Assembly: GCA_028869315.1 (NCBI GenBank) | Contig: JAGWSV010000029.1 | Coordinates: 6,304 to 70,303, forward strand | DNA length: 64,000 nt | DNA from: Rhodospirillales bacterium | GTDB lineage: Bacteria > Pseudomonadota > Alphaproteobacteria > Acetobacterales > Acetobacteraceae | Reading direction: 5' to 3' | Shown here: positions 1 to 64,000 of the stretch, piece by piece | Layout: the number at the start of each line of letters is the position of its first letter | Position numbering within the stretch: the first letter of the stretch is position 1 | The notes under the pieces: generated by a model | Seen by the model: the letters and a program-made list of their open reading frames with translations, nothing else | Database searches by the model: none | Told to the model about the DNA's origin: nothing | Program-made: the position numbers and the translations under genes

Positions 1-77
1 GGAACATCCGGGACGATCGTTTCTTCCTCTCCGGAGCGGCGCCTGCCGTCGGCGGCAGCGGCGCACCCGGGCCGACG

Positions 78-911
78 ATGTCCCCGCCTGCCGTCGCGGA
101 GGCGGCGGCAGGCGCCCTGGCGCGGATGATGGCGCTGCGCGACCCTGAGACGGGGCGGCATATGGCGCGCGTAGCCGCACTTGCCGGCGGCATTGCGCGC
201 AGCCTCGGCCTCGACGACGCCGAGGTGAACGGCATCCGTCTGGCCGCGTCGCTGCACGATGTCGGCAAGGTCGGGGTGCCGCTCGCACTCTGCAACAAGT
301 CCGGCCCGCTCACCCTGCCGGAACTGCAGATGCTGCAGACGCACCCGGTGGCGGGCGAGCAGATCGTCGCCGGCATCCCGTTTGCGATGCCGGTCGCGCA
401 GGTGATCCGCCAGCACCACGAACGGCTGGACGGTTCGGGCTACCCGGACGGCCTCTCCGGCGACGCCATCCTGCCCGGCGCACGGATCGTCGCGGTGGCC
501 GACGTGCTGGAAGCCATGGTGACGGATCGCACCTATCGCCATGCGCCGGGCATCGAGGCGGCCATCGCGGAACTCCAGCGTGGCCGCGGAACCCTTTACG
601 AGCCGTCAGTGGTCGACGCCTGCATCACGCTCTGCCGCGACCCGGCGGTGCTGTCGATGCTGATCACGACGACGCGGATCCCGCCGCCCGACGCCATGGA
701 AAGGCCCGCGCCGCCGCGCCTGACCCTGCAGCAGATGGCCGTGATGCAATTGCTGGCGGACGGCCAGTCGACCAAGGAAATCGCCCGCTCCCTCGGCCTC
801 GGCCTCGGGACGGTGAAGACGCACCTGTCGCGGGCCTATGCGGCGCTGGGCGCCAACAACCGGGTCACGGCCCTGCGCGCGGCAGGACTGCTGGAGCCGC
901 GCGAGAACTGA
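78..911 (+). CDS. HD-GYP domain protein fused to a C-terminal LuxR/FixJ-type HTH
   Basis: The N-terminal half carries HD-GYP motifs (LHDVGK, HHERLDGSGYPDGL). The C-terminal part, LTLQQMAVMQLLADGQSTKEIARSLGLGLGTVKTHLSRAYAALGANNRV, is a typical LuxR HTH. The frame stays open to nt 3, so the gene may start left of the window. Confidence 0.8.
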   Translation: MSPPAVAEAAAGALARMMALRDPETGRHMARVAALAGGIARSLGLDDAEVNGIRLAASLHDVGKVGVPLALCNKSGPLTLPELQMLQTHPVAGEQIVAGIPFAMPVAQVIRQHHERLDGSGYPDGLSGDAILPGARIVAVADVLEAMVTDRTYRHAPGIEAAIAELQRGRGTLYEPSVVDACITLCRDPAVLSMLITTTRIPPPDAMERPAPPRLTLQQMAVMQLLADGQSTKEIARSLGLGLGTVKTHLSRAYAALGANNRVTALRAAGLLEPREN

Positions 912-995
912 GCATCGCCGGCGCGGCCGGCCGGCGATGGCACGGCATCGTCGGCCAATAATACGGGCGGCCGCCGCGGCCAGGAGGCGCTCCGC

Positions 996-1403
996 TCAGG
1001 TCGGGAAGCAGGCGGCGGCCACCTGGGTCGCCCCGGAAAGCGGGGTGATGAACGCGCCCTGCCAGATCGAACTGGTGATGGTGACCCGCTCGAACGTGCC
1101 GGTGGCATTGTCGCAACTGGTGGTCGCGGTCACCGTCACATCGCTCGCGGCGATCGCGCCCGCCCCGATCCATTTCGACGCAAGGTCCACGGCGTACGCG
1201 GCCGGATCGCTGCAGGAGCCGATGGCGGCGCAACGCGCCGTCTGCGCCGCCACCGTCTCCAGCGAACCGCCGGTCCAGATCATCAGTCCGAGTTCCACCG
1301 GGGCGATCAGCAGCAGCACGAGCAGGCCGCCGACCAGCGCGAACTCGAGCGCGGTACTGCCCCGCCGATCGGACCGGAACCAGGTGGCGAATGAACCCGT
1401 CAT
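996..1403 (-). CDS. TadE-like Flp-pilus minor pilin or assembly protein
   Basis: I placed the start at the internal ATG at 1403 (MTGSFATWFRSDRRGSTALEFALVGGLLVLLLIAPVE). The TALEFAL motif followed by a hydrophobic helix is the TadE N-terminal signature. There is a 4-nt overlap with the upstream gene. Confidence 0.75.
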   Translation of the reverse strand: MTGSFATWFRSDRRGSTALEFALVGGLLVLLLIAPVELGLMIWTGGSLETVAAQTARCAAIGSCSDPAAYAVDLASKWIGAGAIAASDVTVTATTSCDNATGTFERVTITSSIWQGAFITPLSGATQVAAACFPT

Positions 1404-1900
1404 TGCAGTCGCACCGTTACGGTCTCCTTGAGCCGGGAGGTGCCGAGCCCGGTGAAGGCCGGCAGCATCGGGGCCATCGCGTAGGTGGCGCTGATGGTCA
1501 TGTAGGTGCCGGGATAGGTGCCGTCCGCGCATTTGGTGGTGGACGGCGTGGCGGTCAGCGCCACCGGGTCGCCGGCGGCGCAATACGTGCCCGGCGCGGC
1601 GGCGGTGGCGGTCACCCCGGACAGGGAGGTGGCGCTCTGCACCATGGTCTGGACCGCGCTCGGCTGCACCGACGGGCCTTTCAGGAACGCGTAGTAGGCG
1701 CCTTGCGAGACCGCGCCGGCGAGGGCGCCACGAGCCCAGACGGTGAAGCCGAGATCGGCCCCGCCGCCGAACAGCAGCAGCAGCACCGGCAGGATCAGCG
1801 CGAACTCGACCGCCGCGACCGCGCGCCGTTCGGCGCGCAGGGCGCGCCGGCTGCCGCCAGGGCGGGGGGAGCGCAGGCCTGCCGCCGCCCGCCGCATCAT
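1400..1900 (-). CDS. TadE-like Flp-pilus minor pilin or assembly protein
   Basis: Only the C-terminal 166 aa of the 550-aa ORF is credible (MMRRAAAG...RAVAAVEFALILPVLLLLFGGG). It has a TadE-type N-terminus, and its start overlaps the tadG-like stop. Confidence 0.75.
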   Translation of the reverse strand: MMRRAAAGLRSPRPGGSRRALRAERRAVAAVEFALILPVLLLLFGGGADLGFTVWARGALAGAVSQGAYYAFLKGPSVQPSAVQTMVQSATSLSGVTATAAAPGTYCAAGDPVALTATPSTTKCADGTYPGTYMTISATYAMAPMLPAFTGLGTSRLKETVTVRLQ

Positions 1901-3357
1901 TGCACCAACATGACGACAGAGGAGGTCTTGAGAATGCTGCCGAAGCTCGTCGCGCCCATGTTCGGGCAGTTGCCGGCGTAGCCGGAGTAGCCGGACAGGC
2001 TGATCGAGGCGGCGATCAGCTCGAAGCAGCTTTCGCTCGGTGTGCCGGTGGCGCTGGTCGACCCCTGGCCGCTGAAGCTCGCGTTCGGAAAATACATCAC
2101 TCCGCCGATCTGAACGTGCGGGTCGCCCGAGACCGTCACGCTGCCGCTGGTGTTGCCCGCCAGCGCCAGCCCGGCGATGCCGCCGGTGAGGGCGGCCTGC
2201 GCCGGCGTCGGGGCATTGACGTTGAAGTTGAACGTGTTGGCGCCGTTGAAGGTGCCGGTCGTGACGATGGTGACGCCGTTGCCGTTCGTCGTGGTATAGT
2301 TCGTGAGGTTTATGTTGCCTTTGAAATAGTACATGCCAGGCTGCAGATTGAAGGTGTACGGTCCCCCGCTGGTGACGTTGAAACTGCCGTAGGTGCCCGG
2401 TTCCAGCGTGCAGGTGCCGCTGCCGGTGGTCGCGCTGCAGGAGCTGCCGTTGGCAGGCAGGGTGCAGGGCGAGGGGTTCTGCCAGGTGCTGTTGGGATTG
2501 GGACAGCTGATCGACGTGACATTCGTCGCCTGCGCCGCTTGGGTGAAGGCCTGCTGCACGGCGGCGTTGGTGGCATAGGGATCGGGCAGGGTTCCGGCGT
2601 TCGGCACCGGAGTGATCGGATTGCCGTTGTTGTCGGTGACATCGGTCGGCGAAAACCAGCTCGGCAAGGACACGCTTCCGGCGGCGTAGATGCCTTCCGT
2701 GTTCCAGTATCCGCTGCCGGTCTCGGTGATATTCGCGTTCGATCGGACGCTGCATCCGATGGCGGAAACCGTGGCAGATCCGGAATAGACGATGCCGCTG
2801 CCGCCCTGCGCGGCGGTCTTGAGCGCGGCCAGGCAGGGCTGCGGACCACCCCAGGCCCGGGTCGACGCCACCTCGCCGGTTGCCGTCGCAGCCAGGTTCT
2901 GGGACGTCGCGGACTTGAACATCTGCGCGAGCATGAGCGGAACATTCTGCTGGATGCTGACGCGTACCGCGGCGTCGCTCGGATTGCGCACGCCGCTGGT
3001 GACCTGCACGACCACATGGTCGTCGGACAGAGTTTCGGTGGCCGCGTCCCACGTGCGGACGCTCGCGCCGACGGCGCCGTTCAGCTCGGCGACGTTCGCA
3101 GCGGCGTTCGCCGCCTGCTGCGCCGTCGCGCCCGCAGCCTGGGCCTCGCCGCCGGCCAGCGCCGCCATGTCGGCGATCCGTTGCGTTTCGAGCTGCACCA
3201 CCGACCAGTGCGCCACCTCGACACCCAGCGCGAGCGACATCAACAGGACCGGCGCAGCGAGCGCCGCGATGAGCACGACGCTGCCCCGGCGGTCGCGGCC
3301 AAAGCCACGGCCGAACCTCCCATGGCTCCGCCGATCGCCTGTTCCGATCATTGGCAT
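1897..3357 (-). CDS. TadG-like pilus assembly protein with a large Thr/Asn/Gly-rich extracellular part
   Basis: I placed the start at the ATG at 3357 (MPMIGTGDRRSHGRFGRGFGRDRRGSVVLIAALAAPVLLMSLALGVEVAHW). This N-terminus is TadE/G-like. It is followed by a long low-complexity Cys-containing region. It is the first gene of the tadG-tadE-tadE string. Confidence 0.7.
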   Translation of the reverse strand: MPMIGTGDRRSHGRFGRGFGRDRRGSVVLIAALAAPVLLMSLALGVEVAHWSVVQLETQRIADMAALAGGEAQAAGATAQQAANAAANVAELNGAVGASVRTWDAATETLSDDHVVVQVTSGVRNPSDAAVRVSIQQNVPLMLAQMFKSATSQNLAATATGEVASTRAWGGPQPCLAALKTAAQGGSGIVYSGSATVSAIGCSVRSNANITETGSGYWNTEGIYAAGSVSLPSWFSPTDVTDNNGNPITPVPNAGTLPDPYATNAAVQQAFTQAAQATNVTSISCPNPNSTWQNPSPCTLPANGSSCSATTGSGTCTLEPGTYGSFNVTSGGPYTFNLQPGMYYFKGNINLTNYTTTNGNGVTIVTTGTFNGANTFNFNVNAPTPAQAALTGGIAGLALAGNTSGSVTVSGDPHVQIGGVMYFPNASFSGQGSTSATGTPSESCFELIAASISLSGYSGYAGNCPNMGATSFGSILKTSSVVMLVQ

Positions 3358-3580
3358 CCCGGGAACCTGAACAAATCTCGAACTGACAGAACGCTCCTGC
3401 ACGCTCACGATTACGTGCGCAGACGGGATCGGGGCAATTAGGCCGAATGGCCTAGGCCATCTGGCCGGCCTGAAAAGGATTGCGCGGACCTCAACTTTCT
3501 GTGTTCGTAAACGCCGCGTTAACGAGTTGTTCAGCACGGCGCGAAACCTCCCGCCGGTGCACACGATGAGGGAACCCGCC

Positions 3581-4306
3581 ATGCTCCTCCTGCAAGTCGG
3601 CACCAAACCGCTGCGCCGCGCAGAAGACCTGCTCGAGCTGCGCCGTCGTGGGCTCAACCGCGAACATGCCGGCACCGGTGCCGAAGCGCTCGAGTTCCTG
3701 CGGCTTTATCGTTTTGATGCCGTTCTGCTCGACCTCGACCTGCGCGACATGCCCGCCCTCGATCTCATTCGTCGGGTACGCGGGTCCGGCTCGCAGACGC
3801 CGATCCTCGCCGTGACCGGACAGACCGATCCGCTGATCCGGGTGAAGGCGCTCGATCTCGGCGCCGACGACGTGCTCAGCGCATTCTGCCCGATCGACGA
3901 ACTGCTGGCCCGGCTGCGCGCGGTGATCCGCCGCAGCGGCGGGCACACGAAGTCGGTGCTGAACGCGGGCCCGCTGGAACTCTGCCTCGACAGTCACGAG
4001 GTGAAGGTCTCGGGCAAGCCGTTGCACCTGACGCCGAAGGAATACGCGCTGCTCGAACTGCTGATGCTGAAGCGGGGCGTTTCGCTCACCAAGGGCGCCT
4101 GCCTCAACCACCTCTACGGCGCCGAGGAGGAACCGGAGCTGAAGACGGTGGACGTGATCGTCTGCCGCCTGCGCAAGAAGCTCGCCGCCGTCGGGCTGCC
4201 GAGCCTGGTGCAGAATGTCTGGGGCTGCGGCTACCGCCTGGCCGAGGTCGCGCCGACCACGACCCCGGCCGCGCGCCAGCTCGCCACCGACCTCGCGCTC
4301 GCCTGA
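3581..4306 (+). CDS. CtrA-like OmpR-family response regulator with a degenerate receiver domain
   Basis: The C-terminal winged helix closely resembles CtrA (LTPKEYALLELLMLKRGVSLTKGACLNHLYGAEEEPELKTVDVIVCRLRKKLAA...VWGCGYRL). In the receiver domain the phospho-Asp context LLDLDL is kept, but the N-terminal acidic pair is QVGT and the conserved Lys context reads DDVLSAFCP. The ATG at 3581 is preceded by GAGGGA. Confidence 0.8.
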   Translation: MLLLQVGTKPLRRAEDLLELRRRGLNREHAGTGAEALEFLRLYRFDAVLLDLDLRDMPALDLIRRVRGSGSQTPILAVTGQTDPLIRVKALDLGADDVLSAFCPIDELLARLRAVIRRSGGHTKSVLNAGPLELCLDSHEVKVSGKPLHLTPKEYALLELLMLKRGVSLTKGACLNHLYGAEEEPELKTVDVIVCRLRKKLAAVGLPSLVQNVWGCGYRLAEVAPTTTPAARQLATDLALA

Positions 4307-4363
4307 TCCGCCGCGCCGGCGCCGCGCCGTGCCGCGCGGCGTGGCGTTCCCGGACGCATCGTC

Positions 4364-5164
4364 ATGCGGCGCAATCCGCTACGATATCACAATATCCTGA
4401 AACTGGCGGCGGGCGGCCTGGCCGGGTGGATGCTGCTCGCCGCCCTGCCGGCCGCCGCGGCGCCGCCGCCGCGGCTCGCCTGCGAGCAGGCGAGCGAGGC
4501 GGCCGAGACGGCGGCGCACCTGCCGCCCGGCCTGCTGCTGGCGATCGGCCGGGTGGAGAGCGGGCGTTATTCCGCCACGCTCGGGCGGGTCGCTCCGTGG
4601 CCCTGGGCGGTCGACTTCGCTGGCACCGGGGTGCTGTTCGCCACCAAGGCGGAGGCGATCCAGGCGATCCGCGGAGCGCTGGCGGCCGGGCAGCAAAATA
4701 TCGACGTGGGCTGCTTCCAGGTGAATCTGGGCGCCCATCCGACGGCCTTCCCCGACCTCGGGACGGCGCTCGACCCCGCCGCCAACGCACGCTTTGCGGC
4801 CGGTTTCCTGAGCAGCCTGCACGCCCGGCTCGGCGGCTGGCCGGCGGCGACGGCGGCCTACCATTCCGAAACCGCCGCCCTCGGCCAACCCTATCTGCTG
4901 GCGGTGATGCGCGACTGGGCCGCGCATGGCGGCGCGGTCCAGGCGGCGGACCCGTCGGCCGACCCGCCGCCCGCCGACGTGCCGGACCGCACCTGGGTGG
5001 TGATGAGCCCGGTCGCCGGACTCCACGTGATCGCCCCCGGCAGCACGATCCTGGCCGATGCCGGCTCGGTCCAGGTGATCACCCCGGCCGCCTTCTCCGC
5101 CCGCGTGGCGGCAGCGCCGGAGCCCGCGATCCACTACAACGAGCCGGTCCCGACACCGCGCTGA
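4364..5164 (+). CDS. Secreted lytic transglycosylase (SLT domain)
   Basis: It has a signal-like N-terminus. SLT-family motifs are present: LLLAIGRVESG (catalytic Glu), PWPWAV, IDVGCFQVN and AAYHS. Confidence 0.75.
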   Translation: MRRNPLRYHNILKLAAGGLAGWMLLAALPAAAAPPPRLACEQASEAAETAAHLPPGLLLAIGRVESGRYSATLGRVAPWPWAVDFAGTGVLFATKAEAIQAIRGALAAGQQNIDVGCFQVNLGAHPTAFPDLGTALDPAANARFAAGFLSSLHARLGGWPAATAAYHSETAALGQPYLLAVMRDWAAHGGAVQAADPSADPPPADVPDRTWVVMSPVAGLHVIAPGSTILADAGSVQVITPAAFSARVAAAPEPAIHYNEPVPTPR

Positions 5165-5267
5165 AGCAAGCACGGCAACCGAAGACGCCACCACGCCGGC
5201 GAGGATGCCGGTCAAACCCGGACCTCAGGCCCGCTTCGGCGCCACCGGGCAAGCGGACCAGCCCGGG

Positions 5268-8200
5268 TCAGGATGTCGGCGCCCCGGTGATGCGCCCTTC
5301 GCCGACCAGCGCGAACGCTCCCCAGAAGAACGGATCGGCCAAGGCCGCAGGGAAGCTCTTGCCGGCGCCGTTGATCATGGTGAGCTTGGCCGCGCGCAGG
5401 TCCGCGGCAAGGCCGCCGCGCTGGCCGGCGGCGTATCGGCGCATGGTCTCGGCCACCAGGAACGCCGAGGCCTGGTCGCTGATCGCCCAATGCGTGACCA
5501 TCATCGACCGCGCGCCGGCGAAGAAGAACGCGCGCGCCAGGGCCGACAGGCTCTCGCCGCCCGAATGCAGGCCTATCCCGCCCGAATTGCAGGCCGACAG
5601 GATGACCGTGTTGGCATCGAGGTCGAGCCCCAGCACCTCGCCCGATGTCAGCAGCGCGCCGGCGGCGCTGGACGCGCCCGCCGGGGCGGAGGTGACGATC
5701 GCCGGCTGGCTCTGGCAGCGCAGTTCCGACGGCAGGATGGCATGGGTGGCGAAATGCAGGACCCGGTACTTCTTGAGGTCCACCTTCGCCACCGCCGTGG
5801 TGGTGAACGCCGGCCCGGTCAGTTCGTCGGCTGGCGAGCCGCCCAGCAGTTCCCGCGCCGCCGTCAGCTCCCGCAGCGAAAACGGCAGTTCGGGCAGGCC
5901 CGCGAACAGGCGCGCGCTGTCGGCGCAGGCACCGCGCGGGTAAGTGCGCTCGGCCTGCGCCAGGCTCACCGGCCGCGGATCACCGAAGCCGAACCAGGGA
6001 TCCGGCGCATGCGAGCCTTTTGCCAGCTTGCGCAGGGAGACGAAATTCGCCGCCGCCGGCACGTAAGAGATCGGCATCTGCCGGATCAGCCAGGGCGCGG
6101 CGGCGAGGTCGCCCGGCTTGGCGGGCCCGGTGAGCAGGATGCCGAACGGGATGGAGAGCAGCGCCCCCGACGGCGCCACCACCAGGCTCGACGCGCCTTT
6201 CAGCCCGGCCGACACGGGGGCGAGGACCGTCTGATAGATCGCCGCCGCCGCCTTGGTGTCGAACGCCGGCAGGTGGCCCTGGTCGTCCGGCTCGATGGTG
6301 GCGCGCACGTCGCGCACCAGCCTGGCGATCTGCGCCCGGCCATCCGCAAGGCGGGCGACGGCGATGCGGCCGTCGCGCAGCAGGAACGTCCAGCCGCCAT
6401 GGTCGGCCAGGCTGATCCCCACATAGGCTTCGTGCGGTTCGAGCGCCTTCAGCACCGCGGCGGCCGGCACCACCTGCTGCACCAGCTGGCGGTAGTTCGG
6501 GGCAGCCGCCTGCACCGCCGCGCTGGCTTCGGCGAGGGTGGCCTCCGCCTTGCCGATCGCCGCGTCAAGCGCGGCGGGAGATTGTGGCAGCGCCTCGGAC
6601 GGCCGGGTGCCGCTCGCCGGCCCGCGCGCGAGGGCGTCGCGCTGGCGATAGAGCGCATCAAGCCGGACGACCGCATCCTGCCGGCGGCGGATCGCCTCCG
6701 CCACAAGCGGGTTGCGGGCGTGGATGGCGAGGCGCGCCGACGCCTCGGCGATCTGCCGGCTGGTGACGCTGCCCTGGCCGAGCTCGGCGGTCTCGAACAT
6801 CTCGGCAAACAAGGCCTGGCGGTCGGCCGGATCATCCGCCGCGGCCCGGTCGAACGCGGCGAGGCATGGCGCCAGCAGATCGGGGTTGGCGCCGATCTCC
6901 AGCTCCCGCAGCAGCTTCGTGCCGGCGCGGCAGAGCCGGATCGCCCGCTGCGTCCGGCCCTGGCGCACTGCGTCGGCGGCCTGCAGCAACTGGGTTTCCG
7001 CCACCGGGCGGGTGCGCGGGAGAACCTGGCCGAAGCCGGCGGTGGCCTGCGCCAGCCCGGCCTCGGCGGGAACCAGCCGTCCCCGCGCCGCGTCGGTGAC
7101 GGCGGCGGTGCGCACCAGCCGCGCGGTCACCAGCGGCACGTCGAGCCCGTTCGCCTGCGCGAGCGCCTGGGCGCGGCCGATCGCGGCCTCGGCCGCCGGC
7201 AGGTTGCCCTGCCGGCGCAGCGCAACCGCCTGGTAGCGCCAGGTCTCGATCAGGCCCAGCAGCGCGGATTGCACCGTGGGGTCGGCCGTCAGCCCGGCCG
7301 CGGGAAGGCCAAGTCCCTGCCCGCTCGCCGCGGCCCCCGACGCCGCCCCCAGCCTCCAGGCGCCGCCGGTCGGCGCGGTCGCCAACGCACCCGCCGGCAG
7401 CAGCGCGGCATAGGTCGCTCCCGCCCGGCGCAGCAGCGCGAGGGCCGCCGCATCATGTCCTTGGTTGAGCGCGTTCAAGGCGCGATCGTGCAGCAGGCGC
7501 GCGGGGACCACGGGGTCGGCCGCGCGCGGCGCCAGCTCGGCGGCGCGGGCGAGCAACGATGTTGCCTCGGGGAAGCGCCCCTGGTCGGAAATCTGCAGCG
7601 CCAGATCCATCAGCGGCGCCACGGTGTTGGGATTGTCGCGCCCGAGCAGCCGCTGCTGCAACGCGAGGGCGGCGCGATCGGCGGTCTCCGCCGCGGCGAA
7701 GTTCTCCGCCAGGTTGGCATGGGCGCCGACCTGCATCAGCCGCTGGTACTGCGCCGCGTCGCCGGCGCTGAAGGCCTGGGCGGCGAGCACGCCCGCCAGC
7801 AGGGTGTCGGCCGCGGATGGCGGGAGCGCCGCCGCGGTGGCCGACGACATCCCGGACATCACGCCGATCGCCCGCTGCATCACCGGCAGGGTGGGTGCGA
7901 TTCCGTCGGCCGCGAAGATCCGCCCGCGCACCGACGCCACCAGCGCGATCTGCGGCCAGCCGCCGATCCGGCGGGTGCAGCGCAGCACCAGCGCCGGCGC
8001 GCCGTTCAGAATCGCGGTCGCGGTCGGCGCGCCGCAGGCGAAGCGCTGGTCGAGCTGGTCGCGCCACGGCCCGGACGTGGCCACCTGCCGCAGCGCGGAA
8101 GTGGTCCCGGCGCCGGTCTCGGCCACGCGCGCCGCCGGCTGGGTCCAGCCGCCGCAATAGATGCTGACCGTGCGCGGCATCCCGCCGGCAAGCTGCAAGC

Positions 8201-8351
8201 AGGACTCGCCCGCCGCATCGCGGCCGAGCGCAACGCCGGCGCCGGCGCCCGGGCCGGCGCCGATATAGGCGGTCGGCGGCGGCGCCGTGCATCCGGCGAC
8301 CAGAAGGCAGGCCAGCCCGGCGACGAACCGGTGCAACGTCATCCCGCGCAT
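5268..8351 (-). CDS. CHAT-domain (caspase-like) lipoprotein with a long TPR-like helical region
   Basis: The lipobox is LACLLVAGC. An Ala/Leu-rich helical repeat region follows. The C-terminal CHAT core carries a His/Cys dyad context (VLHFATHA ... VILSACNSGG). Its start lies 1 nt after the upstream TpsA stop. Confidence 0.8.
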   Translation of the reverse strand: MRGMTLHRFVAGLACLLVAGCTAPPPTAYIGAGPGAGAGVALGRDAAGESCLQLAGGMPRTVSIYCGGWTQPAARVAETGAGTTSALRQVATSGPWRDQLDQRFACGAPTATAILNGAPALVLRCTRRIGGWPQIALVASVRGRIFAADGIAPTLPVMQRAIGVMSGMSSATAAALPPSAADTLLAGVLAAQAFSAGDAAQYQRLMQVGAHANLAENFAAAETADRAALALQQRLLGRDNPNTVAPLMDLALQISDQGRFPEATSLLARAAELAPRAADPVVPARLLHDRALNALNQGHDAAALALLRRAGATYAALLPAGALATAPTGGAWRLGAASGAAASGQGLGLPAAGLTADPTVQSALLGLIETWRYQAVALRRQGNLPAAEAAIGRAQALAQANGLDVPLVTARLVRTAAVTDAARGRLVPAEAGLAQATAGFGQVLPRTRPVAETQLLQAADAVRQGRTQRAIRLCRAGTKLLRELEIGANPDLLAPCLAAFDRAAADDPADRQALFAEMFETAELGQGSVTSRQIAEASARLAIHARNPLVAEAIRRRQDAVVRLDALYRQRDALARGPASGTRPSEALPQSPAALDAAIGKAEATLAEASAAVQAAAPNYRQLVQQVVPAAAVLKALEPHEAYVGISLADHGGWTFLLRDGRIAVARLADGRAQIARLVRDVRATIEPDDQGHLPAFDTKAAAAIYQTVLAPVSAGLKGASSLVVAPSGALLSIPFGILLTGPAKPGDLAAAPWLIRQMPISYVPAAANFVSLRKLAKGSHAPDPWFGFGDPRPVSLAQAERTYPRGACADSARLFAGLPELPFSLRELTAARELLGGSPADELTGPAFTTTAVAKVDLKKYRVLHFATHAILPSELRCQSQPAIVTSAPAGASSAAGALLTSGEVLGLDLDANTVILSACNSGGIGLHSGGESLSALARAFFFAGARSMMVTHWAISDQASAFLVAETMRRYAAGQRGGLAADLRAAKLTMINGAGKSFPAALADPFFWGAFALVGEGRITGAPTS

Positions 8352-8352
8352 C

Positions 8353-11300
8353 TCAGTAGTCCACCGAGGCGATGTTGGGCGGCACCACGTCCGGGCTGGT
8401 GAGCTGATCGGGCAGCACCGGCGGTATTCCGAGCACCGAGATGGCGGGCGTTTGCAGGGCAGGCACCGGCGGCATCCATCCCGGCAGCTGCTGGCGAAGA
8501 CTGCCGAAGCTGGCGGTGAAGCCGGCCTGCACCAGCGACGGGCCCTGCACGATCGGCGGCGGCACGATCGGCAGCAGCGCGCAGAACGTGGCGCCGATGA
8601 CGCATCCGTTCATCGTATAGGCGGGGTCGACCTGCGGAATGATGTGGGAGATCAGTGCCGCCCCCGGCGTCGCGTTGCCGGCCACGCTGCCGAACAGGGT
8701 GGCGCTGCCGGCCTGGCCCTCCACCAGCAGTCCGCCGGCCGCAAGCGTGCCGGCAGCGGTGCCGGTGCCCAGCGACAGGACGAGCTGCAGTCCCGGCGCC
8801 TGCAGGCCGGCGAGGCTGACGGCGCCCGAGCCCGGCAGCGCGATCGCGAGCGTGCCGCTGTTCGCCGCGGCGCCGCCGACCGTGACCGTGCCGGTCTGCA
8901 CGAAGCTCGCGCCGCCATTCGGGTCCGACGCCACCTGCAGCCGGACATCGGTTGGGCTCAGCGCGGGCAGGATGTCGCCGGCAAGGGTCATCGTGCCGGC
9001 GGCGGTGAGCGAGACGTCGCCGGCAACGATGGGGCCGGCGACCGTGAGCGACGTCGCGTCGTTCAAGGTCAGCGATCCGCTGGCGGCGAACGCGCCCAGG
9101 GTCCCGATGGCATTGGCCTGGTCGAGGGTCACCGTATCCGCGGTGCCCGTCAGGCTGCCGACGGCGATGGTCGCGCCCGTCGCCTGGGTGATCGGGCCGG
9201 TCGTGTCCAGCGCCAGGGTGGCGGCAAGGGTGGTCAGATCCAGCGATTCTCCGACGGTGATGCTGCCGGCGGTCGGGACCGTCTGCCCGACCGGCAGCCC
9301 CACCTGCAGCGTGCCGATCCCCGGCTGGATCGCCAGCAGGTCGGCCGCGGGGATCAACAGGCCGGCCGCGATCGTGGTGCCGGGCTCGGCGAAGACGACG
9401 CCGTCGCCCGGCGTGAACGGCGCGAGCGCCACCACCCCGCCCGGGGCGATGATCCTCGCACCGAACGCGTAGGTGCCGAAGTTGAACGGCGGCGCGATCG
9501 AGATGTTGTCGGCTTCGAGCGAGATCCGTCCGCCTTGCGGCACCACGAGGGTGACGAGGCCCCCTTCGCCGCCGCCAAGCTCGATGATCCCACCGGCGGC
9601 AGGGACCGTCAGCGAAATATTTGTCGCGGAAATCCCGCCGTAGAGGATTACAACCCCGCTGAGACCTGAGCCGCCGTAGGACTGAGAGGCGACGGAGTCC
9701 AGGGCGAAGTCCCCGTTCGCGGTAAACTGGCCGATCGTGCGGATCTGGTTGGACGGGTTGGTGAGGTCGACCGCTCCGGTCGATCCGGACAGCGTGCCGA
9801 CCCCGATCAGGGGGGCGGTCTGGGTCACCGGGCCGATGGAATCGAGCGTCAGACGCACCCCGTGCAGGCCGCCCTCATAGATCGACCCGGCCAGGGTGAT
9901 CGCCCCCGCCGTGGTCGTCATCACGCCGGTCCCCGTATTGGTGACGGAGGCGCCGAGAACGAGGCTCGGCTCGGATCCGTATCGGCCGCGCGCCACCGGA
10001 AGGTCTGCGACATTCAGCCCCTGTCCGGTCGCCGCCACGCTTCCGCCGACCGTCATCGACAGGCCCGGCGTCGCGGGCGCAAGGTCAACGGATCCGTAAT
10101 ACGGACTGGCGAGGGTTCCGCCGGGGCCGAACTTCAGTCCGTCGGTGCGCAGGCTGATCGCGCCGGTATCGGGGGTCGCGAATCCGCCCAGTGAATTGGC
10201 TGTGACCGCGGCGTTGATCACGATGCTGCCGGTGTTGGGCGACAGCAGACCCGAACTGCCGGTGGACAGGAGAACGCCGCCGTCCAACGAGTCGACCGGC
10301 GCGTTCAGGGTCATGACCCCGTTCGGATCGGCCGTGCCGGCGGCGAGGACAATGTCGTGACCGGCGATGAGGCTGTCATTGACAAGCAGGTTGCCGCCGG
10401 ATTGCATCGTCAGGCCGTTGGCCACGTCGATCGACGCGCCTGCGGTGACCTCCAGCAACGTCGTCGCCTGCAGAATGACATCGGACGATGCGCCGGCCGC
10501 ATCGATCGCGCTGTTGCTGACGGTGTCGTAGGTCGTCCCGACATTGCTCAGAATGGTACCGGCGGACGCATCCAGGCTGCCGACGCCGCTGCCCGCGTTG
10601 ATGACGTCGAGCGTGCCGGGATCGAACAGGATCGTCCCCACATTCCCGACCGGCGCGCCCAGATCCACCGATCCGTCGAAGCCGAGCGTCCGCCCGGACA
10701 CCTCGGCGAACCCGCCATTGCCGCCATCGGGCCCGCCATGGGCGGAAATCGCCCCGTGCATCACCGTGCTGGCGGCCGACAGCACCGTGATCCGCCCGCC
10801 AGTGCCGCTGCCTGTGGCATCGGCGGCGATCGTCGCGCCACGCGCCACGGCGACATCGTGCGACAGCATGGCGGGCGTCACGGCCGGCCCGCCGGCGGCG
10901 CGCGCGAGATCGGTGCCGACCGCAATCGTGCCGCCGCCGGCCGCGCCGGACGCATCGATCCGCGCCGCGGCGGCCACCGACACGCCGCCATCGGGCGCGA
11001 TTTCGATCTGCCCGCCGTGTTCGCCCGGCGCGGCGCCCTGCGCCAGCAGCTGCCCCGCGACCACGAGCGATCCGCCGACGCCGTTCAGCACGATCTCCCC
11101 GCCCCGCGCCCCCACCGTGGGCGCCGCGATCGTGCCACCGGCCGTCACCAGGTTCTGCACCACGCCGGCCGCCGCCCGGGCGGTGAGCTCGATCACGCCG
11201 CCGGCGGCGACGATGGTGCCGGTATTGGTGACCAGCGCCGTTGCCTTCCTGCCGTCCGGACCGACGGGAACCTGCTTGACCTCGCCGTTGACGTCGATCG

Positions 11301-11991
11301 AAACCAGCCCGTCGCCATACAGGTCCAGCGCGTAGGTCTTCGCGCCCGCCAGCACCACCTGGCCGAGCTTCGCCGTGATGACCCCCGAATTCGCCACCTG
11401 CGGCGCCACCAGCGCGGCGATCCCGGCCTGCCGCACCGTGATCCGGCCCTGGTTCACCACCCGCGCGCCGGGCGCCGCCGGCTGGTCGAACACCATGTGG
11501 CCGGCCATGAAGTTCCGGTTGGTGATCCCTGCCGCGGTGGCGACGAAGCCGGCGGTGTTGACCTGCGCGCCCTTGTAGAACGTGATCCCGTCCTGGTTCT
11601 GCAGGATCACCTGCCCGTTGGCGGTGATCCGCCCGGCGATCCGGGAGGGGTTGGCCCCGGTCACCCGGTTCAACGTGACCGCGCTGGCGGACGGCTGGTG
11701 GAAGTCAACCGATTGCCGGGCACCGACATCGAAGCTGCGCCAGTCGATCGCCGCGCGCTGCGTCGACTGGTCGATCGCGGTCGCGTCGGGGGTGCTGGAA
11801 ATGCTCGCCGATCCCGCAACCACCACCCCGCCCGCCGGCCGCGCGTTCGCCGCCGGCTGCGCCCGCGCGGATCGGAACGATCCAGGCAGGATCAGCACTC
11901 CAAGGGCCTGCAACGCCGTGCCCAACAGCAGCGCCTGCCGCCTTCGTACGGTCCCGCGCAGACACACCGCATGCCCCGCCGTCGGCATCAA
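8353..11991 (-). CDS. Filamentous-haemagglutinin-type exoprotein (TpsA) with an N-terminal TPS secretion domain
   Basis: A signal peptide is followed by a TPS domain (AIDWRSFDVGARQSVDFHQPSASAVTLNRVTGANPSRIAGRITANGQVILQNQDGITF). About 1000 aa of Gly/Ala/Thr/Val-rich beta-helix-like repeats follow. Confidence 0.85.
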   Translation of the reverse strand: MMPTAGHAVCLRGTVRRRQALLLGTALQALGVLILPGSFRSARAQPAANARPAGGVVVAGSASISSTPDATAIDQSTQRAAIDWRSFDVGARQSVDFHQPSASAVTLNRVTGANPSRIAGRITANGQVILQNQDGITFYKGAQVNTAGFVATAAGITNRNFMAGHMVFDQPAAPGARVVNQGRITVRQAGIAALVAPQVANSGVITAKLGQVVLAGAKTYALDLYGDGLVSIDVNGEVKQVPVGPDGRKATALVTNTGTIVAAGGVIELTARAAAGVVQNLVTAGGTIAAPTVGARGGEIVLNGVGGSLVVAGQLLAQGAAPGEHGGQIEIAPDGGVSVAAAARIDASGAAGGGTIAVGTDLARAAGGPAVTPAMLSHDVAVARGATIAADATGSGTGGRITVLSAASTVMHGAISAHGGPDGGNGGFAEVSGRTLGFDGSVDLGAPVGNVGTILFDPGTLDVINAGSGVGSLDASAGTILSNVGTTYDTVSNSAIDAAGASSDVILQATTLLEVTAGASIDVANGLTMQSGGNLLVNDSLIAGHDIVLAAGTADPNGVMTLNAPVDSLDGGVLLSTGSSGLLSPNTGSIVINAAVTANSLGGFATPDTGAISLRTDGLKFGPGGTLASPYYGSVDLAPATPGLSMTVGGSVAATGQGLNVADLPVARGRYGSEPSLVLGASVTNTGTGVMTTTAGAITLAGSIYEGGLHGVRLTLDSIGPVTQTAPLIGVGTLSGSTGAVDLTNPSNQIRTIGQFTANGDFALDSVASQSYGGSGLSGVVILYGGISATNISLTVPAAGGIIELGGGEGGLVTLVVPQGGRISLEADNISIAPPFNFGTYAFGARIIAPGGVVALAPFTPGDGVVFAEPGTTIAAGLLIPAADLLAIQPGIGTLQVGLPVGQTVPTAGSITVGESLDLTTLAATLALDTTGPITQATGATIAVGSLTGTADTVTLDQANAIGTLGAFAASGSLTLNDATSLTVAGPIVAGDVSLTAAGTMTLAGDILPALSPTDVRLQVASDPNGGASFVQTGTVTVGGAAANSGTLAIALPGSGAVSLAGLQAPGLQLVLSLGTGTAAGTLAAGGLLVEGQAGSATLFGSVAGNATPGAALISHIIPQVDPAYTMNGCVIGATFCALLPIVPPPIVQGPSLVQAGFTASFGSLRQQLPGWMPPVPALQTPAISVLGIPPVLPDQLTSPDVVPPNIASVDY

Positions 11992-12431
11992 CCCCCCCCT
12001 TGGTCAGCGACCGGCGGCGCGCCGGTTCCCATGATGTCATGTTATCGCCCAAGCCAGATGCTCCGGCGAGAAAATTCTTGTGAGCAGGGCGCGCGTGCGG
12101 AGCCATGGGGGCGCCGCGTCTTTCTAGTTTCGATTGTGTATTGGACATGTCGCCATGCCCGACTCCCCGGCGCCGCGGGACAGCAGGCACGCCGCTCCGA
12201 CCACCGGACACGCACGGCATGCCGAGATGGCACGCCGCCTTCCGATCGCTCTCGGGTTGCCATGCTCCGGCGCCCGACGATCCGGTTCGGTGGCGCAAGA
12301 GTCTTGCGCCGCGGGTGATCGGCGGCCGCACGACCTGCCGGCAACGCCCCGGCGCGGCGGCGCGCGGTTTGTCAGCTGCCGCGGCGGCGCACTACGCTGA
12401 CACCACAGCCCGGCGGGCTGGCCCGGGGGAA

Positions 12432-13598
12432 ATGCCGATGAACAAGCCGATCGCGACGGTCGCCACGACCTACGGACGGGAGGAAGCGGCCATGCGGGAC
12501 TACCTGCGCGACGGCGAGCGCCGCGCCTTCGCCCTCGGCAACCGCGGCCCGATCCGCTTCACCGCCGCCGGCCAGGTGCATCCCGACATCCTCGACGCCT
12601 ACTGGCGCTGCGGGTTCTATGTCTTCGAGGGCGTGCTGGCGGCCGACGAACTCGCCGACATCGAAGCCGACTTCCAGGCCATTCGGGCCGCCCTGCCGAA
12701 AGAACGCGGCGCGGCGGTCGATACCAGGGGCCGCCCGGCGCTCGGCGCCGACAACGCGGCGCCCACCTTGTTCTGGGCGAAGCCGCTCAGCGATCCGTTC
12801 GGCGGCACCGCGTTGGCCAGCGGCCGGCATCCGGTGAAGATGTTCGAGCCGACGCCCGATGCCGATGCGCCGAAGGAGGTGGTCTATCTCATCCTCGGCT
12901 CGCTGCAGTTTTCCGAAGCCGCGCTGCGGGTCTACGGCCATCCGCAGCTGCTCGCCGTCGCCGCGGCGGTGAACGGGGAGGATTTCGTCCCGTTCAACGA
13001 AGCGCTGTTCATCAAGGAGCCGGGCCGCGGCGCCTCGGTCGCCTGGCACCAGGACGGGGCGACGCATTGGAACAGCCCGGACTGGGACCCGGGCTCGCAT
13101 GGCTTCAACTTCATGGCGCAACTCTACGGCTGCACCGCGGCCAACGGCGTCTGGGTGGTGCCGGGATCGCACAAGCACGGCAAGACCGACATCGCGGCGA
13201 TGGTGGCGGCGGCGGGCACGGAGCGGCTGCCCGACGCGGTGCCGATCATCTGCAAGCCGGGCGACGTCGCCATCACCAACCGCCAGGCGGTGCACGGCTC
13301 TTTCGCCAACACCAGCGCGGACTGGCGGGTCACGGTGAATTTCGGCTTCCACCGCCGCCGCTCGGTGCTCGGGGTCATGGGCGGCGGGCTGCACAACGCC
13401 GCGGCCGTCTACGATGCCGCCCGCATTCGCGAACGGGCACGGCTGATCGGCTACGGGATCGATGCGCGCCGCCAACGCTTCCCCGAGGAGGCGCCGTTCC
13501 GCTACCAGCCGCACGTCGCCGCCGGGGAGACCTGGCATTGGGACGCGGCGGCCAAGGCCGGGATCAAGGACTACAATCTCCTCGATCTCAGTATCTGA
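12432..13598 (+). CDS. Phytanoyl-CoA dioxygenase (PhyH) family Fe(II)/2-oxoglutarate oxygenase
   Basis: Motifs WHQDG...(H-x-D), VPGSHKHG and VHGSFANTS are present. I placed the start at ATG 12432, which follows GGGGGA. The upstream part of the ORF is Arg-rich and looks like junk. Confidence 0.75.
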   Translation: MPMNKPIATVATTYGREEAAMRDYLRDGERRAFALGNRGPIRFTAAGQVHPDILDAYWRCGFYVFEGVLAADELADIEADFQAIRAALPKERGAAVDTRGRPALGADNAAPTLFWAKPLSDPFGGTALASGRHPVKMFEPTPDADAPKEVVYLILGSLQFSEAALRVYGHPQLLAVAAAVNGEDFVPFNEALFIKEPGRGASVAWHQDGATHWNSPDWDPGSHGFNFMAQLYGCTAANGVWVVPGSHKHGKTDIAAMVAAAGTERLPDAVPIICKPGDVAITNRQAVHGSFANTSADWRVTVNFGFHRRRSVLGVMGGGLHNAAAVYDAARIRERARLIGYGIDARRQRFPEEAPFRYQPHVAAGETWHWDAAAKAGIKDYNLLDLSI

Positions 13599-13768
13599 CC
13601 GCCGGGGGCATCCCGGTTCGACAAGAAGGCCGGGACACGATCAGACTGCCCGACTTGACCGCCCGGCACCGCTTCCCCCAATGTGCCCGCTTCCCCTGGA
13701 ACCGGGCACGGAGCCTCTGCGCCCGGGGGATCCGGAGGGAACCACCGAAACGAGGGTCAGTCCCCCAC

Positions 13769-14961
13769 ATGATCTCCGCCCTGATGCCGAACTACGCTCG
13801 TGCCGACCTCGCTTTTGAGCGGGGCGAAGGCGCCTGGCTGTGGACGGCGGACGGGCGACGATTCCTCGATTTCGGCTCCGGCATCGCCACCGCCTCCCTC
13901 GGCCACGGCAACCGGCACCTGGCCGAGGCGATCGCCGATCAGGCCGCCAAGGTGATGCACGTCTCCAACCTCTACCGCATTCCCGGCGCGGAGCGGCTGG
14001 CGCAGCGGCTGGTCGATGCCTCCTTCGCGGACAGCGTCTTCTTCTGTAACTCGGGCGCGGAAGCGAACGAGGCGATGATCAAGATGATCCGCAAGACGAT
14101 GGCCGAAGCCGGCAAGCCGGAGCGGTTCCGGATCATCTGCTTCGAGGGCGCGTTCCACGGCCGCACGCTCGCCACCCTGGCCGCCACCGGCAACGCCAAG
14201 TACCTCGCCGGCTTCGGTCCGGTCGTGGAAGGGTTCGACCACGTCCCGTTCAACAACATGAACGCGGTCCGCAACGCGATCGGCCCCGCCACCGCCGGCA
14301 TCATCGTGGAGCCGATCCAGGGCGAAGGCGGCGTGCGCCCCGCCGACCTGCAGTTCCTGCGCGACCTGCGCGCCGTCTGCGACGAGTACGGCCTGGTCCT
14401 GGGCATGGACGAAGTGCAGTCCGGCATGGGCCGCACCGGCAAGCTGTTCGCGCATGAATGGGCGGGCATCGTGCCGGACGTAATGTCCTCGGCCAAGGGC
14501 ATCGGCGGCGGCTTCCCGCTCGGCGCCGTGCTGGCGAAGGAATTCGTGGCGAAGAACATGGTGCCCGGCACGCATGGCAGCACGTTCGGCGGCAACCCGC
14601 TCGCATGCGCCGCCGGCAACGCCACGCTCGACGTCATCCTGTCGCCCGGCTTCCTCGACGAGGTCGCGCGCAAGGGCCGCAAGCTGCGCACGGCGCTCGA
14701 CAAGATCGCCACGGACTATCCGCAGGTGTTCACGGACGCCCGCGGCATGGGCCTGCTGCTCGGGATGAAATGCGCCGTCCCGCAAGCGGAGGTGCAGGCC
14801 GCCTGCGCTGCCGAAGGGCTGCTCGCCATCACCGCCGGGGACAACGTACTGCGGCTCGCGCCGCCGCTGGTGGTTTCCGACAGCGACATCGACGCCGCGG
14901 TCGAGATGCTGGATCGCGCCGCCCGGCGCTGCCTGCCCTCGGCCGGCAAGGCAGCGGCGAA

Positions 14962-14965
<4 letters not shown>
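13769..14965 (+). CDS. argD: Acetylornithine aminotransferase
   Basis: [41 protein letters not shown] ... [18 protein letters not shown] is the class-III aminotransferase signature. There is an ATGA overlap with argF. Confidence 0.9.
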
Positions 14966-15963
<998 letters not shown>

Positions 15964-16552
15964 GCTGCGTTCGCCTGCGACACCCGGCCGCCGCCCGCAT
16001 CGCACGCGGGGTTACCAGGGGGAGCCGGCGCAAGAGGGTCGGGTGGCCGCCCGCGGGCAGTCCCGACGAGCCGCAGCCTGAAACCAAACGGCGGCGCCGT
16101 GGCTCGATCCGTCTCCAGGGCGCCCGATCCGTCGCGAACCTGGACGGATACCAACGCCGCATTCCGTTGTCTGTCAGGATTTCGCTCGGCCAATGGTCGT
16201 CGCTTGAATGCGCTCGGCCGCAGGCCGGCGCGCCCGGTACCCCTGCGCGCCAGACGGTCGGCCGAAAAGGCCGCGGGTACCGGGCGCCGGCCGGAACCGG
16301 GCGCATCGCGCCAACAAGCCGCCCTGCGGCTCGGATTGCAACTTCTCGGAAAGGGTATCGACCTATAAAGAAGTCTCTCGCGCCGCCTTCGGCCGCCACC
16401 GGGGGGCATCCTCTGCCGCTTCGCGGGCCGTTTCGGGACGCCGAAACACACCCGCTGCAACCCGGAGCGCCACCTTGTCGGCGTATCACGTGGCTTCGGA
16501 CGCACGCATCGATGCCGGACTCAGCGATCGTTTCTCGGAAGGACCACGGGCC

Positions 16553-17989
16553 ATGGCCGACATGATGCACCGCGACTCCGGCTTCATCCGCGCGGACCCG
16601 GACCAGGAAGCGGCGGACGCGGCACCCGCCTCCTCCGCGCAGGCGCCGGTGCTGCTGCTTTCCGAGCTGATCGGCGCGCTCAGCTTCGCCCTCGACCTCA
16701 CTGAAGGCCAGCCGGCCGGTCACTGCCTGCGCTGCGGATGGATCGGCATGCAGATCGGTTCACGGCTCGGGCTGGACGCCGCGACGCGATCGGACCTGTA
16801 TTATACCCTGCTGCTCAAGGACACCGGCTGTTCCAGCAACGCGAGCCGGCTGTGGCGGCTCTATGGCGGCGACGACCGGCTGGTAAAGAACGGATTCAAA
16901 ACGGTGGACTCGCAAAGCATGCGCCAGGTCGCGCGGTTCGTGCTGCGCCATACCGGTGCGGGCGAACCGCTGCGCCGGCGGATCCCCCGTCTCCTGCGCG
17001 TCGCCCGCGGCGGCCCGGCTGCCATGGGCGATCTCATGCTGACCCGCTGCGAGCGCGGGGCGGACATCGTGCGGCGTCTTGGCTTCTCGTCCGCGGTTGC
17101 AGCCGGGGTCTATTCGCTCGACGAGCATTGGAACGGCGCCGGACATCCGGAAGGCCTCACCGGCACCAGAATCCCGCTGCTGGCCCGGGTGGCATTGCTC
17201 GCGCAGGTGATCGACGTGTTCCATGCGGTCGGGGGACCGATGGCGGCCCGCGCGGAAGCCGGACGACGGCAGGGAACATGGTTCGATCCGGCAGTGGTCG
17301 CCGCCTTCGAGGCCGCGCAGCAGGCCCCTGCCTTCTGGGCGGGCCTGCGCAGCGATGGGCTGGAAGCACGCGTGGCCGCGCTTGAACCGGCGGGCCGGGC
17401 GATCGTGGTGGACGACGAGCGGCTCGATACCATCAGCGAAGCCTTCGCGGACGTGGTCGACGCCAAGGGCAGCTTCACCGGCGGCCATAGTCAGCGGGTC
17501 GCGCGATACGCCGATGCGATCGCCACCCGGCTGCAGCTCTCGCCCGCGCACCGGCGGCGGCTCCGGCGCGCGGCGCTGCTGCACGACATCGGCAAGCTTG
17601 GCGTGAGCAATGCCATTCTCGACAAGCCCGGCCGTCTTGATGCCGACGAATGGGCGGCGGTGCGGCGCCATTCCGCCCTGTCAGAGGAAATCCTGGGCCG
17701 CATCGGCGTGTTCCGCGACATCGCGGTCGCGGCCGGGGCGCATCATGAGCGGCTGGACGGCACCGGCTATCCCCGCGGCCTCGCGGGCGACGCGATCCCG
17801 CTGGAGGCCCGGATCATCACGGCCGCCGACATTTTCGATGCGCTTTCGGCCGAGCGGCCCTATCGCGGCCCGATGTCCCGCGCCGAAGCGCTCGCGCTGA
17901 TGGAGCGGGAGCGCGGCACCGCGATCGATGGCGCCTGCCTGGACGCGCTGAAGGAAGCGCTCGACGATCCCTCCGCAACCGACCGGTAG
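16553..17989 (+). CDS. Tandem HD-GYP protein (degenerate N-terminal copy plus canonical C-terminal copy)
   Basis: The C-terminal copy reads HSQRV, LLHDIGKLG and HHERLDGTGYPRGL. The N-terminal copy is degenerate (GHCLRCG, LLKDTGC, DEHWNGAGHPEGL). The ATG at 16553 is preceded by GGAAGGA. Confidence 0.8.
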   Translation: MADMMHRDSGFIRADPDQEAADAAPASSAQAPVLLLSELIGALSFALDLTEGQPAGHCLRCGWIGMQIGSRLGLDAATRSDLYYTLLLKDTGCSSNASRLWRLYGGDDRLVKNGFKTVDSQSMRQVARFVLRHTGAGEPLRRRIPRLLRVARGGPAAMGDLMLTRCERGADIVRRLGFSSAVAAGVYSLDEHWNGAGHPEGLTGTRIPLLARVALLAQVIDVFHAVGGPMAARAEAGRRQGTWFDPAVVAAFEAAQQAPAFWAGLRSDGLEARVAALEPAGRAIVVDDERLDTISEAFADVVDAKGSFTGGHSQRVARYADAIATRLQLSPAHRRRLRRAALLHDIGKLGVSNAILDKPGRLDADEWAAVRRHSALSEEILGRIGVFRDIAVAAGAHHERLDGTGYPRGLAGDAIPLEARIITAADIFDALSAERPYRGPMSRAEALALMERERGTAIDGACLDALKEALDDPSATDR

Positions 17990-18218
17990 GCGCGCCGGCG
18001 ACCGCGCCCGCAGCGCCGCGAGGCGATATCGCGGCGGGTCACCGCCACATCGCCGAGCCACGTCCCGTCTCCCCCACCTGCCACGGAGAACGAACCCGCG
18101 CCGGATAAGGCATCGTCGGCAAATACGTGCGTCAGCACGCCGACAAGGATGCCGATCAAAACAAAACCTCAGGGCCCGCTCGACACCGCTGATCGATTCG
18201 ACAGGTGTCGAACGGGCC

Positions 18219-18629
18219 CTAAGGATCGATCCGTGCTTCCGCGCTGCCGCGCACCACCTCCTTGCCGTCCTGATTGGTGGTGACGACGTCGAGCGAGACC
18301 AGCCCGTCCCCGATGGCGGTTACTGTTGCGGTCGAAACCAGCGTGTCGCCCGGCCACACCTGGTTGGTGAAGCGGACGCCGAATTTCGTCAGCCGCCCGT
18401 CGCCCACATAGTTGGTGAGCATCTTGCCGGTCAGGCCCATAGTCAGCATGCCGTGCGCGAACACGCTCGGGTAGCCGGCGGACTGGGTGGTGTAGATCTC
18501 GTCGGTATGAATCGGATTGTAGTCGCCGGAGGCCCCGGCGTACTGCACGATCTGCGTGCGCGGCAGGTTCTCGACCACGGTTTCGCTGTGGCTGTCGCCG
18601 ACTTTCAGGTGGCTCGCGGAAAGGGCCAT
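18219..18629 (-). CDS. MaoC-like (R)-specific enoyl-CoA hydratase / dehydratase subunit
   Basis: YAGASGDYNPIHTDE...FAHGMLT is the hot-dog fold hydratase motif. Confidence 0.85.
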   Translation of the reverse strand: MALSASHLKVGDSHSETVVENLPRTQIVQYAGASGDYNPIHTDEIYTTQSAGYPSVFAHGMLTMGLTGKMLTNYVGDGRLTKFGVRFTNQVWPGDTLVSTATVTAIGDGLVSLDVVTTNQDGKEVVRGSAEARIDP

Positions 18630-18640
18630 GAGACTCTCCT

Positions 18641-19120
18641 TCAGCCCTGATCCACGGGGCGTTCGGTGGTGACGCCGACGCTGCGCGCGGTCAGCACCAG
18701 CGCGCCGGTCTGGTCGCGATATTCGGCGATACGTTCCCGGAACATCAACTTCCCGGCCCGCTTGCTTTCCTTTTCCCAGGTCTTGCCGGGCTTGATTTCA
18801 ACGCTCAGCACGTCGCCGGGACGCAGCGGGCGGTGGTACTCGAAATGCTGCTCGGCATGCAGCCCGCCGGCCGAAGGAGCCTTGTCCACGCCGGAGGCGG
18901 TCTTGCCGGAACCGAACCACTTCTGGCCGGGTTTCGGCCGCAGATGGTAGTCGGGATCGAACTGCGCCACCGCCTGGCCGAAGGTGGGGGGCGCGATGAT
19001 GCCGCCGACCTCGGTCTTCTTGGCCGCTTGCGCATCGTGGTAGACCGGGTTGGTATCGCCGACGGCGCGCGCGAACATCATGATGTGCGACGCCTCGACG
19101 GGGAAGGTGATCGTGCCCAA
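18641..19120 (-). CDS. MaoC-N / FAS1-like hot-dog dehydratase partner subunit
   Basis: FARAVGDTNPVYHD is present. I propose a TTG start at 19120, which lies 5 nt after GGAGGA. The pairing with the downstream MaoC gene resembles heterodimeric HadA/HadB-type dehydratases. Confidence 0.7.
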   Translation of the reverse strand: MGTITFPVEASHIMMFARAVGDTNPVYHDAQAAKKTEVGGIIAPPTFGQAVAQFDPDYHLRPKPGQKWFGSGKTASGVDKAPSAGGLHAEQHFEYHRPLRPGDVLSVEIKPGKTWEKESKRAGKLMFRERIAEYRDQTGALVLTARSVGVTTERPVDQG

Positions 19121-19243
19121 CGTTGTCCTCCGCTGCCGGTTTGCTTTCCGGACCAGCCTACCAGCCCGGCGCAGCGGCGAACAGGTCACCGTCCGCCCGT
19201 CCGCCTGCCCGCCCGCCGGCACGCTGCCCGTCGCGGCGATCGC

Positions 19244-20074
19244 ATGGCGGTAGGAAGCGCGGCGCGCCGGCGCCGGCCGGGACCGGTGCCCGATGTGGCG
19301 GAATTCGCGCCCACATCGTCACGCCGCGTCGATCAGCCGCTCGCGTTCCGCCCTGCCCCCGGCTGGCTGCCGCCGGGACATCGCGTCTACGCGGTCGGCG
19401 ACGTGCATGGCTGCGCCGCTCCGCTGGCGGCAATGCTGAACACGATCGCGAAAGATCTCGCCGCGCGCCCGGCCGCGCGGGCCGAGCTCGTGCTGCTGGG
19501 GGATTATATCGATTTCGGACCAGACAGCGCCGGCGTGCTGACCCGCCTGGCCGGCGGCGCCCCGCTGCCGGGGGCGGCGCTGACCGCCCTGCGCGGCGAT
19601 CACGAGCAGATGCTGCTCGACGCGCTGGCCGGCGATAAGCCGGCCGCAACCGACTGGCTTGCAGCAGGCGGCGGCGCCAGCCTGGCAAGTTGGGGCATCC
19701 CCCGCGAGGCGCCGCGCACGACGTGGGAAGCCACCCTGCCGGCGGCGCATCTTGCCTTCCTCCGCCGGCTGAAACTGTCTCACCGTGCCGGCGGCTACCT
19801 GTTCGTGCATGCCGGGCTGCGTCCGGGCGTGGCGCTGGCGCGACAGCGCCGCGAGGACGTGCTCGCCATCCGTCACCCGTTCCTGTCGGAACCGGCGGAG
19901 TTCGGCGTGACGGTGGTGCACGGCCACAGCGTCGCCCGCGCGGTCGCGGTCGAGCCCGGGCGGATCGGCCTCGACACCGGCGCCGGCCTCGGGGGCGCGC
20001 TGTCCTGCGCGGTGCTGGAAGACGACCTGATCGCCTGTATGACGGTCCCCACGGATGAAGGAGCCCTGCGATGA
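19244..20074 (+). CDS. Metallophosphoesterase, PPP-family Ser/Thr phosphatase-like
   Basis: GDVHGC, GDYIDFGPDS, GDHE and VHGH motifs are present. The start is uncertain. The upstream part of the ORF runs antisense to the MaoC partner gene. Confidence 0.75.
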   Translation: MAVGSAARRRRPGPVPDVAEFAPTSSRRVDQPLAFRPAPGWLPPGHRVYAVGDVHGCAAPLAAMLNTIAKDLAARPAARAELVLLGDYIDFGPDSAGVLTRLAGGAPLPGAALTALRGDHEQMLLDALAGDKPAATDWLAAGGGASLASWGIPREAPRTTWEATLPAAHLAFLRRLKLSHRAGGYLFVHAGLRPGVALARQRREDVLAIRHPFLSEPAEFGVTVVHGHSVARAVAVEPGRIGLDTGAGLGGALSCAVLEDDLIACMTVPTDEGALR

Positions 20075-21240
20075 CCCACGCCCCTGCCCTGCCGGTTGTA
20101 CCGCCCGAGGAGGCCGGGCTGTCGCCCGCCGGCCTCGCCCGGCTGTCGGATGCCTTGCAGTCGCGCATCGATGCCGGCCACATCCCTGGCGCGGTGGCGC
20201 TGATCGCCCGGCGCGGACGCATCGGCTATCTGCGCGCCTTCGGCCGGCGCGACCCGGCGGCCCCCGACCCGATGACGGACGACGCGATCTTCCGCATCTA
20301 TTCGATGACCAAGCCGATCGTCTCGACGGCGGCGATGATGCTGTGGGAGGAAGGCCGGTTCCTCCTCTCCGACCCGCTCGCGAAATACATCCCCGAATTC
20401 GGCGCGGTGAAGCTTGCGGACGGACGGGCGCCGGCACGCGCGATCACGATCCAGGACCTGCTTCGCCACACCTCCGGCCTGACCTACGAATTCCGCGGCG
20501 CCGGGCCGGTGCACCAGGCCTATGGCGCCGCGCGGATCGCCCGGCGCAACCAGACCAACGCCGAGCAGGCGGCGGCGCTCGCCGCGCTGCCGCTGCTGCA
20601 CGAACCGGGCACGCGCTGGGAATACAGCCGTTCCACTGACGTGCTCGGCCGGGTGGTGGAAGTGATCGCCGGCGAACCGCTGGACGCGGTGCTGTCCGCC
20701 CGCGTGCTCGCCCCGCTCGGGATGACGGATACCGGCTTCTTCGTGCCGCCGTCGGCAGAGGCCCGGCTGGCTGGCGGGTTCGCGAAGGACCCGGACACCG
20801 GCGCCGACGTGCTGCTGCTCGATGTGCGGGAAAGCCCGCGCTTCCTCTCTGGCGGCGGCGGCATGGTGGGTACCGCGGCCGATTACGCGCGGTTTCTGGC
20901 GATGCTGCTGGATCGCGGCAGCTTCGCCGGCCAGCGGCTGCTCGGGCGCAAGACCCTGGACCTGATGACCGCGGACCATCTGGGCGGGCGCCCGGCGGCG
21001 GAGGACCTGCTGGCACCGGGGCACGGGTTCGGGCTCGGCTTCGCGGTGCGGCTGGCGGCGGGGATGGCGCCGTTCCCCGGCTCGGTCGGCTCCTATTTCT
21101 GGGGCGGGGCGGCGGGCACCGCGTTCTGGGTGGACCCGGCGGAGCGGATGACCGCGGTGCTGATGATCCAGGCCCCCGGCCAGCGCGAGCACTACCGGCT
21201 GCTGTTCCGCGCCCTGGCCTACGCGGCGCTCGCGGATTGA
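20071..21240 (+). CDS. Serine hydrolase of the beta-lactamase / esterase (class C-like) family
   Basis: There is an S-x-x-K motif (FRIYSMTKPIV). The overall profile is beta-lactamase-related (YSRSTDVLG, GGGGMVGTAADYARF). There is an ATGA overlap with the preceding gene. Confidence 0.8.
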   Translation: MTHAPALPVVPPEEAGLSPAGLARLSDALQSRIDAGHIPGAVALIARRGRIGYLRAFGRRDPAAPDPMTDDAIFRIYSMTKPIVSTAAMMLWEEGRFLLSDPLAKYIPEFGAVKLADGRAPARAITIQDLLRHTSGLTYEFRGAGPVHQAYGAARIARRNQTNAEQAAALAALPLLHEPGTRWEYSRSTDVLGRVVEVIAGEPLDAVLSARVLAPLGMTDTGFFVPPSAEARLAGGFAKDPDTGADVLLLDVRESPRFLSGGGGMVGTAADYARFLAMLLDRGSFAGQRLLGRKTLDLMTADHLGGRPAAEDLLAPGHGFGLGFAVRLAAGMAPFPGSVGSYFWGGAAGTAFWVDPAERMTAVLMIQAPGQREHYRLLFRALAYAALAD

Positions 21241-21270
21241 TAGGCCAGCGGCCGCTTCGGCCGGCCGGCC

Positions 21271-21750
21271 TCAGTGCGGCGGCCCGCCGGCCGCCTTGCC
21301 CTGCGCGACGGCGCGGACGATGTCGGCGCGGCTGACGATGCCGACCAGCTTGCCGTCCCGCAGGATCGGCACCCGCTTGACGTGGTGCCTGGACAGCAGG
21401 TCGGCGAGCTCGCCCAGGCTGGCGGTATCCGGCGCGGTGATCAGCGTCCGCGTCATGAGATCGCGCGCGCGACGGCGGTCGAGCTGGATGTAATCGACGA
21501 ATTCCTTGCTGAGCTCAGTGCCTTCGGCGACCAGGTTCAACCACCAGTCACGGCGCAGCGCGTTCGCCTGCCCGAACGGACGCATCAGGTCGCCTTCGCT
21601 GATCATGCCGACCAGGGTCCCGTCAGCCTCGCAGACCGGCACGGCACTGATGCCGTGCCCGGTCAGCGTCTCGGCAACCTTGGAGACGGTGTCGTCCGGG
21701 CCGACCGTGATGACGACGCGGGTCATGATGGCAGCGGCGTCGAGCAGCAT
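21271..21750 (-). CDS. CBS-pair domain protein
   Basis: Two CBS modules are present (IMTRVVITVGPDDTV...AVPVCEADGTLVGMISEGDL and LMTRTLITAPDTASL...RVPILRDGKLVGIVSRADI). The start is the internal ATG at 21750. Confidence 0.8.
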   Translation of the reverse strand: MLLDAAAIMTRVVITVGPDDTVSKVAETLTGHGISAVPVCEADGTLVGMISEGDLMRPFGQANALRRDWWLNLVAEGTELSKEFVDYIQLDRRRARDLMTRTLITAPDTASLGELADLLSRHHVKRVPILRDGKLVGIVSRADIVRAVAQGKAAGGPPH

Positions 21751-21901
21751 GGATGCTCTCCCCAAAGCTTCGAGGGCGCCAAAGGCGCGACGAGCAAGCG
21801 CGCTGCGGCGATCACCCGCATTGATATAGCGCAATTCTGTTGTTCCATCGGGCCGATCGGGGCAGGAGCACGCGGCACGCCGTCGGCTCTTGCGATGCGG
21901 T

Positions 21902-22942
21902 TCAGCAGATCCGCGGCAATTGCTCGCCACTCAGCATGTCGAGCACGCGGGCGCCGCCGATCGCCTCGGCCAGCGCCTGGCCGTGGCCGGCGGCCGGGCC
22001 CACCCGACCGATCATCGCCGCCGCCGCGCCGCCGGGCTGGGCGCGCAGGATCGCCAGGGCGCGGTCCGCGTCCGCCTCCGGCACGCAGGCCACCAGCCGC
22101 CCCTCGTTCGCCACGTACCAGGGATCGAGCCCCAGAACCTCGCAGGCGCCACGCACGGCATCGGATACCGTGACGGCGGCTTCGTCGATCCGGATCGTCA
22201 GGCCGGCGCCGGTCGCGATCTCCACCAGCGACGTCGCCAGCCCGCCGCGGGTGAGGTCGCGCAGGCAGTGCAGCGCGACCCCCGCCTCCGCCAGCGCCCG
22301 CACCGTCGGCGCGAGGCAGGCCATGTCGCTCTCGATCGCGGTTTTGAACCCCAGCCCTTCGCGCGCCGCCATGATGGCGATCCCGTGCCGGCCGACATCC
22401 CCGCTCAGCAGCACCACGTCGCCGGCGCGCACGAACTGCGGCCCGATCGCGGTGCCGGGCCCGACCGAGCCGACGCCGGCGGTGGTGATGTAGAGCCCGT
22501 CGCCCTTGCCGCGCTCCACCACCTTGGTATCACCAGTGACCAGCCGCACCCCGGCCGCCGCCGCGGCCTGGCCCATGGAGGCGGCGATGCGGCGCAGCAG
22601 CGCGATCTCCAGCCCTTCTTCCAGGATGAAGCCGGCGCTCAGATAGAGCGGCTGCGCCCCGCACATCGCGAGGTCGTTCACCGTGCCGATCACCGCCAGC
22701 GCGCCGATGTCGCCGCCGGGAAATTCGAGCGGCGTGACCACGAAGGAATCGGTGGTGAATGCCAGCCGGCCGCCGGCCGCCGGCAGGACGGCGCCGTCAT
22801 GCGCGGGTTCGGGTCCGGTTTCGCCGAACGCCGGCCGGAACAGGCCCTCGATCAGCCGGTGCATCAACGCGCCGCCGCCGCCATGGCCGAGTTCGATGCG
22901 CTCCGCGTCGGTCGCGGGAACCGGGCACACGGCGCCGCTCAT
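21902..22942 (-). CDS. hypE: Hydrogenase maturation protein HypE
   Basis: It has an AIR-synthase-like fold and ends in the diagnostic C-terminal PRIC. The start overlaps the hypD stop. Confidence 0.92.
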
Positions 22943-24033
22943 GCCGCCGCTGCCCGCCGGTAGCGGTAATAGGCGGCGCAAGCGCCTTCCGAGGAAACCA
23001 TGGTGGCGCCCAACGGATGTTCCGGCGTGCAGGACGTCCCGAAAGCGGGACACGCGACCGGCTTGCGCCGCCCGCGCAAGATATCGCCGCTGATGCACGG
23101 GCTGGCGCGCGGCGGCGCGGGGTCCGTGGCGCCGAAGCGGTTGCGCGCGTCGAACCGGGCGTAGACGGGCGCCAAGCCGAGGCCGCTCGCGGCGATCTCT
23201 CCCATGCCGCGCCAGTCGCGCGGCTCGATCGCAAACACCTGGCGGATCGCGGCCTGGGCCGGTTGGTTGCCGCCGGGGCGAACGGACCGGCCGTATTCGT
23301 TCTCCACCTCCGCCCGTCCCGCTTCCAACTGGCGCAGGCAGGACAGGATCCCCTGCAACAAATCCAGCGGTTCGAAGCCCGTCACCACGATGGGCACCCG
23401 GTAGCGCCGCGCGATCGGTTCGTATTCGCCGGTGCCCATCACCGTGCAGACATGCCCGGCGGCGAGGAAGCCCTGCACCCGCGCATCGGGCGCCGACAGC
23501 AGCGCCTCGATCGCCGGCGGCACCAGCACGTGCGAGACGAGGAGCGAGAAGTTGTCGAGGCCGGCGCGTTCGGCCTGCAGCACCGCCATCGCCGTCGCCG
23601 GGGCCGTGGTTTCGAACCCGACGGCGAGGAACACCACCTGCCGGTCGGGCCGGGCCTGGGCGAGCGCCACCGCGTCCAGCGGCGAATACACCATGCGCAC
23701 ATCGCCGCCACGCGCCCTGGCCGACAGCAGGCTGCCGGCATCGCCGGGCACCCGCAGCATGTCGCCGAACGAACACAACGTGACGCCGGGCGCACCGGCG
23801 ATCGCGATCGCCTGATCGATCACCGCGGCCGGCGTAACGCAGACCGGGCAGCCGGGGCCATGCAGCAAGGTCACATCCTCGGGCAGCATCTGATCGATCC
23901 CATGCCGCAACAGGGAGTGCGTCTGCCCGCCGCAGATTTCCATCAAGGTCCAGGGGCGGGTAACGGTGCCGGCGATCGCCTGCGCCAACCTCCGCGCTAA
24001 CGCGGCATCGCGGTACTCATCGACATATTTCAC
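22939..24033 (-). CDS. hypD: Hydrogenase maturation protein HypD
   Basis: [16 protein letters not shown] and GFETT motifs are present. The GTG start at 24033 follows GGAGGAGG. Confidence 0.92.
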
Positions 24034-24266
24034 CGTTCCGCCTCCTCCAGAGTGTCGAGGCAGGCGATGGTGCGCCGCGCCTCGGCCTCGTCCAGCACCG
24101 CGATGGCGACGCCGGCATGGGCGAGGACGTAGTCGCCGACCGCGGCCTCCGGCGCGAAGGCCAGGCTGATCGCCTTGACGATGCCGCCGAAGGCCACCCG
24201 GCCGCTGCGGGTCAGGGGGTCCTCGCCGGCGATTTCGAGCACTCGGCCGGGAACCGCGAGGCACAT
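24030..24266 (-). CDS. hypC: Hydrogenase maturation chaperone HypC
   Basis: It has the MCLAVPG N-terminus, is 78 aa long, and lies between hypF and hypD. Confidence 0.9.
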
Positions 24267-26608
24267 CAGGTTTTCTCCTCGATCATCGGGCGGGCGGCGA
24301 AGGCGATCTGCCCCACCGCGAGGCCGCCGTCGTTCGGCGGCACAAGGCGGTGGCGGAACGGCTCCACGCCCGCCGTACGCAAACCGGCGACCGCCAGCCC
24401 GGTCAGCCGCGCATTCTGGAAGCAGCCGCCGGTCAGCAGCACCCGCGCGGCCCCCAGCCGCCGCGCGACCGCCACGATGGCAGCGGCCAGGGCGGCATGG
24501 AAGCCGGCGGCGAGCCCGGCGGGCGCCGCACCCGCCGCCCGCGCGTCCAGCAGCCCTCGGAGCATCGGGCGCCAATCGACGACCAGCGGGCGGTCGCCGG
24601 AGATGATGGCGGGCGGCAAAGACAGGGGCGCGGCGGCCCGGTCGGCGGCCCATTCCAGCGCCATCGCCGCTTCGCCTTCGAAGCTCGCACGCTGGCACAA
24701 CCCCAGCAGCGCGGCGACGGCATCGAACAACCGCCCGGCGCTGGAGGTCGGCGGCGCGTTGACGTTGCGCGCCAGCATCGTGGCGAGCACGCGGCGCTCG
24801 GCCTCGGTGAACGCGGCGACCGGCGGCAATCCGGCCATGTCCAGCCCGGCGGCGCCGAACGTCGCGTGGAGGGCGCCCAGCGCGGCGCGGCGCGGTTCGC
24901 GCACCGCCGCCTCGCCGCCCGGCAGCCGGAAGGCCAGCAGATGCGCCGCGCGGCGGTAGCGCGGCGGAGAGATCGCCAGAAACTCCCCACCCCAGACCGT
25001 GCCGTCACCTCCGTAGCCGGTGCCGTCCCAGGTCGCCGCCAGCAGCGGGCCGTCCAGCCCGTGCTCGGCCATGCCGGACAGCGCATGGGCAAGATGGTGC
25101 GGCACCCGCACGACCGGCAGCCCCAGCGTATCGGCGTGCCGGGTGGAGGCATAGTCGGGATGCCGGTCGCAGGCCACGGCCATCGGGCGCAGGCGACGCA
25201 GGGCCAGCATGCGGTCGGCGGCCCGCACGAACGCGTCGCGGCTTTCGGTCCGATCCAGGTCGCCGCCATGCGGGCCGAGGAAGATCTGCCCGGCGAACCC
25301 GGTGGCGACGGCGTTCTTCTGCTGCCCGCCCAAGGCGAGGATCGGCGCCCGCACGGCGGGAAACGGGAGCGGCAGCGGCGCGTAGCCGCGCGCCCGGCGC
25401 AGCACCGTCGGCTGACCGGCGATGACCCGCGCCACCGAATCATCCACCGCGCGGGCGATCGGGCGGTCGTGCACCAGAAAGAGATCGGCCACGCCGGCCA
25501 GCACGGTGAGCGCCGTCTGCTCGTCGGCGATGATCGGGGTCTCTCCCGGGTTGCCGCTGGTCGCCACCACCGGAAAGCGGAGCGCCCACAGCAGCAGGTG
25601 ATGCAGCGGCGTCGTGGGCAGCATGACGCCGAGGTTGCCGCTACCGGGCGCGACCGAGGGCGCCAGCACCGCCGCCCCGGCCGCACGGCGCAGCAAAACG
25701 ATCGGCGCGGCCGGCGAGAGCAGCAGCTCGCGTTCGGTCGGCGAGACCTCGGCCACCGCCGACGCCGCGGCGAGGTCGGACACCATCAGCGCGAACGGCT
25801 TGCGCGGGCGGCGCTTGCGCGCGCGGAGCGTGCCCACCACGTCTTCGTTGCGGGCGTCGGCCAGCAACTGGAACCCGCCCAGCCCCTTCAGCGCGACGAT
25901 CCGTCCCGCGCGGAGCGCCGACGCCGCCTGGGTCAGGGCGGCCTCCCGGGTCGCCAGCACCGCGCCCGTGGTATCCCACAAGGCCAGATGCGGACCGCAG
26001 TCGGGACAGCAGATCGATTCGGCATGGAACCGGCGCGCGGTCGGGTCGGCGTACTCGGCCGCGCAGGTCGTGCAGAGCGGGAAGCGCCGCAAGGTCGTGC
26101 GGGCCCGATCATAGGGCAACGCCTCGATCACGCTGTAGCGCGGGCCGCACTGGGTGCAGGTGGTGAACGGATAGCGGAACCGGCGATCGGTGGGATCCGA
26201 CGCCTCGCGCAGGCAGTCGGCGCAGGTCGCCAGGTCAGCCATCACCGTCGCGGAACAGGGATCTCCGGCGGCGCTGGGCGCCACCGTGAAGTCCCGCTCC
26301 CCGCATGGCGGCTGCCGGCTGACTTCCCGCCCGGTGATGACGGCGTGGCGCGGCGGCTCCGTCGCCAGGCGGTCCAGGAAGCGCGCCAGGGCGGAGGATG
26401 GTCCTTCGGCCTCGATCAGCACGCCGCCGCCGGTGTTGCGGACGAAGCCGGCGAGCCCGGCCTGCTGCGCCAGGCGGGCGACGAACGGGCGGAAGCCGAC
26501 GCCCTGCACCGCGCCGGTGATTTCGATGCGCACCCGCTCGCGTGCCGCTGCCGGCGTCATCGGCGCGGGCGTCATCGGCGCGGGCGGAATGCCGTCGCCC
26601 GGTTGCAT
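24266..26608 (-). CDS. hypF: Carbamoyltransferase HypF
   Basis: An acylphosphatase domain ([10 protein letters not shown]) and two CxxC zinc-finger pairs (CADC...[12 protein letters not shown]...CPDCGP) are present. YrdC-like and Kae1-like C-terminal domains follow. Confidence 0.92.
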
Positions 26609-26626
26609 CGTTCGGTCATCCCGGCA

Positions 26627-26890
26627 TCACGCTTCCAGCTCCAGGCTTTCCAGCAGCAGGCTCTGCGCGCGCGGATCGGAGGTGTCGCTCGATTCCGTTA
26701 CCGACAATCGCGCACCCTCGGCCAGCGTGCCGCGCGCTTCGGATTCGAAATGCTCGCGGAAATGTCCGGTCGACAGGTGGCTCAACGCGCCCAGCCAGAC
26801 CTTCACCTCCAGCACCCGGTGGGCGCCGTTCGCCTCGGCCGCCCGCACGACGTGCCGGATCAGGTCGCGCACCATTCCTGTTTCATGCAT
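26627..26890 (-). CDS. HypA-like nickel metallochaperone lacking the zinc-binding domain
   Basis: It has the MHE N-terminus and a HypA-like core (AHRVLEVKVWLGALSHLSTGHFREHFESEARGTLAEGARLSV). It is only 87 aa long and contains no Cys at all. It overlaps the upstream protease gene by 8 nt. Confidence 0.6.
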   Translation of the reverse strand: MHETGMVRDLIRHVVRAAEANGAHRVLEVKVWLGALSHLSTGHFREHFESEARGTLAEGARLSVTESSDTSDPRAQSLLLESLELEA

Positions 26891-27359
26891 CGCTGGTCCT
26901 CCCGTCCGAGCCGAATTCGGCGGCAACCTGCACCGCCGCGCTCGCCACCGCCGCCGCCACCGCCGGGCTCAGGGGCGCGCCGGGAGCGAAATCGGCGGCC
27001 TCGATCGCGTACAAAACGAGCTGCGCGGGCAGCCGCCCCAGCCTGCGCGCCAGTTCCACCGTATCCGCGAGCCCGAACGCGTGGGTGGACCCAAGCGCGA
27101 TCTCCCGCGGCAGCGGCCCGCGCGCCGCGTCGAGGCGGTGGATCCGCCCGGGCGCGGCCAAGGGCGCGGCGGCGTCGACCAGCACCACGCGCGGGACGCC
27201 GGCCCATCGGTCCATCAGCCCCAGCACGTCGCCACCCGCCTCTTCCACCGCGACCGCCGGCAGGCCGAGCGCCGCCACCCGGCGCGCGACGTGCAGCCCC
27301 ACCGCGTCGTCGCCGCGATCGGCGTTGCCGATTCCGATCACCAGCGCCGGCGCGGTCAT
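26883..27359 (-). CDS. [NiFe] hydrogenase maturation endopeptidase (HyaD/HoxW family)
   Basis: VIGIGNADRGDDAVG ... GSTHAFGLA are the typical protease motifs. There is a 4-nt overlap with the large-subunit gene. Confidence 0.85.
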   Translation of the reverse strand: MTAPALVIGIGNADRGDDAVGLHVARRVAALGLPAVAVEEAGGDVLGLMDRWAGVPRVVLVDAAAPLAAPGRIHRLDAARGPLPREIALGSTHAFGLADTVELARRLGRLPAQLVLYAIEAADFAPGAPLSPAVAAAVASAAVQVAAEFGSDGRTSDA

Positions 27360-28645
27360 CGCCGGCGGACCTCCAGCCGCAGGAAATGCGTCGAGCAGGA
27401 AATGCACGGGTCGTAGTTGCGGATCGCCTGCTCGCAGTGATCGCGCAATTCGTCCTCCGGCAGATCGAGGTCGCGGGTCGCGACGATCCGCAGGTCCTCC
27501 TCGATCGTGCCCTGGTTCTGCGAGGTCGGCGGCACGATGCGCGCGGAGAGGATGCTGCCGTCCGCGTTCAGTCGGTAGTGGTGATAGAGGATGCCGCGCG
27601 GCGCTTCGGTGCAGGCGACGCCGATGCCGGCCTGCGGCGGGGCGGCAACGAACGGCGCCTCGGGCGGGGCGTACGCGGCGATCAGGCGCAACGCCTCCTC
27701 GCAGGCGTAAACCACCTCGATCGCGCGGACGATAATGCTCCGGAACGGGTTGCGGCAGCCGGGCGCCAGCCCCAGTTCCGCGGCCAGCGCCTGCACCGAC
27801 GGCCCCAACCGGTCGTGGTTCAGGTTGAACCGCGCCAGCGGCCCGACCTGGTAGCTGCCCCGCGCGCGCAGCACCGACTGCAACGCGGTCGAGTGGGCGA
27901 CGTGGCGTTCCTCGAACGTGGCGTCGTAGTCGGACACCGGGATGTCCAGCCCCCGGTTGGAGACGAGGCGGCCCTCGTTCAGCGGGTACTCGTCCGGATG
28001 GCGCAGGGCCACGAATTCGTAATCGCGTTCGAAGTCGGGGAAGCGGAAGCCGGCGACCCAGCGCGCCAATGCGACCGCCTGCTCCCGTGCCGCTTGCAGG
28101 TCCGGCACCAGCGCGGCCAGTTCGTCGGCGGTCGGCGCCCGGTAGAAGCCGCCGACCCGCACATTCACCGGGTGGATCTCGCGCCCGCCCAGCAACCGCA
28201 GCAACGCGTTGCCGGTCTTCTTCAGCGCCAGCCCGCGCGTGACCATCTCGCCATGCGCCGAGGCCATGCTGATCGCGTCGGGGAAGCCGAGGAAATCGGG
28301 CGCGTGCAGCAGCACGATATGCAGCGCGTGGCTCTCGATCCACTCGCCGCAATAGAGCAGGCGGCGCAACGCGCGGATCGGCGGCGGCACCGCAAGGCCG
28401 AGCGCGTTCTCCACCGCGTGCACCGAACTCATCTGGTAGGCGACCGGGCAGATACCGCAGATGCGCGCGGTGATGTCCGGCGCCTCGGTCGCATCGCGCC
28501 CGCGCAGCAGCGCCTCGAAGAACCGCGGCGGCTCGAAGATGGAGAGCCGCACGCCGTCCACCGCGCCGTCGCGGATATCGAGTTCGAGCGCGCCCTCCCC
28601 TTCGACGCGGGTGAGGTAGTCAACCCGGATGGTGCGGCTCGGCAT
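27356..28645 (-). CDS. [NiFe] hydrogenase large (alpha) subunit, group 3 type
   Basis: The N-terminal motif is [10 protein letters not shown] and the C-terminal motif is DPCISCSTH, followed by a 9-aa tail. The ATG at 28645 is preceded by AGGAGAG. Confidence 0.92.
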
Positions 28646-29414
28646 GCGCTTCGCTCTCCTGACGGAACGGCTCGGCCGCCGCGTTGAACGTGCGGAAGGC
28701 CCGATGGAGGGTCCGCCGGTCCGCCCCCAGCGCCGTCCATGCGCCGGCGAGGGAGGCGGTGTTCGCTGCCTCCGCCGGGCCGTAGCAACCATAGCAGCCG
28801 CGGCCGTAGGCGGGGCAGATCGCGCCGCAGCCGGCATGGGTGACCGGCCCCAGGCACGGCGTGCCGTGCGCCACCATCACGCAGGACGTCCCGCGCTGCT
28901 TGCAGGACACGCACACGCTCTCGTTCGGGATCTGCGGCTTGCGCCCCGCGAGCAGGGCCGAGATCACCTCCAGCAACTGGTGCTTGTTGATCGGGCAGCC
29001 GCGCAGTTCGAAATCCACCGGCACATGGGCGGAGATCGGCGTCGAGGTTTCCAGGGTCCGGATGTACTCGGGCGAGGCATAGACCGCGGCGACGTAGTCC
29101 TTCACGTCGGCGAAGTTGCGCAGGCTCTGGATGCCGCCGGCGGTGGCGCAGGCACCGATGGTGATCAGCCGCTTGGACGCCGCGCGCACCATGCGGATCC
29201 GCTCGGCGTCATGTTCCGTCGTGACCGACCCTTCCACCAGCGACACGTCGTAGGGTCCCGGACGCAGGGTACTGGACGCTTCGGCGAAATAGGCGATGTC
29301 GACGGCACCGGCGACCGCCAGCAGTTCGTCCTCGCAATCCAGCAACGACAACTGGCAGCCGTCGCAGGAGGCGAACTTCCACACCGCGACGATGGGTCGG
29401 GTCCGCTCGGCCAT
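28620..29414 (-). CDS. [NiFe] hydrogenase small (delta) subunit, NuoB-like
   Basis: The Cys pattern is CDGC ... GACATAGG ... C-rich C-terminus ([31 protein letters not shown]). It overlaps the large-subunit start by 26 nt. Confidence 0.88.
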
Positions 29415-29416
29415 GC

Positions 29417-30256
29417 TCAGATCTCCCGTGCGGCGAGACGGGCGGCGATGCGGTCGTAGGCCAGCACGGCGCCGTCCTTGCAGACGAAGTCGGGGCCGAA
29501 CTGGCAATGCCCGCATAACCCGACCGCGCATTTCATGTTGCGCTCCATCGAGACGTGCACGTGGTCGTCCGCCACCCCGGCCGCGCGCAGCCCCGCCACG
29601 GTGAAGCGGATCATCACCTCCGGTCCGCACACCAGCGCCACCGTGTTCTTCGGATCGAACGCCACCTTGTCGATCAGCCCCGGCACCACGCCCACCCGGC
29701 CGTGCCAGGACGGATCGGCGTGATCCACCGTGATCTCCACTTCCATGTCGAGCCGGCCGCGCCACCGGGCAAGCTCGTCGTGGAACAGAAGCTCGGCCGG
29801 GCCGCGGCTGCCGTACAGGACGGCGATGCGGCCGAACCGCTCGCTGTTGGCGAGCACGTGGTAGATCGCCGGGCGCAGCGGCGCGAGACCGAGCCCGCCG
29901 GCGATGATCAGGATGTCGTGCCCGGCCGCCGCCGCCACCGGCCAGGCGCTGCCGAACGGGCCGCGCAGGCCGAGCACGGTGCCGGGCGTGGCAGCGGCGA
30001 TCGCGCCGCTCACCGCGCCCACCGCACGCACCGTATGCACGAAGCGGGACGCATCCGCCGGATCGCCGCTGAGACTGACCGGCACCTCGCCGATCCCGAA
30101 CGCGTAGAGCATGTTGAACTGGCCCGGCTTGAACGGCATAGGCGCGCCGGCGAGCGGCACCAGATCGAGGCTCACCACGTCGGCGGTCTCCCGCCGCACC
30201 GCTTGCACCCGCCACGGTTGCGGCAGCATCGGATCGGGCGCAACGGACGCGTTCAT
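29417..30256 (-). CDS. Hydrogenase gamma subunit, an FAD/NAD(P)-binding oxidoreductase with a C-terminal 2Fe-2S motif (AsrB/HydG-like)
   Basis: It has a ferredoxin-reductase-type fold (RxFS-like [14 protein letters not shown]) and ends with [12 protein letters not shown]. There is an ATGA overlap with the upstream gene. Confidence 0.85.
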
Positions 30257-30717
30257 GTGCCGGGATGCCCGTAGACGTCGAGCAATTGCTGGCGCGCCGC
30301 CTGCATCCGCCCCACCATCACCGGCAGCAGACGCTTCATCATCTCGTAGCCCAGATGATGGTCGGCCTCGCACTTGTCGCGCAGGCAGGCGGCATCGATC
30401 CCGAACGCGCGGGTCGCCGCCACCGCGCGGGCGTCGAAGTTCCAGCGATACGGCGGCACCAGCCACGACGCGCCGACGATCTCTCCGGCGCCCAGGGTGC
30501 CGATCACCAGGGGCGGGCGGCCGGGCACGTGCAGCTCCAGCGCCACGTTGCCTTCGCGGACCAGAAAGAACTCGTTAGCCGGCTCGTTCTCGCGGAACAG
30601 AAACTCGCCCGGCGCGAATCGAAGGTTGCGGGCGCAGCCGACCAGGATGCGGCCGATCGCCGGGTCGAGGTCGGTGAAGAACGGGTGGCCCAGCAGCAGG
30701 CGTTCAAGGGTTTCCAT
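30253..30717 (-). CDS. Stand-alone cyclic-nucleotide-binding (CAP effector-type) domain protein
   Basis: [49 protein letters not shown]...GAGEIVG is a cNMP-binding beta-barrel pattern. No HTH follows. The ATG at 30717 comes after GGGGAA. An alternative ATG lies at 30741. Confidence 0.75.
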
Positions 30718-31888
30718 GCGACGTTCCCCGCTTGGTGCCATGCGCGGCGGGATCGGCGCGGATCGCCGCCGCTTCCGCCGTGATGTCGATGCCCACCGGG
30801 CACCAGGTGATGCAGCGCCCGCAGCCGACGCAGCCGGAGGTGCCGAACTGGTCGATCCAGTGCGCCAGCTTGTGCGTCATCCACTGCCGGTAGCGCGATT
30901 TCGTGCTGCTGCGCACCGACCCGCCATGGATGTACGAGAAATCGGCAGTGAAGCAGGAATCCCAGTGCCGCACCCGCTCCGCCTCCTGGCCGGCGAGGTC
31001 GGTGTGGTCGGTAACGGTGGTGCAGAAGCAGGTCGGGCAGACCATGGTGCAGTTGGCACAGGCGAGGCACCGGCTCGCCACCTCGTCCCAGCGCGGATGC
31101 TCGGGATGGTCCTGCAGCAACGATTTCAGCCCGACCGTGTCCATGGTCCGGCCCATGCTCGCGGCGGTACGCGCCACCACCGCCTCAGCCGCAGCGATAT
31201 CCGCGGCACCGGCGGGCCGGGTCGGCAGGCCGGCGAGCAGCGCGGCGCCGGCCTCGCTACCGGCTTCCATGAGGAAGTCGTGCCGCGTGCCGCCGATCAG
31301 TTCGGTCAGCGCCAGATCGAACCCCGCCTCCGCCCGCGGGCCGGTTTCCATCGAAGCGCAGAAGCAGGTGCCGCCCGCGGTGCCGCAGTTCACCGCGACG
31401 ACGAAGGCGCCGCGCCGCCGCGCTTCATACCCTGTATCCTTGTGCGCGCCGCCCATGAACACGCGATCCTGAATGGCGATCGCATGCAGTTCGCAGGCGC
31501 GCACACCGATGAAGGCCAAGCGGGACGGCGGCGCCGGCTCGGGTTCGATGGCGAACCCGTCCTCCCGGCGGCGCGCGCGCCACAGCCGCTCCTGCGGCGG
31601 ATGCAGGAACTGCTTCCAGGAGTGCGGACCGACGGCGTAGCCGAACAACGCGGCGTCGCTGCGCCGCTCCAGCCCGTAGGTCCCGCCGTCCTGACGATCG
31701 GTCCAGCCGGCCGGCAGCTCCTCGATCCGGCGCAGCCGGTCATAGACGATGGCGCCGTCGCGCGCGCGCGGCCCGATCACCTCGAACCCGCACGCGGCGA
31801 GCGCGTCGATCAGGTCCTGCAAGGCCGGGCGGGGCAGCAGGACGCGCGCGCCGAGCAGGACCGAAGGCTGCGTCCTGGGCTCTGGCAT
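30704..31888 (-). CDS. Hydrogenase beta subunit, a 4Fe-4S dicluster protein (AsrA/HydB-like)
   Basis: [10 protein letters not shown] and two ferredoxin-type clusters ([28 protein letters not shown]) are present. The ATG at 31888 is preceded by AAGGAGGAG. An alternative ATG lies at 31906. Confidence 0.85.
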
Positions 31889-31912
31889 CGCTGGCTCCTC
31901 CTTCATCTCCCG

Positions 31913-34492
31913 CTATTCCTGCCAGCGGATAAGCGGCAACTCGACCGGCACCCGCGCTTCGGGGTGATAGGGCAGGATGCGAACAGTGAAGTCGGTGCGC
32001 GGGCGCGCGGTGGCGACCCGGCCGGTATAGGTGTAGCCGTTCACGGCCCCGGCGACCGGCCCGCCGCGGTCGAGCGGGATCGCCTGCGGCGGCGTGTCCG
32101 GCCCGGCATCAGCGTACAGCTCGACCCGGATATCCGCGGCGTCCACCTCGCCGAGATAGACCGGAACGCAGAACGACCAGCCGTCCTCCTCCGCGGTCGC
32201 GTCGGAGCGGCCGATATGCAGGCTCTTCCAGCCGTGGTGCAGCCGGCGTTCCCATTGCCGCAGCGCCTTCGCCACCGCCGCCCCGTCCGCCAGCCGCCGC
32301 CGCACCGCCGCCGCGGCCGGCAGGTACGCCTGGTCGAGGTAATCACGCAGCATACGGGTCGCGCTGAATTGCGGAGAGAGCCGCGCCATGCTCTGCCGCA
32401 CCCGCGTCAGCCAGGCGCGCGGGATACCGGCGGCATCGCGATCGTAGAACGCCGGCAGGACCTGCTGTTCCAGCCGCGCGTATAGCTCCGCCGCATCGAC
32501 GTCGTCCTGCGTCCGCTCGTCCGGCTGGGTGGTGGTGCCGATCGCCCAGCCCAGCTCCGGATCGAAGGCCTCCGCCCACCAGCCGTCGAGCTCGGAGAGA
32601 TTGAGCCCGCCGTTCACCAGCACCTTCATCCCGCTGGTGCCGCATGCCTCCCACGGACGGCGCGGCGTGTTGATCCAGACATCGACGCCCTGCACCATCT
32701 CCTGCGCCAGGGCGATGTCGTAATCCTCCAGGAATACGACCCGGTGCCAGAGGCTCGGGTGCTCGGTGAAGGCGACCCATTCCTGGATCATCTGCTTGCC
32801 CTGCACGTCCGCCGGATGCGCCTTGCCGGCGACCACCAGCTGCACCGGGCGCTGCGGATCGTTGAGCAGCCGTTCCAGCCGGGCGCGGTCGCGCAGCAGC
32901 AGGTTCGGCCGCTTATAGGCGGTGAAGCGGCGGGCGAAGCCGAGGGTGAGAAGGTTCGGATCGAGCACGCTTTCCGCCCGGCTCGCCACGGCGGGGCCGT
33001 AGCCGCGCACGCCAAGCTGCTTGCCCAGCCGGCGGCGGACCGCTTCCACGAGCTGCAGCCGTCCCTTGGCGCGCATCTCCCACAACACGTCGTCCCCGAC
33101 CGTGGCGATCGCCGCCTGCAGCGGCTCGGCCATCTGCCGCCACCGCTCCTTGCCGCCGGCCTGGGTGAAGATCGCGTCCGCTGCGCGGGAATCCCAGGTC
33201 GGCATGTGCACGCCGTTGGTCACGTGCCCGACCGGAACCTCGTGGCGCGGCCAGCGGGGAAATAGCCGCTGGAAGATGTCCCGGCTCACCGCCCCGTGCA
33301 GCGCGCTGACCGCGAAGCTGGCATAGGCGCCGCGCAGCGCCAGGAAGGCCATGTTGAACGGCTCGGCGACGGTCCCGCCGGTCAGCGCCAGCGCGGTCAG
33401 CCCGATGGCGTCGGCCTGCGGCCCCATCACGGCGTGGCGGTACTGGCCGGAGATGGAAATCGGGAACCGGTCGAATCCCGCCGCGACGGGGGTGTGGGTG
33501 GTGAAGATATTGCCCGCCCGGGTGGCCCACAGGGCGTCGTCGAAGCTGATGCCCGTGCGTTCGGAGAGGCTGCGCGCCCGCTCCAGCACCGCGAAGGCGG
33601 CGTGGCCTTCGTTCAGATGGCAGATCTCGATCTCCGGATGGATCGCCTCCACCAGCCGCCAGCCGCCGATGCCGAGTACGATCTCCTGCAGCATGCGCAG
33701 CTCGGTCCCGCCGCCGTAGAGCTTGCTGGTGATACCGCGATCGACCGGGCTGTTGAGCGGATCGTTGCTGTCCAGCAAATAGAGCACGGTGCGGCCGACG
33801 CCGGCGCGCCAGACCCGCAGCCGCAACGTCCGCCCTGGCAGCGCCACGGTGACGTGCCGGCGCGCGCCGGTATCGTCGAGCACCGGCTCCACCGGCATCA
33901 TCGCCGGTTCGTTGTACGGATAGGCGTCCTGCTGCCAGCCGGCGGCGTCGATCATCTGCCGGAAGTAGCCTTCCTGGTACAGCAGGCCGATGCCGATCGC
34001 CGGAATGCCGAGATCGCTCGCGGTCTTCATGAAATCGCCCGCCAGCACGCCCAGCCCGCCGGCATAGAGCGGCAGCGCCTCGCCGAGGCCGAACTCCATG
34101 CAGAAGAACGCGACCCCGCCGAGCGCCTTGGTGTCATAGGTCTCCGCGAACCAGCCGGTCGCCTGCAGATACGTGCGGCGTTCGGCGGCAAGCTCGTCGA
34201 GATGGGTCACGAAGCCGCGGTCGGCGGCCAGTTCGGCCAGCCTGGTGCCGGGAACGTCCTCGAGCAGCGCCCAGGGATTGTGGGTGCGCTCCCACAGCGC
34301 CGGATCGATCTGTGCCCAGAGCGCGTCGGCGCGATGACTCCAGGTCCAGCGCAGGTCGAGCGCGAGGTCGCGCAATGCGGCAAGCTCAGGCGGCAGCGGC
34401 AGACCCCGGCAGGGCGTCATCGTCGGCTCCGGCGACGCGGCCTGCCCTGGGAGAAACCGCGGCTGGGACGGGTTCGCCGCTGCGCCGCTCAT
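31913..34492 (-). CDS. glgP: Alpha-glucan phosphorylase (GT35, GlgP family)
   Basis: LDLRWTWSH, LNEGHAAF and GTSGMKVLVNGGLNLSELDGWWAE motifs are present. The start is uncertain. An alternative ATG lies at 34420. Confidence 0.88.
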   Translation of the reverse strand: MSGAAANPSQPRFLPGQAASPEPTMTPCRGLPLPPELAALRDLALDLRWTWSHRADALWAQIDPALWERTHNPWALLEDVPGTRLAELAADRGFVTHLDELAAERRTYLQATGWFAETYDTKALGGVAFFCMEFGLGEALPLYAGGLGVLAGDFMKTASDLGIPAIGIGLLYQEGYFRQMIDAAGWQQDAYPYNEPAMMPVEPVLDDTGARRHVTVALPGRTLRLRVWRAGVGRTVLYLLDSNDPLNSPVDRGITSKLYGGGTELRMLQEIVLGIGGWRLVEAIHPEIEICHLNEGHAAFAVLERARSLSERTGISFDDALWATRAGNIFTTHTPVAAGFDRFPISISGQYRHAVMGPQADAIGLTALALTGGTVAEPFNMAFLALRGAYASFAVSALHGAVSRDIFQRLFPRWPRHEVPVGHVTNGVHMPTWDSRAADAIFTQAGGKERWRQMAEPLQAAIATVGDDVLWEMRAKGRLQLVEAVRRRLGKQLGVRGYGPAVASRAESVLDPNLLTLGFARRFTAYKRPNLLLRDRARLERLLNDPQRPVQLVVAGKAHPADVQGKQMIQEWVAFTEHPSLWHRVVFLEDYDIALAQEMVQGVDVWINTPRRPWEACGTSGMKVLVNGGLNLSELDGWWAEAFDPELGWAIGTTTQPDERTQDDVDAAELYARLEQQVLPAFYDRDAAGIPRAWLTRVRQSMARLSPQFSATRMLRDYLDQAYLPAAAAVRRRLADGAAVAKALRQWERRLHHGWKSLHIGRSDATAEEDGWSFCVPVYLGEVDAADIRVELYADAGPDTPPQAIPLDRGGPVAGAVNGYTYTGRVATARPRTDFTVRILPYHPEARVPVELPLIRWQE

Positions 34493-34535
34493 GCCACGCA
34501 CCCGCTCGTCCCGGGTCTGTCGGGGGCCTTTCCCA

Positions 34536-36170
34536 TCAGTCGGCAGCCTCCGCCCAGTCCGGCGCGGCGCGACCCGCCCCGGACCAGCGGACCGCGGGCC
34601 GCAGCGCCGGGGGCCTGCCGCCGTTATCACCCGATATGGGGCCGGGACGCGGCCGTGTCTGCGTCTCCGGGGTCACCAGATCGCCATACAATGCCAGGTA
34701 GCGGCGGGCCGACATCTCCCAGCCGAAATCCCGCTGCATCGCGGCGCGCTGGCAGCGCCGCCAGGCGACCGGGTCGCGGAACAGGGTGCCGGCCCGGCGC
34801 AGGCAGTCCGCCAGGGCTTCGGGCGTCGGGTCCGAGAACGCGAAGCCGGTGCCGCAAGCGCGGTCCGGATGCGCGGTGGCGATATCGGTCACGCTGTCCG
34901 CCAGCCCGCCGACGGCGCGGGTGACCGGCAGCGCGCCGTAGCGCATCGCATACATCGTGGTGAGCCCGCAGGGCTCGAAGCGCGACGGGGTCAGGGCAAT
35001 GTCCGCCGCGCCGTTCAGCCGATGCGCCAGCGGCTCCTCGTAGCCGATGCGCACCGCGCAGCGTGCGGCGCGGCCGGCGGCGGCGGCCAGGAGCGCGGCC
35101 TCCAGTTCCGGATCGCCCTGGCCGTGCAGCGCGACCTGTGCCCCCTGGTCGAGCAGCGCCGGTAGCGCCTGCAGGATCACGTCGGCCATCTTCTGGTGCG
35201 TCAGCCGGTTCACGCCCACGACGAGCGGCCCGTCCGCATCGGGGTCGAGCCCGAGTTCCTCGCGCAGCGCCGCCTTGTCGGCCTGCTTGCCGGCCAAGTG
35301 ATCAACATCGAAGCGCACCGGCAGGCTGGCATCGGCGGCGGGGTTCCACAGCAGGGTGTCGATGCCGTTCAGGATCCCCACCAGATCGCCGGCGCGGGTC
35401 CGCAGCAGCCCGTCGAGCCCGGCGCCGAACGCAGGCGTAAGGATTTCCCGCGCATAAGTCGGGCTGACCGTGGTCAGCCGGTCGGCATAGCGGATCCCCG
35501 CCTTGAGACAGGAGAATTGGCCATAGAACTCGGCGCCGTCTGGCGTCAGCAGCGCCTCCGGCAGGCCCTGCGCACGGGCCGCGTCGAGGGGGAAATTTCC
35601 CTGGAAGGCCAGGTTGTGGATGGTGAACAGGCTGGCTGGGCGCGGCCCGGGGTGCAGCGCCAGCAAGGCCGGCAGCAGGCCGGTGTGCCAGTCATGCGCG
35701 TGCACCAGGTCGGGCTGCCAGCCGCTGCCGTCGCCGCTCCGCGCCACCTGCGCGGCCACCGCGCAGAAGCTGGCGAAGCGACGCAGATTGTCCGGCCAGT
35801 CCTGCTTGCCGCTGTCCTGGTAGGGGCCGCCGGGGCGGCGGAACAGTTCCGGCCAGTCGAGCAGGTAGACCGGCAGGCCGGTATCGGGCGTGCGTGCCAG
35901 CAGGAGGCATGCGCCATCCGCCAACCGTGCCACCGTCCGCTTGTCGCACGCCGCATCCAGTGCCGAAACATACCCAGGCAACATGGCGCGGACATCCGCT
36001 CCGAGCCGCTCCAGCGATGCCGGCAGCGCCGCGCAGGCGTCGCCGAGGCCGCCCGTCTTCGCCAGCGGAAACAGCTCCGAGGCCACGAACAAAACGCGCA
36101 GCCGATGCCCCGGCGCGCCGCCCTGCATGGCGTCCATCCTGTCCCCCCGGTCCGGTACCACCATCTCCAT
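34536..36170 (-). CDS. glgA: Glycogen synthase
   Basis: LRVLFVASELFPLAKTGGLGD is the N-terminal signature, and the protein has a GT5 C-terminal half. About 50 aa of Pro/Arg/Gly-rich tail follow the usual end. The start could also be the MDAMQ Met. Confidence 0.9.
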   Translation of the reverse strand: MEMVVPDRGDRMDAMQGGAPGHRLRVLFVASELFPLAKTGGLGDACAALPASLERLGADVRAMLPGYVSALDAACDKRTVARLADGACLLLARTPDTGLPVYLLDWPELFRRPGGPYQDSGKQDWPDNLRRFASFCAVAAQVARSGDGSGWQPDLVHAHDWHTGLLPALLALHPGPRPASLFTIHNLAFQGNFPLDAARAQGLPEALLTPDGAEFYGQFSCLKAGIRYADRLTTVSPTYAREILTPAFGAGLDGLLRTRAGDLVGILNGIDTLLWNPAADASLPVRFDVDHLAGKQADKAALREELGLDPDADGPLVVGVNRLTHQKMADVILQALPALLDQGAQVALHGQGDPELEAALLAAAAGRAARCAVRIGYEEPLAHRLNGAADIALTPSRFEPCGLTTMYAMRYGALPVTRAVGGLADSVTDIATAHPDRACGTGFAFSDPTPEALADCLRRAGTLFRDPVAWRRCQRAAMQRDFGWEMSARRYLALYGDLVTPETQTRPRPGPISGDNGGRPPALRPAVRWSGAGRAAPDWAEAAD

Positions 36171-36375
36171 TCAACCGGTTAGGGCGCGCCGGGCAGGTTG
36201 TCATTGATACGGATCAAGCCCGGCGCGCGATTATGATGCCAATGGGCCCGTTCCTCGCCGCTATCGGCGCCGACGGCGGCCGATAGCGCCGGGTTGATCG
36301 CTGATCCGCGCGGATGCGGCGTTGGTTGCAAACCGCAGGATACGCGCCCGCGCCTGGTTCCGAGGCCGGCGCGGA

Positions 36376-38592
36376 TCACGGCTCGGTGTCCGCCGGCGCG
36401 GCGCGGGCGGCGGCGATGTCAGCCGCGATCGCGCGCAACAGCCGGTCCTCGGCCAGCGCCTCCAGCGGCAGGCGATAGCGGTGTCGCCAGTTCGGTTTTG
36501 CATCGATAACGCCGGGGCGGTTGATCTGCTCCGTCTCCGCCAGCAGGTCGCCCAGATTGGCGAGCACCAGCGCCGCCGGGCTGCTGGCCAAAAACCGGTG
36601 GAGGGCGCGCAGCAGCGCCGCGATCGCGTCGGGATCGTCGGTCGCCTCGACCGCGGGAGATTCTGTCGCCTCGACCGCGGGAGATTCTGTCGCCTCGACC
36701 GCGGGAGATTCTGTCGCCTCGACCGCAGACTCATCGGTCGCCGCCACCACCTCGCCATCCGACACCAGGCCGCGATCACGCAGCGCGGCCAGCAGCAGCA
36801 CGCGGTCCTGCGCGCGTCGGACCGCATCGGCGTCCGCGCCCGGCCCGGGCGGGAGATCGCAGCCCTGCCACCAGCCGCGCACGGTCGGCAGGTCGTGGGT
36901 GCCGAACGCGGCCAGCGCCCGGCCCGGATAGGTGCCGGGCCGGCGGAACAGCCCGTTCGGCCAGCGCTCGAACAGCATCAGCCGACAGGACAGCAGCCCA
37001 GCCGCCGCCATGTGCTCATGGAACCCATCCGGCAGGGTGCCGAGATCCTCGCCCACCAGCAGGCAGCGATTGCGGTGGCTCTCCAGCGCGAGGATGCCAA
37101 GCAGGTCGTCGCGCGGATAGCGCAGATAGGCACCCTCCCGCGCCGAACCGCCCGACGCGACGACATAGAGCCGTTCCAGCCCCATCACGTGGTCGATCCG
37201 CAGCGCCGTCGCATGGCGCATATTGGCCCGGACGGCGGCGACGTAGCTGCCGTAGGCGCCGGCGCGCAGCGCCACCGGGTCGGGTGGCGGCAGGCCCCAG
37301 TTCTGGCCCTCAGGATTGAACGCGTCCGGCGGGGCGCCGAACCGCGCCGCCGTCAGGAACTGGCCGGGATCGTCCCAGACATCGGCGCCGTCCGGATGCA
37401 CGCCGATCGCAAGATCGCGATAGAGCCGGGCCGCGCCCGCGTCCGCCGCCACGGCGGCAAGCTGGCGGTCGGCGATCCATTGCAGCCAGACGTGATACGC
37501 GCTCCGGTCCCTGTGTTCGCGCCGGAACGCCGCGATCCCCGGCGCGGCCGGACCGCGCAGGGCCGTCGGCCAGTCGTGCCAGGGGCGCGGGGCAAAGGCC
37601 TCGGCAAGCGCGGTGAACAGCGCGAACCGCTCCAGCGCCGCCCCGCCGTCGCGGCGGAACGCGTCGAGATCCGCCGGCACTTCCTCCCGGTTTCGCGCCT
37701 GGTACGCGGCGGCCAGCGCAGCGTGCTTGACCTCGTGGACCAGCGGATAGTCGATCCCGCGCGCCGCCTCCGGCAGGCGGCGTCCGGGCCGCGCCGCCCC
37801 GGAGCCGGCGGACGCCAGCGCCGTCACGTCGATATGCAGCGGGTTCAGGAACCGCCGGCTCGACGGCTGATAGGGGTTCGGATCGGCGATCGCGCCCGGC
37901 AGCGGCGCGTGCAGCGGGTTGAGCCCGACCAGCCGCGCGCCGAGCGTCTGCGCCAGCCGGGTCAGCCGCGCCAGGTCGGAAAAATCCCCGATCCCCCAAC
38001 TCCGCGCCGACCACAGAGCGAACAACGGGCAGCCGACCGCCCAGCCGCGCGCGCCCTCGGCCAGCCACCCCGGCAGCCAGGCCTGCGCGGGGGCCTGCAC
38101 CAGCACCGCCGCGCCGGAGCACCCTCTGGCCTCGACCTCCAGCCGGTGATACCCGAGCGGCAGGTCGGCTGGCAGGGTCACCGCCACGCGCCGGCGTCCA
38201 CCGGACCGCCCGGGCCGCTGCGCCAGCACGGCCGCGTCGGCCAGCGCCTCGACCCCGCGTCGGGCCGAGCCGTCTTCCAGCGCGATGCGCCAGGCAAGCC
38301 TCCCGGCGGCCGCGGCGTCCGAAACCACCGCCGCGACGCACGGCGCCGCGCCGTGGACTGGACGCAGCACGACGACCGGCGGCAGGATCGTGTCCCACGG
38401 TGCCTCCTCGCGCGCGGCGACGGCGTCCCGCACCGCGGCCGGGCGGTTGGCGTCGTGACCGAGCACGCTCAGCACGGCCCGGCGTGTCTCCGGACTGATC
38501 CGGCGATACGTGCCTTCGGTGTCCCGGTATCCCGGCTCGATGCCGGCAAGTTCGGCCAGACGTTCGATGGCCGCTTCGTCTCCGCCGTTCAT
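36376..38592 (-). CDS. malQ: 4-alpha-glucanotransferase (GH77 amylomaltase) with an N-terminal extension
   Basis: LHIDVTAL..., WGLPP, RIDHVMGL, VGEDLGTLP and GTHD motifs are present. The ATG at 38592 is preceded by GGAAGGAAG. Confidence 0.88.
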   Translation of the reverse strand: MNGGDEAAIERLAELAGIEPGYRDTEGTYRRISPETRRAVLSVLGHDANRPAAVRDAVAAREEAPWDTILPPVVVLRPVHGAAPCVAAVVSDAAAAGRLAWRIALEDGSARRGVEALADAAVLAQRPGRSGGRRRVAVTLPADLPLGYHRLEVEARGCSGAAVLVQAPAQAWLPGWLAEGARGWAVGCPLFALWSARSWGIGDFSDLARLTRLAQTLGARLVGLNPLHAPLPGAIADPNPYQPSSRRFLNPLHIDVTALASAGSGAARPGRRLPEAARGIDYPLVHEVKHAALAAAYQARNREEVPADLDAFRRDGGAALERFALFTALAEAFAPRPWHDWPTALRGPAAPGIAAFRREHRDRSAYHVWLQWIADRQLAAVAADAGAARLYRDLAIGVHPDGADVWDDPGQFLTAARFGAPPDAFNPEGQNWGLPPPDPVALRAGAYGSYVAAVRANMRHATALRIDHVMGLERLYVVASGGSAREGAYLRYPRDDLLGILALESHRNRCLLVGEDLGTLPDGFHEHMAAAGLLSCRLMLFERWPNGLFRRPGTYPGRALAAFGTHDLPTVRGWWQGCDLPPGPGADADAVRRAQDRVLLLAALRDRGLVSDGEVVAATDESAVEATESPAVEATESPAVEATESPAVEATDDPDAIAALLRALHRFLASSPAALVLANLGDLLAETEQINRPGVIDAKPNWRHRYRLPLEALAEDRLLRAIAADIAAARAAPADTEP
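36641..36736. repeat. 24-bp direct tandem repeat, three perfect copies plus one degenerate copy, in frame inside malQ
   Basis: The unit gtcgcctcgaccgcgggagattct occurs at 36641-36664, 36665-36688 and 36689-36712. A diverged fourth unit follows. On the minus strand it encodes (ESPAVEAT)n. Confidence 0.9.
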
Positions 38593-38695
38593 GGCCGCTT
38601 CCTTCCTGCCGACGCCACGATCGTGGCAGCGGCCCGGCGGATCGATCCGCGGCATCGCCGCCGCTCGTGTTAGACTTGTGTAAAGCGTTGCGTGT

Positions 38696-41110
38696 ATGCC
38701 CGAGTCCATCATGCCTTTGGATATGAACCGTACCCAGACAAAACCGCCCCCCGCGGCGCAGCGCGAGGCGCCGGGACGCCCCGGCATTGCCCCGACCTGG
38801 ACGAGCAGCGCCAAGGACGTGGTCGGCTGCTCGCTGGGGCCGGCGCGGCTGTGGTTCACCCTCGGCTTCGGCATCGTGACCGAGGTCTACTATCCGCGGG
38901 TTGATCTGCCGCAACTGCGCGATCTCGGGTTCATCGTCGCCGACGGCGCGGGCTTCTGGGTCGAGGTGAAGCGGCTCGGCACGTACGAGGTGCGGCTGAT
39001 CGCGCCGGGCGTGCCGGCGGTCGAGATTCTGCACACCCACCCGCGCTTCCGCCTGCGGCTGCGCATCACCCCCGACCCCACCCGCGACGTGCTGCTCGTC
39101 GAAGCCACCTTGACCGGCGATCCGGCGCTGCGGCTGCATGTCCTTCTGGCGCCGCATCTGGGCGCCACCGGAGAGGGCAACGTCGCCGCCGTGGCGCGCT
39201 ACCGCGGCCGGCAGGTGCTGTGGGCGGAACAGGGGCCGTTCGGCCTTGCGCTCGCCGCGGTCGACGCCGGCCAGCGCGACGTGTTCGGGTCCGCCAGCGC
39301 CGGCTATGTCGGCGTCAGCGACGGCTGGCAGGATTTCGCCCTGCATGGCGCCATGACCTGGCAATACGACGTCGCCGGGCCGGGCAACGTCGCGCTGGTC
39401 GCCGCCCTGCCGCGGGCTTCGGTGCTGGCTCTCGGCTTCGCCGGCAGCAAGCAGGCCGCCGCCACCCTCGCCGTCTCCAGCCTGCTCGAACCGTTCGACG
39501 CCGTGATGCTGCGCCAGGTGTCGGACTGGCAGGCCTGGTACGCGCTCGCCAACGCCCGCAATCCGGTGCGCTGGGAGGCGCCGGAACCGTTGCGGGATCA
39601 GTTCATGATCTCGACCATGGTGCTGCGCAGCCATCTCGACAAGACCTATCCGGGCGCCATGGTCGCCAGCCTCAGCATCCCCTGGGGCGATCGCGGCGGC
39701 GAGCGCGGCGGCTACCATCTGGTCTGGCCGCGAGACCTCGTGCACTGCGCCAGCGCGCTGCTGGCGCTGGGGGCGGAGGACGAGGCGCGCAACGCGCTGC
39801 GCTACCTGATCGCCACCCAGCGCGAAGACGGCCATTGGGAACAGAATCAGTGGCTGGGCGGGCGGCCTTACTGGCAGGGCAAGCAGCTCGACCAAACCGC
39901 CTTCCCGGTGCTGCTCGCTTCCCTGCTGGCCGAGCGCAACGCGCTCGGCGGCACCGAAATCGGCGACATGATCTGCCGCGCCCTTGGCTACCTGCTGCGC
40001 GAGGGGCCGGTGAGCGAGCAGGACCGCTGGGAGGAAAGCGCCGGCATCACGGCTTCCACCCTCGCCGCCTGCATCGCCGCGCTGGTGGCCGGGGCGCCGT
40101 TCCTGCCGCTGCGCGCCCGCCGGCTGGCGCTGGCGACGGCGGATTTCTGGAACGACCGGGTGGAGACCTGGCTGGTCGCCCGCGGCGGCCGGCTGGCCGA
40201 CCGGTTCGGCCTGCCCGCCTATTACGTGCATCTCGCGCCGTCGCGCATCCTGACCGACGCGGACGCGCTCGCCGATCCGATCCCGCTGCACAACCAGATG
40301 GAGGCGCGGAGCATCACGGCGGCCGAACTGGTCTCGCTCGACTTCCTGCACCTGGTGCGGCTGGGGCTGCGGCGGGCGGCGGACCCGCTGGTGCTGGACA
40401 GCCTGGCGCTGGCGGACTCGCTGTTGAAAGTGGAGACGCCGGCGGGGCCGGCCTGGCACCGCTACGTGGGCGACGGCTACGGCGAAACCGAGGACGGCGG
40501 CGCCTTCATCGGTGCCGGCCGCGGCCGGGCCTGGCCGCTGCTGAGCGGCGAGCGGGGCCATTACGAGGTGGCGGCCGGCCGCGATCCGCTGCCGCTGCTG
40601 GAATCCATGGCGGCGATGGCCGGCAAAGGCGGCATGATCTCCGAGCAGGTCTGGGACACCGACGCGCTGCCCAAGCGCTACCTGTTCCCCGGCCGGCCGA
40701 CCGGATCCGCCACGCCGCTCGCCTGGGCGCATGCGGAGTTCGTGAAGCTCGTGCTCTCGCGCCGGGCAGGCCGGGCCATCGATGCCCCGGCGGCGGCCGG
40801 GCGGCGTTACCGTGGGCTGCGGCGCCCGGCACGGCGCAGCGTCTGGCTGGCGCACGCGCCGACCGCTGGCTTTCCGGCCGGCAGCCGCGTGATCGTCGCC
40901 CTGCCGCGCGCGGCGCAGGTGCATTGGGGGGCTGACGGCTGGCAACATCCGCATGACGTGGCGACGATGGACAGCCGCCTTGGCCTGCACACGGCGGATC
41001 TACGGGTGGAGCACCTGCCGCCCGGCGCCACCGTCGATTTCACCTGGAAATGGCGCGACGGCGGAACCTGGTCCGGCCAGGACGTGCATCTTCGCGCCGA
41101 GGAACGCTGA
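38696..41110 (+). CDS. GH15 glucoamylase / glucodextranase family enzyme
   Basis: It has a bacterial GH15 N-domain followed by the catalytic (alpha/alpha)6 region (YHLVWPRD, RWEESAGI, LSGERGHYE, WAHAEF). It is divergent from malQ. Confidence 0.85.
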   Translation: MPESIMPLDMNRTQTKPPPAAQREAPGRPGIAPTWTSSAKDVVGCSLGPARLWFTLGFGIVTEVYYPRVDLPQLRDLGFIVADGAGFWVEVKRLGTYEVRLIAPGVPAVEILHTHPRFRLRLRITPDPTRDVLLVEATLTGDPALRLHVLLAPHLGATGEGNVAAVARYRGRQVLWAEQGPFGLALAAVDAGQRDVFGSASAGYVGVSDGWQDFALHGAMTWQYDVAGPGNVALVAALPRASVLALGFAGSKQAAATLAVSSLLEPFDAVMLRQVSDWQAWYALANARNPVRWEAPEPLRDQFMISTMVLRSHLDKTYPGAMVASLSIPWGDRGGERGGYHLVWPRDLVHCASALLALGAEDEARNALRYLIATQREDGHWEQNQWLGGRPYWQGKQLDQTAFPVLLASLLAERNALGGTEIGDMICRALGYLLREGPVSEQDRWEESAGITASTLAACIAALVAGAPFLPLRARRLALATADFWNDRVETWLVARGGRLADRFGLPAYYVHLAPSRILTDADALADPIPLHNQMEARSITAAELVSLDFLHLVRLGLRRAADPLVLDSLALADSLLKVETPAGPAWHRYVGDGYGETEDGGAFIGAGRGRAWPLLSGERGHYEVAAGRDPLPLLESMAAMAGKGGMISEQVWDTDALPKRYLFPGRPTGSATPLAWAHAEFVKLVLSRRAGRAIDAPAAAGRRYRGLRRPARRSVWLAHAPTAGFPAGSRVIVALPRAAQVHWGADGWQHPHDVATMDSRLGLHTADLRVEHLPPGATVDFTWKWRDGGTWSGQDVHLRAEER

Positions 41111-41162
41111 GACGGGGCGTCAGAGAGGCTACCAGGGAGGCCGCCAATGGCGACCACCGGTA

Positions 41163-41954
41163 TCATTCCAGCACAGCCATCGCCATCCGCAGGCCAGCCA
41201 GCACGAGAACGGCGGCGAGCAGCGGCCGCAGCACCCGATCCGGAACCCGAGCGGCCAGCAGGCTGCCGAGCAGTACCCCGGGCACCGAGCCCGCGAGCAG
41301 CAGCCCGAATAGCGGCCACCGCACGTCGCCGAGCAGCCAGTGCCCGATTCCGGCCAGCAAGGTGAGCGGCACCGCATGCGCGATATCCGCGCCGACCAGC
41401 CGCTGGACCGGCTCGCGCGGGTAGAGCAGGACCAGCGCCGTCATCCCGAGCGCCCCCGCCCCCACCGAGGACACCGACACGAGCGCGCCGACGACGGCCC
41501 CCGTCAGCACCGTCAGGCGCCTGACCCGCGTCGGCGTCAGCGAGGTCCAGGCCCCGACCCTGGCGACGACGTGCCGGCGCAGCAGCAGCGACACCGCGCT
41601 GAGAATCAGCGCCAGGCCAAGGGTGACGGAGATGAGCCGCTCCACATGCGGGCCGTGCATGTCGATCCGCGACAAGGCCAGCAATGTCAGCGCGGCGGCC
41701 GGGACGCTGCCGAGCGCGAGACGCGCGGTGATGCGCCAGCGCACGGTACGGACGAGGCCGTGCATGGCCGTGCCGACCGACTTCGTGGCGGCGGCGAAGA
41801 GCAGGTCGGTACCGACGGCCGCCGCCGGATGGATCCCGAAGCCCAGCACCAACACCGGCGTCATGAGCGAACCGCCGCCGACGCCCGTCAGGCCCACCAG
41901 AAACCCGACGGTGAACCCCGATGCGACATAGAGCACGGCCGGCGCGCCGATCAT
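41163..41954 (-). CDS. TauE/SafE family sulfite/anion exporter
   Basis: It is a polytopic membrane protein with the duplicated GxxGxGGG motif (GLTGVGGGSLMTPVL ... SVSSVGAGALG). The start is the ATG at 41954. Confidence 0.85.
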   Translation of the reverse strand: MIGAPAVLYVASGFTVGFLVGLTGVGGGSLMTPVLVLGFGIHPAAAVGTDLLFAAATKSVGTAMHGLVRTVRWRITARLALGSVPAAALTLLALSRIDMHGPHVERLISVTLGLALILSAVSLLLRRHVVARVGAWTSLTPTRVRRLTVLTGAVVGALVSVSSVGAGALGMTALVLLYPREPVQRLVGADIAHAVPLTLLAGIGHWLLGDVRWPLFGLLLAGSVPGVLLGSLLAARVPDRVLRPLLAAVLVLAGLRMAMAVLE

Positions 41955-42223
41955 CCGCCGGCCGTCATGCTCGCGCGAGGTGGAAGAATGCCATGCTCGC
42001 TGCAATCCCCGTGCTGGTGCCCGTCGGCCGGATGGTCCCTCGGGCGCGCCACGGCAGGCAAGTCATTCCTGCGCCAGGGGATGATCTGCTCCCAGCGCCA
42101 AGCGCGGGAGTGCGGCTTGTCATCGCGCGAACGAATACTGGCAGGTTCTCCGCGCCGCCGCAGCACAAGGTCCGGCATAGTGGGGTCCGGCGGAGTGGGG
42201 GTCTGCCGCCAGGGGGCAGTACG

Positions 42224-44290
42224 TCAGCGCGCCGGCATGCGTGTCTCGTGCAGCATCAGAACGGAACGGGCCTGTACCGTCATCGTGACTGGCGCTGGCG
42301 CCGTTACCGCCCTGCGGCCATCCGGCGCGGCACTGTCGAGCAGGACCCGCCAGCGCATCCCGGCGCGCGGGTCGGGCAGGCGCACGTCGATCGGGGCACC
42401 GCCCGCGTGCAGAATGACCACGACGCGCTGCATCGGCGCATGGCCACCGCCGGCGGCAGACAGCGCGGCGATCAGGGTGCGGTGCTCCGCGTCGTCCCAA
42501 TCGGCCGCCTGCATCGGCGTGCCTTCAGGGGTGAGCCATGCGACGTCGGGAAACCCTTCGGTGCCGTCGCGCGGCGCACCACGGAGCGCGTCGCGGCCGG
42601 GCAGCCCCCGCCAGCGGCGCCGCAGCCGCAACAGGCGCGCGGTGAAGTCGCGCAGGCCCGCATCGAGGCCGGTCCAGTCGAACCAGGCGGTCTCGTTGTC
42701 CTGCGCGTAGGCGTTGTTGTTGCCGCCCTGGCTGCGCCCGCACTCGTCGCCCATCGCCAGCATCGGCGTGCCGCGCGACAGCAGCAGGGTGGCGAGCAGC
42801 GCGCGCAGGTCGGCGGCGCGGCAGGCGCGGATATCAGGGTCATCGGTCGGTCCGTCGATGCCGTGGTTCCACGAATAGTTCGTGTCGTTTCCATCTCTGT
42901 TTCCCTCGCCGTTCGCCTCGTTACGCTTGGTTTCGTAGGAAACTAGATCGACCAGGGTGAAGCCGTCATGCGCGGCGACGAAGTTGATCGCGCGCGACAC
43001 CGGCCGGCGGCGCGCAGCGAAGATGTCCGCCGAGCCGGCAAAGCGGGTGGCGAGATTGCCGAGCTGGCCGCGGTCGCCGCGCCAGAACCGGCGCACGGTG
43101 TCGCGGTACTGGTCGTTCCATTCGCCCCAGTCGGCGGCGAACGCGCCCAGCCGGTAGCCGCCCGGTCCCAGGTCCCACGGCTCGGCGATGCGGACCCGGT
43201 CGCGCAGCACCGGGTCCTGGTCGATCGCGGCGAGCAGCGGCGCCGCCGGGTCGAAGCCCTCGGCGCGCCGGCCGAGCGTGGTGGCGAGGTCGAACCGGAA
43301 CCCGTCCAGCCCGGCGCGCAGGGCCCAGCTGCGCAGCGCGTCGAGCGCGAGGCGCAGCACCGGCGGGCGATCCAGCGCCAGCGTGTTGTGGCACCCGGTG
43401 TCGTCCTGGTAGCGTGACGGATCGTCGGGATCGAGCCGATAGTAGCTGGCGTTGTCGAGCCCGCGCAGCGACAGCGTCGGGCCGGTGGCATCGTATTCGC
43501 CGCTATGGTTGAGCACGACATCGAGCAGCACGGCGATGCCGGCATCCCGCAGCGCCGCCACCGCGGCCCGCACTTCCGGCCAGCCGCCGGGGGCGAGGCG
43601 CGGATCGGGGGCGAGGAAAGCAACCGGGTTGTAGCCCCAGGCATCGGTCAGGCCGAGCGCCGGCATATGCGGCGCGTCGATCGAGGCCGCCGCGGGCATG
43701 AGCTCCACCGCCGTGACGCCGAGCCGGCGCAGGTAGCCGATCACGGCGGGGTGGGCGAGGCCGGCGAAGGTGCCGCGCAACGGCCCGGGCACCTCCGGAT
43801 GGCGCATGGTGAAGCCGCGCACCGGAAGTTCGTAGATCGCCGCGCACGCCCAATCGAACAGGAGCGGCGGCGGCGCCGCGGGCTGGTCCGCCGCTTCAGC
43901 GATGGCTTTCGGCATCGCCGCCGCGCTGTCGGCCGCCGCATCGGGGAACAGGAGAGGATGCAGGCGGAACGGACGGTCGAGCCGGGTCGCGAATGGGTCG
44001 CACAGCAGCTTGGTCGGATCGAAGCGATGCCCGCGCGCGGGGTCGCGCGGTCCCGCCGCGCGCAGCCCGTAGCGGGTTCCGGCGGTCAGGCCGCCGACAT
44101 GGCCGTGGAACACGTCGCCGGTGCGCTCCGGCAGGCGGATGCGCGCAACCTCGCGCTCCCCGGCCGGATCGAAGAGGCAGAGGCTGATCGCCTCCGCATG
44201 GGCGGAGAACACCGCCACGTTGGCGCCGCTGGCGTCGATCCGGACGCCGAGCGGCTCCGGCCGGCCGGGCCCGGCCAGGCACGGCGTCAT
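42224..44290 (-). CDS. glgX: Glycogen debranching enzyme
   Basis: GH13 regions are present ([26 protein letters not shown]), preceded by a CBM48-like N-terminus. The start is the ATG at 44290. Confidence 0.9.
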
Positions 44291-44608
44291 GGCGCGGTGC
44301 CCTGGCGGTCGGCAGGCAGGCGCGGCACCGGGGTAGCCGGAGAAACGTGCATTTCCCGTATTCCCTCTCGAAGCCGGCACCGATGCCTACCCGCGCGCGC
44401 GGCGGTGTCAATCGCGCGGAACCGCCCGGCCGCCGACCCGGCGCCGAGATTCCATTTTTGTTCCGACGGCGCGTGCATATGCTTCCCTGGTGCGCCGCAA
44501 ACGGGTTTGCGCCCCGGGCCAAAGCGAGGCAGGTTCGGCCACGCGCGGCACGCTCCGGGGCACCGGGCCGGCCGCCTTCCAGACGCCGCCCATACCGGAG
44601 ACTGCCCG

Positions 44609-45391
44609 ATGGCCGAGACCTTCCAAACCATCCTCGTCGAGACCCATGGTGCGGTCGGCCTGATCCGGCTCAACCGGCCGGCGGCGCTGAACGCGCTGTG
44701 CGACCAGCTGATGACCGAGCTGGGCGCGCAATTGCTGGCCTTCGACGCCGATCCGGCGATCGGCGCCATCGTGCTGACCGGCAGCGAGAAGGCCTTCGCC
44801 GCCGGCGCCGACATCAAGGAAATGCGCGAGCGCACCCATCCCGAGGCGCTGCTCGAAGATTTCATCGGCGCCCGGTGGGAGACGGTCACCAAGGTCAAGA
44901 AGCCGGTGATCGCCGCGGTGGCGGGCTTCGCGCTCGGCGGCGGCTGCGAGCTCGCCATGATGTGCGACCTGATCCTGGCCGCGGACACGGCGAAATTCGG
45001 CCAGCCGGAGATCAATCTCGGCGTCATCCCCGGCGCCGGCGGCACCCAGCGCCTGACCCGCGCGGTGGGTAAGTCGAAGGCGATGGAGATGGTGCTGACC
45101 GGGCGGATGATGGATGCCGCCGAGGCCGAGCGCGCCAACCTGGTGGCCCGCGTGGTGCCCGCCGCCGAGTTGATCGGCGAAGCGCTCAAGCTTGCGGCAA
45201 AGATCGCCGCGTTGTCCCCGGTGGCGGTGGCGGTGGCGAAGCAGGCGGTGAACCGGGCCTTCGAGACCACACTTGCGGAAGGCGTGCGGGCCGAGCGCAC
45301 CCTGTTTCTGCCGCTGTTCGGGACCCCCGACCAGAAGGAAGGCATGGCTGCGTTCGTGGAGAAGCGAAAGCCCGCGTTCTCGCGCCGCTGA
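44609..45391 (+). CDS. Enoyl-CoA hydratase (crotonase family)
   Basis: [21 protein letters not shown] and [15 protein letters not shown] motifs are present. Confidence 0.9.
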
Positions 45392-45486
45392 GACCCGCCA
45401 CACTGCGCGACGGTTCCTTGACACTCCCCGAGCCGGCTCCTACAACCCGCGGCTTCCCGAACCGACCCATCCGAGCGACAGGACGC

Positions 45487-45756
45487 ATGGCCAATACCGC
45501 TTCCGCGCGTAAGCGCATCCGTCAGACCGAGCGCCGTACGGCGCGTAACAAGGCGCGCAAGTCCCGCGTCCGCAACTTCGTCAAGAAGGTGGAGACTGCG
45601 ATCGCCGGTGGCGACAAGGCCGCCGCCGCCGAGGCGCTGCGCGCTGCCCAGCCGGAGATGCAGCGCGCCGTCGGCAAGGGCGTCATGCACCGCAACACGG
45701 TCGCACGGCGACTGTCACGGCTTTCGGCCCGGATCAACGCGCTGAGCGTTGGCTGA
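45487..45756 (+). CDS. rpsT: 30S ribosomal protein S20
   Basis: The N-terminus reads [36 protein letters not shown]. Confidence 0.93.
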
Positions 45757-45761
45757 GCCCG

Positions 45762-45792
45762 GCAGGGCGCGCGGGACCGCGCGCCCTGCTTT
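45762..45792 (+). terminator. Rho-independent terminator after rpsT
   Basis: A 12-bp GC stem (gcagggcgcgcg / cgcgcgccctgc) closes a ggac loop and is followed by ttt. Confidence 0.6.
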
Positions 45793-46100
45793 CCCGCTCG
45801 CCACCCGTCCGGACAAAGTGTTCAGCGCTCCGGAATATACGAGCGACACGATCATAGAACTGACGTAAGTATTGTTGGCGACAGACCAAGTCGCACGGAC
45901 GCAATCTTCTTTCTTTGTGCCACCGCAGGTCTTGTTGATGACGGTTTTTCGTTGTCCGCCGGCTTGGTTCGGGTTAATCGTTAACTCGCAGTAAGCCAAT
46001 GTCGACCGCTCCTTACTGCGGTGCGACATAAATATTTCGAACGGAATAAACGGGGCGGAGAGCGTGACCGAATGGTCACGCATGGGCTGGGAATGGCGCG

Positions 46101-47561
46101 GTGACGGCGCACACTGACGGGGCGAAGCGCGGGATGACCAGTGGACCGGGAGGCGAAGTGGTAGCCGGCCTTCAGCTGGACACGCAGCTGGAGGTTCAGT
46201 GGGATCGCATCCGGACACGATTGCAAACCGAGCTTGGTGAGGGCGAATACCGCGCCTGGCTCCGTCAGGCCTGTGTCGGCAGCCTGGACGGCGAAGAACT
46301 CACCCTGCTTCTACCGACCAATTTCCTGCGCGATTGGGTACGCGGCCAGCACGGCGCGCGGCTGAGCGCCGCTTGGCAGGCGGAGAACCCGGCGGTTCGC
46401 CGGGTCGATGTGCGCGTGGGCACGCCGCCGGCCGTACCGATCGCCAGCGAGCGCAATGCCGCCGGCGGCCTTCCCGCGATGCCGCGGCCCCCGGAACGCG
46501 GCGGCGATGCGGCCGGCCGGAACGGCGATCTCGCCGGCTCGCTCGATCCACGCTTTACATTCAGCAATTTCGTTGTCGGGAAGCCGAACGAATTCGCCTA
46601 TGCCTGCGCCCGGCGGGTGGCCGAACGCCCCGCCAGCCACGGCTTCAATCCGCTGTTCCTGTATGGCGGGGTCGGTCTCGGCAAGACCCACCTGATGCAC
46701 GCAATCGCCTGGGAGCTGCCGACCCACAGCGGCGCGCCCGGATCGTCGGTGGCGTACATGTCGGCCGAGAAGTTCATGTACCGCTTCATCGGCGCGATCC
46801 GGTCGCAGGCAACGATGGAGTTCAAGGAGCAGCTGCGCAGCGTCGACGTGCTGATGATCGACGACCTGCAGTTCCTGATCGGCAAGGACAATACGCAGGA
46901 AGAATTCTTCCACACGTTCAACGCACTGGTCGACAGCGGCAAGCAGATCGTGGTCTCCGCCGACAAGTCCCCCTCCGACCTGTCGGGGATCGAGGACCGG
47001 CTGCGCACCCGGCTTGGCTGCGGCATGGTGGCGGACCTGCACGCCACCACCTTCGAGCTGCGCATCTCGATCCTGGAAGCGAAGGCGGCCTCGGCCGACG
47101 TCTTGGTGCCGGGCAAGGTGCTGGAATTCCTGGCGCACAAAATCACCACCAACGTGCGCGAACTGGAAGGCGCGCTGAACCGGCTGATCGCCCACGCGAA
47201 CCTGTTCGCCCGGCCGATCACTCTGGAAACCACCCAGGAAGTGCTGCACGACATCCTGAAGGCACACGACCGGCGGGTGACGATCGACGAAATCCAGCGC
47301 CGGGTGGCGGAGCATTACAACATCCGGCTCACCGACATGGCCTCGCCGCGGCGGGCCCGCAATGTCGCCCGCCCCCGCCAGGTGGCGATGTACCTCGCCA
47401 AGCAGCTCACCAGCCGCAGCCTGCCTGAGATCGGCCGCAAGTTCGGCAACCGCGATCACACGACGGTCATGCACGCGGTCGCCCGCGTCGGTGAGCTGAT
47501 GGCGCGCGACGCCGGCTTCGCCGACGACGTCGATCTGTTGCGGCGCATGCTGGAAGCCTGA
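46101..47561 (+). CDS. dnaA: Chromosomal replication initiator DnaA
   Basis: AAA+ motifs are present (NPLFLYGGVGLGKTHL, LMIDDLQF). The C-terminal DNA-binding domain reads RQVAMYLAKQLTSRSLPEIGRKFGNRDHTTVMHA. The start is either GTG 46101 or ATG 46134. Confidence 0.93.
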   Translation: MTAHTDGAKRGMTSGPGGEVVAGLQLDTQLEVQWDRIRTRLQTELGEGEYRAWLRQACVGSLDGEELTLLLPTNFLRDWVRGQHGARLSAAWQAENPAVRRVDVRVGTPPAVPIASERNAAGGLPAMPRPPERGGDAAGRNGDLAGSLDPRFTFSNFVVGKPNEFAYACARRVAERPASHGFNPLFLYGGVGLGKTHLMHAIAWELPTHSGAPGSSVAYMSAEKFMYRFIGAIRSQATMEFKEQLRSVDVLMIDDLQFLIGKDNTQEEFFHTFNALVDSGKQIVVSADKSPSDLSGIEDRLRTRLGCGMVADLHATTFELRISILEAKAASADVLVPGKVLEFLAHKITTNVRELEGALNRLIAHANLFARPITLETTQEVLHDILKAHDRRVTIDEIQRRVAEHYNIRLTDMASPRRARNVARPRQVAMYLAKQLTSRSLPEIGRKFGNRDHTTVMHAVARVGELMARDAGFADDVDLLRRMLEA

Positions 47562-47598
47562 GGCCGCCAGAGGACCTCGCCATTCCATCCGGCGCCGC

Positions 47599-47618
47599 CA
47601 GGCCGGCGCGCCGGCCTG
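47599..47618. terminator. Perfect 20-bp GC palindrome between convergent dnaA and the SNF2 gene
   Basis: The sequence caggccggcgcgccggcctg is self-complementary. No U-tract follows, so its role as a terminator is uncertain. Confidence 0.35.
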
Positions 47619-47646
47619 CACCGCGCCGGACTGCACCGCGATCGCC

Positions 47647-49011
47647 TCACGTTCCGACCGCACGGAGCAATGTCGGCAGGTCGAGCCGACCGAGGCTTTC
47701 CGCCGCCACGCCATCGATCAGATCGGCGAACAGCGCGCGCTTTTCGACCAGGATCGCGGCGATCCGCTGCTCGATGCTGTCCGGCGTCAGATAGGCGAAT
47801 ACCTGCACCGGGCGGGTCTGGCCGATCCGGTGCGCGCGGTCCTCGGCCTGTGCCTCGGCCGCCGGGTTCCACCAGCGGTCGAAATGAAACACCACCGAGG
47901 CAGCAGTCAGGTTCAACCCGACCCCGCCGGCGCGCAGCGAAGCGACCAGGACCCGTCGCTCCGGATCGGCGGCGAAGACGGCGACCGCGCGGTCGCGCGC
48001 CGCCGGGCTCATGCGTCCGGTCAGCAGCAGCGGCCGGAACGGGGCGAGGGCGTCGGCGAGCCACTCTGCCCCGAACGGCGCCGCCACGAATTGCGTGAAT
48101 ACCAACACCTTCTCGCCCGCCTCCGCGACCGCCGCGATGCGCCGGCGCAGATCCTCGCATTTGGCCGACTCGCCAGTTTCCGGGCAGGCATTGCAGATCT
48201 GCTTGAGCCGCAGGATCAATTCCAGCACATGCACGATCCGTACGCGCGCACCGAGGTCGCGCAGCCAGACCAGCCCCTCGCGCTCGGCCGTATCATAGGC
48301 GGCGCGCTGGCGCGGGCTCAGATCGGGGGCGAGGGTGAAGGCGCTTTTGGGCGGCAGTTCCGGCAGCACCGCGGCGCGCCGCCGGCGCAGTTGCACGGTG
48401 CCGAGCGCGTGGCGGATGCCCGACAGCAACGCGCCGCGCGGGCAGACGCCGGGGGCAACGAAATCGAGGATCGAAACCGCATCGTCCGGGTGGTTTTCGA
48501 GCGGCGTGCCGGTCAGCGCCCAAGCGCGGTCGCGCGGCACCGCCTTCACCGTAGCGGCGAGATCGGTGCCGGCATTCCTGATGCGTTGCGCCTCATCAGC
48601 CACCACCACCTGCCATCGCCGCCGCAGCGGACCATACGGGGCGGGCAAGGCGGCATCGGCGCGCAACGCGTCGTAGCCCACCAGGAAGACCTGCGCCGGC
48701 GCGCACCAGCGCCGCCGGCGCTCCGCCGCCGGCCCGGCGCAAGTGGCGAGCACGAGGTCCGGCGCCCACTCCCGCAGATGCCGGCGCCATTGCAGCACCA
48801 GGCTTGCCGGCACCACCACCAGCACCGGCCCCGGCGCGCCCGCCGTCAGCAGCAGCCGCAATGCGGCGATCGCCTGCACGGTCTTGCCGAGACCCATTTC
48901 GTCGGCGAGCAGCACGCCAGGTTGCGCCAGCAGTCGCGCTACGCCCTGCCGTTGCCAAGGCGGCAGCGGCGCGGGCCAGGTCAGGCCGAACGCCTCAGCC
49001 GCCGCGCCCAT
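47647..49011 (-). CDS. Minimal SNF2-family helicase/translocase (core ATPase only, 454 aa)
   Basis: SNF2 motifs are present: LLADEMGLGKT (I), VVVPASLVLQW (Ia), VVADEAQRIRN (II), ALTGTPLEN (III), KVLVFTQF (IV), AGGVGLNLTAASVVFHFDRWWNP (V) and QAEDRAHRIGQ (VI). It is the last gene of a four-gene operon. Confidence 0.85.
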   Translation of the reverse strand: MGAAAEAFGLTWPAPLPPWQRQGVARLLAQPGVLLADEMGLGKTVQAIAALRLLLTAGAPGPVLVVVPASLVLQWRRHLREWAPDLVLATCAGPAAERRRRWCAPAQVFLVGYDALRADAALPAPYGPLRRRWQVVVADEAQRIRNAGTDLAATVKAVPRDRAWALTGTPLENHPDDAVSILDFVAPGVCPRGALLSGIRHALGTVQLRRRRAAVLPELPPKSAFTLAPDLSPRQRAAYDTAEREGLVWLRDLGARVRIVHVLELILRLKQICNACPETGESAKCEDLRRRIAAVAEAGEKVLVFTQFVAAPFGAEWLADALAPFRPLLLTGRMSPAARDRAVAVFAADPERRVLVASLRAGGVGLNLTAASVVFHFDRWWNPAAEAQAEDRAHRIGQTRPVQVFAYLTPDSIEQRIAAILVEKRALFADLIDGVAAESLGRLDLPTLLRAVGT

Positions 49012-49017
49012 CCCGGA

Positions 49018-50250
49018 TCATTCCGCCTCCTCCCCCTCCGGCGGGGCGGCATCGAGGCTCGCATCTTCAGCGTAGTTGGTCGTCAGCGTCTCGGTCACCA
49101 GCGCGTCCCGCCGGCCGAGCAGCCGGGCGAGGTCCCATTGCGTCACCCATGACTTGATGTAGTGGCGCATGGTGCGCGAGCTGGTGCGTATCGCCGGCGG
49201 CAGATCGGGAGCCGGCCAGTCATAGGCCTCCGTGTAGAGCACGCGCAGCTTGTCGTGGCAGGCGACGAGGTCGTGCGCTTCCGGCGCGGCGAGGCGATGG
49301 GTGCGCACGCTGCGCTCGATCGCGGCGATGCCGGCGGCCGCGAGCGCCGCTTCATCGTCGCGGCCCTTGAGGCGCAGGCGCTCGGGCAGGCGCTCGCTGT
49401 CGAGCTTGGGATTGATGACCGCTTCGACGAAATCGTCGGTGATCGCGAACAGCGCGACGAGGCCCGCCGGCCGCCGCGCCGCCCCGAACCCGAGCCAGCC
49501 GGCCAGCTGCGCATAGGCCAACGCCCGTTGCAGCGGCGTATAGCGGCCGATCAGCTCGACCTCGTCGAGCAGCAGGCACCAGGGGCCGTAGCCGGCGGCG
49601 CGGAACAGCATCGGCAGGAACGCGATGCGCTGGGCCGCGAGCTGGCGTGGATCGATCCGCGTGAGCGGAAACGTGCCGCGCGCCCCGGCCGCGCGCAGCG
49701 CGGCACGCACGGCCGGGGTGGGAATCCGGCTGCCGCCCAGCATGCGTTCGATGCCGCGCAGCAACTCGGGCGGGCTTGCGGAACGGCGCAGCAGGAACGG
49801 CACGGCGGCGAAGATCGGCGCGAAGCCTGCCTCAGGTGCGCTGACTGCATCCTCCAGCGCCTGCGCCCGGTCGGGATGGGCGCGCAGCTGCGCGAGGCAG
49901 GCGCCGAGCGCATCGTCAGGCCCATCCGGCAGCACCGCGTTGCGCACCGCGGCGGCGAACACGGCGGTGGGGTTCGCGAGCGGGGTTTCCTTGCTGATCG
50001 CGACCCGGCTGACGATGGCGCGCTGGCCGCGCGCGACCTCGGCCAGATAGCCGAGCAGATGCGACTTGCCGGTGCCGAAGCCGCCGGCGAAGCCGAACCC
50101 TGGCGCCGCGTTCGGCTGCCAGGCGGCTTCCAGCGCACGTTCGAAATCAACCTCGATCAAGGTGTGCTCGTTGCCCATCCGGCGGATGGCGGTGCGGTTG
50201 GGCACGCCGGCGCGCAGGGCCTCGATCGCGATGCGCGCCTCGAGGTTCAT
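49018..50250 (-). CDS. P-loop NTPase, possibly DUF2791/BrxD-like
   Basis: Walker A is GGFGTGKSHLLGY and Walker B is CLLLDEVELI. An N-terminal ALRAGVPNRTAIRRMG segment precedes the P-loop. The start ATG at 50250 overlaps the upstream stop (ATGA). The family assignment is from memory and was not searched. Confidence 0.7.
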   Translation of the reverse strand: MNLEARIAIEALRAGVPNRTAIRRMGNEHTLIEVDFERALEAAWQPNAAPGFGFAGGFGTGKSHLLGYLAEVARGQRAIVSRVAISKETPLANPTAVFAAAVRNAVLPDGPDDALGACLAQLRAHPDRAQALEDAVSAPEAGFAPIFAAVPFLLRRSASPPELLRGIERMLGGSRIPTPAVRAALRAAGARGTFPLTRIDPRQLAAQRIAFLPMLFRAAGYGPWCLLLDEVELIGRYTPLQRALAYAQLAGWLGFGAARRPAGLVALFAITDDFVEAVINPKLDSERLPERLRLKGRDDEAALAAAGIAAIERSVRTHRLAAPEAHDLVACHDKLRVLYTEAYDWPAPDLPPAIRTSSRTMRHYIKSWVTQWDLARLLGRRDALVTETLTTNYAEDASLDAAPPEGEEAE

Positions 50251-51203
50251 GCGGCCAGCCACACCAGCGGCGCGACCGGATTCTGGCCCATGCCCGGGCG
50301 CACATCCGGCCAGACCCGCATCCGGAGTGCGTCATAGGAATCGAGCGTGCGACGCGGCTCCCCGGCGATCAGCGCCTCGGTATCCAGCACCACCGCGAAC
50401 AGGCCTGGCAGGTGCTCGGCATCGTCGATCAGTTCGCGCAGCACCTCGAACGTGTCCATCACCGCGGCGGGGGAGTATCGCAGCCCGTCCTCGAGTGCGG
50501 GGCGGGGCAGGTGCAGGCGGCGGGCATCGAGCGTGACCAGCAGTCCTGCCGCGCCGCAAGCCCGCACCCAGTGACAGAGCGAGATCAGCATCGCGCGCGC
50601 ATTGGCCCGGGTGATGCGCCCGCCGATACCGGCCGCGCGCAGCTGTACCGCCGACGGTTTTTCGCCGTGCAGCCACTGGTGTACCGGAGCGGCGGCGTCT
50701 GGATCGGGGTCCAGCGCGGCGTCGCAAAGCTTCAGCATCCCAACGCGGAAATCGAGCGCGTAGGCGCGGTTCTGCCAGATCGCGCGGGTGAGCCAGGCAT
50801 TGATCTGATGGTCGAGCAAGGGCGGTGCGATCGCCAGCGCCTCGGCCAGCGCCGCGCGCGATAGCTTCCGACTCGGATGTGGCCACGCATAGGCGTTGGC
50901 GGCAAACAGCTTCTCCAGGAAGCTCTGCGCCAGCGCGGTCCAGTCCATGGCACGGGCGAGTGCGAAGAACAGATCCTGCGGCATGTGCAGCCGCGTGTCC
51001 GCGGCGTCGATCGCAACCGGAAGCAGTTGGTGCCGGCGGGCCAGCCCGCCGAGCCGTGCGATCGCGGGCGCGATCAGTGTCTCCTCCATCACGGCAATCC
51101 TGAGCGCAGCGCCGCCAGCGGGCACGAACTCCGCCAGATACTCCGACGTCACGATTTCGAGCCAGGCGCCGAGAGCGATCGGTTCCGGAGAGAGGTCCTC
51201 CAT
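50247..51203 (-). CDS. Hypothetical protein (318 aa), second gene of the SNF2/P-loop operon
   Basis: It is a continuous ORF with host-like codon composition. The start ATG at 51203 lies 1 nt after the upstream TGA. I see no Walker A. Strand-Asp segments (LLVTLDARR, FAVVLDTE) hint at a degenerate NTPase. Confidence 0.55.
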   Translation of the reverse strand: MEDLSPEPIALGAWLEIVTSEYLAEFVPAGGAALRIAVMEETLIAPAIARLGGLARRHQLLPVAIDAADTRLHMPQDLFFALARAMDWTALAQSFLEKLFAANAYAWPHPSRKLSRAALAEALAIAPPLLDHQINAWLTRAIWQNRAYALDFRVGMLKLCDAALDPDPDAAAPVHQWLHGEKPSAVQLRAAGIGGRITRANARAMLISLCHWVRACGAAGLLVTLDARRLHLPRPALEDGLRYSPAAVMDTFEVLRELIDDAEHLPGLFAVVLDTEALIAGEPRRTLDSYDALRMRVWPDVRPGMGQNPVAPLVWLAA

Positions 51204-51204
51204 G

Positions 51205-52032
51205 TCACGAATCAAGTACGAATCGAATCGCGAAATAATCATGCTGCTCGCCCTGCTCGTCGAACAGCGTGAGGCGTTTGGCGCCTTTCTTGCCGGTGGA
51301 ACCGGCAAATTCGAACCGATGGCCGCGCGCCGCCCGAGCCTCGGGCACGCGGTCGAGGCGCAGCAGGTCGCAGACGAATTCTTCCACCGGATAGTCGGCC
51401 GCGGCGACCGGAGCGAGGGTCAGGACATCGTACAGGTCGGACAGCGAAACGACCGGCCCCGGGCCGGGCCGGTCGGGGCGCCAGCCCGGCGTCTCCGCGC
51501 GGGCGAGCAACGCATAGGGTTTCAGCATCCGGTCGAGAAAGCCGCCGGCGTTGAATCGACTGGGCCGCGATTGCAGCTTCTTGAGCTCGGCTGCCAGAAA
51601 AGCCGGGCGGATGCGCCGTTCGAGCTTCTTGCCGATCCGCACCGCCTGGGCGCGGGCATCGAGGCGAAGGATCACGGGATAGGCGGTGATCCGGCCGTCC
51701 CGTTGCACCAGGGTCAGTTCCGCCTGGCGTGCCGCAGTCGCCAACTCGCTCAGGTAGCTGCCGTCGGCGAATGCCGCAGCGGTGTCGTAGGCGAACGCAT
51801 CGGCCGCCGCGCGCAACGGCTCGGCGGCAGCGCGCGCGGCATCGGCCGCTTCGGTCATGCGGGACGCCAGTCCGGCAAGATCCCCCTCCTGCGACGCCCG
51901 ACGCAGGCGACGGAGGAGCTTCAGCACGCCGCTTAGCTGGCGCTCTGCATCCCCTACCACGACCTCGGTGCCGGCCAGCAAGGCCGCCAGCGATGTCGGT
52001 GCCAGGGGCGAGTCGGGCGTTGATGCATCCAT
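51205..52032 (-). CDS. Hypothetical protein (275 aa), first gene of the SNF2/P-loop operon
   Basis: The N-terminal half is Ala-rich and helical. The C-terminus reads RFEFAGSTGKKGAKRLTLFDEQGEQHDYFAIRFVLD. I recognise no family. No clear SD precedes ATG 52032. Confidence 0.55.
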   Translation of the reverse strand: MDASTPDSPLAPTSLAALLAGTEVVVGDAERQLSGVLKLLRRLRRASQEGDLAGLASRMTEAADAARAAAEPLRAAADAFAYDTAAAFADGSYLSELATAARQAELTLVQRDGRITAYPVILRLDARAQAVRIGKKLERRIRPAFLAAELKKLQSRPSRFNAGGFLDRMLKPYALLARAETPGWRPDRPGPGPVVSLSDLYDVLTLAPVAAADYPVEEFVCDLLRLDRVPEARAARGHRFEFAGSTGKKGAKRLTLFDEQGEQHDYFAIRFVLDS

Positions 52033-52424
52033 GACGTCAGGCTACCGACGCGGGGCGGCAGCGACAAGTAGCCCGGCGCCGGGGAGCGTCTCGGTTTGCA
52101 TGGCAAGTCGGCGCCGGCCGACACTCAACCGCGGCGAGCCTTGCCGGCAAGCGATCTTTGGGCCGCCGGGTTCGGATGCGGGAACGTGGCCGACTTGCGA
52201 CGCATTCATTAAATCGCGGGCGGATGCGTCATCCGGCTGCCTCCCCGGTCGACGCGACATGGATTCCGGGGCAGAGTAGCGTCGTTGGCAGGTGCAACTG
52301 CCGGGTGTATCGGGCGCGATCCGTTGGCGGACGCGGTTGCGAAGCCCGGTTACTCAGGATTGGGACGAGGTCGGCTGCCGTGCTGCAGGACCGCAGGTCG
52401 AGGTTGGCGGATGACCGATTTTCG

Positions 52425-53627
52425 GTGAAGGCCAGCTTGATTGACGATGGAGGGCAGTCGGCGCCGCGGCTCGGCGCCGAACTGGCGATTGCGCGCGAGC
52501 GCCTGGGCCGCACCCTGCCGGAATTGTCGCACCTGCTGCGCATCCGCACCCCGTACCTGCAGGCGCTGGAACAGGGGCGGATCGATGCCCTGCCGGGCCG
52601 GGCCTACGCGCTTGCGTTTCTCCGCACCTATGCCACGGCGTTGGGATTGGATCCGGATGAGGCGGTGCGCCGCTTCAAGGCCGAAGCCGCGGCCTTCGGC
52701 GACAAGATCGAACTGGATTTTCCTGCCCCGCTGCCGGAGCGTGGGCTGCCGACCGGGGCGTTGCTGCTGCTCGGCCTCGTACTCGCGGTGGGGGCCTATG
52801 CCGGCTGGTACCGGCTGTCTGGCGATGGACGCCTGCCGGCCGAGACGGTGCAGCCCGTGCCGGCGCGGCTGGCTCGGCTGGCCGCGCCGGAGCGGCCGGC
52901 CCCGGAGGCAACAGCGGGCAGCACAACGGGCAGCACAACGGGCACCCCGCCCGGCCCGTTGGTGAGCGCCGGTCGCGGCGGCGCGGGCTCTGGCGCATCG
53001 CTCGGCGCTGCCGGAGGCGCTGCGGGAACCGGAAGCGTGGCCGGACCGTCGACCGGCGTCGCCGCCGCGACACCGGCAAGCGGGACAAAGACCGCCCTCT
53101 CCACCGTGGCCACCACCGGATCCGGGGCTGGCGCGGGAGCCGGCCCGACACAGTCTGTGACGGCGCCGCCGCCGGATGTGGCGCCCGGGTCCGCCGCCGC
53201 GGCGACCCCGACGCCGGCGGAGGACGCGGCGATGCTAGCCTCCGGCCCCGCGTCCAGGCCAGCGCTCGCGGTGCTCGCCACCGCGGATGCCTGGGTACAG
53301 GTGCGGTCCGATAGCGGAGCGGTGGTCTTCAGTCGTCTGCTGCACGCGGGCCAGAGCTGGACGGTTCCCCCTGGGCAGACCCTGACCCTGACCACCGGCA
53401 ATGCGGGCGGGACGGAGCTGGTCCGCAACGGGACACCCTCGGCCCCCCTGGGTATGCCGGGCGCGGTGCTGCACAACGTACCATTGGGGCCCGCCACGCT
53501 CACCGGCCCCGTCACTGGCGCTCCAATCACTGGCGCCCCAATCACTGGCGCCCCAATCACTGGCGCCACCGTCACTGCCCCGGTGCCGGGCGCGGCTACC
53601 CAGACCGCTTCCACCGGGACGCGTTGA
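52425..53627 (+). CDS. rodZ: RodZ-like cytoskeleton protein (HTH, TM, low-complexity linker, DUF4115-like C-domain)
   Basis: An XRE-type HTH is present (LGAELAIARERLGRTLPELSHLLRIRTPYLQALEQGRIDALPGRAYALAFLRTY). A TM helix and a Gly/Ala/Thr/Pro-rich linker follow. The C-domain reads DAWVQVRSDSGAVVFSRLLHAGQSWTVP. It sits upstream of ispG as in many bacteria. The start is uncertain, with GTG 52425 as my proposal. Confidence 0.7.
   Translation: MKASLIDDGGQSAPRLGAELAIARERLGRTLPELSHLLRIRTPYLQALEQGRIDALPGRAYALAFLRTYATALGLDPDEAVRRFKAEAAAFGDKIELDFPAPLPERGLPTGALLLLGLVLAVGAYAGWYRLSGDGRLPAETVQPVPARLARLAAPERPAPEATAGSTTGSTTGTPPGPLVSAGRGGAGSGASLGAAGGAAGTGSVAGPSTGVAAATPASGTKTALSTVATTGSGAGAGAGPTQSVTAPPPDVAPGSAAAATPTPAEDAAMLASGPASRPALAVLATADAWVQVRSDSGAVVFSRLLHAGQSWTVPPGQTLTLTTGNAGGTELVRNGTPSAPLGMPGAVLHNVPLGPATLTGPVTGAPITGAPITGAPITGATVTAPVPGAATQTASTGTR
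53513..53577. repeat. 15-bp in-frame tandem repeat (about 4 copies) at the rodZ 3' end
   Basis: The sequence reads cactggcgctccaat / cactggcgccccaat / cactggcgccccaat / cactggcgccaccgt. It encodes (ITGAP)n. Confidence 0.85.
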
Positions 53628-53903
53628 TGACCATTGGCGGTACCACCCTGGCGTGCTGCGCCGACGCACCCATCTCAGAGCTGCTACGGTTCCTGGCACA
53701 ATGATCCGTTGCGAGACTTCAGGAATCACCCGCGATTGCATATGACGGGCAGGTGCTGGCGGCGGCATGGCCGGGCGTCCGACTTCTTCCCGGGGTCGTT
53801 GGCCACGAGCGCGTAACCCCGGCCTGACAACCCCCGGGGCTCATGACCCCGCGGACCGATGGTCCGTGGGTTTTCTTGCCCCAAGGACGGAGACCACGAT
53901 CCG

Positions 53904-55031
53904 ATGAGCAGCTACCGGCCCTACCAGGACATCACCCGCCGCAAGTCCCGCCAGATCATGGTGGGCCGGGTCCCGGTGGGCGGCGACGCGCCGATCACGG
54001 TGCAGACCATGACGAACACCCTCACCACCGACGTGGCCGGCACCGTCGCGCAGATCCGCCGCGCCGAGCTCGCCGGGGTGGATATCGTCCGGGTGTCCTG
54101 CCCCGATCGCGAGAGCGCGATCGCGTTGAAGGAGATCGTGCACGAGGTGAACGTGCCGATCGTCGCCGACATCCATTTCCACTACAAGCGCGCCATCGAG
54201 GCGGCCGAGAGCGGCGCCGCCTGCCTGCGCATCAATCCGGGCAATATCGGCTCCGACGAGCGGGTGCGCGAGGTCATTAAGGCGGCGCGCGACCACGGCT
54301 GCTCGATGCGGATCGGCGTCAACGCGGGGTCGCTGGAGAAGCACCTGCTGGAAAAATACGGCGAGCCGAACCCGGAGGCGCTGGTCGAGAGCGCGCTCTA
54401 TCACGCCGACATCCTGCAGCAGCACGATTTCCACGACTTCAAGATCAGCGTTAAGGCGTCGGACGTGTTCCTGGCCGTCGCCGCCTACCAGCAGCTCGCC
54501 GAAGTCTGCGATCACCCGCTGCATATCGGCATCACCGAGGCCGGCGGGCGGCGGATGGGCACGGTGAAGTCGGCGATCGGCCTCGGCTCCCTGCTCTGGG
54601 CCGGCATCGGCGACACGTTGCGCGTGTCGCTGTCGGCCGAGCCGGAGGAGGAGGTCCGGGTCGGCTGGGACATGCTGAAAGCGCTCGGCATCCGCCATCG
54701 CGGGGTGAAGGTGATCTCCTGCCCGTCCTGCGCACGCCAGGGGTTCAACGTGATCGCCACGGTGCAGGAGCTGGAGGAGCGGCTCGCGCATATCGAGACG
54801 CCGCTGACCCTGTCGATCATCGGCTGCGTGGTGAACGGCCCCGGCGAGGCGCTGATGACCGATCTCGGCGTTACCGGCGGCGGCGCCGGCCGGCACATGG
54901 TTTATGCGGCCGGCAGGACCGACCATACGGTCGAGGCCGGGGCGCTGGTCGAGCACATCGTCGAACTGGTGGAAGCCAAGGCAGCCGCGTTGCGGGCGGC
55001 GACGGGCGTGGAGAAGGTGGCCGCCGAATAG
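53904..55031 (+). CDS. ispG: 4-hydroxy-3-methylbut-2-en-1-yl diphosphate synthase
   Basis: The sequence reads [28 protein letters not shown] ... IVADIHFHY ... RINPGNIG ... SCPSCAR ... GCVVNGPGE. Confidence 0.93.
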
Positions 55032-55122
55032 GCGTCCCTCCCCGCTCCCGCCCGGTCCATGCTCGTGGTCCGATTGCCGACACCGGCTTCAGGCGTTGGC
55101 TGAATCGGCCTACCAAATCAAG

Positions 55123-55170
55123 CGAGTGCTCTGACTCGTGCTGAATCTTCCGATTGTGTCAGAGCACTCG
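55123..55170. other. 13-bp perfect inverted repeat (hairpin with a 22-nt loop) downstream of ispG
   Basis: cgagtgctctgac (55123-55135) and gtcagagcactcg (55158-55170) are exact reverse complements. No U-tract follows. Confidence 0.5.
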
Positions 55171-55388
55171 GTGCGGCGGGAGCGCGGCGCGCACCGCGTC
55201 CGATTGCCCGCCGTCCGTGCGATCCTGCTTGGCACGCCATCGTGCGGCCGTGATTATGCACGACGCTGGGTGGTTTGGTGACCCACCCGGACTTGGCACG
55301 ATTTTTGTCCAAACTACTTGTAGCAGTTGACCCCTGTTCGCGGGGGGTCGATACAGTCGCCGCACCGCACAAGGACTGCCGGACCGTC

Positions 55389-56441
55389 ATGAGCGCCGCT
55401 TCGCCTCTTTCCATCCTCCCCTGTGCCCTCGGCGGTGCGGACGAACGGGGTGTGGGCGGGCGCAAGAGCGACGGGCAGAATGGAGACGAGCGGGAGGTGG
55501 CCCGTGCCGTCCTCGCGGCCGAGGCGGCCGGGCTGGCCGCCTTGTCCGCGGCGCTCGACGACCGGTTCACCGCCGCCGTCGACATCCTCGGGGCGGCAAC
55601 CGGGCGGGTCGTGGTGTCCGGCATGGGCAAATCCGGCCATGTCGGCCGCAAGATCGCCGCCACCCTGGCTTCCACCGGCACCCCGGCCCTGTTCGTACAC
55701 CCGGCCGAGGCGTCGCACGGCGATCTCGGCATGATCGTTGCCGGGGATGCGGTGCTGGCGCTGTCGAACTCCGGTGAAACCCCTGAACTCGCCGATCTGG
55801 TCGCGCACACGCGGCGCTTCGGCATCGGCCTGGTGGGGATCACCGCCGGCCCCGATTCGGCGCTGGCGGGCGCCGCCGACGTGCTGCTGCTGCTGCCGCG
55901 GGCCGCGGAAGCTTGCCCGATGGGGCTTGCGCCGACCACCAGTACGGTGATGCAGATGGCCCTCGGCGACGCGCTCGCGGTGGCGCTGCTGACGCGGCGC
56001 GGCTTCGGCGCAGCCGATTTCCGCCGCTTCCATCCTGGCGGACGGCTTGGTGCGCGGCTGAAGCGGGTGCGGGAGCTCATGCACACCGGCGCCGCGGTGC
56101 CCCTGGTCGCGCCGGAGACACCGATGCACCAGGCGCTGCTGGTGATGACCGAGAAGCGCTTCGGCTGCCTCGGCGTGACGGATGCCGCCGGGCGGCTGAT
56201 CGGCGTGGTGACCGACGGCGATCTGCGCCGGCACATGGGGCCCGACCTGCTCGACCGAACGGTGGCCGCGATCATGACTGGCGCGCCGCGCCATATCGGC
56301 CCCGAGCACCTGGCGGAGGAGGCTCTGGCGCTGATGAACGCGCCGGCCCGCCCAATCACGGCCTTGTTCGTGCTGGACGCTGCCGGCCGGCCGCTGGGTA
56401 TCCTGCATATCCACGACGTGCTGCGTGCGGGGGTTGCATGA
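55389..56441 (+). CDS. kdsD: Arabinose-5-phosphate isomerase (SIS plus CBS pair)
   Basis: VVVSGMGKSGHVGRKIAATLASTGTPALFVHPAEASHGDLGMI is present. The C-terminal part holds CBS modules. It sits upstream of lptC-lptA-lptB. Confidence 0.88.
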   Translation: MSAASPLSILPCALGGADERGVGGRKSDGQNGDEREVARAVLAAEAAGLAALSAALDDRFTAAVDILGAATGRVVVSGMGKSGHVGRKIAATLASTGTPALFVHPAEASHGDLGMIVAGDAVLALSNSGETPELADLVAHTRRFGIGLVGITAGPDSALAGAADVLLLLPRAAEACPMGLAPTTSTVMQMALGDALAVALLTRRGFGAADFRRFHPGGRLGARLKRVRELMHTGAAVPLVAPETPMHQALLVMTEKRFGCLGVTDAAGRLIGVVTDGDLRRHMGPDLLDRTVAAIMTGAPRHIGPEHLAEEALALMNAPARPITALFVLDAAGRPLGILHIHDVLRAGVA

Positions 56442-56463
56442 GCGCCGCCGCACGCCGGGGGAC

Positions 56464-57219
56464 ATGGTGAGCGAAGCCAGGCGTCCCGAACCGTCGGCCG
56501 GGAGGGCCGAAACCAGCGGAGCGGCCGCGGGCATACCGGACCCGCGCGTGACGGGATACCCCGCGGGATACTCCCCAATGGGACATTCCATGGGCCGGGC
56601 CTTCGCAAGGCTGCGTGACTCGGGCATTCCCTCCCGTCTCGCGCGGCGGCGGCGCAGCGTGCGCCTGGCCAAGTTCGTGCTGCCCAGCCTGGCGCTCGCG
56701 CTGCTGACGTCGCTGGCGCTCTGGCCGCAGATGTCGGGCGAGAACGTCCCCACCCAGCTCGATTTCCGGGCGATGACCCAGGGGGTGCATGGCGATACGG
56801 TGTACGGTGCCCGGTATCGCGGTGTGGATCAGGACAACCGGCCGTACACGGTGACCGCCGAAGTGGCCCAGCGGGTTGGCCCCGATCGGGTGGACCTGCG
56901 CCAGCCGCAGGGCGATCTGCGGCTGAGCTCCGGCGGTTCGGTCACCCTGGAGGCGAAGCGTGGCGTCTACCGCGAGGCGCAGCACGCGCTCGATCTGTCG
57001 GATGACGTAACCTTGTACCGCGACGACGGGACCACGTTGATCACCGCCGCTGCCGCAATCGATCTCCATCGTGGAGCGGCGGCTGGCGCGGCGCCGGTCG
57101 ATGCCACCGGGCCGTTCGGAGTCCTGACCGCCAAGGGCGGCTTCACCTTGCTCGATCGCGGCTCCAACATCCTGTTCGCCGGACCGGCGCGGCTCGTGCT
57201 CGACGGAGTGACCCGATGA
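56464..57219 (+). CDS. lptC: LPS export protein LptC-like
   Basis: It has a single N-terminal TM (FVLPSLALALLTSLALW) followed by an OstA-like beta-jellyroll region. It lies between kdsD and lptA. The start is uncertain. Confidence 0.65.
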   Translation: MVSEARRPEPSAGRAETSGAAAGIPDPRVTGYPAGYSPMGHSMGRAFARLRDSGIPSRLARRRRSVRLAKFVLPSLALALLTSLALWPQMSGENVPTQLDFRAMTQGVHGDTVYGARYRGVDQDNRPYTVTAEVAQRVGPDRVDLRQPQGDLRLSSGGSVTLEAKRGVYREAQHALDLSDDVTLYRDDGTTLITAAAAIDLHRGAAAGAAPVDATGPFGVLTAKGGFTLLDRGSNILFAGPARLVLDGVTR

Positions 57220-58361
57220 GCCGGCGGACCGCCGGATCGGCGGCCGTCGGGGAGCGCCGCTGGCCGCACGGGCCTGGCCGTACCGCGCTGGTCCTGCTGG
57301 CCCTTCTGGCCCTGGGACGGCCGTGGGTCGCGCCGCCGGCCCTGGCGCAGGGGATCAACCTTGCCCAGGGTGGACCGATCGCGATCACGGCGCGCGCGGG
57401 CATCACCTGGCTGCGCGACAACCGCGAGATCATCGCGCGGGGCGATGCGCGCGCGGTGCGGCAGGACGTCACGGTCACCGCGGACGAATTGATCGCCTGG
57501 TACCGGCCGAAAGCGCCCGCGCCCGGCGCCGCTCATCCCGCTGGTTCGCCCGCTGGCCCCTCGCCTGGTCACGCCGCCCCGCCCGGGGGCGAAACCGCCG
57601 CCATTGGCGCGCCGGAGGGCGGCGACAACGAGATCTACCGGATCGAGGCCCTCGGCCACGTGCACATCTTCACCCCCACCGACCGCGCCACCTGCGACCG
57701 TGCGGTCTACGACCTCGATCAGGCGGTGCTGGTGATGACCGGGCACGACCTTCGCCTCGTCACGCCGAACGAAGTGCTGACCGCGCGCCGGGACATGGAA
57801 TACTGGTCCGCGAAGAACATGGCGGTGGCGCGCGGCGACGCGGTGGTGGTGACCCGTGACAGCCGACGGATCTCCGCCGACGTGCTGGTGGCCTACACCA
57901 CGCCGTCGGCACCGGCCTCCGCGCCGCGTTCGGCGCCCGCCCCCGCCGGCGCGCCGACGGCCGCCGGCAAGACCGCGCCGGGCGGGGCGACCGACCCGCT
58001 CGCCGCCAGTGGCAAGCTCAACCGGGTCGAGGCGTTTGGCCACGTGGTGCTGCGCACCCCGACCGACATCGTCACCGGCGACCGTGCGGTCTACGTGCCC
58101 GCCACCGGGCGCGCCCGGCTGGTGGGCCAGGTGCGGATCACCCGCGGCAACAACCAGCTGGCCGGCCAGGCAGCGGATGTGGACCTGAAGAGCGGGGTCG
58201 CCACCCTGGTGGCCAGCCCGGACGCGCGGGTGAAAGGCCTGATCGTGCCGGACCAGCAGGCCACGAAGGCGCTGGCCGCGCCGGCGGCGGATCGTCCGTC
58301 CGCGGCCCCTGGCAGGACAGCGGCCGCCGGAGCCGCGAGCCCGGCAAGGTCGGGCCGATGA
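57216..58361 (+). CDS. lptA: LptA/OstA-family periplasmic LPS transport protein, unusually long (381 aa)
   Basis: It has a signal peptide. OstA-like strands contain an internally repeated motif (IEALGHVHIFTPTDRATCDRAVYD and VEAFGHVVLRTPTDIVTGDRAVYV). These are separated by Pro/Ala-rich inserts. It shares ATGA overlaps with both lptC and lptB. Confidence 0.7.
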   Translation: MSRRTAGSAAVGERRWPHGPGRTALVLLALLALGRPWVAPPALAQGINLAQGGPIAITARAGITWLRDNREIIARGDARAVRQDVTVTADELIAWYRPKAPAPGAAHPAGSPAGPSPGHAAPPGGETAAIGAPEGGDNEIYRIEALGHVHIFTPTDRATCDRAVYDLDQAVLVMTGHDLRLVTPNEVLTARRDMEYWSAKNMAVARGDAVVVTRDSRRISADVLVAYTTPSAPASAPRSAPAPAGAPTAAGKTAPGGATDPLAASGKLNRVEAFGHVVLRTPTDIVTGDRAVYVPATGRARLVGQVRITRGNNQLAGQAADVDLKSGVATLVASPDARVKGLIVPDQQATKALAAPAADRPSAAPGRTAAAGAASPARSGR

Positions 58362-59155
58362 ACGCCGCCGACGGGGTGACGGCGCCGTCCTCCAGCGGGT
58401 CCCGGCGCACCGACCTGCGGGTGCTGCCCGGCGGAGCCGGCCTGGCCGCGATCAGCGTCGGCAAGACCTACAACAAGCGTCCGGTCGTGCGGAACGTCAC
58501 CATCACCTTGCGGCGCGGCGAGGCGGTCGGGTTGCTCGGCCCCAACGGCGCCGGGAAGACGACGACCTTCTACATGATCGTCGGGCTGGTGCGCCCGGAT
58601 ACCGGTGCCATCACTCTCGACGGCGTCGATATCACCCCGCTGCCGATGTATCGCCGCGCCCGGCTCGGAATCGGCTACCTGCCGCAGGAGGCGAGCGTGT
58701 TCCGCGGCCTCAACGTGGAACAGAACATCATGGCGGCGCTGGAAGTGGCGGAGCCCGACCCGGACCGGCGCGACCAGGTGCTGGACGAGCTGCTGGCCGA
58801 GTTCGGAATCGGCCATCTGCGCCGCACCCCGGCGCTGGCGCTGTCGGGCGGCGAGCGGCGGCGGGTGGAGATCGCCCGGGCGCTGGCCTCGGCGCCATCC
58901 TACATCCTGCTCGACGAGCCGCTGGCCGGAATCGACCCGATCGCCGTAGGCGACATCCGCGACCTCGTGTCCCATCTCAAGCATCGCGGCATCGGCGTGC
59001 TGATCACCGACCATAACGTGCGCGAGACGCTCGAGATCATCGACCGCGCCTATATCCTGCACGACGGGCAGGTCCTGATGGAAGGCCGGCCGCAGGAAGT
59101 GGTGGCGCATGCCGATGTGCGCCGGGTGTATCTCGGCGAACGCTTCAGCCTGTAG
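58358..59155 (+). CDS. lptB: LPS export ABC transporter ATPase
   Basis: GLLGPNGAGKTTTFYM, LSGGERRRVEIARAL and ILLDEP motifs are present. Confidence 0.92.
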   Translation: MNAADGVTAPSSSGSRRTDLRVLPGGAGLAAISVGKTYNKRPVVRNVTITLRRGEAVGLLGPNGAGKTTTFYMIVGLVRPDTGAITLDGVDITPLPMYRRARLGIGYLPQEASVFRGLNVEQNIMAALEVAEPDPDRRDQVLDELLAEFGIGHLRRTPALALSGGERRRVEIARALASAPSYILLDEPLAGIDPIAVGDIRDLVSHLKHRGIGVLITDHNVRETLEIIDRAYILHDGQVLMEGRPQEVVAHADVRRVYLGERFSL

Positions 59156-59165
59156 CGGGCCGGCG

Positions 59166-60653
59166 ATGGCGATCGGACCACGGCTGGAGCTGCGCCAGAG
59201 CCAGTCCCTGGTGATGACGCCGCAGCTGCGCCAGGCGATCAAGCTGCTGCAGTTCACCAATCTGGAAGTGTCCGCCTTCGTCGAAGAGGAGCTGGAGCGC
59301 AATCCGCTGCTGGAGCGGGCGACCGCGGCGGAGGACGCTCCCGACCCGGAGCTGCCGGCGCCCGACCAGCGCGCCCCCGCGCCGGAAGGAGACACCGCCG
59401 ATCTCGTCCGCGCCGAAGCCCTGCCCGACGCAGCGAGCGATCCGCTCGATGCCGCGCACGCCGAAAGCTACGATGCGGGCGGCATCGCCGATGGCGGGCC
59501 TGGCCGGAGCGACCGCGGCGGATCGCAGGATTTCGGCGCCGACGACCGCGGCCTGGAAACCCTCGCGGCCGATCGTCCGAGCCTGCGCGATCATCTTGGC
59601 GAGCAGCTTCGCCTCAATATCGCCGATCCGGTGGACCGGCTGATCGGCGCGCACCTGATCGCGCTGCTGTGCCCCGCCGGCCGGCTGACCGCCGATCCGG
59701 CGGATATCGCGCGGGCGATGGGGGTCCCGCTGGAACGGGTGGAGCAGGTACGGGCGCGGATGATGCGCTTCGACCCGACCGGCCTGTTCGCCCGCGACCT
59801 GAAGGAATGCCTGGCCGCGCAGCTGGCCGAGCGGAACCGGCTCGACCCGGCGATGGCGACCCTGCTCGACCACCTCGATCTGCTGGGTAAGCGCGACATG
59901 CGCCGGCTGATCGCGCTGTGCGGGGTGGACACGGCGGACATGGCGGATATGGCGGCGGAAATCCGCGCCCTCGACCCCAAGCCGGCCTGGAGCTGGGAGG
60001 CGGTCGAGGTGCCGCCGGTGATCCCGGACGTACTGATGCGGGCGGCGCCGGACGGCGCCTGGTTGCTGGAGCTGAACCCGGACACCCTGCCGCGCGTGCT
60101 GGTGAACGAGCGCTTCTACGCCAGGGTCGCTCCGCGGGCGGCGAAGGAAGACCGCGTCTTCCTCGCCGAGCGGCTGGCCACTGCGAACTGGCTCGTGAAG
60201 TCGCTGGCGCAGCGCCGCCAGACCATCCTGAAAGTGGCGAGCGAGATCATGCGCCAGCAGGATGGCTTCCTGCGCCACGGCATCGAGCACCTGCGCCCGC
60301 TGATCCTGCGCGACATCGCCGCGGCGACGGAGCTGCACGAAAGCACGATCAGCCGGGTGACATCGAACAAGTACATCGCCACGCCCCGCGGCACATTTGA
60401 GCTCAAATATTTCTTCACCACCGCGATCGCCGGCACCAACGGAGTGGCCCATAGCGCCGAACGGGTGCGCCATCGCATCCGTACCCTTGTGGAGGCCGAA
60501 CGGGCCGACGAAATCCTGTCTGACGACGCGCTCGTTGCTGCGCTGCGAGCCGAGGGCGTGGACATCGCCCGACGGACCGTGGCCAAATACCGGGAGGCGC
60601 TGCACATCCCGAGCTCGGTGCAGCGCAAGCGCGAGAAGGCGGAGCCCGTCTGA
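59166..60653 (+). CDS. rpoN: RNA polymerase sigma-54 factor
   Basis: Region I reads LELRQSQSLVMTPQLRQAIKLLQ. The C-terminal part carries an HTH and the RpoN box (ARRTVAKYREAL). Confidence 0.93.
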   Translation: MAIGPRLELRQSQSLVMTPQLRQAIKLLQFTNLEVSAFVEEELERNPLLERATAAEDAPDPELPAPDQRAPAPEGDTADLVRAEALPDAASDPLDAAHAESYDAGGIADGGPGRSDRGGSQDFGADDRGLETLAADRPSLRDHLGEQLRLNIADPVDRLIGAHLIALLCPAGRLTADPADIARAMGVPLERVEQVRARMMRFDPTGLFARDLKECLAAQLAERNRLDPAMATLLDHLDLLGKRDMRRLIALCGVDTADMADMAAEIRALDPKPAWSWEAVEVPPVIPDVLMRAAPDGAWLLELNPDTLPRVLVNERFYARVAPRAAKEDRVFLAERLATANWLVKSLAQRRQTILKVASEIMRQQDGFLRHGIEHLRPLILRDIAAATELHESTISRVTSNKYIATPRGTFELKYFFTTAIAGTNGVAHSAERVRHRIRTLVEAERADEILSDDALVAALRAEGVDIARRTVAKYREALHIPSSVQRKREKAEPV

Positions 60654-60728
60654 GGCCGGGGCCGCCAGCGGCTCGGAGGAGGCTGCGCTGCGTCGGGCTC
60701 GTCCCGGTCGGCTGAAGGAGAAGACAGG

Positions 60729-61319
60729 ATGGACATCACGGTTTCGGGCAAGCAGGTCGAGCTGTCGGACGCGCTGCGCACCCGGGTTGCCAACCATCTG
60801 GACATGATTGCCGGCAAGTATTTCGACCACGCGATGGAGGCGCAGGTCACCTTCAGCCGCGCCCGCAGCTTCTTCACCTGCGACATCAACCTGCACGCCG
60901 GCCGGGGATTGTCCCTGCGCGGCGAGGGGGAAGCGGCGGACGCCCATGGCGCGTTCGACGACGCCGCTGAGCACATCGCCAAGCGACTGCGCCGCTATCG
61001 CCGCCGGGTGAGCGACCACGCCCGCGACATCGCCAATCGCAAGCGTCCAGAGGCGGCACGCCTCTATGTGCTCGGACAGAACGAGGAGACCGAGGCCGAA
61101 CCGGTGATGACGGCGAACGGCGAAATCGGTGCCTACGCCACCGTGATCGCCGAGCAGGCGACCGAGATCAGCCTGCTGTCGGTGGGCGAAGCCGTCATGC
61201 GGATGGACCTTGCCGACCAGCCGGTGTTGATGTTCCGCAACAGTGCGTCGGGCGAACTCAACGTCGTCTATCGCCGCGCCGACGGCAACATCGGGTGGAT
61301 CGATCCGAATTCACCGTAG
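60729..61319 (+). CDS. hpf: Ribosome hibernation promoting factor (long form)
   Basis: The N-terminus reads MDITVSGKQVELSDALRTRVANHLDMIAGKYF. A C-terminal dimerisation extension is present. It sits directly downstream of rpoN. Confidence 0.9.
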   Translation: MDITVSGKQVELSDALRTRVANHLDMIAGKYFDHAMEAQVTFSRARSFFTCDINLHAGRGLSLRGEGEAADAHGAFDDAAEHIAKRLRRYRRRVSDHARDIANRKRPEAARLYVLGQNEETEAEPVMTANGEIGAYATVIAEQATEISLLSVGEAVMRMDLADQPVLMFRNSASGELNVVYRRADGNIGWIDPNSP

Positions 61320-61831
61320 GACGGCACAGGTCCGCCTCCCGCGCCACGCCGCGGCCGCACGGTCCGTTGCGGCGCGATACGCGGAAGCCGGCCAGGGCAC
61401 GCGCGGGCGCTGCGGGTGTCACAGCTGTTGCGCAACAGTCCATGCATCGCCGTGGCACGGTCAGCGCGTCTGTGCGGCGCTTCTAACCGACAGCAGATTG
61501 CAGCGCGCCGGCCGGGGGCGGTCGGCACCGGCCAGATGACCCGCGCGCGGACCCATGTCTGCCCGACCGCCGCATCCGGCTGGACCTCTCTTCGAGCGAT
61601 TTCCCGCAATGCGATGTCACTCCGACCGCGGACGAATCAGGGCGGCGCAGCCGAGCCGACATATGAAGTTCGATATCGAACAATATACCATGTTATTTAT
61701 GCATACGAGCAATTGACTCAACGCATGACTCCTCCGTAGCGTGGCCCACGGCGCCGGCAGCGGCGACGCCGGCCCTTGCCCGCGCGGCGGGCGCAAGGGT
61801 CAAGTCCACAAGCCCGGGAGGTTCGATAACG

Positions 61832-63121
61832 ATGGCAACGACGGCACCAGCCGCTGATGCGGCCCCGTGGTGGCGGGAACCCACCAAAGACCAATGGATG
61901 GCCTATATCGCAGCGTGGCTCGGCTGGACGCTCGATGCGTTCGACTTCACGATCTTCCTGCTGATCATGGTGCCGATCGCCAAGTACTTCCACGTGCCGC
62001 TGCTCGCGGTGACCGCGGTGTTCACCATCACCTTGTGGATGCGGCTGTTCGGCGCCACCGCCGCGGGCTGGCTCGCGGATCGGGTGGGACGGAAGACGCC
62101 GCTGATGATCTCCATTGCCTGGTACTCGGTCTGCAACTTCCTGGCCGGTCTGGCGCCGAGTTTCTGGCTGCTGTTCCTGTTCCGCGCGCTGCTCGGCATC
62201 GGCATGGGGGCGGAATGGCCGGCCGGCGCGGCGTTGGCGATGGAATCCTGGCCGCCGCGCTCGCGCGGCTTGATGAGCGGCATCCTGCAAGGATCGTGGG
62301 CTCTGGGATTCCTGCTGGCCAGCGGGGTCTACGGCCTGCTGTATTCCAGCTGGGGCTGGCGCGGCATGCTGCTCATCGGCGTGCTGCCGGCCTTCGCCGT
62401 GCTGTGGGTGCGCAAATACGTGAACGAGCCCAAGGTCTGGGTCGAGAACCGGCGCAAGCAGCGCGAGCAGCACCACGAGTTCAAGGCGCCGCTGCTCGAC
62501 ATCTTCCGCCCGCGGGTTCTGGGCAACACCATCACCGCCTGCCTGTGGATGGCGAGCGGTTTCGTGATCTACTATACCGTGTTCGGCCTGTTCGCGACGC
62601 ATCTGGAGAAGGACCTCCACTTCAGCCCGGGGGCGGTGGCGCTGCCGCTCGCGCTGACCAACGTCGCGACCTTCGTGGCCAGCGGGTTCTGGGGGACGGT
62701 GTCGGACCGGATCGGCCGCCGCTGGGGCATGATCATTCCGGCCCTGCTCGGCGTGCTGATCACGCCGCTCTATCTGTTCCCGACCAGCTACACGATGCTG
62801 GTGGTGGCGTTCACGTTCCAGGGCTTGTTCCTGGGCGCGATCTATGGGCAGAATCCCTCCTACCTCGCCGAGCGCTTTCCGACCGAGGTGCGCGCCACTG
62901 CGGCCGGCTTCTGCTACCACCAGGGCGCGGTATGGGCCGGGTTCGCCGGCCCGCTGCTGACCGCCTGGGCGGCAACGCAGTCGAGCGGTTTCGTGATGCC
63001 GATGCTCTATACCACAGTCGGCGCCTGCGCCGTATTCGTCGTCTCCCTGCTGCTGGGGCCGGAGACGAAGGGCTCGGTGCTGGTCTCCGACCTGACTCTG
63101 GTCGCAGAGCCGGAGCTTTGA
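61832..63121 (+). CDS. MFS transporter
   Basis: It has a 12-TM-like profile and the MFS loop motif GWLADRVGRKTPL. Confidence 0.85.
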   Translation: MATTAPAADAAPWWREPTKDQWMAYIAAWLGWTLDAFDFTIFLLIMVPIAKYFHVPLLAVTAVFTITLWMRLFGATAAGWLADRVGRKTPLMISIAWYSVCNFLAGLAPSFWLLFLFRALLGIGMGAEWPAGAALAMESWPPRSRGLMSGILQGSWALGFLLASGVYGLLYSSWGWRGMLLIGVLPAFAVLWVRKYVNEPKVWVENRRKQREQHHEFKAPLLDIFRPRVLGNTITACLWMASGFVIYYTVFGLFATHLEKDLHFSPGAVALPLALTNVATFVASGFWGTVSDRIGRRWGMIIPALLGVLITPLYLFPTSYTMLVVAFTFQGLFLGAIYGQNPSYLAERFPTEVRATAAGFCYHQGAVWAGFAGPLLTAWAATQSSGFVMPMLYTTVGACAVFVVSLLLGPETKGSVLVSDLTLVAEPEL

Positions 63122-63128
63122 TGCCGGA

Positions 63129-63158
63129 CCGCCGCGGCGCCGGGCGGCGCCGCGGCGG
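63129..63158. terminator. 13-bp GC hairpin between the convergent MFS and NHL genes
   Basis: ccgccgcggcgcc (63129-63141), loop gggc, and ggcgccgcggcgg (63146-63158) form a perfect stem. The U-tract is weak. Confidence 0.5.
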
Positions 63159-63164
63159 GTCGGG

Positions 63165-64000
63165 CTATCCGCTCACCCGGCGGAACTTGTGCAGGCTGCG
63201 GAGGTTGTCCGGCCGCGGCACGCCGGGATTGGTGGTCGGCCAGTTGGTCCAGGACACTTCGCCAACATAAAGATCTCCATTCGAATCGACGGTCAGCCCG
63301 TGCGGGGCCATGAATTCCGTAGGTCCCGACCCGGCATGCAGCCCTCCGATGCGCCCCAGACGCTTGCCGGTATGGTCATGGATGCTGATGCGCGGCCCCA
63401 GGTTGGGAACGTTCAGGTTGACCGGCATGCCCGGGCCCAGTTCGCCGATATAGCAGACCGGGCACTTGCCCGGCGGCATGAACAGCCCGCAGGGACGGTG
63501 CAGGTTGTTCCATTGGGTTTCGTAGCGTCCGTTGCCGTCGAAGATCTGCACCCGGTGGTTTTCCCGGTCCGCCACGTACACCCAGCCGTCGCCGTCGCAG
63601 GTGATGTTGTGAACGATGTTGAACTCCCCCGGATCGGTGCCCGGCCCGCCCCAGGAGAACAGCAGCTTGCCGTCCGGGGAAAATTTGTGGACGCGGGAAT
63701 TGCCGTAGCCGTCCGAGACGTAGATGTCGCCCTGCGGCGACAGCGCGGTATGGGTGCAGCGGTGGAACGGTTCGCCGCTCATGTACGGCGCCGGCTTGCC
63801 GGGGATGCCGAGGGTCATCAACACCTTGCCGTCCAGGGTGCACTGGCGCACTGAGTGGTCCCCATCGTCGGTCAGCCAGATCGTGTCGTCGGGCGCCATG
63901 TGCAGCCCGTGCGCGCGCGGGAACAGGCCCTCGCCCCAGGCGCGGAGGAAGCTGCCCTCGCGGTCGAACACGATCATCGGGTGCTCGCCGCGGTTGAAGA
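63165..64000 (-). CDS. NHL-repeat beta-propeller protein (peptidylglycine amidating lyase-like), 5' end outside the window
   Basis: NHL-type blades repeat (DGDIYVSDGYGNSRVHKFSPDGKLL, DGWVYVADRENHRVQIFDGNG, NGDLYVGE). The frame stays open to nt 64000. Confidence 0.7.
   Translation of the reverse strand, partial: FNRGEHPMIVFDREGSFLRAWGEGLFPRAHGLHMAPDDTIWLTDDGDHSVRQCTLDGKVLMTLGIPGKPAPYMSGEPFHRCTHTALSPQGDIYVSDGYGNSRVHKFSPDGKLLFSWGGPGTDPGEFNIVHNITCDGDGWVYVADRENHRVQIFDGNGRYETQWNNLHRPCGLFMPPGKCPVCYIGELGPGMPVNLNVPNLGPRISIHDHTGKRLGRIGGLHAGSGPTEFMAPHGLTVDSNGDLYVGEVSWTNWPTTNPGVPRPDNLRSLHKFRRVSG

Follow-up and report, generated by a model that had tools for sequence, protein, structure and literature searches.

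In the genome of an uncultured member of the acetic-acid-bacteria family (Acetobacteraceae) from soil, genes of storage-glucan turnover run directly into a complete gene set for an NAD(P)-linked [NiFe] hydrogenase: on the minus strand of the 64-kb window (the whole stretch of DNA analysed), glgA, glgP, five hydrogenase genes (in the order beta, HoxI-like cNMP-domain protein, gamma, small, large), a maturation protease gene and hypA'/F/C/D/E form a tight run of 13 genes over 14.3 kb. Judged from gene order and spacing, these 13 genes are most likely co-transcribed as a single unit, and with moderate confidence we propose that this unit is driven by an FNR/FixK-type regulator and couples glucan turnover to H2. 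The genes are given below, each with the junction to the next gene.

34536..36137, minus strand: glgA, glycogen synthase, 533 aa (NF001899, 604 bits vs cut-off 459; Glyco_transf_5); gap of 34 or 43 nt
31913..34492, minus strand: glgP, alpha-glucan phosphorylase of DUF3417/TIGR02094 type (TIGR02094, 762 bits vs cut-off 191.7; DUF3417 + Phosphorylase); gap of 24 (or 6) nt
30704..31888, minus strand: hyhB, hydrogenase beta subunit, AsrA-like, 4Fe-4S (Fer4_22); overlap of 14 nt
30253..30717, minus strand: HoxI-like protein, 154 aa (cNMP_binding domain only, without DNA-binding part); overlap of 4 nt (ATGA)
29417..30256, minus strand: hyhG, gamma subunit, FAD/NAD(P)-binding, 2Fe-2S (NAD_binding_1 + DHODB_Fe-S_bind); gap of 2 nt
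28620..29414, minus strand: hyhS, small (delta) subunit (Oxidored_q6; best NCBIfam sulfhyd_ShyD, HydD); overlap of 26 nt
27356..28645, minus strand: hyhL, [NiFe] large subunit, group 3b type (NiFeSe_Hases); overlap of 4 nt
26883..27359, minus strand: hydrogenase maturation protease, HycI type (TIGR00072, 104 bits vs cut-off 47; HycI); overlap of 8 nt
26627..26890, minus strand: short HypA, 87 aa, starting MHE (match limited to positions 1-67 of 112 in the HypA profile); gap of 18 nt
24266..26608, minus strand: hypF (TIGR00143, 737 bits vs cut-off 466); overlap of 1 nt
24030..24266, minus strand: hypC (TIGR00074, 68 bits vs cut-off 48); overlap of 4 nt
22939..24033, minus strand: hypD (TIGR00075, 484 bits vs cut-off 193); overlap of 4 nt
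21902..22942, minus strand: hypE (TIGR02124, 407 bits vs cut-off 252)

The unbroken minus-strand series of short or overlapping junctions from glgA to hypE reported in the preliminary description is borne out by these measurements, the extremes being an overlap of 26 nt and a gap of 43 nt; the tight run ends with hypE and is followed by a 151-nt gap and a CBS-domain gene. Alternative starts are possible for glgA (36170) and glgP (34501 or 34420), and GGGGGGACAGG precedes the glgA ATG at 36137. Relatives share the short HypA along its entire length; having no cysteine, it lacks the zinc domain. A simple terminator scan over 19 kb returned eight terminator-like sites versus 4.9 ± 2.4 expected and none at the glgP/beta junction. 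Four of the eight, all weak minus-strand stems of 5-6 bp, fall within the protease, hypF and hypD coding sequences, and these count against a single unit. A sigma-70-type promoter scan over 19 kb found no site.

The junction between the glycogen and hydrogenase genes is conserved. The glgP stop (TAG 31913-31915) indeed lies almost directly before the beta start, with both candidate ATGs confirmed at 31906 (after 6 nt) and 31888 (after 24 nt), the latter preceded by AAGGAGGAG at 6-nt spacing. In eight loci of this Acetobacteraceae genus only 5-24 nt separate the two genes and the ribosome-binding GGAG of beta falls within the final glgP codons, leaving no room for an intergenic promoter before beta; the glgA/glgP junctions across genus loci lie between -4 and about 60 nt. 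Seven of the eight hydrogenase-bearing genomes of the genus retain the tight glgP-to-beta order (G000, G001, G002, G004, G007, G009 and G010; 75-85% protein identity), an order that the named records L027 and L116 share. In the eighth, G006, an IS element has replaced glgA and most of glgP, leaving an intact hydrogenase cluster behind a glgP stump of ~270 nt of 3' end. Of 12 genus genomes, this glgP type was found in all 8 with the hydrogenase and in none of the other four (98, 62, 88 and 82% complete). Since the same junction recurs in other genomes, the arrangement is no assembly accident, and the adjacency, whose absence from every related genome would have counted against the preliminary reading, is kept across the genus.

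The earlier assignment of the enzyme to group 3b also holds, both in the ranking of the large subunit against solved structures and in the best family scores of the four subunits. HyhL was closest to the sulfhydrogenase alpha subunits of P. furiosus and T. kodakarensis (224-217 bits; best PDB matches the sulfhydrogenase 1 alpha chains 9nez, 9e15 and 5yxy); the group 3c MvhA scored 183 bits and a group 3d enzyme 146, and DPCISCSTH and one other 10-residue motif were invariant in seven aligned homologues. The top-scoring families for all four subunits are sulfhydrogenase families, the best NCBIfam matches being the sulfhydrogenase beta subunit (sulfhyd_HydB, ShyB) and AsrA for hyhB and hydrogenase subunit gamma/AsrB for hyhG. 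The four-subunit set (AsrA-like beta, FAD/NAD(P) gamma, small, large) is shared with the group 3b sulfhydrogenases I/II of P. furiosus and cytosolic hydrogenase of T. kodakarensis, whereas the HoxI-like gene, the junction to glycogen genes and the FNR-type box in front distinguish the locus described here. Because its scores fall far under the sulfhydrogenase equivalog cut-offs (293 bits vs 700 for the alpha subunit), this hydrogenase represents a distant bacterial branch. The HoxI-like gene is the usual fifth gene of this clade, located between beta and gamma in 76 of the 80 loci of our wider hydrogenase sample (taken from roughly 600). Frankia synton-4 and the Hyd-3b cluster of 'Methylocapsa acidophilus' are bacterial group 3b clusters that match this gene order and likewise have a small cNMP-domain gene between two diaphorase genes, called a regulator in the Frankia paper and HoxI in the methanotroph paper, and the available text of these papers does not describe glycogen genes beside the cluster (PMC11879354, PMC12319191).

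Upstream of glgA lie the predicted control elements:

36204..36217, either strand: FNR/FixK-type palindrome TTGATCCGTATCAA (minus-strand reading), predicted activator site of the unit
36177..36182, minus strand: putative -10-like CTAACC, 21 nt downstream of the box

The palindrome, centred 73 nt upstream of the glgA ATG at 36137, is the sole perfect TTGAT-N4-ATCAA in the window. A box with at most one mismatch is located 78-103 nt upstream of glgA in nine of nine related loci (five perfect), most aligned genus promoters have a CTA-type hexamer at a similar distance from it, and no second box (≤1 mismatch) was found between the first and beta. The genome holds 21 perfect sites versus ~0.11 expected from base composition and 0-2 in five Markov-simulated genomes; flanking genes include hemN, usp, ompW, a di-haem cytochrome c peroxidase and a CBS protein. 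By these counts the box marks a real regulon, and two Crp/FNR-family proteins with an N-terminal CxxCx7C and a central Cys are encoded in the genome. Its conservation upstream of glgA lends support to the hypoxic role suggested in the preliminary description; the box could also serve another Crp/FNR family member that answers a different signal. Outside the genus, related hydrogenase modules also tend to be preceded by such a box: 9 of 77 loci carry one no more than 350 nt upstream of beta (~1.2 expected).

Further glucan genes lie beyond the box:

36376..38592, minus strand: malQ, 4-alpha-glucanotransferase (Glyco_hydro_77, TIGR00217), upstream of the box
38696..41110, plus strand: GH15 glucoamylase-type gene, divergent (Glucodextran_N + Glyco_hydro_15)
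42224..44386, minus strand: glgX-like debranching enzyme (CBM_48 + Alpha-amylase)

The glgX-like gene identifies the neighbourhood as a glucan locus; a glgC above cut-off was not found in this 89%-complete MAG, which counts against the proposal. The unit most likely begins at the promoter upstream of glgA rather than at malQ, which is probably separate: in two related loci malQ is absent between the glucoamylase gene and glgA and the box is retained. In the enterobacterial glgBX-glgCAP operons, synthase and phosphorylase are co-transcribed under a global Crp/FNR-superfamily regulator. Those operons are not known to carry a hydrogenase, whereas the run described here has one, lacks glgC and glgB, encodes a phosphorylase of the DUF3417/TIGR02094 type and is preceded by an FNR-type box, TTGAT-N4-ATCAA.

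We considered whether a mobile hydrogenase block simply landed behind glgP in the ancestor of the genus, where transcription from the glgA promoter may extend into it with no metabolic link between glycogen and H2, a scenario that we regard as somewhat unlikely. Many phyla, archaea among them, carry the module (beta-cNMP-gamma-small-large-protease, in some cases plus hyp genes) at 57-69% large-subunit identity, and outside the genus it mostly stands alone among unrelated neighbours, as expected from hitch-hiking. Only four of the 80 loci have a glycogen-type gene within ~10 kb, and the three co-occurrences outside the genus are not significant, as ~1.2 are estimated by chance among 79 out-of-genus loci. 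Conversely, 79 loci around glgP relatives included a hydrogenase in only two, both from this genus-level clade, to which the glgP-hydrogenase adjacency is confined among the sequences compared; we read the arrangement as a lineage-specific variant. Moreover, box-glgA-glgP occurs with no hydrogenase downstream in L112 (within 2.5 kb) and G006:C221 (within 0.8 kb), implying that the promoter belongs to glgA-glgP and that the hydrogenase may merely ride on it, and the G006 cluster stayed intact when the IS element removed the glycogen genes. On the other hand, the closest hydrogenase relatives, which form one clade (SH-aLRT 98), also adjoin glucan or glycolytic genes in differing arrangements: glgB-glgX-malQ upstream of the hydrogenase in L028, glgX, glgA, glgP and pgm at 1-8 kb in G022, and the order box, ppsA, pfkB, 9 nt, beta in L046. 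The same glgP type lies 1.5 kb upstream of the hydrogenase in the unrelated, gammaproteobacterial L080, and persistence of the tight junction across species only 75-85% identical likewise argues against chance placement.

Electrons might instead flow in reverse through the same operon, H2 uptake providing gluconeogenesis and glycogen synthesis with NAD(P)H under limited respiration. The synthase gene comes first, and PEP synthase, a gluconeogenic enzyme, is encoded after hypE in two loci of the genus and ahead of beta in L046 and L081. Group 3b enzymes have been described as able to work in both directions (PMC7078480), and H2 oxidation increased methanotroph glycogen, though via a group 1d enzyme (PMC6706786). 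Yet the phosphorylase directly precedes the hydrogenase genes, the one physiologically studied bacterial group 3b enzyme evolves H2 in hypoxia according to the available report (10.1101/2023.09.11.557286), and a large-subunit query of the MAG showed no uptake-type hydrogenase or H2 sensor, the sole other match being NuoD-like; we consider uptake improbable. Very unlikely, in our view, is a division into two units with a hydrogenase promoter inside the glgP 3' end, regulated separately from glgA-glgP. Internal promoters are common in long operons and the ~270 nt kept before beta in G006 would fit a hidden one, but G006 gained a new box (1 mismatch) upstream of the stump, the glgP 3' stretch contains no box (≤1 mismatch) in any genus locus, the sigma-70-type scan was blank, and the last 350 nt of glgP are conserved codon-wise except for an additional block in the final ~25 nt, with the GGAG.

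According to the single-unit proposal, an oxygen-sensing FNR/FixK-family regulator would activate a class-II-type promoter from the predicted site at 36204-36217, such that low oxygen would induce storage-glucan turnover (synthase and phosphorylase) together with the cytosolic, NAD(P)-linked hydrogenase of group 3b and the proteins that mature it. GlgP would free glucose-1-phosphate from stored glucan, its breakdown would yield ATP by substrate-level phosphorylation as well as NAD(P)H, and the hydrogenase would re-oxidise the NAD(P)H by forming H2. What we infer here is that the genes are co-transcribed, which regulator and signal control them, and in which direction electrons flow. The operon opens with a synthase and not with a catabolic enzyme, which counts against the proposal, and NAD(P)H-driven H2 formation is described as thermodynamically poor except at very low H2 (PMC7078480). 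The group 3b Hyh of M. smegmatis, compared here by description and not by sequence, is reported to be hypoxia-induced, to make H2 and to be tied to carbon storage (bioRxiv 10.1101/2023.09.11.557286). Induction by oxygen limitation (predicted here) and a link to carbon storage and PEP synthase are common to both systems, whereas in that account the regulator is DosS/T-DosR rather than acting through an FNR-type box, the store is triacylglycerol and not glycogen, and the available text mentions no glg genes in the operon (10.1101/2023.09.11.557286). If the proposal is true, stored sugar and hydrogen gas metabolism would be switched on jointly in these bacteria, and we regard it as a useful hypothesis.

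The genes from glgA to hypE all lie on the same strand of the window, whose G+C content is 70-75% and which belongs to a source assembly (G000) of 3.95 Mb in 360 contigs, 89% complete. Together with the gene that precedes them they are arranged as follows:

38592-36376, minus strand: malQ, followed by a spacer of ~240 nt before glgA
36137-34536, minus strand: glgA
34492-31913, minus strand: glgP, DUF3417-type
31888-30704, minus strand: hydrogenase beta subunit
30717-30253, minus strand: cNMP-binding-domain protein of 154 aa, with cNMP_binding as its sole domain
30256-29417, minus strand: gamma subunit
29414-28620, minus strand: small subunit
28645-27356, minus strand: large subunit
27359-26883, minus strand: maturation protease
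26890-26627, minus strand: short HypA, 87 aa
ending at 21902, minus strand: hypF, hypC, hypD and hypE

From glgA to hypE the successive junctions measure +34/43, +24 (or +6), -14, -4, +2, -26, -4, -8, +18, -1, -4 and -4 nt, a range of -26 to +43 nt. A simple scan found no terminator-like site in any of them, only weak stems inside coding sequence, and a search of positions 20000-46000 against Rfam returned no family at threshold; a sigma-70 promoter scan gave 0 sites over 19 kb and is uninformative at 71% G+C. The preliminary description had glgA and glgP running without a break into the hydrogenase and hyp genes, with the beta subunit starting almost at once after glgP, and this was right in all details checked against the window sequence. 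When DNA contigs of three runs were inspected, the glgP/beta junction was bridged only by contigs from the possible source sample, which therefore lend no independent support, and it was not bridged by the listed contig pieces of a second study. No RNA run was listed as matching positions 30700-34600. Upstream of the unit lie a GH15 glucoamylase gene, in divergent orientation, and one that is glgX-like, which puts the hydrogenase at the margin of a glucan locus. Since dnaA (46068-47561, plus strand) is found ~10 kb from glgA, this glucan-hydrogenase locus is also close to the likely replication origin. The encoded DnaA shares 70-77% identity with its counterparts in Roseomonas, Acidiphilium, Acetobacter and Rhodopila records, which places the source among uncultured Acetobacteraceae.

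The hydrogenase is of the group 3b type, as judged from PDB and NCBIfam scores, motifs and partner genes. Its large subunit carries both CxxC metal-binding motifs (N-terminal RxCGxC and C-terminal DPCxxC), and the N-terminal motif and DPCISCSTH are invariant across seven aligned homologues. Against PDB chains the large subunit scores 224-217 bits with group 3b enzymes, the top solved relatives being the sulfhydrogenase alpha subunits of P. furiosus and T. kodakarensis, versus 183 bits for MvhA (3c), 146 for 3d, ~133 for 3a and at most 115 for groups 1 and 2. NCBIfam models rank in the same manner (ShyA 293 and HydA 236 bits; FrhA 137 and VhuA 132 bits), and for all four subunits the top scores fall to sulfhydrogenase families, though far under the equivalog cut-offs. 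The partners are an AsrA-like 4Fe-4S beta subunit, an AsrB-like FAD/NAD(P) gamma subunit and a NuoB-like small subunit according to Pfam and NCBIfam, so that the group 3b assignment made earlier stands on both the large subunit and its partner set. The only other large-subunit match in G000 is a 462-aa NuoD-like protein (contig C335, 2871-4259; positions 748-2136, minus strand, of the fetched locus L015) with 202 bits to NuoD, under the cut-off, possibly a subunit of complex I, possibly a relative of group 4-type hydrogenases; the large-subunit query brought up no uptake hydrogenase of group 1 or 2 in G000.

Of 80 related loci (the best 80 of ~600), from many phyla including Thermoplasmata archaea, 76 have a homologue of the cNMP-domain gene in this same place, with beta on one side and gamma on the other, and the order beta-cNMP-gamma is thus the normal layout and not an interruption. 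The same order is described in passages on a Frankia cluster assigned to group 3b, in which a small cNMP-domain gene sits between two diaphorase genes (PMC11879354), and on an alphaproteobacterial methanotroph group 3b cluster, in which the same small gene is named HoxI (PMC12319191). The stand-alone cNMP-domain protein is probably a HoxI-like fifth subunit. The HypA of the cluster (26627-26890, minus strand; 87 aa) starts with MHE and contains no cysteine, so the zinc-binding domain is absent; this short form is kept at full length in related clusters (46-75% identity), with a homologue detected in 24 of the best 80 of ~600 wider loci. No hypB above the cut-off was found in the 89%-complete G000 (top match 69.7 bits versus a cut-off of 121).

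The sole perfect TTGAT-N4-ATCAA palindrome in the window, an FNR/FixK-type box, falls at 36204-36217 in the malQ-glgA spacer, its centre 73 nt before the glgA ATG. Throughout the genus a box with at most one mismatch is found 78-103 nt before glgA in 9/9 loci having glgA-glgP, whether the upstream neighbour is malQ or the glucoamylase gene, and in most of these nine a CTA-type hexamer follows ~21 nt downstream. This spacing of box and putative -10 hexamer would fit a class II promoter of the FNR type, with the site centred near -41.5 from the predicted transcription start. G003, a genus member that has glgA without the DUF3417-type glgP and the hydrogenase, has no box at its glgA promoter. Across G000 there are 21 perfect sites, against ~0.11 expected from base composition and 0-2 in five first-order Markov simulations of the genome, which argues that the box is not a chance motif there. 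The 20 annotated ORFs flanking these sites (glgA and four ORFs more than 230 nt away excluded) include HemN, a universal stress protein, OmpW, a di-haem cytochrome c peroxidase, a CBS-pair protein and a multicopper oxidase, and we take hemN, usp, ompW and ccp to be typical FNR targets. G000 also encodes at least seven Crp/FNR-family regulators, two of which carry an N-terminal CxxCx7C and a central Cys. The 21 sites form a candidate FnrL/FixK-type regulon, and because the box is conserved and above chance, its neighbours are of a low-oxygen type and regulators with the Cys motif are present, we predict from sequence that glgA-glgP-hyh-hyp (hyh denoting the hydrogenase genes) belongs to an oxygen-limitation regulon.

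Examples of perfect boxes in G000 are those at C98:9500, C74:596 and C153:5087, and hemN and usp form a divergent pair. A CBS-pair gene (21271-21750, minus strand) lies 151 nt past hypE, with a two-mismatch box, TTGATATAGCGCAA, at 21821-21834, 77 nt ahead of its start; a CBS paralogue on contig C90 of G000 has a perfect box, and in G010 CBS genes likewise come after hypE.

Within a sample of 12 genus genomes including G000, the hydrogenase genes were found in eight (G000, G001, G002, G004, G006, G007, G009 and G010) and not found in G003 (98% complete), G005 (62%), G008 (88%) and G011 (82%). The DUF3417-type glgP is present in the same eight and was not found in the same four. The adjacency of glgP and hydrogenase proposed in the preliminary description held within the genus, where glgP stands directly ahead of beta in 7/8 hydrogenase-bearing genomes and as a remnant in the eighth (G006), but not outside it. 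The distance from the glgP stop to the beta start is 5-24 nt in these genomes, and the conserved glgP end, ...CTGGCAGGAGTAG, provides GGAG for beta. One named MAG record (L027) has the same junction; in another (L116) the hydrogenase follows glgP after 61-97 nt and glgA was not found. In G006, an ISAzo13-family transposase gene and TrwC relaxase genes occupy the place of glgA and most of glgP, the last 84 glgP codons are still ahead of beta, and a one-mismatch box lies upstream of this stump. The rearranged region is 11480-18700 of locus L022 (contig C174); there the stump is fused to a new N-terminus and the hydrogenase cluster is intact. Split matches in hyhS, glgA, glgP, hypD or hypE occur in the long-contig genomes G010 (L018), G004 (L019) and G009 (L021), for example a 1-nt insertion ~85 nt ahead of the glgP stop in G010, and may be real frameshifts or sequencing errors. 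In G000, glgB is on another contig (C168:19400-28000) among three further alpha-amylase-family genes, and no glgC above the family cut-off was found in this 89%-complete assembly (top match 47 bits versus 425).

Outside the genus we compared the best 80 of ~600 loci around large-subunit relatives, from many phyla. A glycogen-type gene is present in 4/80 of these, one of the four being from the genus; the idea that glycogen genes are over-represented around hydrogenases of this clade was considered and rejected, the three cases in 79 out-of-genus loci not differing significantly from the ~1.2 roughly expected. Reciprocally, the hydrogenase is present in 2/79 loci around glgP relatives, both of this genus clade. 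A box with at most one mismatch occurs in the 350 nt upstream of beta in 9/77 out-of-genus loci with at least that much upstream sequence, mostly proteobacterial, where the frequency of such boxes across these loci would predict ~1.2. A quick maximum-likelihood tree (IQ-TREE, SH-aLRT) of 86 large subunits, comprising relatives of this clade alone (90 loci less four without a large-subunit match of at least 380 aa), has the genus as monophyletic (support 100) with L028 as sister (84), followed by L036/L046 and then by G022, of the same family, and G033 (whole group 98). The closest outgroups, L028, L046, G022 and G033, have no box in the 350 nt ahead of beta.

Several of these relatives have sugar genes as neighbours. 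L028 carries glgB-glgX-malQ directly upstream on the same strand; G022 has glgX-, glgA-, Crp-like-, glgP- (broken) and pgm-type genes 1-8 kb beyond hypE; in L046 two boxes are followed by PEP synthase, a PfkB kinase and, after 9 nt, beta, with genes for a phosphofructokinase and a TPP enzyme downstream. In the gammaproteobacterial L080, glgP of this type is accompanied by a divergently oriented gene for a Crp-family regulator, and beta is preceded by two boxes; in the acidobacterial L081 PEP synthase abuts beta. PEP synthase also follows hypE in two genus loci, and acyl/acetyl-CoA-synthetase-like genes are nearby in six loci. PEP synthase, sometimes with PfkB, lies beside the hydrogenase clusters at these positions:

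L046, 3047-6666
L081, 4387-6777
L027, 10585-14289
L022, 1-1554

A PEP synthase gene likewise lies near hyh in M. smegmatis, as given in passages of a preprint (bioRxiv 10.1101/2023.09.11.557286). As there are few sugar-gene cases, some of them linked by common ancestry, they are suggestive only, and they suggest that the link between sugar genes and such hydrogenase modules may be a general feature and not peculiar to one genus.

Our favoured reading, which we regard as evenly poised between right and wrong, is that glgA-hypE is a single low-oxygen-induced unit that would co-produce the machinery of storage-glucan turnover and an NAD(P)H:H2 valve. Upon oxygen shortage the storage-glucan enzymes and the NAD(P)-linked hydrogenase would be produced together, and NAD(P)H from the cell's reserves would be turned into H2 as an electron outlet. 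The closest tested precedent is the group 3b Hyh of M. smegmatis, which, in the passages seen of its report, is induced by hypoxia and disposes of reductant as H2 alongside carbon storage, with the PEP synthase near hyh co-induced (bioRxiv 10.1101/2023.09.11.557286). On the other hand, the taxonomic range is narrow, and L112 and a second G006 contig carry box-glgA-glgP with no hydrogenase in the 2.5 kb and 0.8 kb, respectively, available beyond it. Both points weigh against the proposed unit, and a mobile hydrogenase module might instead ride neutrally on the glgA promoter, an explanation that we consider rather unlikely.

Further points against the single low-oxygen unit are that the synthase gene comes first, that no glgC above the cut-off was found in the 89%-complete G000 and that NAD(P)H is thermodynamically a poor donor for H2 formation, as stated in a passage of PMC7078480. 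Electrons could flow in reverse, with H2 uptake feeding glycogen synthesis, which we judge improbable; the hypoxic H2 disposal of the mycobacterial enzyme runs in the direction that we propose. Least probable to us is a hidden promoter in the 3' end of glgP that would uncouple the two gene sets: no second box with at most one mismatch lies between the glgA box and beta in the nine genus loci.

All parts of the locus are of known kinds; it is the joined, box-headed arrangement that is new, and it is limited to one Acetobacteraceae genus. The preliminary description had remarked that a glgA-glgP-hyh unit was not known to have been described, and in agreement with this our searches of full-text literature, at the level of main-text passages, turned up no report of a group 3b hydrogenase operon to which glycogen genes are joined. 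A broader reading, possible but on balance doubtful, is that in soil aerobes the group 3b module has been captured repeatedly by low-oxygen-regulated sugar operons (glgA-glgP here, glgB-glgX-malQ or ppsA-pfkB in the nearest relatives and ppsA elsewhere), so that fermentation of the cell's own stores to H2 would be a hard-wired, FNR-type-controlled survival programme of Acetobacteraceae; if true, Acetobacteraceae would have a proteobacterial equivalent of the mycobacterial DosR-Hyh programme. Soil and sediment bacteria commonly carry group 3b hydrogenases, but tests of what these enzymes do are, to our knowledge, confined to very few organisms. The predicted operon links such an enzyme physically, and probably by shared regulation, to storage-glucan enzymes, and this link offers a testable idea of the electron source and of the timing of its use, namely that the cell may live through oxygen shortage by drawing on its stores, with electrons leaving as H2. 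The conserved FNR-type box provides a simple handle for such tests, and the value of the finding lies in a concrete hypothesis for what these widespread group 3b enzymes may do for the cell.

What the first reader, a model, noticed from the sequence alone, without database searches (positions are those of the whole stretch)
47647..52032. Tightly coupled four-gene operon (unknown, unknown, P-loop ATPase, minimal SNF2 helicase): candidate uncharacterised defence or DNA-processing system
What the sequence shows:
- Four minus-strand genes sit between dnaA and rodZ-ispG and are packed for translational coupling. The junctions are TGA-1 nt-ATG at 51203-51207, an ATGA overlap at 50247-50250, and a 6-nt spacer at 49012-49017.
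- The last gene is a bare SNF2 core of 454 aa. All seven helicase motifs are present and there is no accessory domain.
- The third gene is a P-loop NTPase with Walker A GGFGTGKSHLLGY and Walker B CLLLDEVELI.
- I cannot place the first two proteins (275 and 318 aa) in any family. The second may be a degenerate NTPase with no Walker A.

What I infer:
- A small ATPase paired with a helicase recalls BrxD plus BrxHI in BREX type 2. It also recalls the TerB-ATPase-helicase Shango system and the TerB-associated SNF2 / DUF2791-like ATPase operons reported from comparative genomics.
- I see no TerB, methyltransferase, PglZ or nuclease motif here, so the cluster does not fit a named system by eye.
- No integrase, tRNA or obvious compositional break flanks it.
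Basis: partly seen in the sequence, partly recalled or inferred. Interest (0 to 1): 0.8.

Follow-up and report, generated by a model that had tools for sequence, protein, structure and literature searches.

The report
Unnamed BrxD-pair plus SNF2 gene cassette
Four tightly packed genes between dnaA and rodZ are a stripped-down copy of a widespread but unnamed bacterial gene cassette (a new protein, a dead and a live BrxD-type ATPase, and an SNF2 DNA motor) that looks like an anti-phage or DNA-surveillance system but has never been tested.

Summary

Profile searches refine it:
- G3 is a BrxD-type (PF10923) AAA+ ATPase.
- G2 is its catalytically dead paralog (Walker A in 0 of 111 relatives).
- G1 is a large family (666 representatives) with no Pfam, NCBIfam or PADLOC model and no significant fold match.

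No named system fits (Shango, BREX-2, Zorya, Hma).

Comparative genomics changes the picture. G1-G2-G3 is the invariant core in 140+ loci from Acetobacteraceae, Nitrospirae, Binatia and "Deltaproteobacteria" MAGs. Outside the alphaproteobacteria it is followed by a 188-aa gene and a roughly 740-aa SNF2 fused to a predicted active Mrr nuclease (ZorD-like). Toxin and STAND genes are sometimes inserted in between.

The window carries a reduced form: no 188-aa gene, no nuclease and no N-extension. In about 28 related loci the SNF2 is gone from the 4-8 kb held downstream, yet the triad stays under purifying selection.

The cassette sits at different housekeeping sites in each lineage. I found it neither in defence islands nor on plasmids or phages.

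Best reading: a new ATPase-sensor plus DNA-motor defence-type system, here in nuclease-free form. The function is inferred, not shown.

The parts
51205..52032 (-). G1, 275 aa. Founding member here of an unnamed protein family. [quoted passage not shown]
   Evidence: ORF. No Pfam, NCBIfam or PADLOC family, and none in 52 diverse relatives. 666 representatives at 50% clustering. AF2 models: pLDDT 83 for the full protein and pLDDT 88 / pTM 0.82 for the C-domain. No significant Foldseek hit in the PDB or BFVD.
51604..51618 (-). G1 motif RRIRP (residues 139-143). R142-P143 are invariant across the whole family.
   Evidence: Invariant columns in alignments A3 and A6. Coordinates.
51349..51384 (-). 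G1 conserved helix EEFvcDLLRLDR (residues 217-228). F219, D222 and L226 are invariant or nearly so. Candidate recognition helix of a winged-helix-like unit (inference).
50247..51203 (-). G2, 318 aa. Catalytically dead BrxD-type AAA+ paralog.
   Evidence: PF10923 at 3e-9, above the gathering score. PADLOC BrxD 1.9e-11. Walker A in 0 of 111 relatives. The Walker-B position keeps D but not E (LLVTLDA, 50523-50543). The profile aligns in register with G3.
49018..50250 (-). G3, 410 aa. Active BrxD-type (ORC/Cdc6-clade) AAA+ ATPase.
   Evidence: PF10923 at 1.3e-12. Walker A present in 95 of 95 relatives. NCBIfam BREX_BrxD scores only 29 bits against a cutoff of 350, so it is not BrxD itself.
50062..50085 (-). 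G3 Walker A, GGFGTGKS (residues 56-63).
49561..49575 (-). G3 Walker B, LLLDE (residues 226-230).
47647..49011 (-). G4, 454 aa. Bare SNF2-family ATPase core with no N-extension and no nuclease.
   Evidence: PF00176 and PF00271 only. PDB 1z63 at 2e-53. Lacks the N-extension, the Mrr domain and the 188-aa partner gene present in 20 distant loci. dN/dS about 0.15 against L001 and L002.
48880..48894 (-). G4 helicase motif I, GLGKT (residues 40-44).
48586..48597 (-). G4 helicase motif II, DEAQ (residues 139-142).
51201..51207 (-). G1 stop / G2 start junction, TGA-c-ATG.
50247..50250 (-). G2 stop / G3 start ATGA overlap.
49012..49017 (-). 6-nt spacer between the G3 stop and the G4 ATG. A GGAGG sequence lies upstream.
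52033..52499 (.). Divergent intergenic region between G1 and rodZ. It presumably holds the cassette promoter, but no sigma-70 consensus was found.

Best explanation
The four genes are a reduced, nuclease-free copy of a widespread, unnamed ATP-dependent DNA-surveillance cassette, most probably anti-phage or anti-plasmid.

Shown:
- G3 is an intact BrxD-type AAA+ ATPase and G2 is its dead paralog. They are always encoded side by side, and in many loci, including the window, their genes overlap.
- G1 is a new protein that always precedes them.
- An SNF2 motor follows in most lineages. Outside the alphaproteobacteria it is usually fused to a predicted active Mrr nuclease and preceded by a 188-aa gene.

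Inferred mechanism:
1. G2 and G3 form a hetero-oligomeric ATP switch.
2. G1, with its coiled-coil hairpin and a probably DNA-binding C-domain, supplies in trans the target-recognition surface that BrxD-type ATPases lack.
3. On sensing foreign or aberrant DNA, the triad loads or activates the SNF2 double-strand DNA translocase.
4. In the full version the translocase-nuclease then cuts the DNA, as ZorD does in Zorya.
5. In the window's version, which has no nuclease, the motor would instead strip or stall protein-DNA complexes on the target, or hand it over to a host nuclease.
For: Component homology:
- G2 and G3 match PF10923 and PADLOC BrxD.
- G3 of the full version also matches Shango SngB (1.8e-11).
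- The best PADLOC hits for the SNF2 are ZorD, DpdE and DrmD.
- The full-version SNF2 carries Mrr_cat (2e-25) with the D..GGID..QCK motif conserved in at least 90% of 20 sequences.

Linkage:
- The G1-G2-G3 order is invariant in every locus with enough sequence, apart from one decayed locus (L043).
- SNF2 is present in all evaluable loci outside the Acetobacteraceae clade.
- The 188-aa gene accompanies 25 of the 26 SNF2 genes that have the N-extension (20 of them also carry Mrr), and none of the 17 core-only SNF2 genes.

Accessory-gene behaviour:
- The family spans Acetobacteraceae, Nitrospirae, Binatia and 'Deltaproteobacteria' MAGs.
- The chromosomal site differs in each lineage, including the window's closest relatives.
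- PIN, DUF4258, DUF433 and a cyclase-AAA_16-TPR STAND-like gene are inserted inside the cassette in some loci.

The genes are functional: dN/dS is 0.08-0.39.

[quoted passage not shown] It forms a dyad with a helicase and is proposed to be a helicase loader (PMC12839542).
Against: - There is no experimental evidence for any member.
- The window version has no recognisable nuclease or other effector, and no methyltransferase or other self/non-self marker exists in any locus examined.
- The cassette is not in defence islands. Flanks are housekeeping genes in all annotated loci.
- It was not found on plasmids, phages or viral contigs. Only the distant-clade G1 was run against plasmids and only the window's G1 against deposited phages.
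- About 28 Acetobacteraceae loci keep the triad under purifying selection with no SNF2 in the 4-8 kb held downstream. The triad therefore has a function that does not need an adjacent motor.
- DNA binding by G1 is a guess. Fold searches gave only E of about 0.4 to winged-helix-type proteins.
- G2-G3 paralogy rests on independent Pfam hits plus a weak profile-profile alignment (probability 11%).
Confidence: 0.5

Rival explanations
1. The triad, with or without SNF2, is a cellular DNA-maintenance or regulatory machine, for example in replication restart, transcription-replication conflict or nucleoid remodelling. It would have been recruited from defence-type parts and would no longer be an immune system in Acetobacteraceae.
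For: - No nuclease in the window version.
- Housekeeping flanks everywhere.
- The triad persists under purifying selection after SNF2 loss.
- Not found on plasmids, phages or viral contigs.
- The bare SNF2 core is more conserved than the triad (84-86% identity, dN/dS about 0.15).
Against: - Patchy presence: 56 species-level MAGs in a scan of 185,579 species, and all are MAGs.
- The chromosomal position differs in each lineage.
- The sister clades carry an active-looking restriction nuclease.
- Every recognisable homolog belongs to an immune system.
Confidence: 0.2
2. The window's cassette is a decaying remnant of the five-gene nuclease system. It would be caught between loss of the nuclease and loss of the SNF2, and would no longer do anything useful.
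For: There is a stepwise series of reductions: 20 full loci, 5 without Mrr, 17 with a core-only SNF2, about 28 triad-only loci, and one lone truncated G1 in L043.
Against: - All four window genes are intact and overlap or abut one another.
- dN/dS is 0.15-0.39 against relatives at dS of 0.5-0.8.
- The core-only SNF2 form is conserved across two separate clades: the Acetobacteraceae clade and the L057/L060 clade.
Confidence: 0.15
3. The G2/G3 ATPase pair serves a mobile element, by analogy with the AAA+ target-selection ATPases TnsC, MuB and IstB. The cassette would be part of a transposon or integrative element.
For: - Variable chromosomal location.
- An IS21-type transposase lies 0.9 kb downstream in L050.
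- A tandem duplication of the triad in L024.
Against: - No transposase or integrase is linked to the cassette in the window or in the other annotated loci. The recombinase in L057 is next to DUF484, the usual XerC context.
- No tRNA in the window.
Confidence: 0.05
4. It is a divergent member of an already named system: Shango, BREX type 2, Zorya type I, or Hma / type-1 BR.
For: Shared parts only. A BrxD/SngB-like ATPase and an SNF2 similar to the helicase parts of ZorD and BrxHII.
Against: - No TerB, ZorA/B/C, PglX, PglZ, PglW, BrxC, DUF499 or methyltransferase is present.
- All equivalog scores are 4- to 12-fold below their cutoffs.
- G1 and the 188-aa protein match no PADLOC model.
Confidence: 0.03

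Closest known systems
BREX type 2 BrxD-BrxHI dyad
   Same: A stand-alone BrxD-family (PF10923, ORC/Cdc6-clade) AAA+ ATPase encoded next to an SF2 helicase. The ATPase has no DNA-binding domain of its own and is proposed to load or activate the helicase (PMC12839542).
   Different: - No PglX, PglZ, PglW or BrxC.
- The helicase is SNF2, not the Lhr/Ski2-like BrxHI.
- There are two BrxD-like proteins, one of them dead, plus the new G1 protein.
- The NCBIfam BrxD score is 29-39 bits against a cutoff of 350.
Shango (SngA TerB protein, SngB DUF2791 ATPase, SngC helicase)
   Same: A small operon of an accessory protein, a DUF2791/BrxD-type ATPase and a helicase. The full-version G3 hits PADLOC SngB at 1.8e-11.
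   Different: - G1 has no TerB, TerB-N or TerB-C domain.
- There is an extra dead ATPase.
- SngC does not appear among the 25 best PADLOC matches listed for the SNF2 helicase.
- The BrxD model scores higher than SngB for both G2 and G3.
Zorya type I effector ZorD (SNF2 helicase fused to an Mrr-like nuclease)
   Same: The full-version helicase is SNF2 plus a C-terminal Mrr_cat domain. It aligns to a ZorD model over both parts (PDLC00631, 4e-68, residues 162-737). The window's G4 is the same core (ZorD 2.8e-65; PDB 8qy7 8e-34).
   Different: - No ZorA, ZorB or ZorC.
- The ZorD N-terminal approximately 440 residues are absent.
- The window's copy has lost the nuclease.
- The NCBIfam ZorD score is 134 bits against a cutoff of 1500.
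Hma / type-1 BREX-related (DUF499 ATPase, N6-methyltransferase, SNF2 helicase-REase)
   Same: An ORC/Cdc6-type ATPase working with an SNF2 helicase that in most members carries a PD-(D/E)xK nuclease, which is missing in a minority (PMC12839542).
   Different: - No methyltransferase and no DUF499.
- The ATPase is the small BrxD type, split into a live and a dead subunit.
- The helicase lacks the TUDOR and inactive-REase domains described for those systems.
BrxA-BrxB-BrxC module of BREX type 1
   Same: By analogy only. The gene order is a small, possibly DNA-binding protein, then an inactive AAA+/STAND-like ATPase, then an active BrxC/BrxD-family ATPase (PMC12839542).
   Different: - G1 shows no detectable fold similarity to BrxA. 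No BrxA entry appears among the Foldseek hits.
- G2 is a BrxD paralog, not a BrxB-type iSTAND.
- G3 is a third the size of BrxC.

Membership tests
Pfam PF10923 BrxC_BrxD (DUF2791) ATPase family | Score above the Pfam gathering threshold (22.2 bits). | tested here: met
   G2 scores 36.8 bits and G3 scores 47.8 bits. The L096 homologs score 41.7 and 88.2 bits.
SNF2 family ATPase | SNF2-rel_dom plus Helicase_C, with motifs I and II intact. | tested here: met
   PF00176 at 126 bits and PF00271 at 63 bits. GLGKT and DEAQ are present. PDB 1z63 at 2e-53.
BREX type 2 | BrxD equivalog (NCBIfam NF033438, cutoff 350 bits). | tested here: not met
   G2 scores 39.3 bits and G3 scores 29.2 bits.
BREX type 2 | PglX methyltransferase, PglZ, BrxC and PglW in the locus. 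| tested here: not met
   The flanks are dnaA, rpsT, rodZ and ispG. None of these proteins appears in the annotated related loci.
BREX type 2 | BrxHI, an Lhr/Ski2-type helicase. | tested here: not met
   G4 is SNF2. The PADLOC BrxHI|BrxHII hit covers only the C-terminal lobe (2.3e-29, residues 269-427).
Shango | SngA with a TerB domain. | tested here: not met
   No TerB-type Pfam hit in G1 or in 52 diverse G1 relatives. No SngA hit in PADLOC.
Shango | SngB ATPase. | tested here: inconclusive
   No SngB hit for the window's G3, and G2 scores only 0.043. L096 G3 hits SngB at 1.8e-11, but BrxD scores better at 2.9e-20.
Shango | SngC helicase. | tested here: inconclusive
   SngC is not among the best 25 of 40 PADLOC families listed for G4. 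The top hits are ZorD, DpdE and DrmD.
Zorya type I | ZorD equivalog (NCBIfam NF041790, cutoff 1500 bits) including the Mrr nuclease. | tested here: not met
   134.5 bits, and no Mrr domain in the window's G4. The L096 full version scores 154 bits.
Zorya type I | The ZorA/ZorB membrane motor and ZorC. | tested here: not met
   Only chance-level coiled-coil hits of G1 to ZorA (E 0.015-0.07). No such genes are in the flanks.
Hma / DUF499-centred BREX-related systems | A DUF499 ATPase and an N6-adenine methyltransferase next to the SNF2 helicase. | tested here: not met
   Neither domain is present in the four proteins, the flanks, or the related loci. HmaA scores only 9e-15 on the C-lobe.
Defence-island resident (operational criterion for candidate immune systems) | Recurrent location next to known defence genes. 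| tested here: not met
   - Flanks are housekeeping or metabolic genes in the window, L001, L057, L060 and L144-146.
- The only link is toxin/STAND cargo inserted inside the cassette in L088 and L144-146.
- Only a handful of loci were annotated and no enrichment statistic was computed.

The most novel reading that the evidence does not exclude
The G1 / dead-BrxD / live-BrxD triad is an autonomous molecular machine of a kind not yet described. It would be an ATP-driven nucleic-acid sensor built around a protein with a new fold, able to act with no helicase or nuclease at all. That is how it is found in about 28 Acetobacteraceae lineages. It would plug into different effectors (an SNF2 core, SNF2-Mrr, or perhaps the embedded cyclase-STAND proteins) in other lineages.
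Probability: 0.25. Interest if true: 0.8.

Novelty: new variant of a known kind. Interest (0 to 1): 0.6.

Why it matters
BrxD-type ATPases occur in BREX type 2 and Shango, and nobody knows what they do. This cassette may isolate the BrxD module in its simplest natural setting.

Nature has already made a graded series of reductions:
- the full system with a nuclease;
- the motor without the nuclease;
- the triad alone.

That series gives ready-made constructs for asking three questions:
- What does the ATPase pair sense?
- Does G1 supply the missing DNA-binding surface?
- How is an SNF2 motor recruited?

If the cassette is protective, it adds a new system found mainly in uncultured soil and sediment bacteria (Nitrospirae, Binatia, Acetobacteraceae). 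It also adds two new protein families, G1 and the 188-aa partner. If the triad-only form is active, it would be a rare example of immunity, or of a domesticated immune module, with no recognisable effector.

Tried and rejected
Searches for a fold or family for G1:
- Foldseek with the full G1 model returned only coiled-coil noise, with nothing at E ≤ 0.001.
- Re-modelling the C-domain alone with a deeper alignment gave pLDDT 88. The best hits were still only E = 0.42 in the PDB and 0.17 in BFVD.
- A profile search of G1 against PDB sequences matched only designed coiled coils.
- The 612-aa and 353-aa 'fusion' relatives of G1 (P0124, P0138) turned out to be frameshifted metagenome calls, not real domain fusions.
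- I considered a PD-(D/E)xK nuclease in G1, prompted by weak MutH hits (E 0.5-1.6). I rejected it because the residues invariant across the family are mostly structural (G, P, Y, F, L, plus R142 and D222), with no D...(D/E)xK constellation.

Other protein comparisons:
- phmmer of G3 and of the 188-aa protein against the PDB found nothing useful.
- Pairwise BLAST of G2 against G3 showed no similarity. Paralogy rests on independent Pfam hits and a weak in-register profile alignment.

Searches for the cassette elsewhere:
The narrower alignment A5 worked.
- The second homolog search (A3) was swamped by the close clade.
- Plasmid, phage and viral-contig searches for G1 were all empty.
- The window's own contig is not in the encoding-contig index.

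Literature and RNA:
- Literature searches for DUF2791, BrxD-like/PF10923, TerB-N/TerB-C and Cdc6+Snf2+Mrr found no description of this architecture.
- The BREX-related (BR) systems and the ORC/Cdc6-HerA systems in two NAR papers are different architectures.
- An Rfam scan of the window was empty.

Full report
**1.

ORF listing and direct reading of the sequence confirm four minus-strand genes:
- G1, 51205-52032, 275 aa.
- G2, 50247-51203, 318 aa.
- G3, 49018-50250, 410 aa.
- G4, 47647-49011, 454 aa.

The junctions are exactly as described:
- G1/G2 is TGA-c-ATG.
- G2/G3 is an ATGA overlap at 50247-50250.
- G3/G4 is a 6-nt spacer at 49012-49017.

Pfam confirms the neighbours as GlgX-like, enoyl-CoA hydratase, S20 and DnaA on one side, and RodZ, IspG and a KpsF-like isomerase on the other. 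The window has no tRNA and no Rfam family. GC content shows no break across the cassette.

**2. What the four proteins are**

| Gene | Identity | Key evidence |
|---|---|---|
| G4 | Complete SNF2 ATPase core, nothing else | Pfam SNF2-rel_dom and Helicase_C only; PDB 1z63 (Sulfolobus Rad54-like core) at 2e-53 over residues 16-433; GLGKT and DEAQ intact |
| G3 | Active BrxD-type AAA+ ATPase | PF10923 BrxC_BrxD above the gathering score; Walker A in 95 of 95 relatives |
| G2 | Dead BrxD-type paralog | PF10923 independently and PADLOC BrxD 1.9e-11; Walker A in 0 of 111 relatives; Walker-B glutamate lost; profile aligns in register with G3 across the AAA+ core, but weakly (E 0.003, probability 11%) |
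| G1 | New family | No Pfam, NCBIfam or PADLOC hit |

**3. G1 is a large, unnamed family**

- An exhaustive profile search found 666 representatives at 50% clustering. Almost all are 255-290 aa and single-domain.
- None of 52 diverse members hits any Pfam model.
- AlphaFold2 gives a long N-terminal helical hairpin (about residues 15-103) and an alpha/beta C-domain. The full model has pLDDT 83. The C-domain alone has pLDDT 88 and pTM 0.82.
- Foldseek finds nothing significant in the PDB or BFVD. The best hits (E about 0.4) are RctB domains 2-3, MutH, the JetA C-terminal winged-helix domain and kleisins.
- Residues invariant across the family are mainly structural, plus R142-P143 and D222. There is no catalytic constellation. 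I read G1 as a non-enzymatic adaptor or recognition subunit, but that is an inference.

**4. The conserved unit is the triad, and the window's SNF2 is a reduced form**

A genome scan found 56 loci, all in Acetobacteraceae or Rhodospirillales MAGs.
- G1-G2-G3 always occur in that order.
- None of these loci has dnaA or rodZ-ispG nearby.
- A G4-type SNF2 follows in only about 14.

More distant G1 relatives (46-49% identity) keep G1, a BrxD-like protein (~315 aa), a BrxD protein (~411 aa) and an SNF2 (~452 aa) in other contexts.

A metagenome scan reached the clade that is about 30% identical to the window's G1. This clade includes Nitrospirae, Candidatus Binatia and 'Deltaproteobacteria' MAGs. 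There the triad is followed by a 186-188-aa gene with no known family. Next comes an SNF2 of roughly 740 aa with an N-extension and a C-terminal Mrr_cat restriction-endonuclease domain (2e-25). Its D..GGID..QCK motif is conserved in at least 90% of 20 sequences.

Across complete loci the tally is:

| SNF2 form | 188-aa gene | Loci |
|---|---|---|
| N-extension + Mrr | present | 20 |
| N-extension, no Mrr | present | 5 |
| N-extension, no Mrr | absent | 1 |
| Core only (includes the window) | absent | 17 |

**5. Repeated loss of the motor, with the triad retained**

On a G3 tree, SNF2-lacking Acetobacteraceae loci are interleaved with SNF2-bearing ones. There are about 28 such loci, each with 4-8 kb of downstream sequence and no SNF2 remnant. 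I could not test whether the SNF2 has moved elsewhere in those genomes.

| Comparison | dN/dS (NG86) |
|---|---|
| G1-G3 in SNF2-lacking pairs | 0.08-0.30 |
| G1-G4 in SNF2-bearing pairs | 0.09-0.39 |
| Window G4 against L001 and L002 | about 0.15 |

The triad is therefore maintained by selection with or without an adjacent motor. The window's four genes are not pseudogenes.

**6. Genomic behaviour**

The cassette sits between ordinary genes at a different site in each lineage:
- dnaA and rodZ in the window.
- PepA, HolC and cytochrome c on one side and MarR and ThiS-like on the other, in the closest relatives.
- PdxA and XerC in L057.
- Metabolic genes in L144-146.

I saw no defence island and no linked recombinase. 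G1 is absent from PLSDB plasmids, deposited phages and IMG/VR contigs. Only the distant-clade G1 was run against plasmids, and only the window's G1 against deposited phages.

The one defence-like contextual signal is cargo inserted between G3 and the 188-aa gene in some loci:
- a zinc-ribbon / cyclase / AAA_16 / TPR protein of 980-1137 aa;
- PIN, DUF4258 and DUF433 genes.

**7. Comparison with known systems**

- All NCBIfam equivalog scores are far below their cutoffs: BrxD 29-39 against 350, and ZorD 134 against 1500.
- There is no TerB, so it is not Shango.
- There is no PglX, PglZ, PglW or BrxC, so it is not BREX type 2.
- There is no ZorABC, so it is not Zorya.
- There is no DUF499 or methyltransferase, so it is not Hma or a type-1 BR system.
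- G1 and the 188-aa protein match no PADLOC model.
- Full-text searches found no description of this architecture.

The closest functional analogies are:
- the BrxD-BrxHI dyad, where the ATPase is proposed to load the helicase (PMC12839542);
- Shango's SngB-SngC pair;
- ZorD as a motor-nuclease effector.

**8. Most likely mechanism (inferred)**

1. G3 and its dead paralog G2 form an ATP-switch hetero-oligomer.
2. G1 provides the recognition or bridging surface.
3. The triad senses foreign or aberrant DNA and loads or activates the SNF2 translocase.
4. In the full version the translocase cuts the DNA through its Mrr domain.
5. In the window's nuclease-free version the motor would act by stripping or stalling complexes on the target, or by using a host nuclease.

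Confidence is about 0.5. The rivals are:
- a domesticated cellular function (0.2);
- a decaying remnant (0.15);
- a mobile-element accessory (0.05);
- a divergent member of a named system (0.03).

**9. Verdict**

The feature is real. The cassette is a new variant of the ATPase-plus-helicase class of defence-type systems, with two new protein families and an unusual natural series of reductions. Nothing about its function is shown experimentally, and the lack of defence-island context tempers the immune reading. Interest is 0.6.

Noticed in passing
L024:10001-13000 and L024:14718-17717: Two tandem copies of the G1-G2-G3 triad, 96.7% identical at the nucleotide level. They are separated by 1.7 kb that holds small ORFs, one of which I judged by eye to resemble DUF2442 (no family scan was run). 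This is either a recent duplication or an assembly of strain variants.
   Followed up: partly
L145:13067-17168, L146:13082-16752, L144:13258-17947, L088:7324-7967: Variable cargo is inserted inside the cassette, between G3 and the 188-aa gene. It comprises a 980-1137-aa zinc-ribbon / guanylate-cyclase / AAA_16 / TPR (STAND-like) protein, plus PIN, DUF4258 and DUF433 small genes. In L144 the large protein appears broken into several ORFs.
   Followed up: partly
L043:10001-10627: A lone, 5'-truncated G1 (residues 63-274) with no G2 or G3 in the 10 kb downstream. This looks like a decayed locus.
   Followed up: no
window 53480-53627: RodZ ends in tandem APITG-type peptide repeats, after a long Ala/Gly/Thr/Ser-rich linker.
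   Followed up: no
window 1-64000: There is no tRNA gene and no Rfam family at gathering score anywhere in the 64 kb.
   Followed up: yes
window 45000-47500: GC content falls to about 0.656 over rpsT-dnaA, against 0.70-0.75 around it. The cassette itself (0.69-0.73) matches its surroundings.
   Followed up: no
window 47647-49011 compared with 49018-52032: The bare SNF2 core evolves more slowly than the triad. Against L001 and L002 it shows 84-86% amino-acid identity and dN/dS about 0.15. G1-G3 show 69-73% identity and dN/dS 0.27-0.39.
   Followed up: partly
L050:13877-15403: An IS21-type transposase, identified by eye from its translation rather than by a family scan, lies about 0.9 kb downstream of a triad that has no SNF2.
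   Followed up: no
window 51982-52032: The public annotation of G1 (P0001, 258 aa) starts 17 codons downstream of the ATG that is conserved in homologs (275 aa).
   Followed up: partly
L081, L083, L084, L085, L133 (SNF2 ORFs of 563-580 aa): Within the distant clade, five loci keep the SNF2 N-extension and the 188-aa gene but lack the Mrr nuclease domain. L119 has a separate Mrr ORF. Loss of the nuclease has therefore happened more than once.
   Followed up: partly
L001:9007-9951: A PrmA/MTS-like class I methyltransferase is encoded divergently just upstream of G1 in L001 and L002 only. The Pfam match is weak (3e-6), and the gene is not conserved with the cassette.
   Followed up: no
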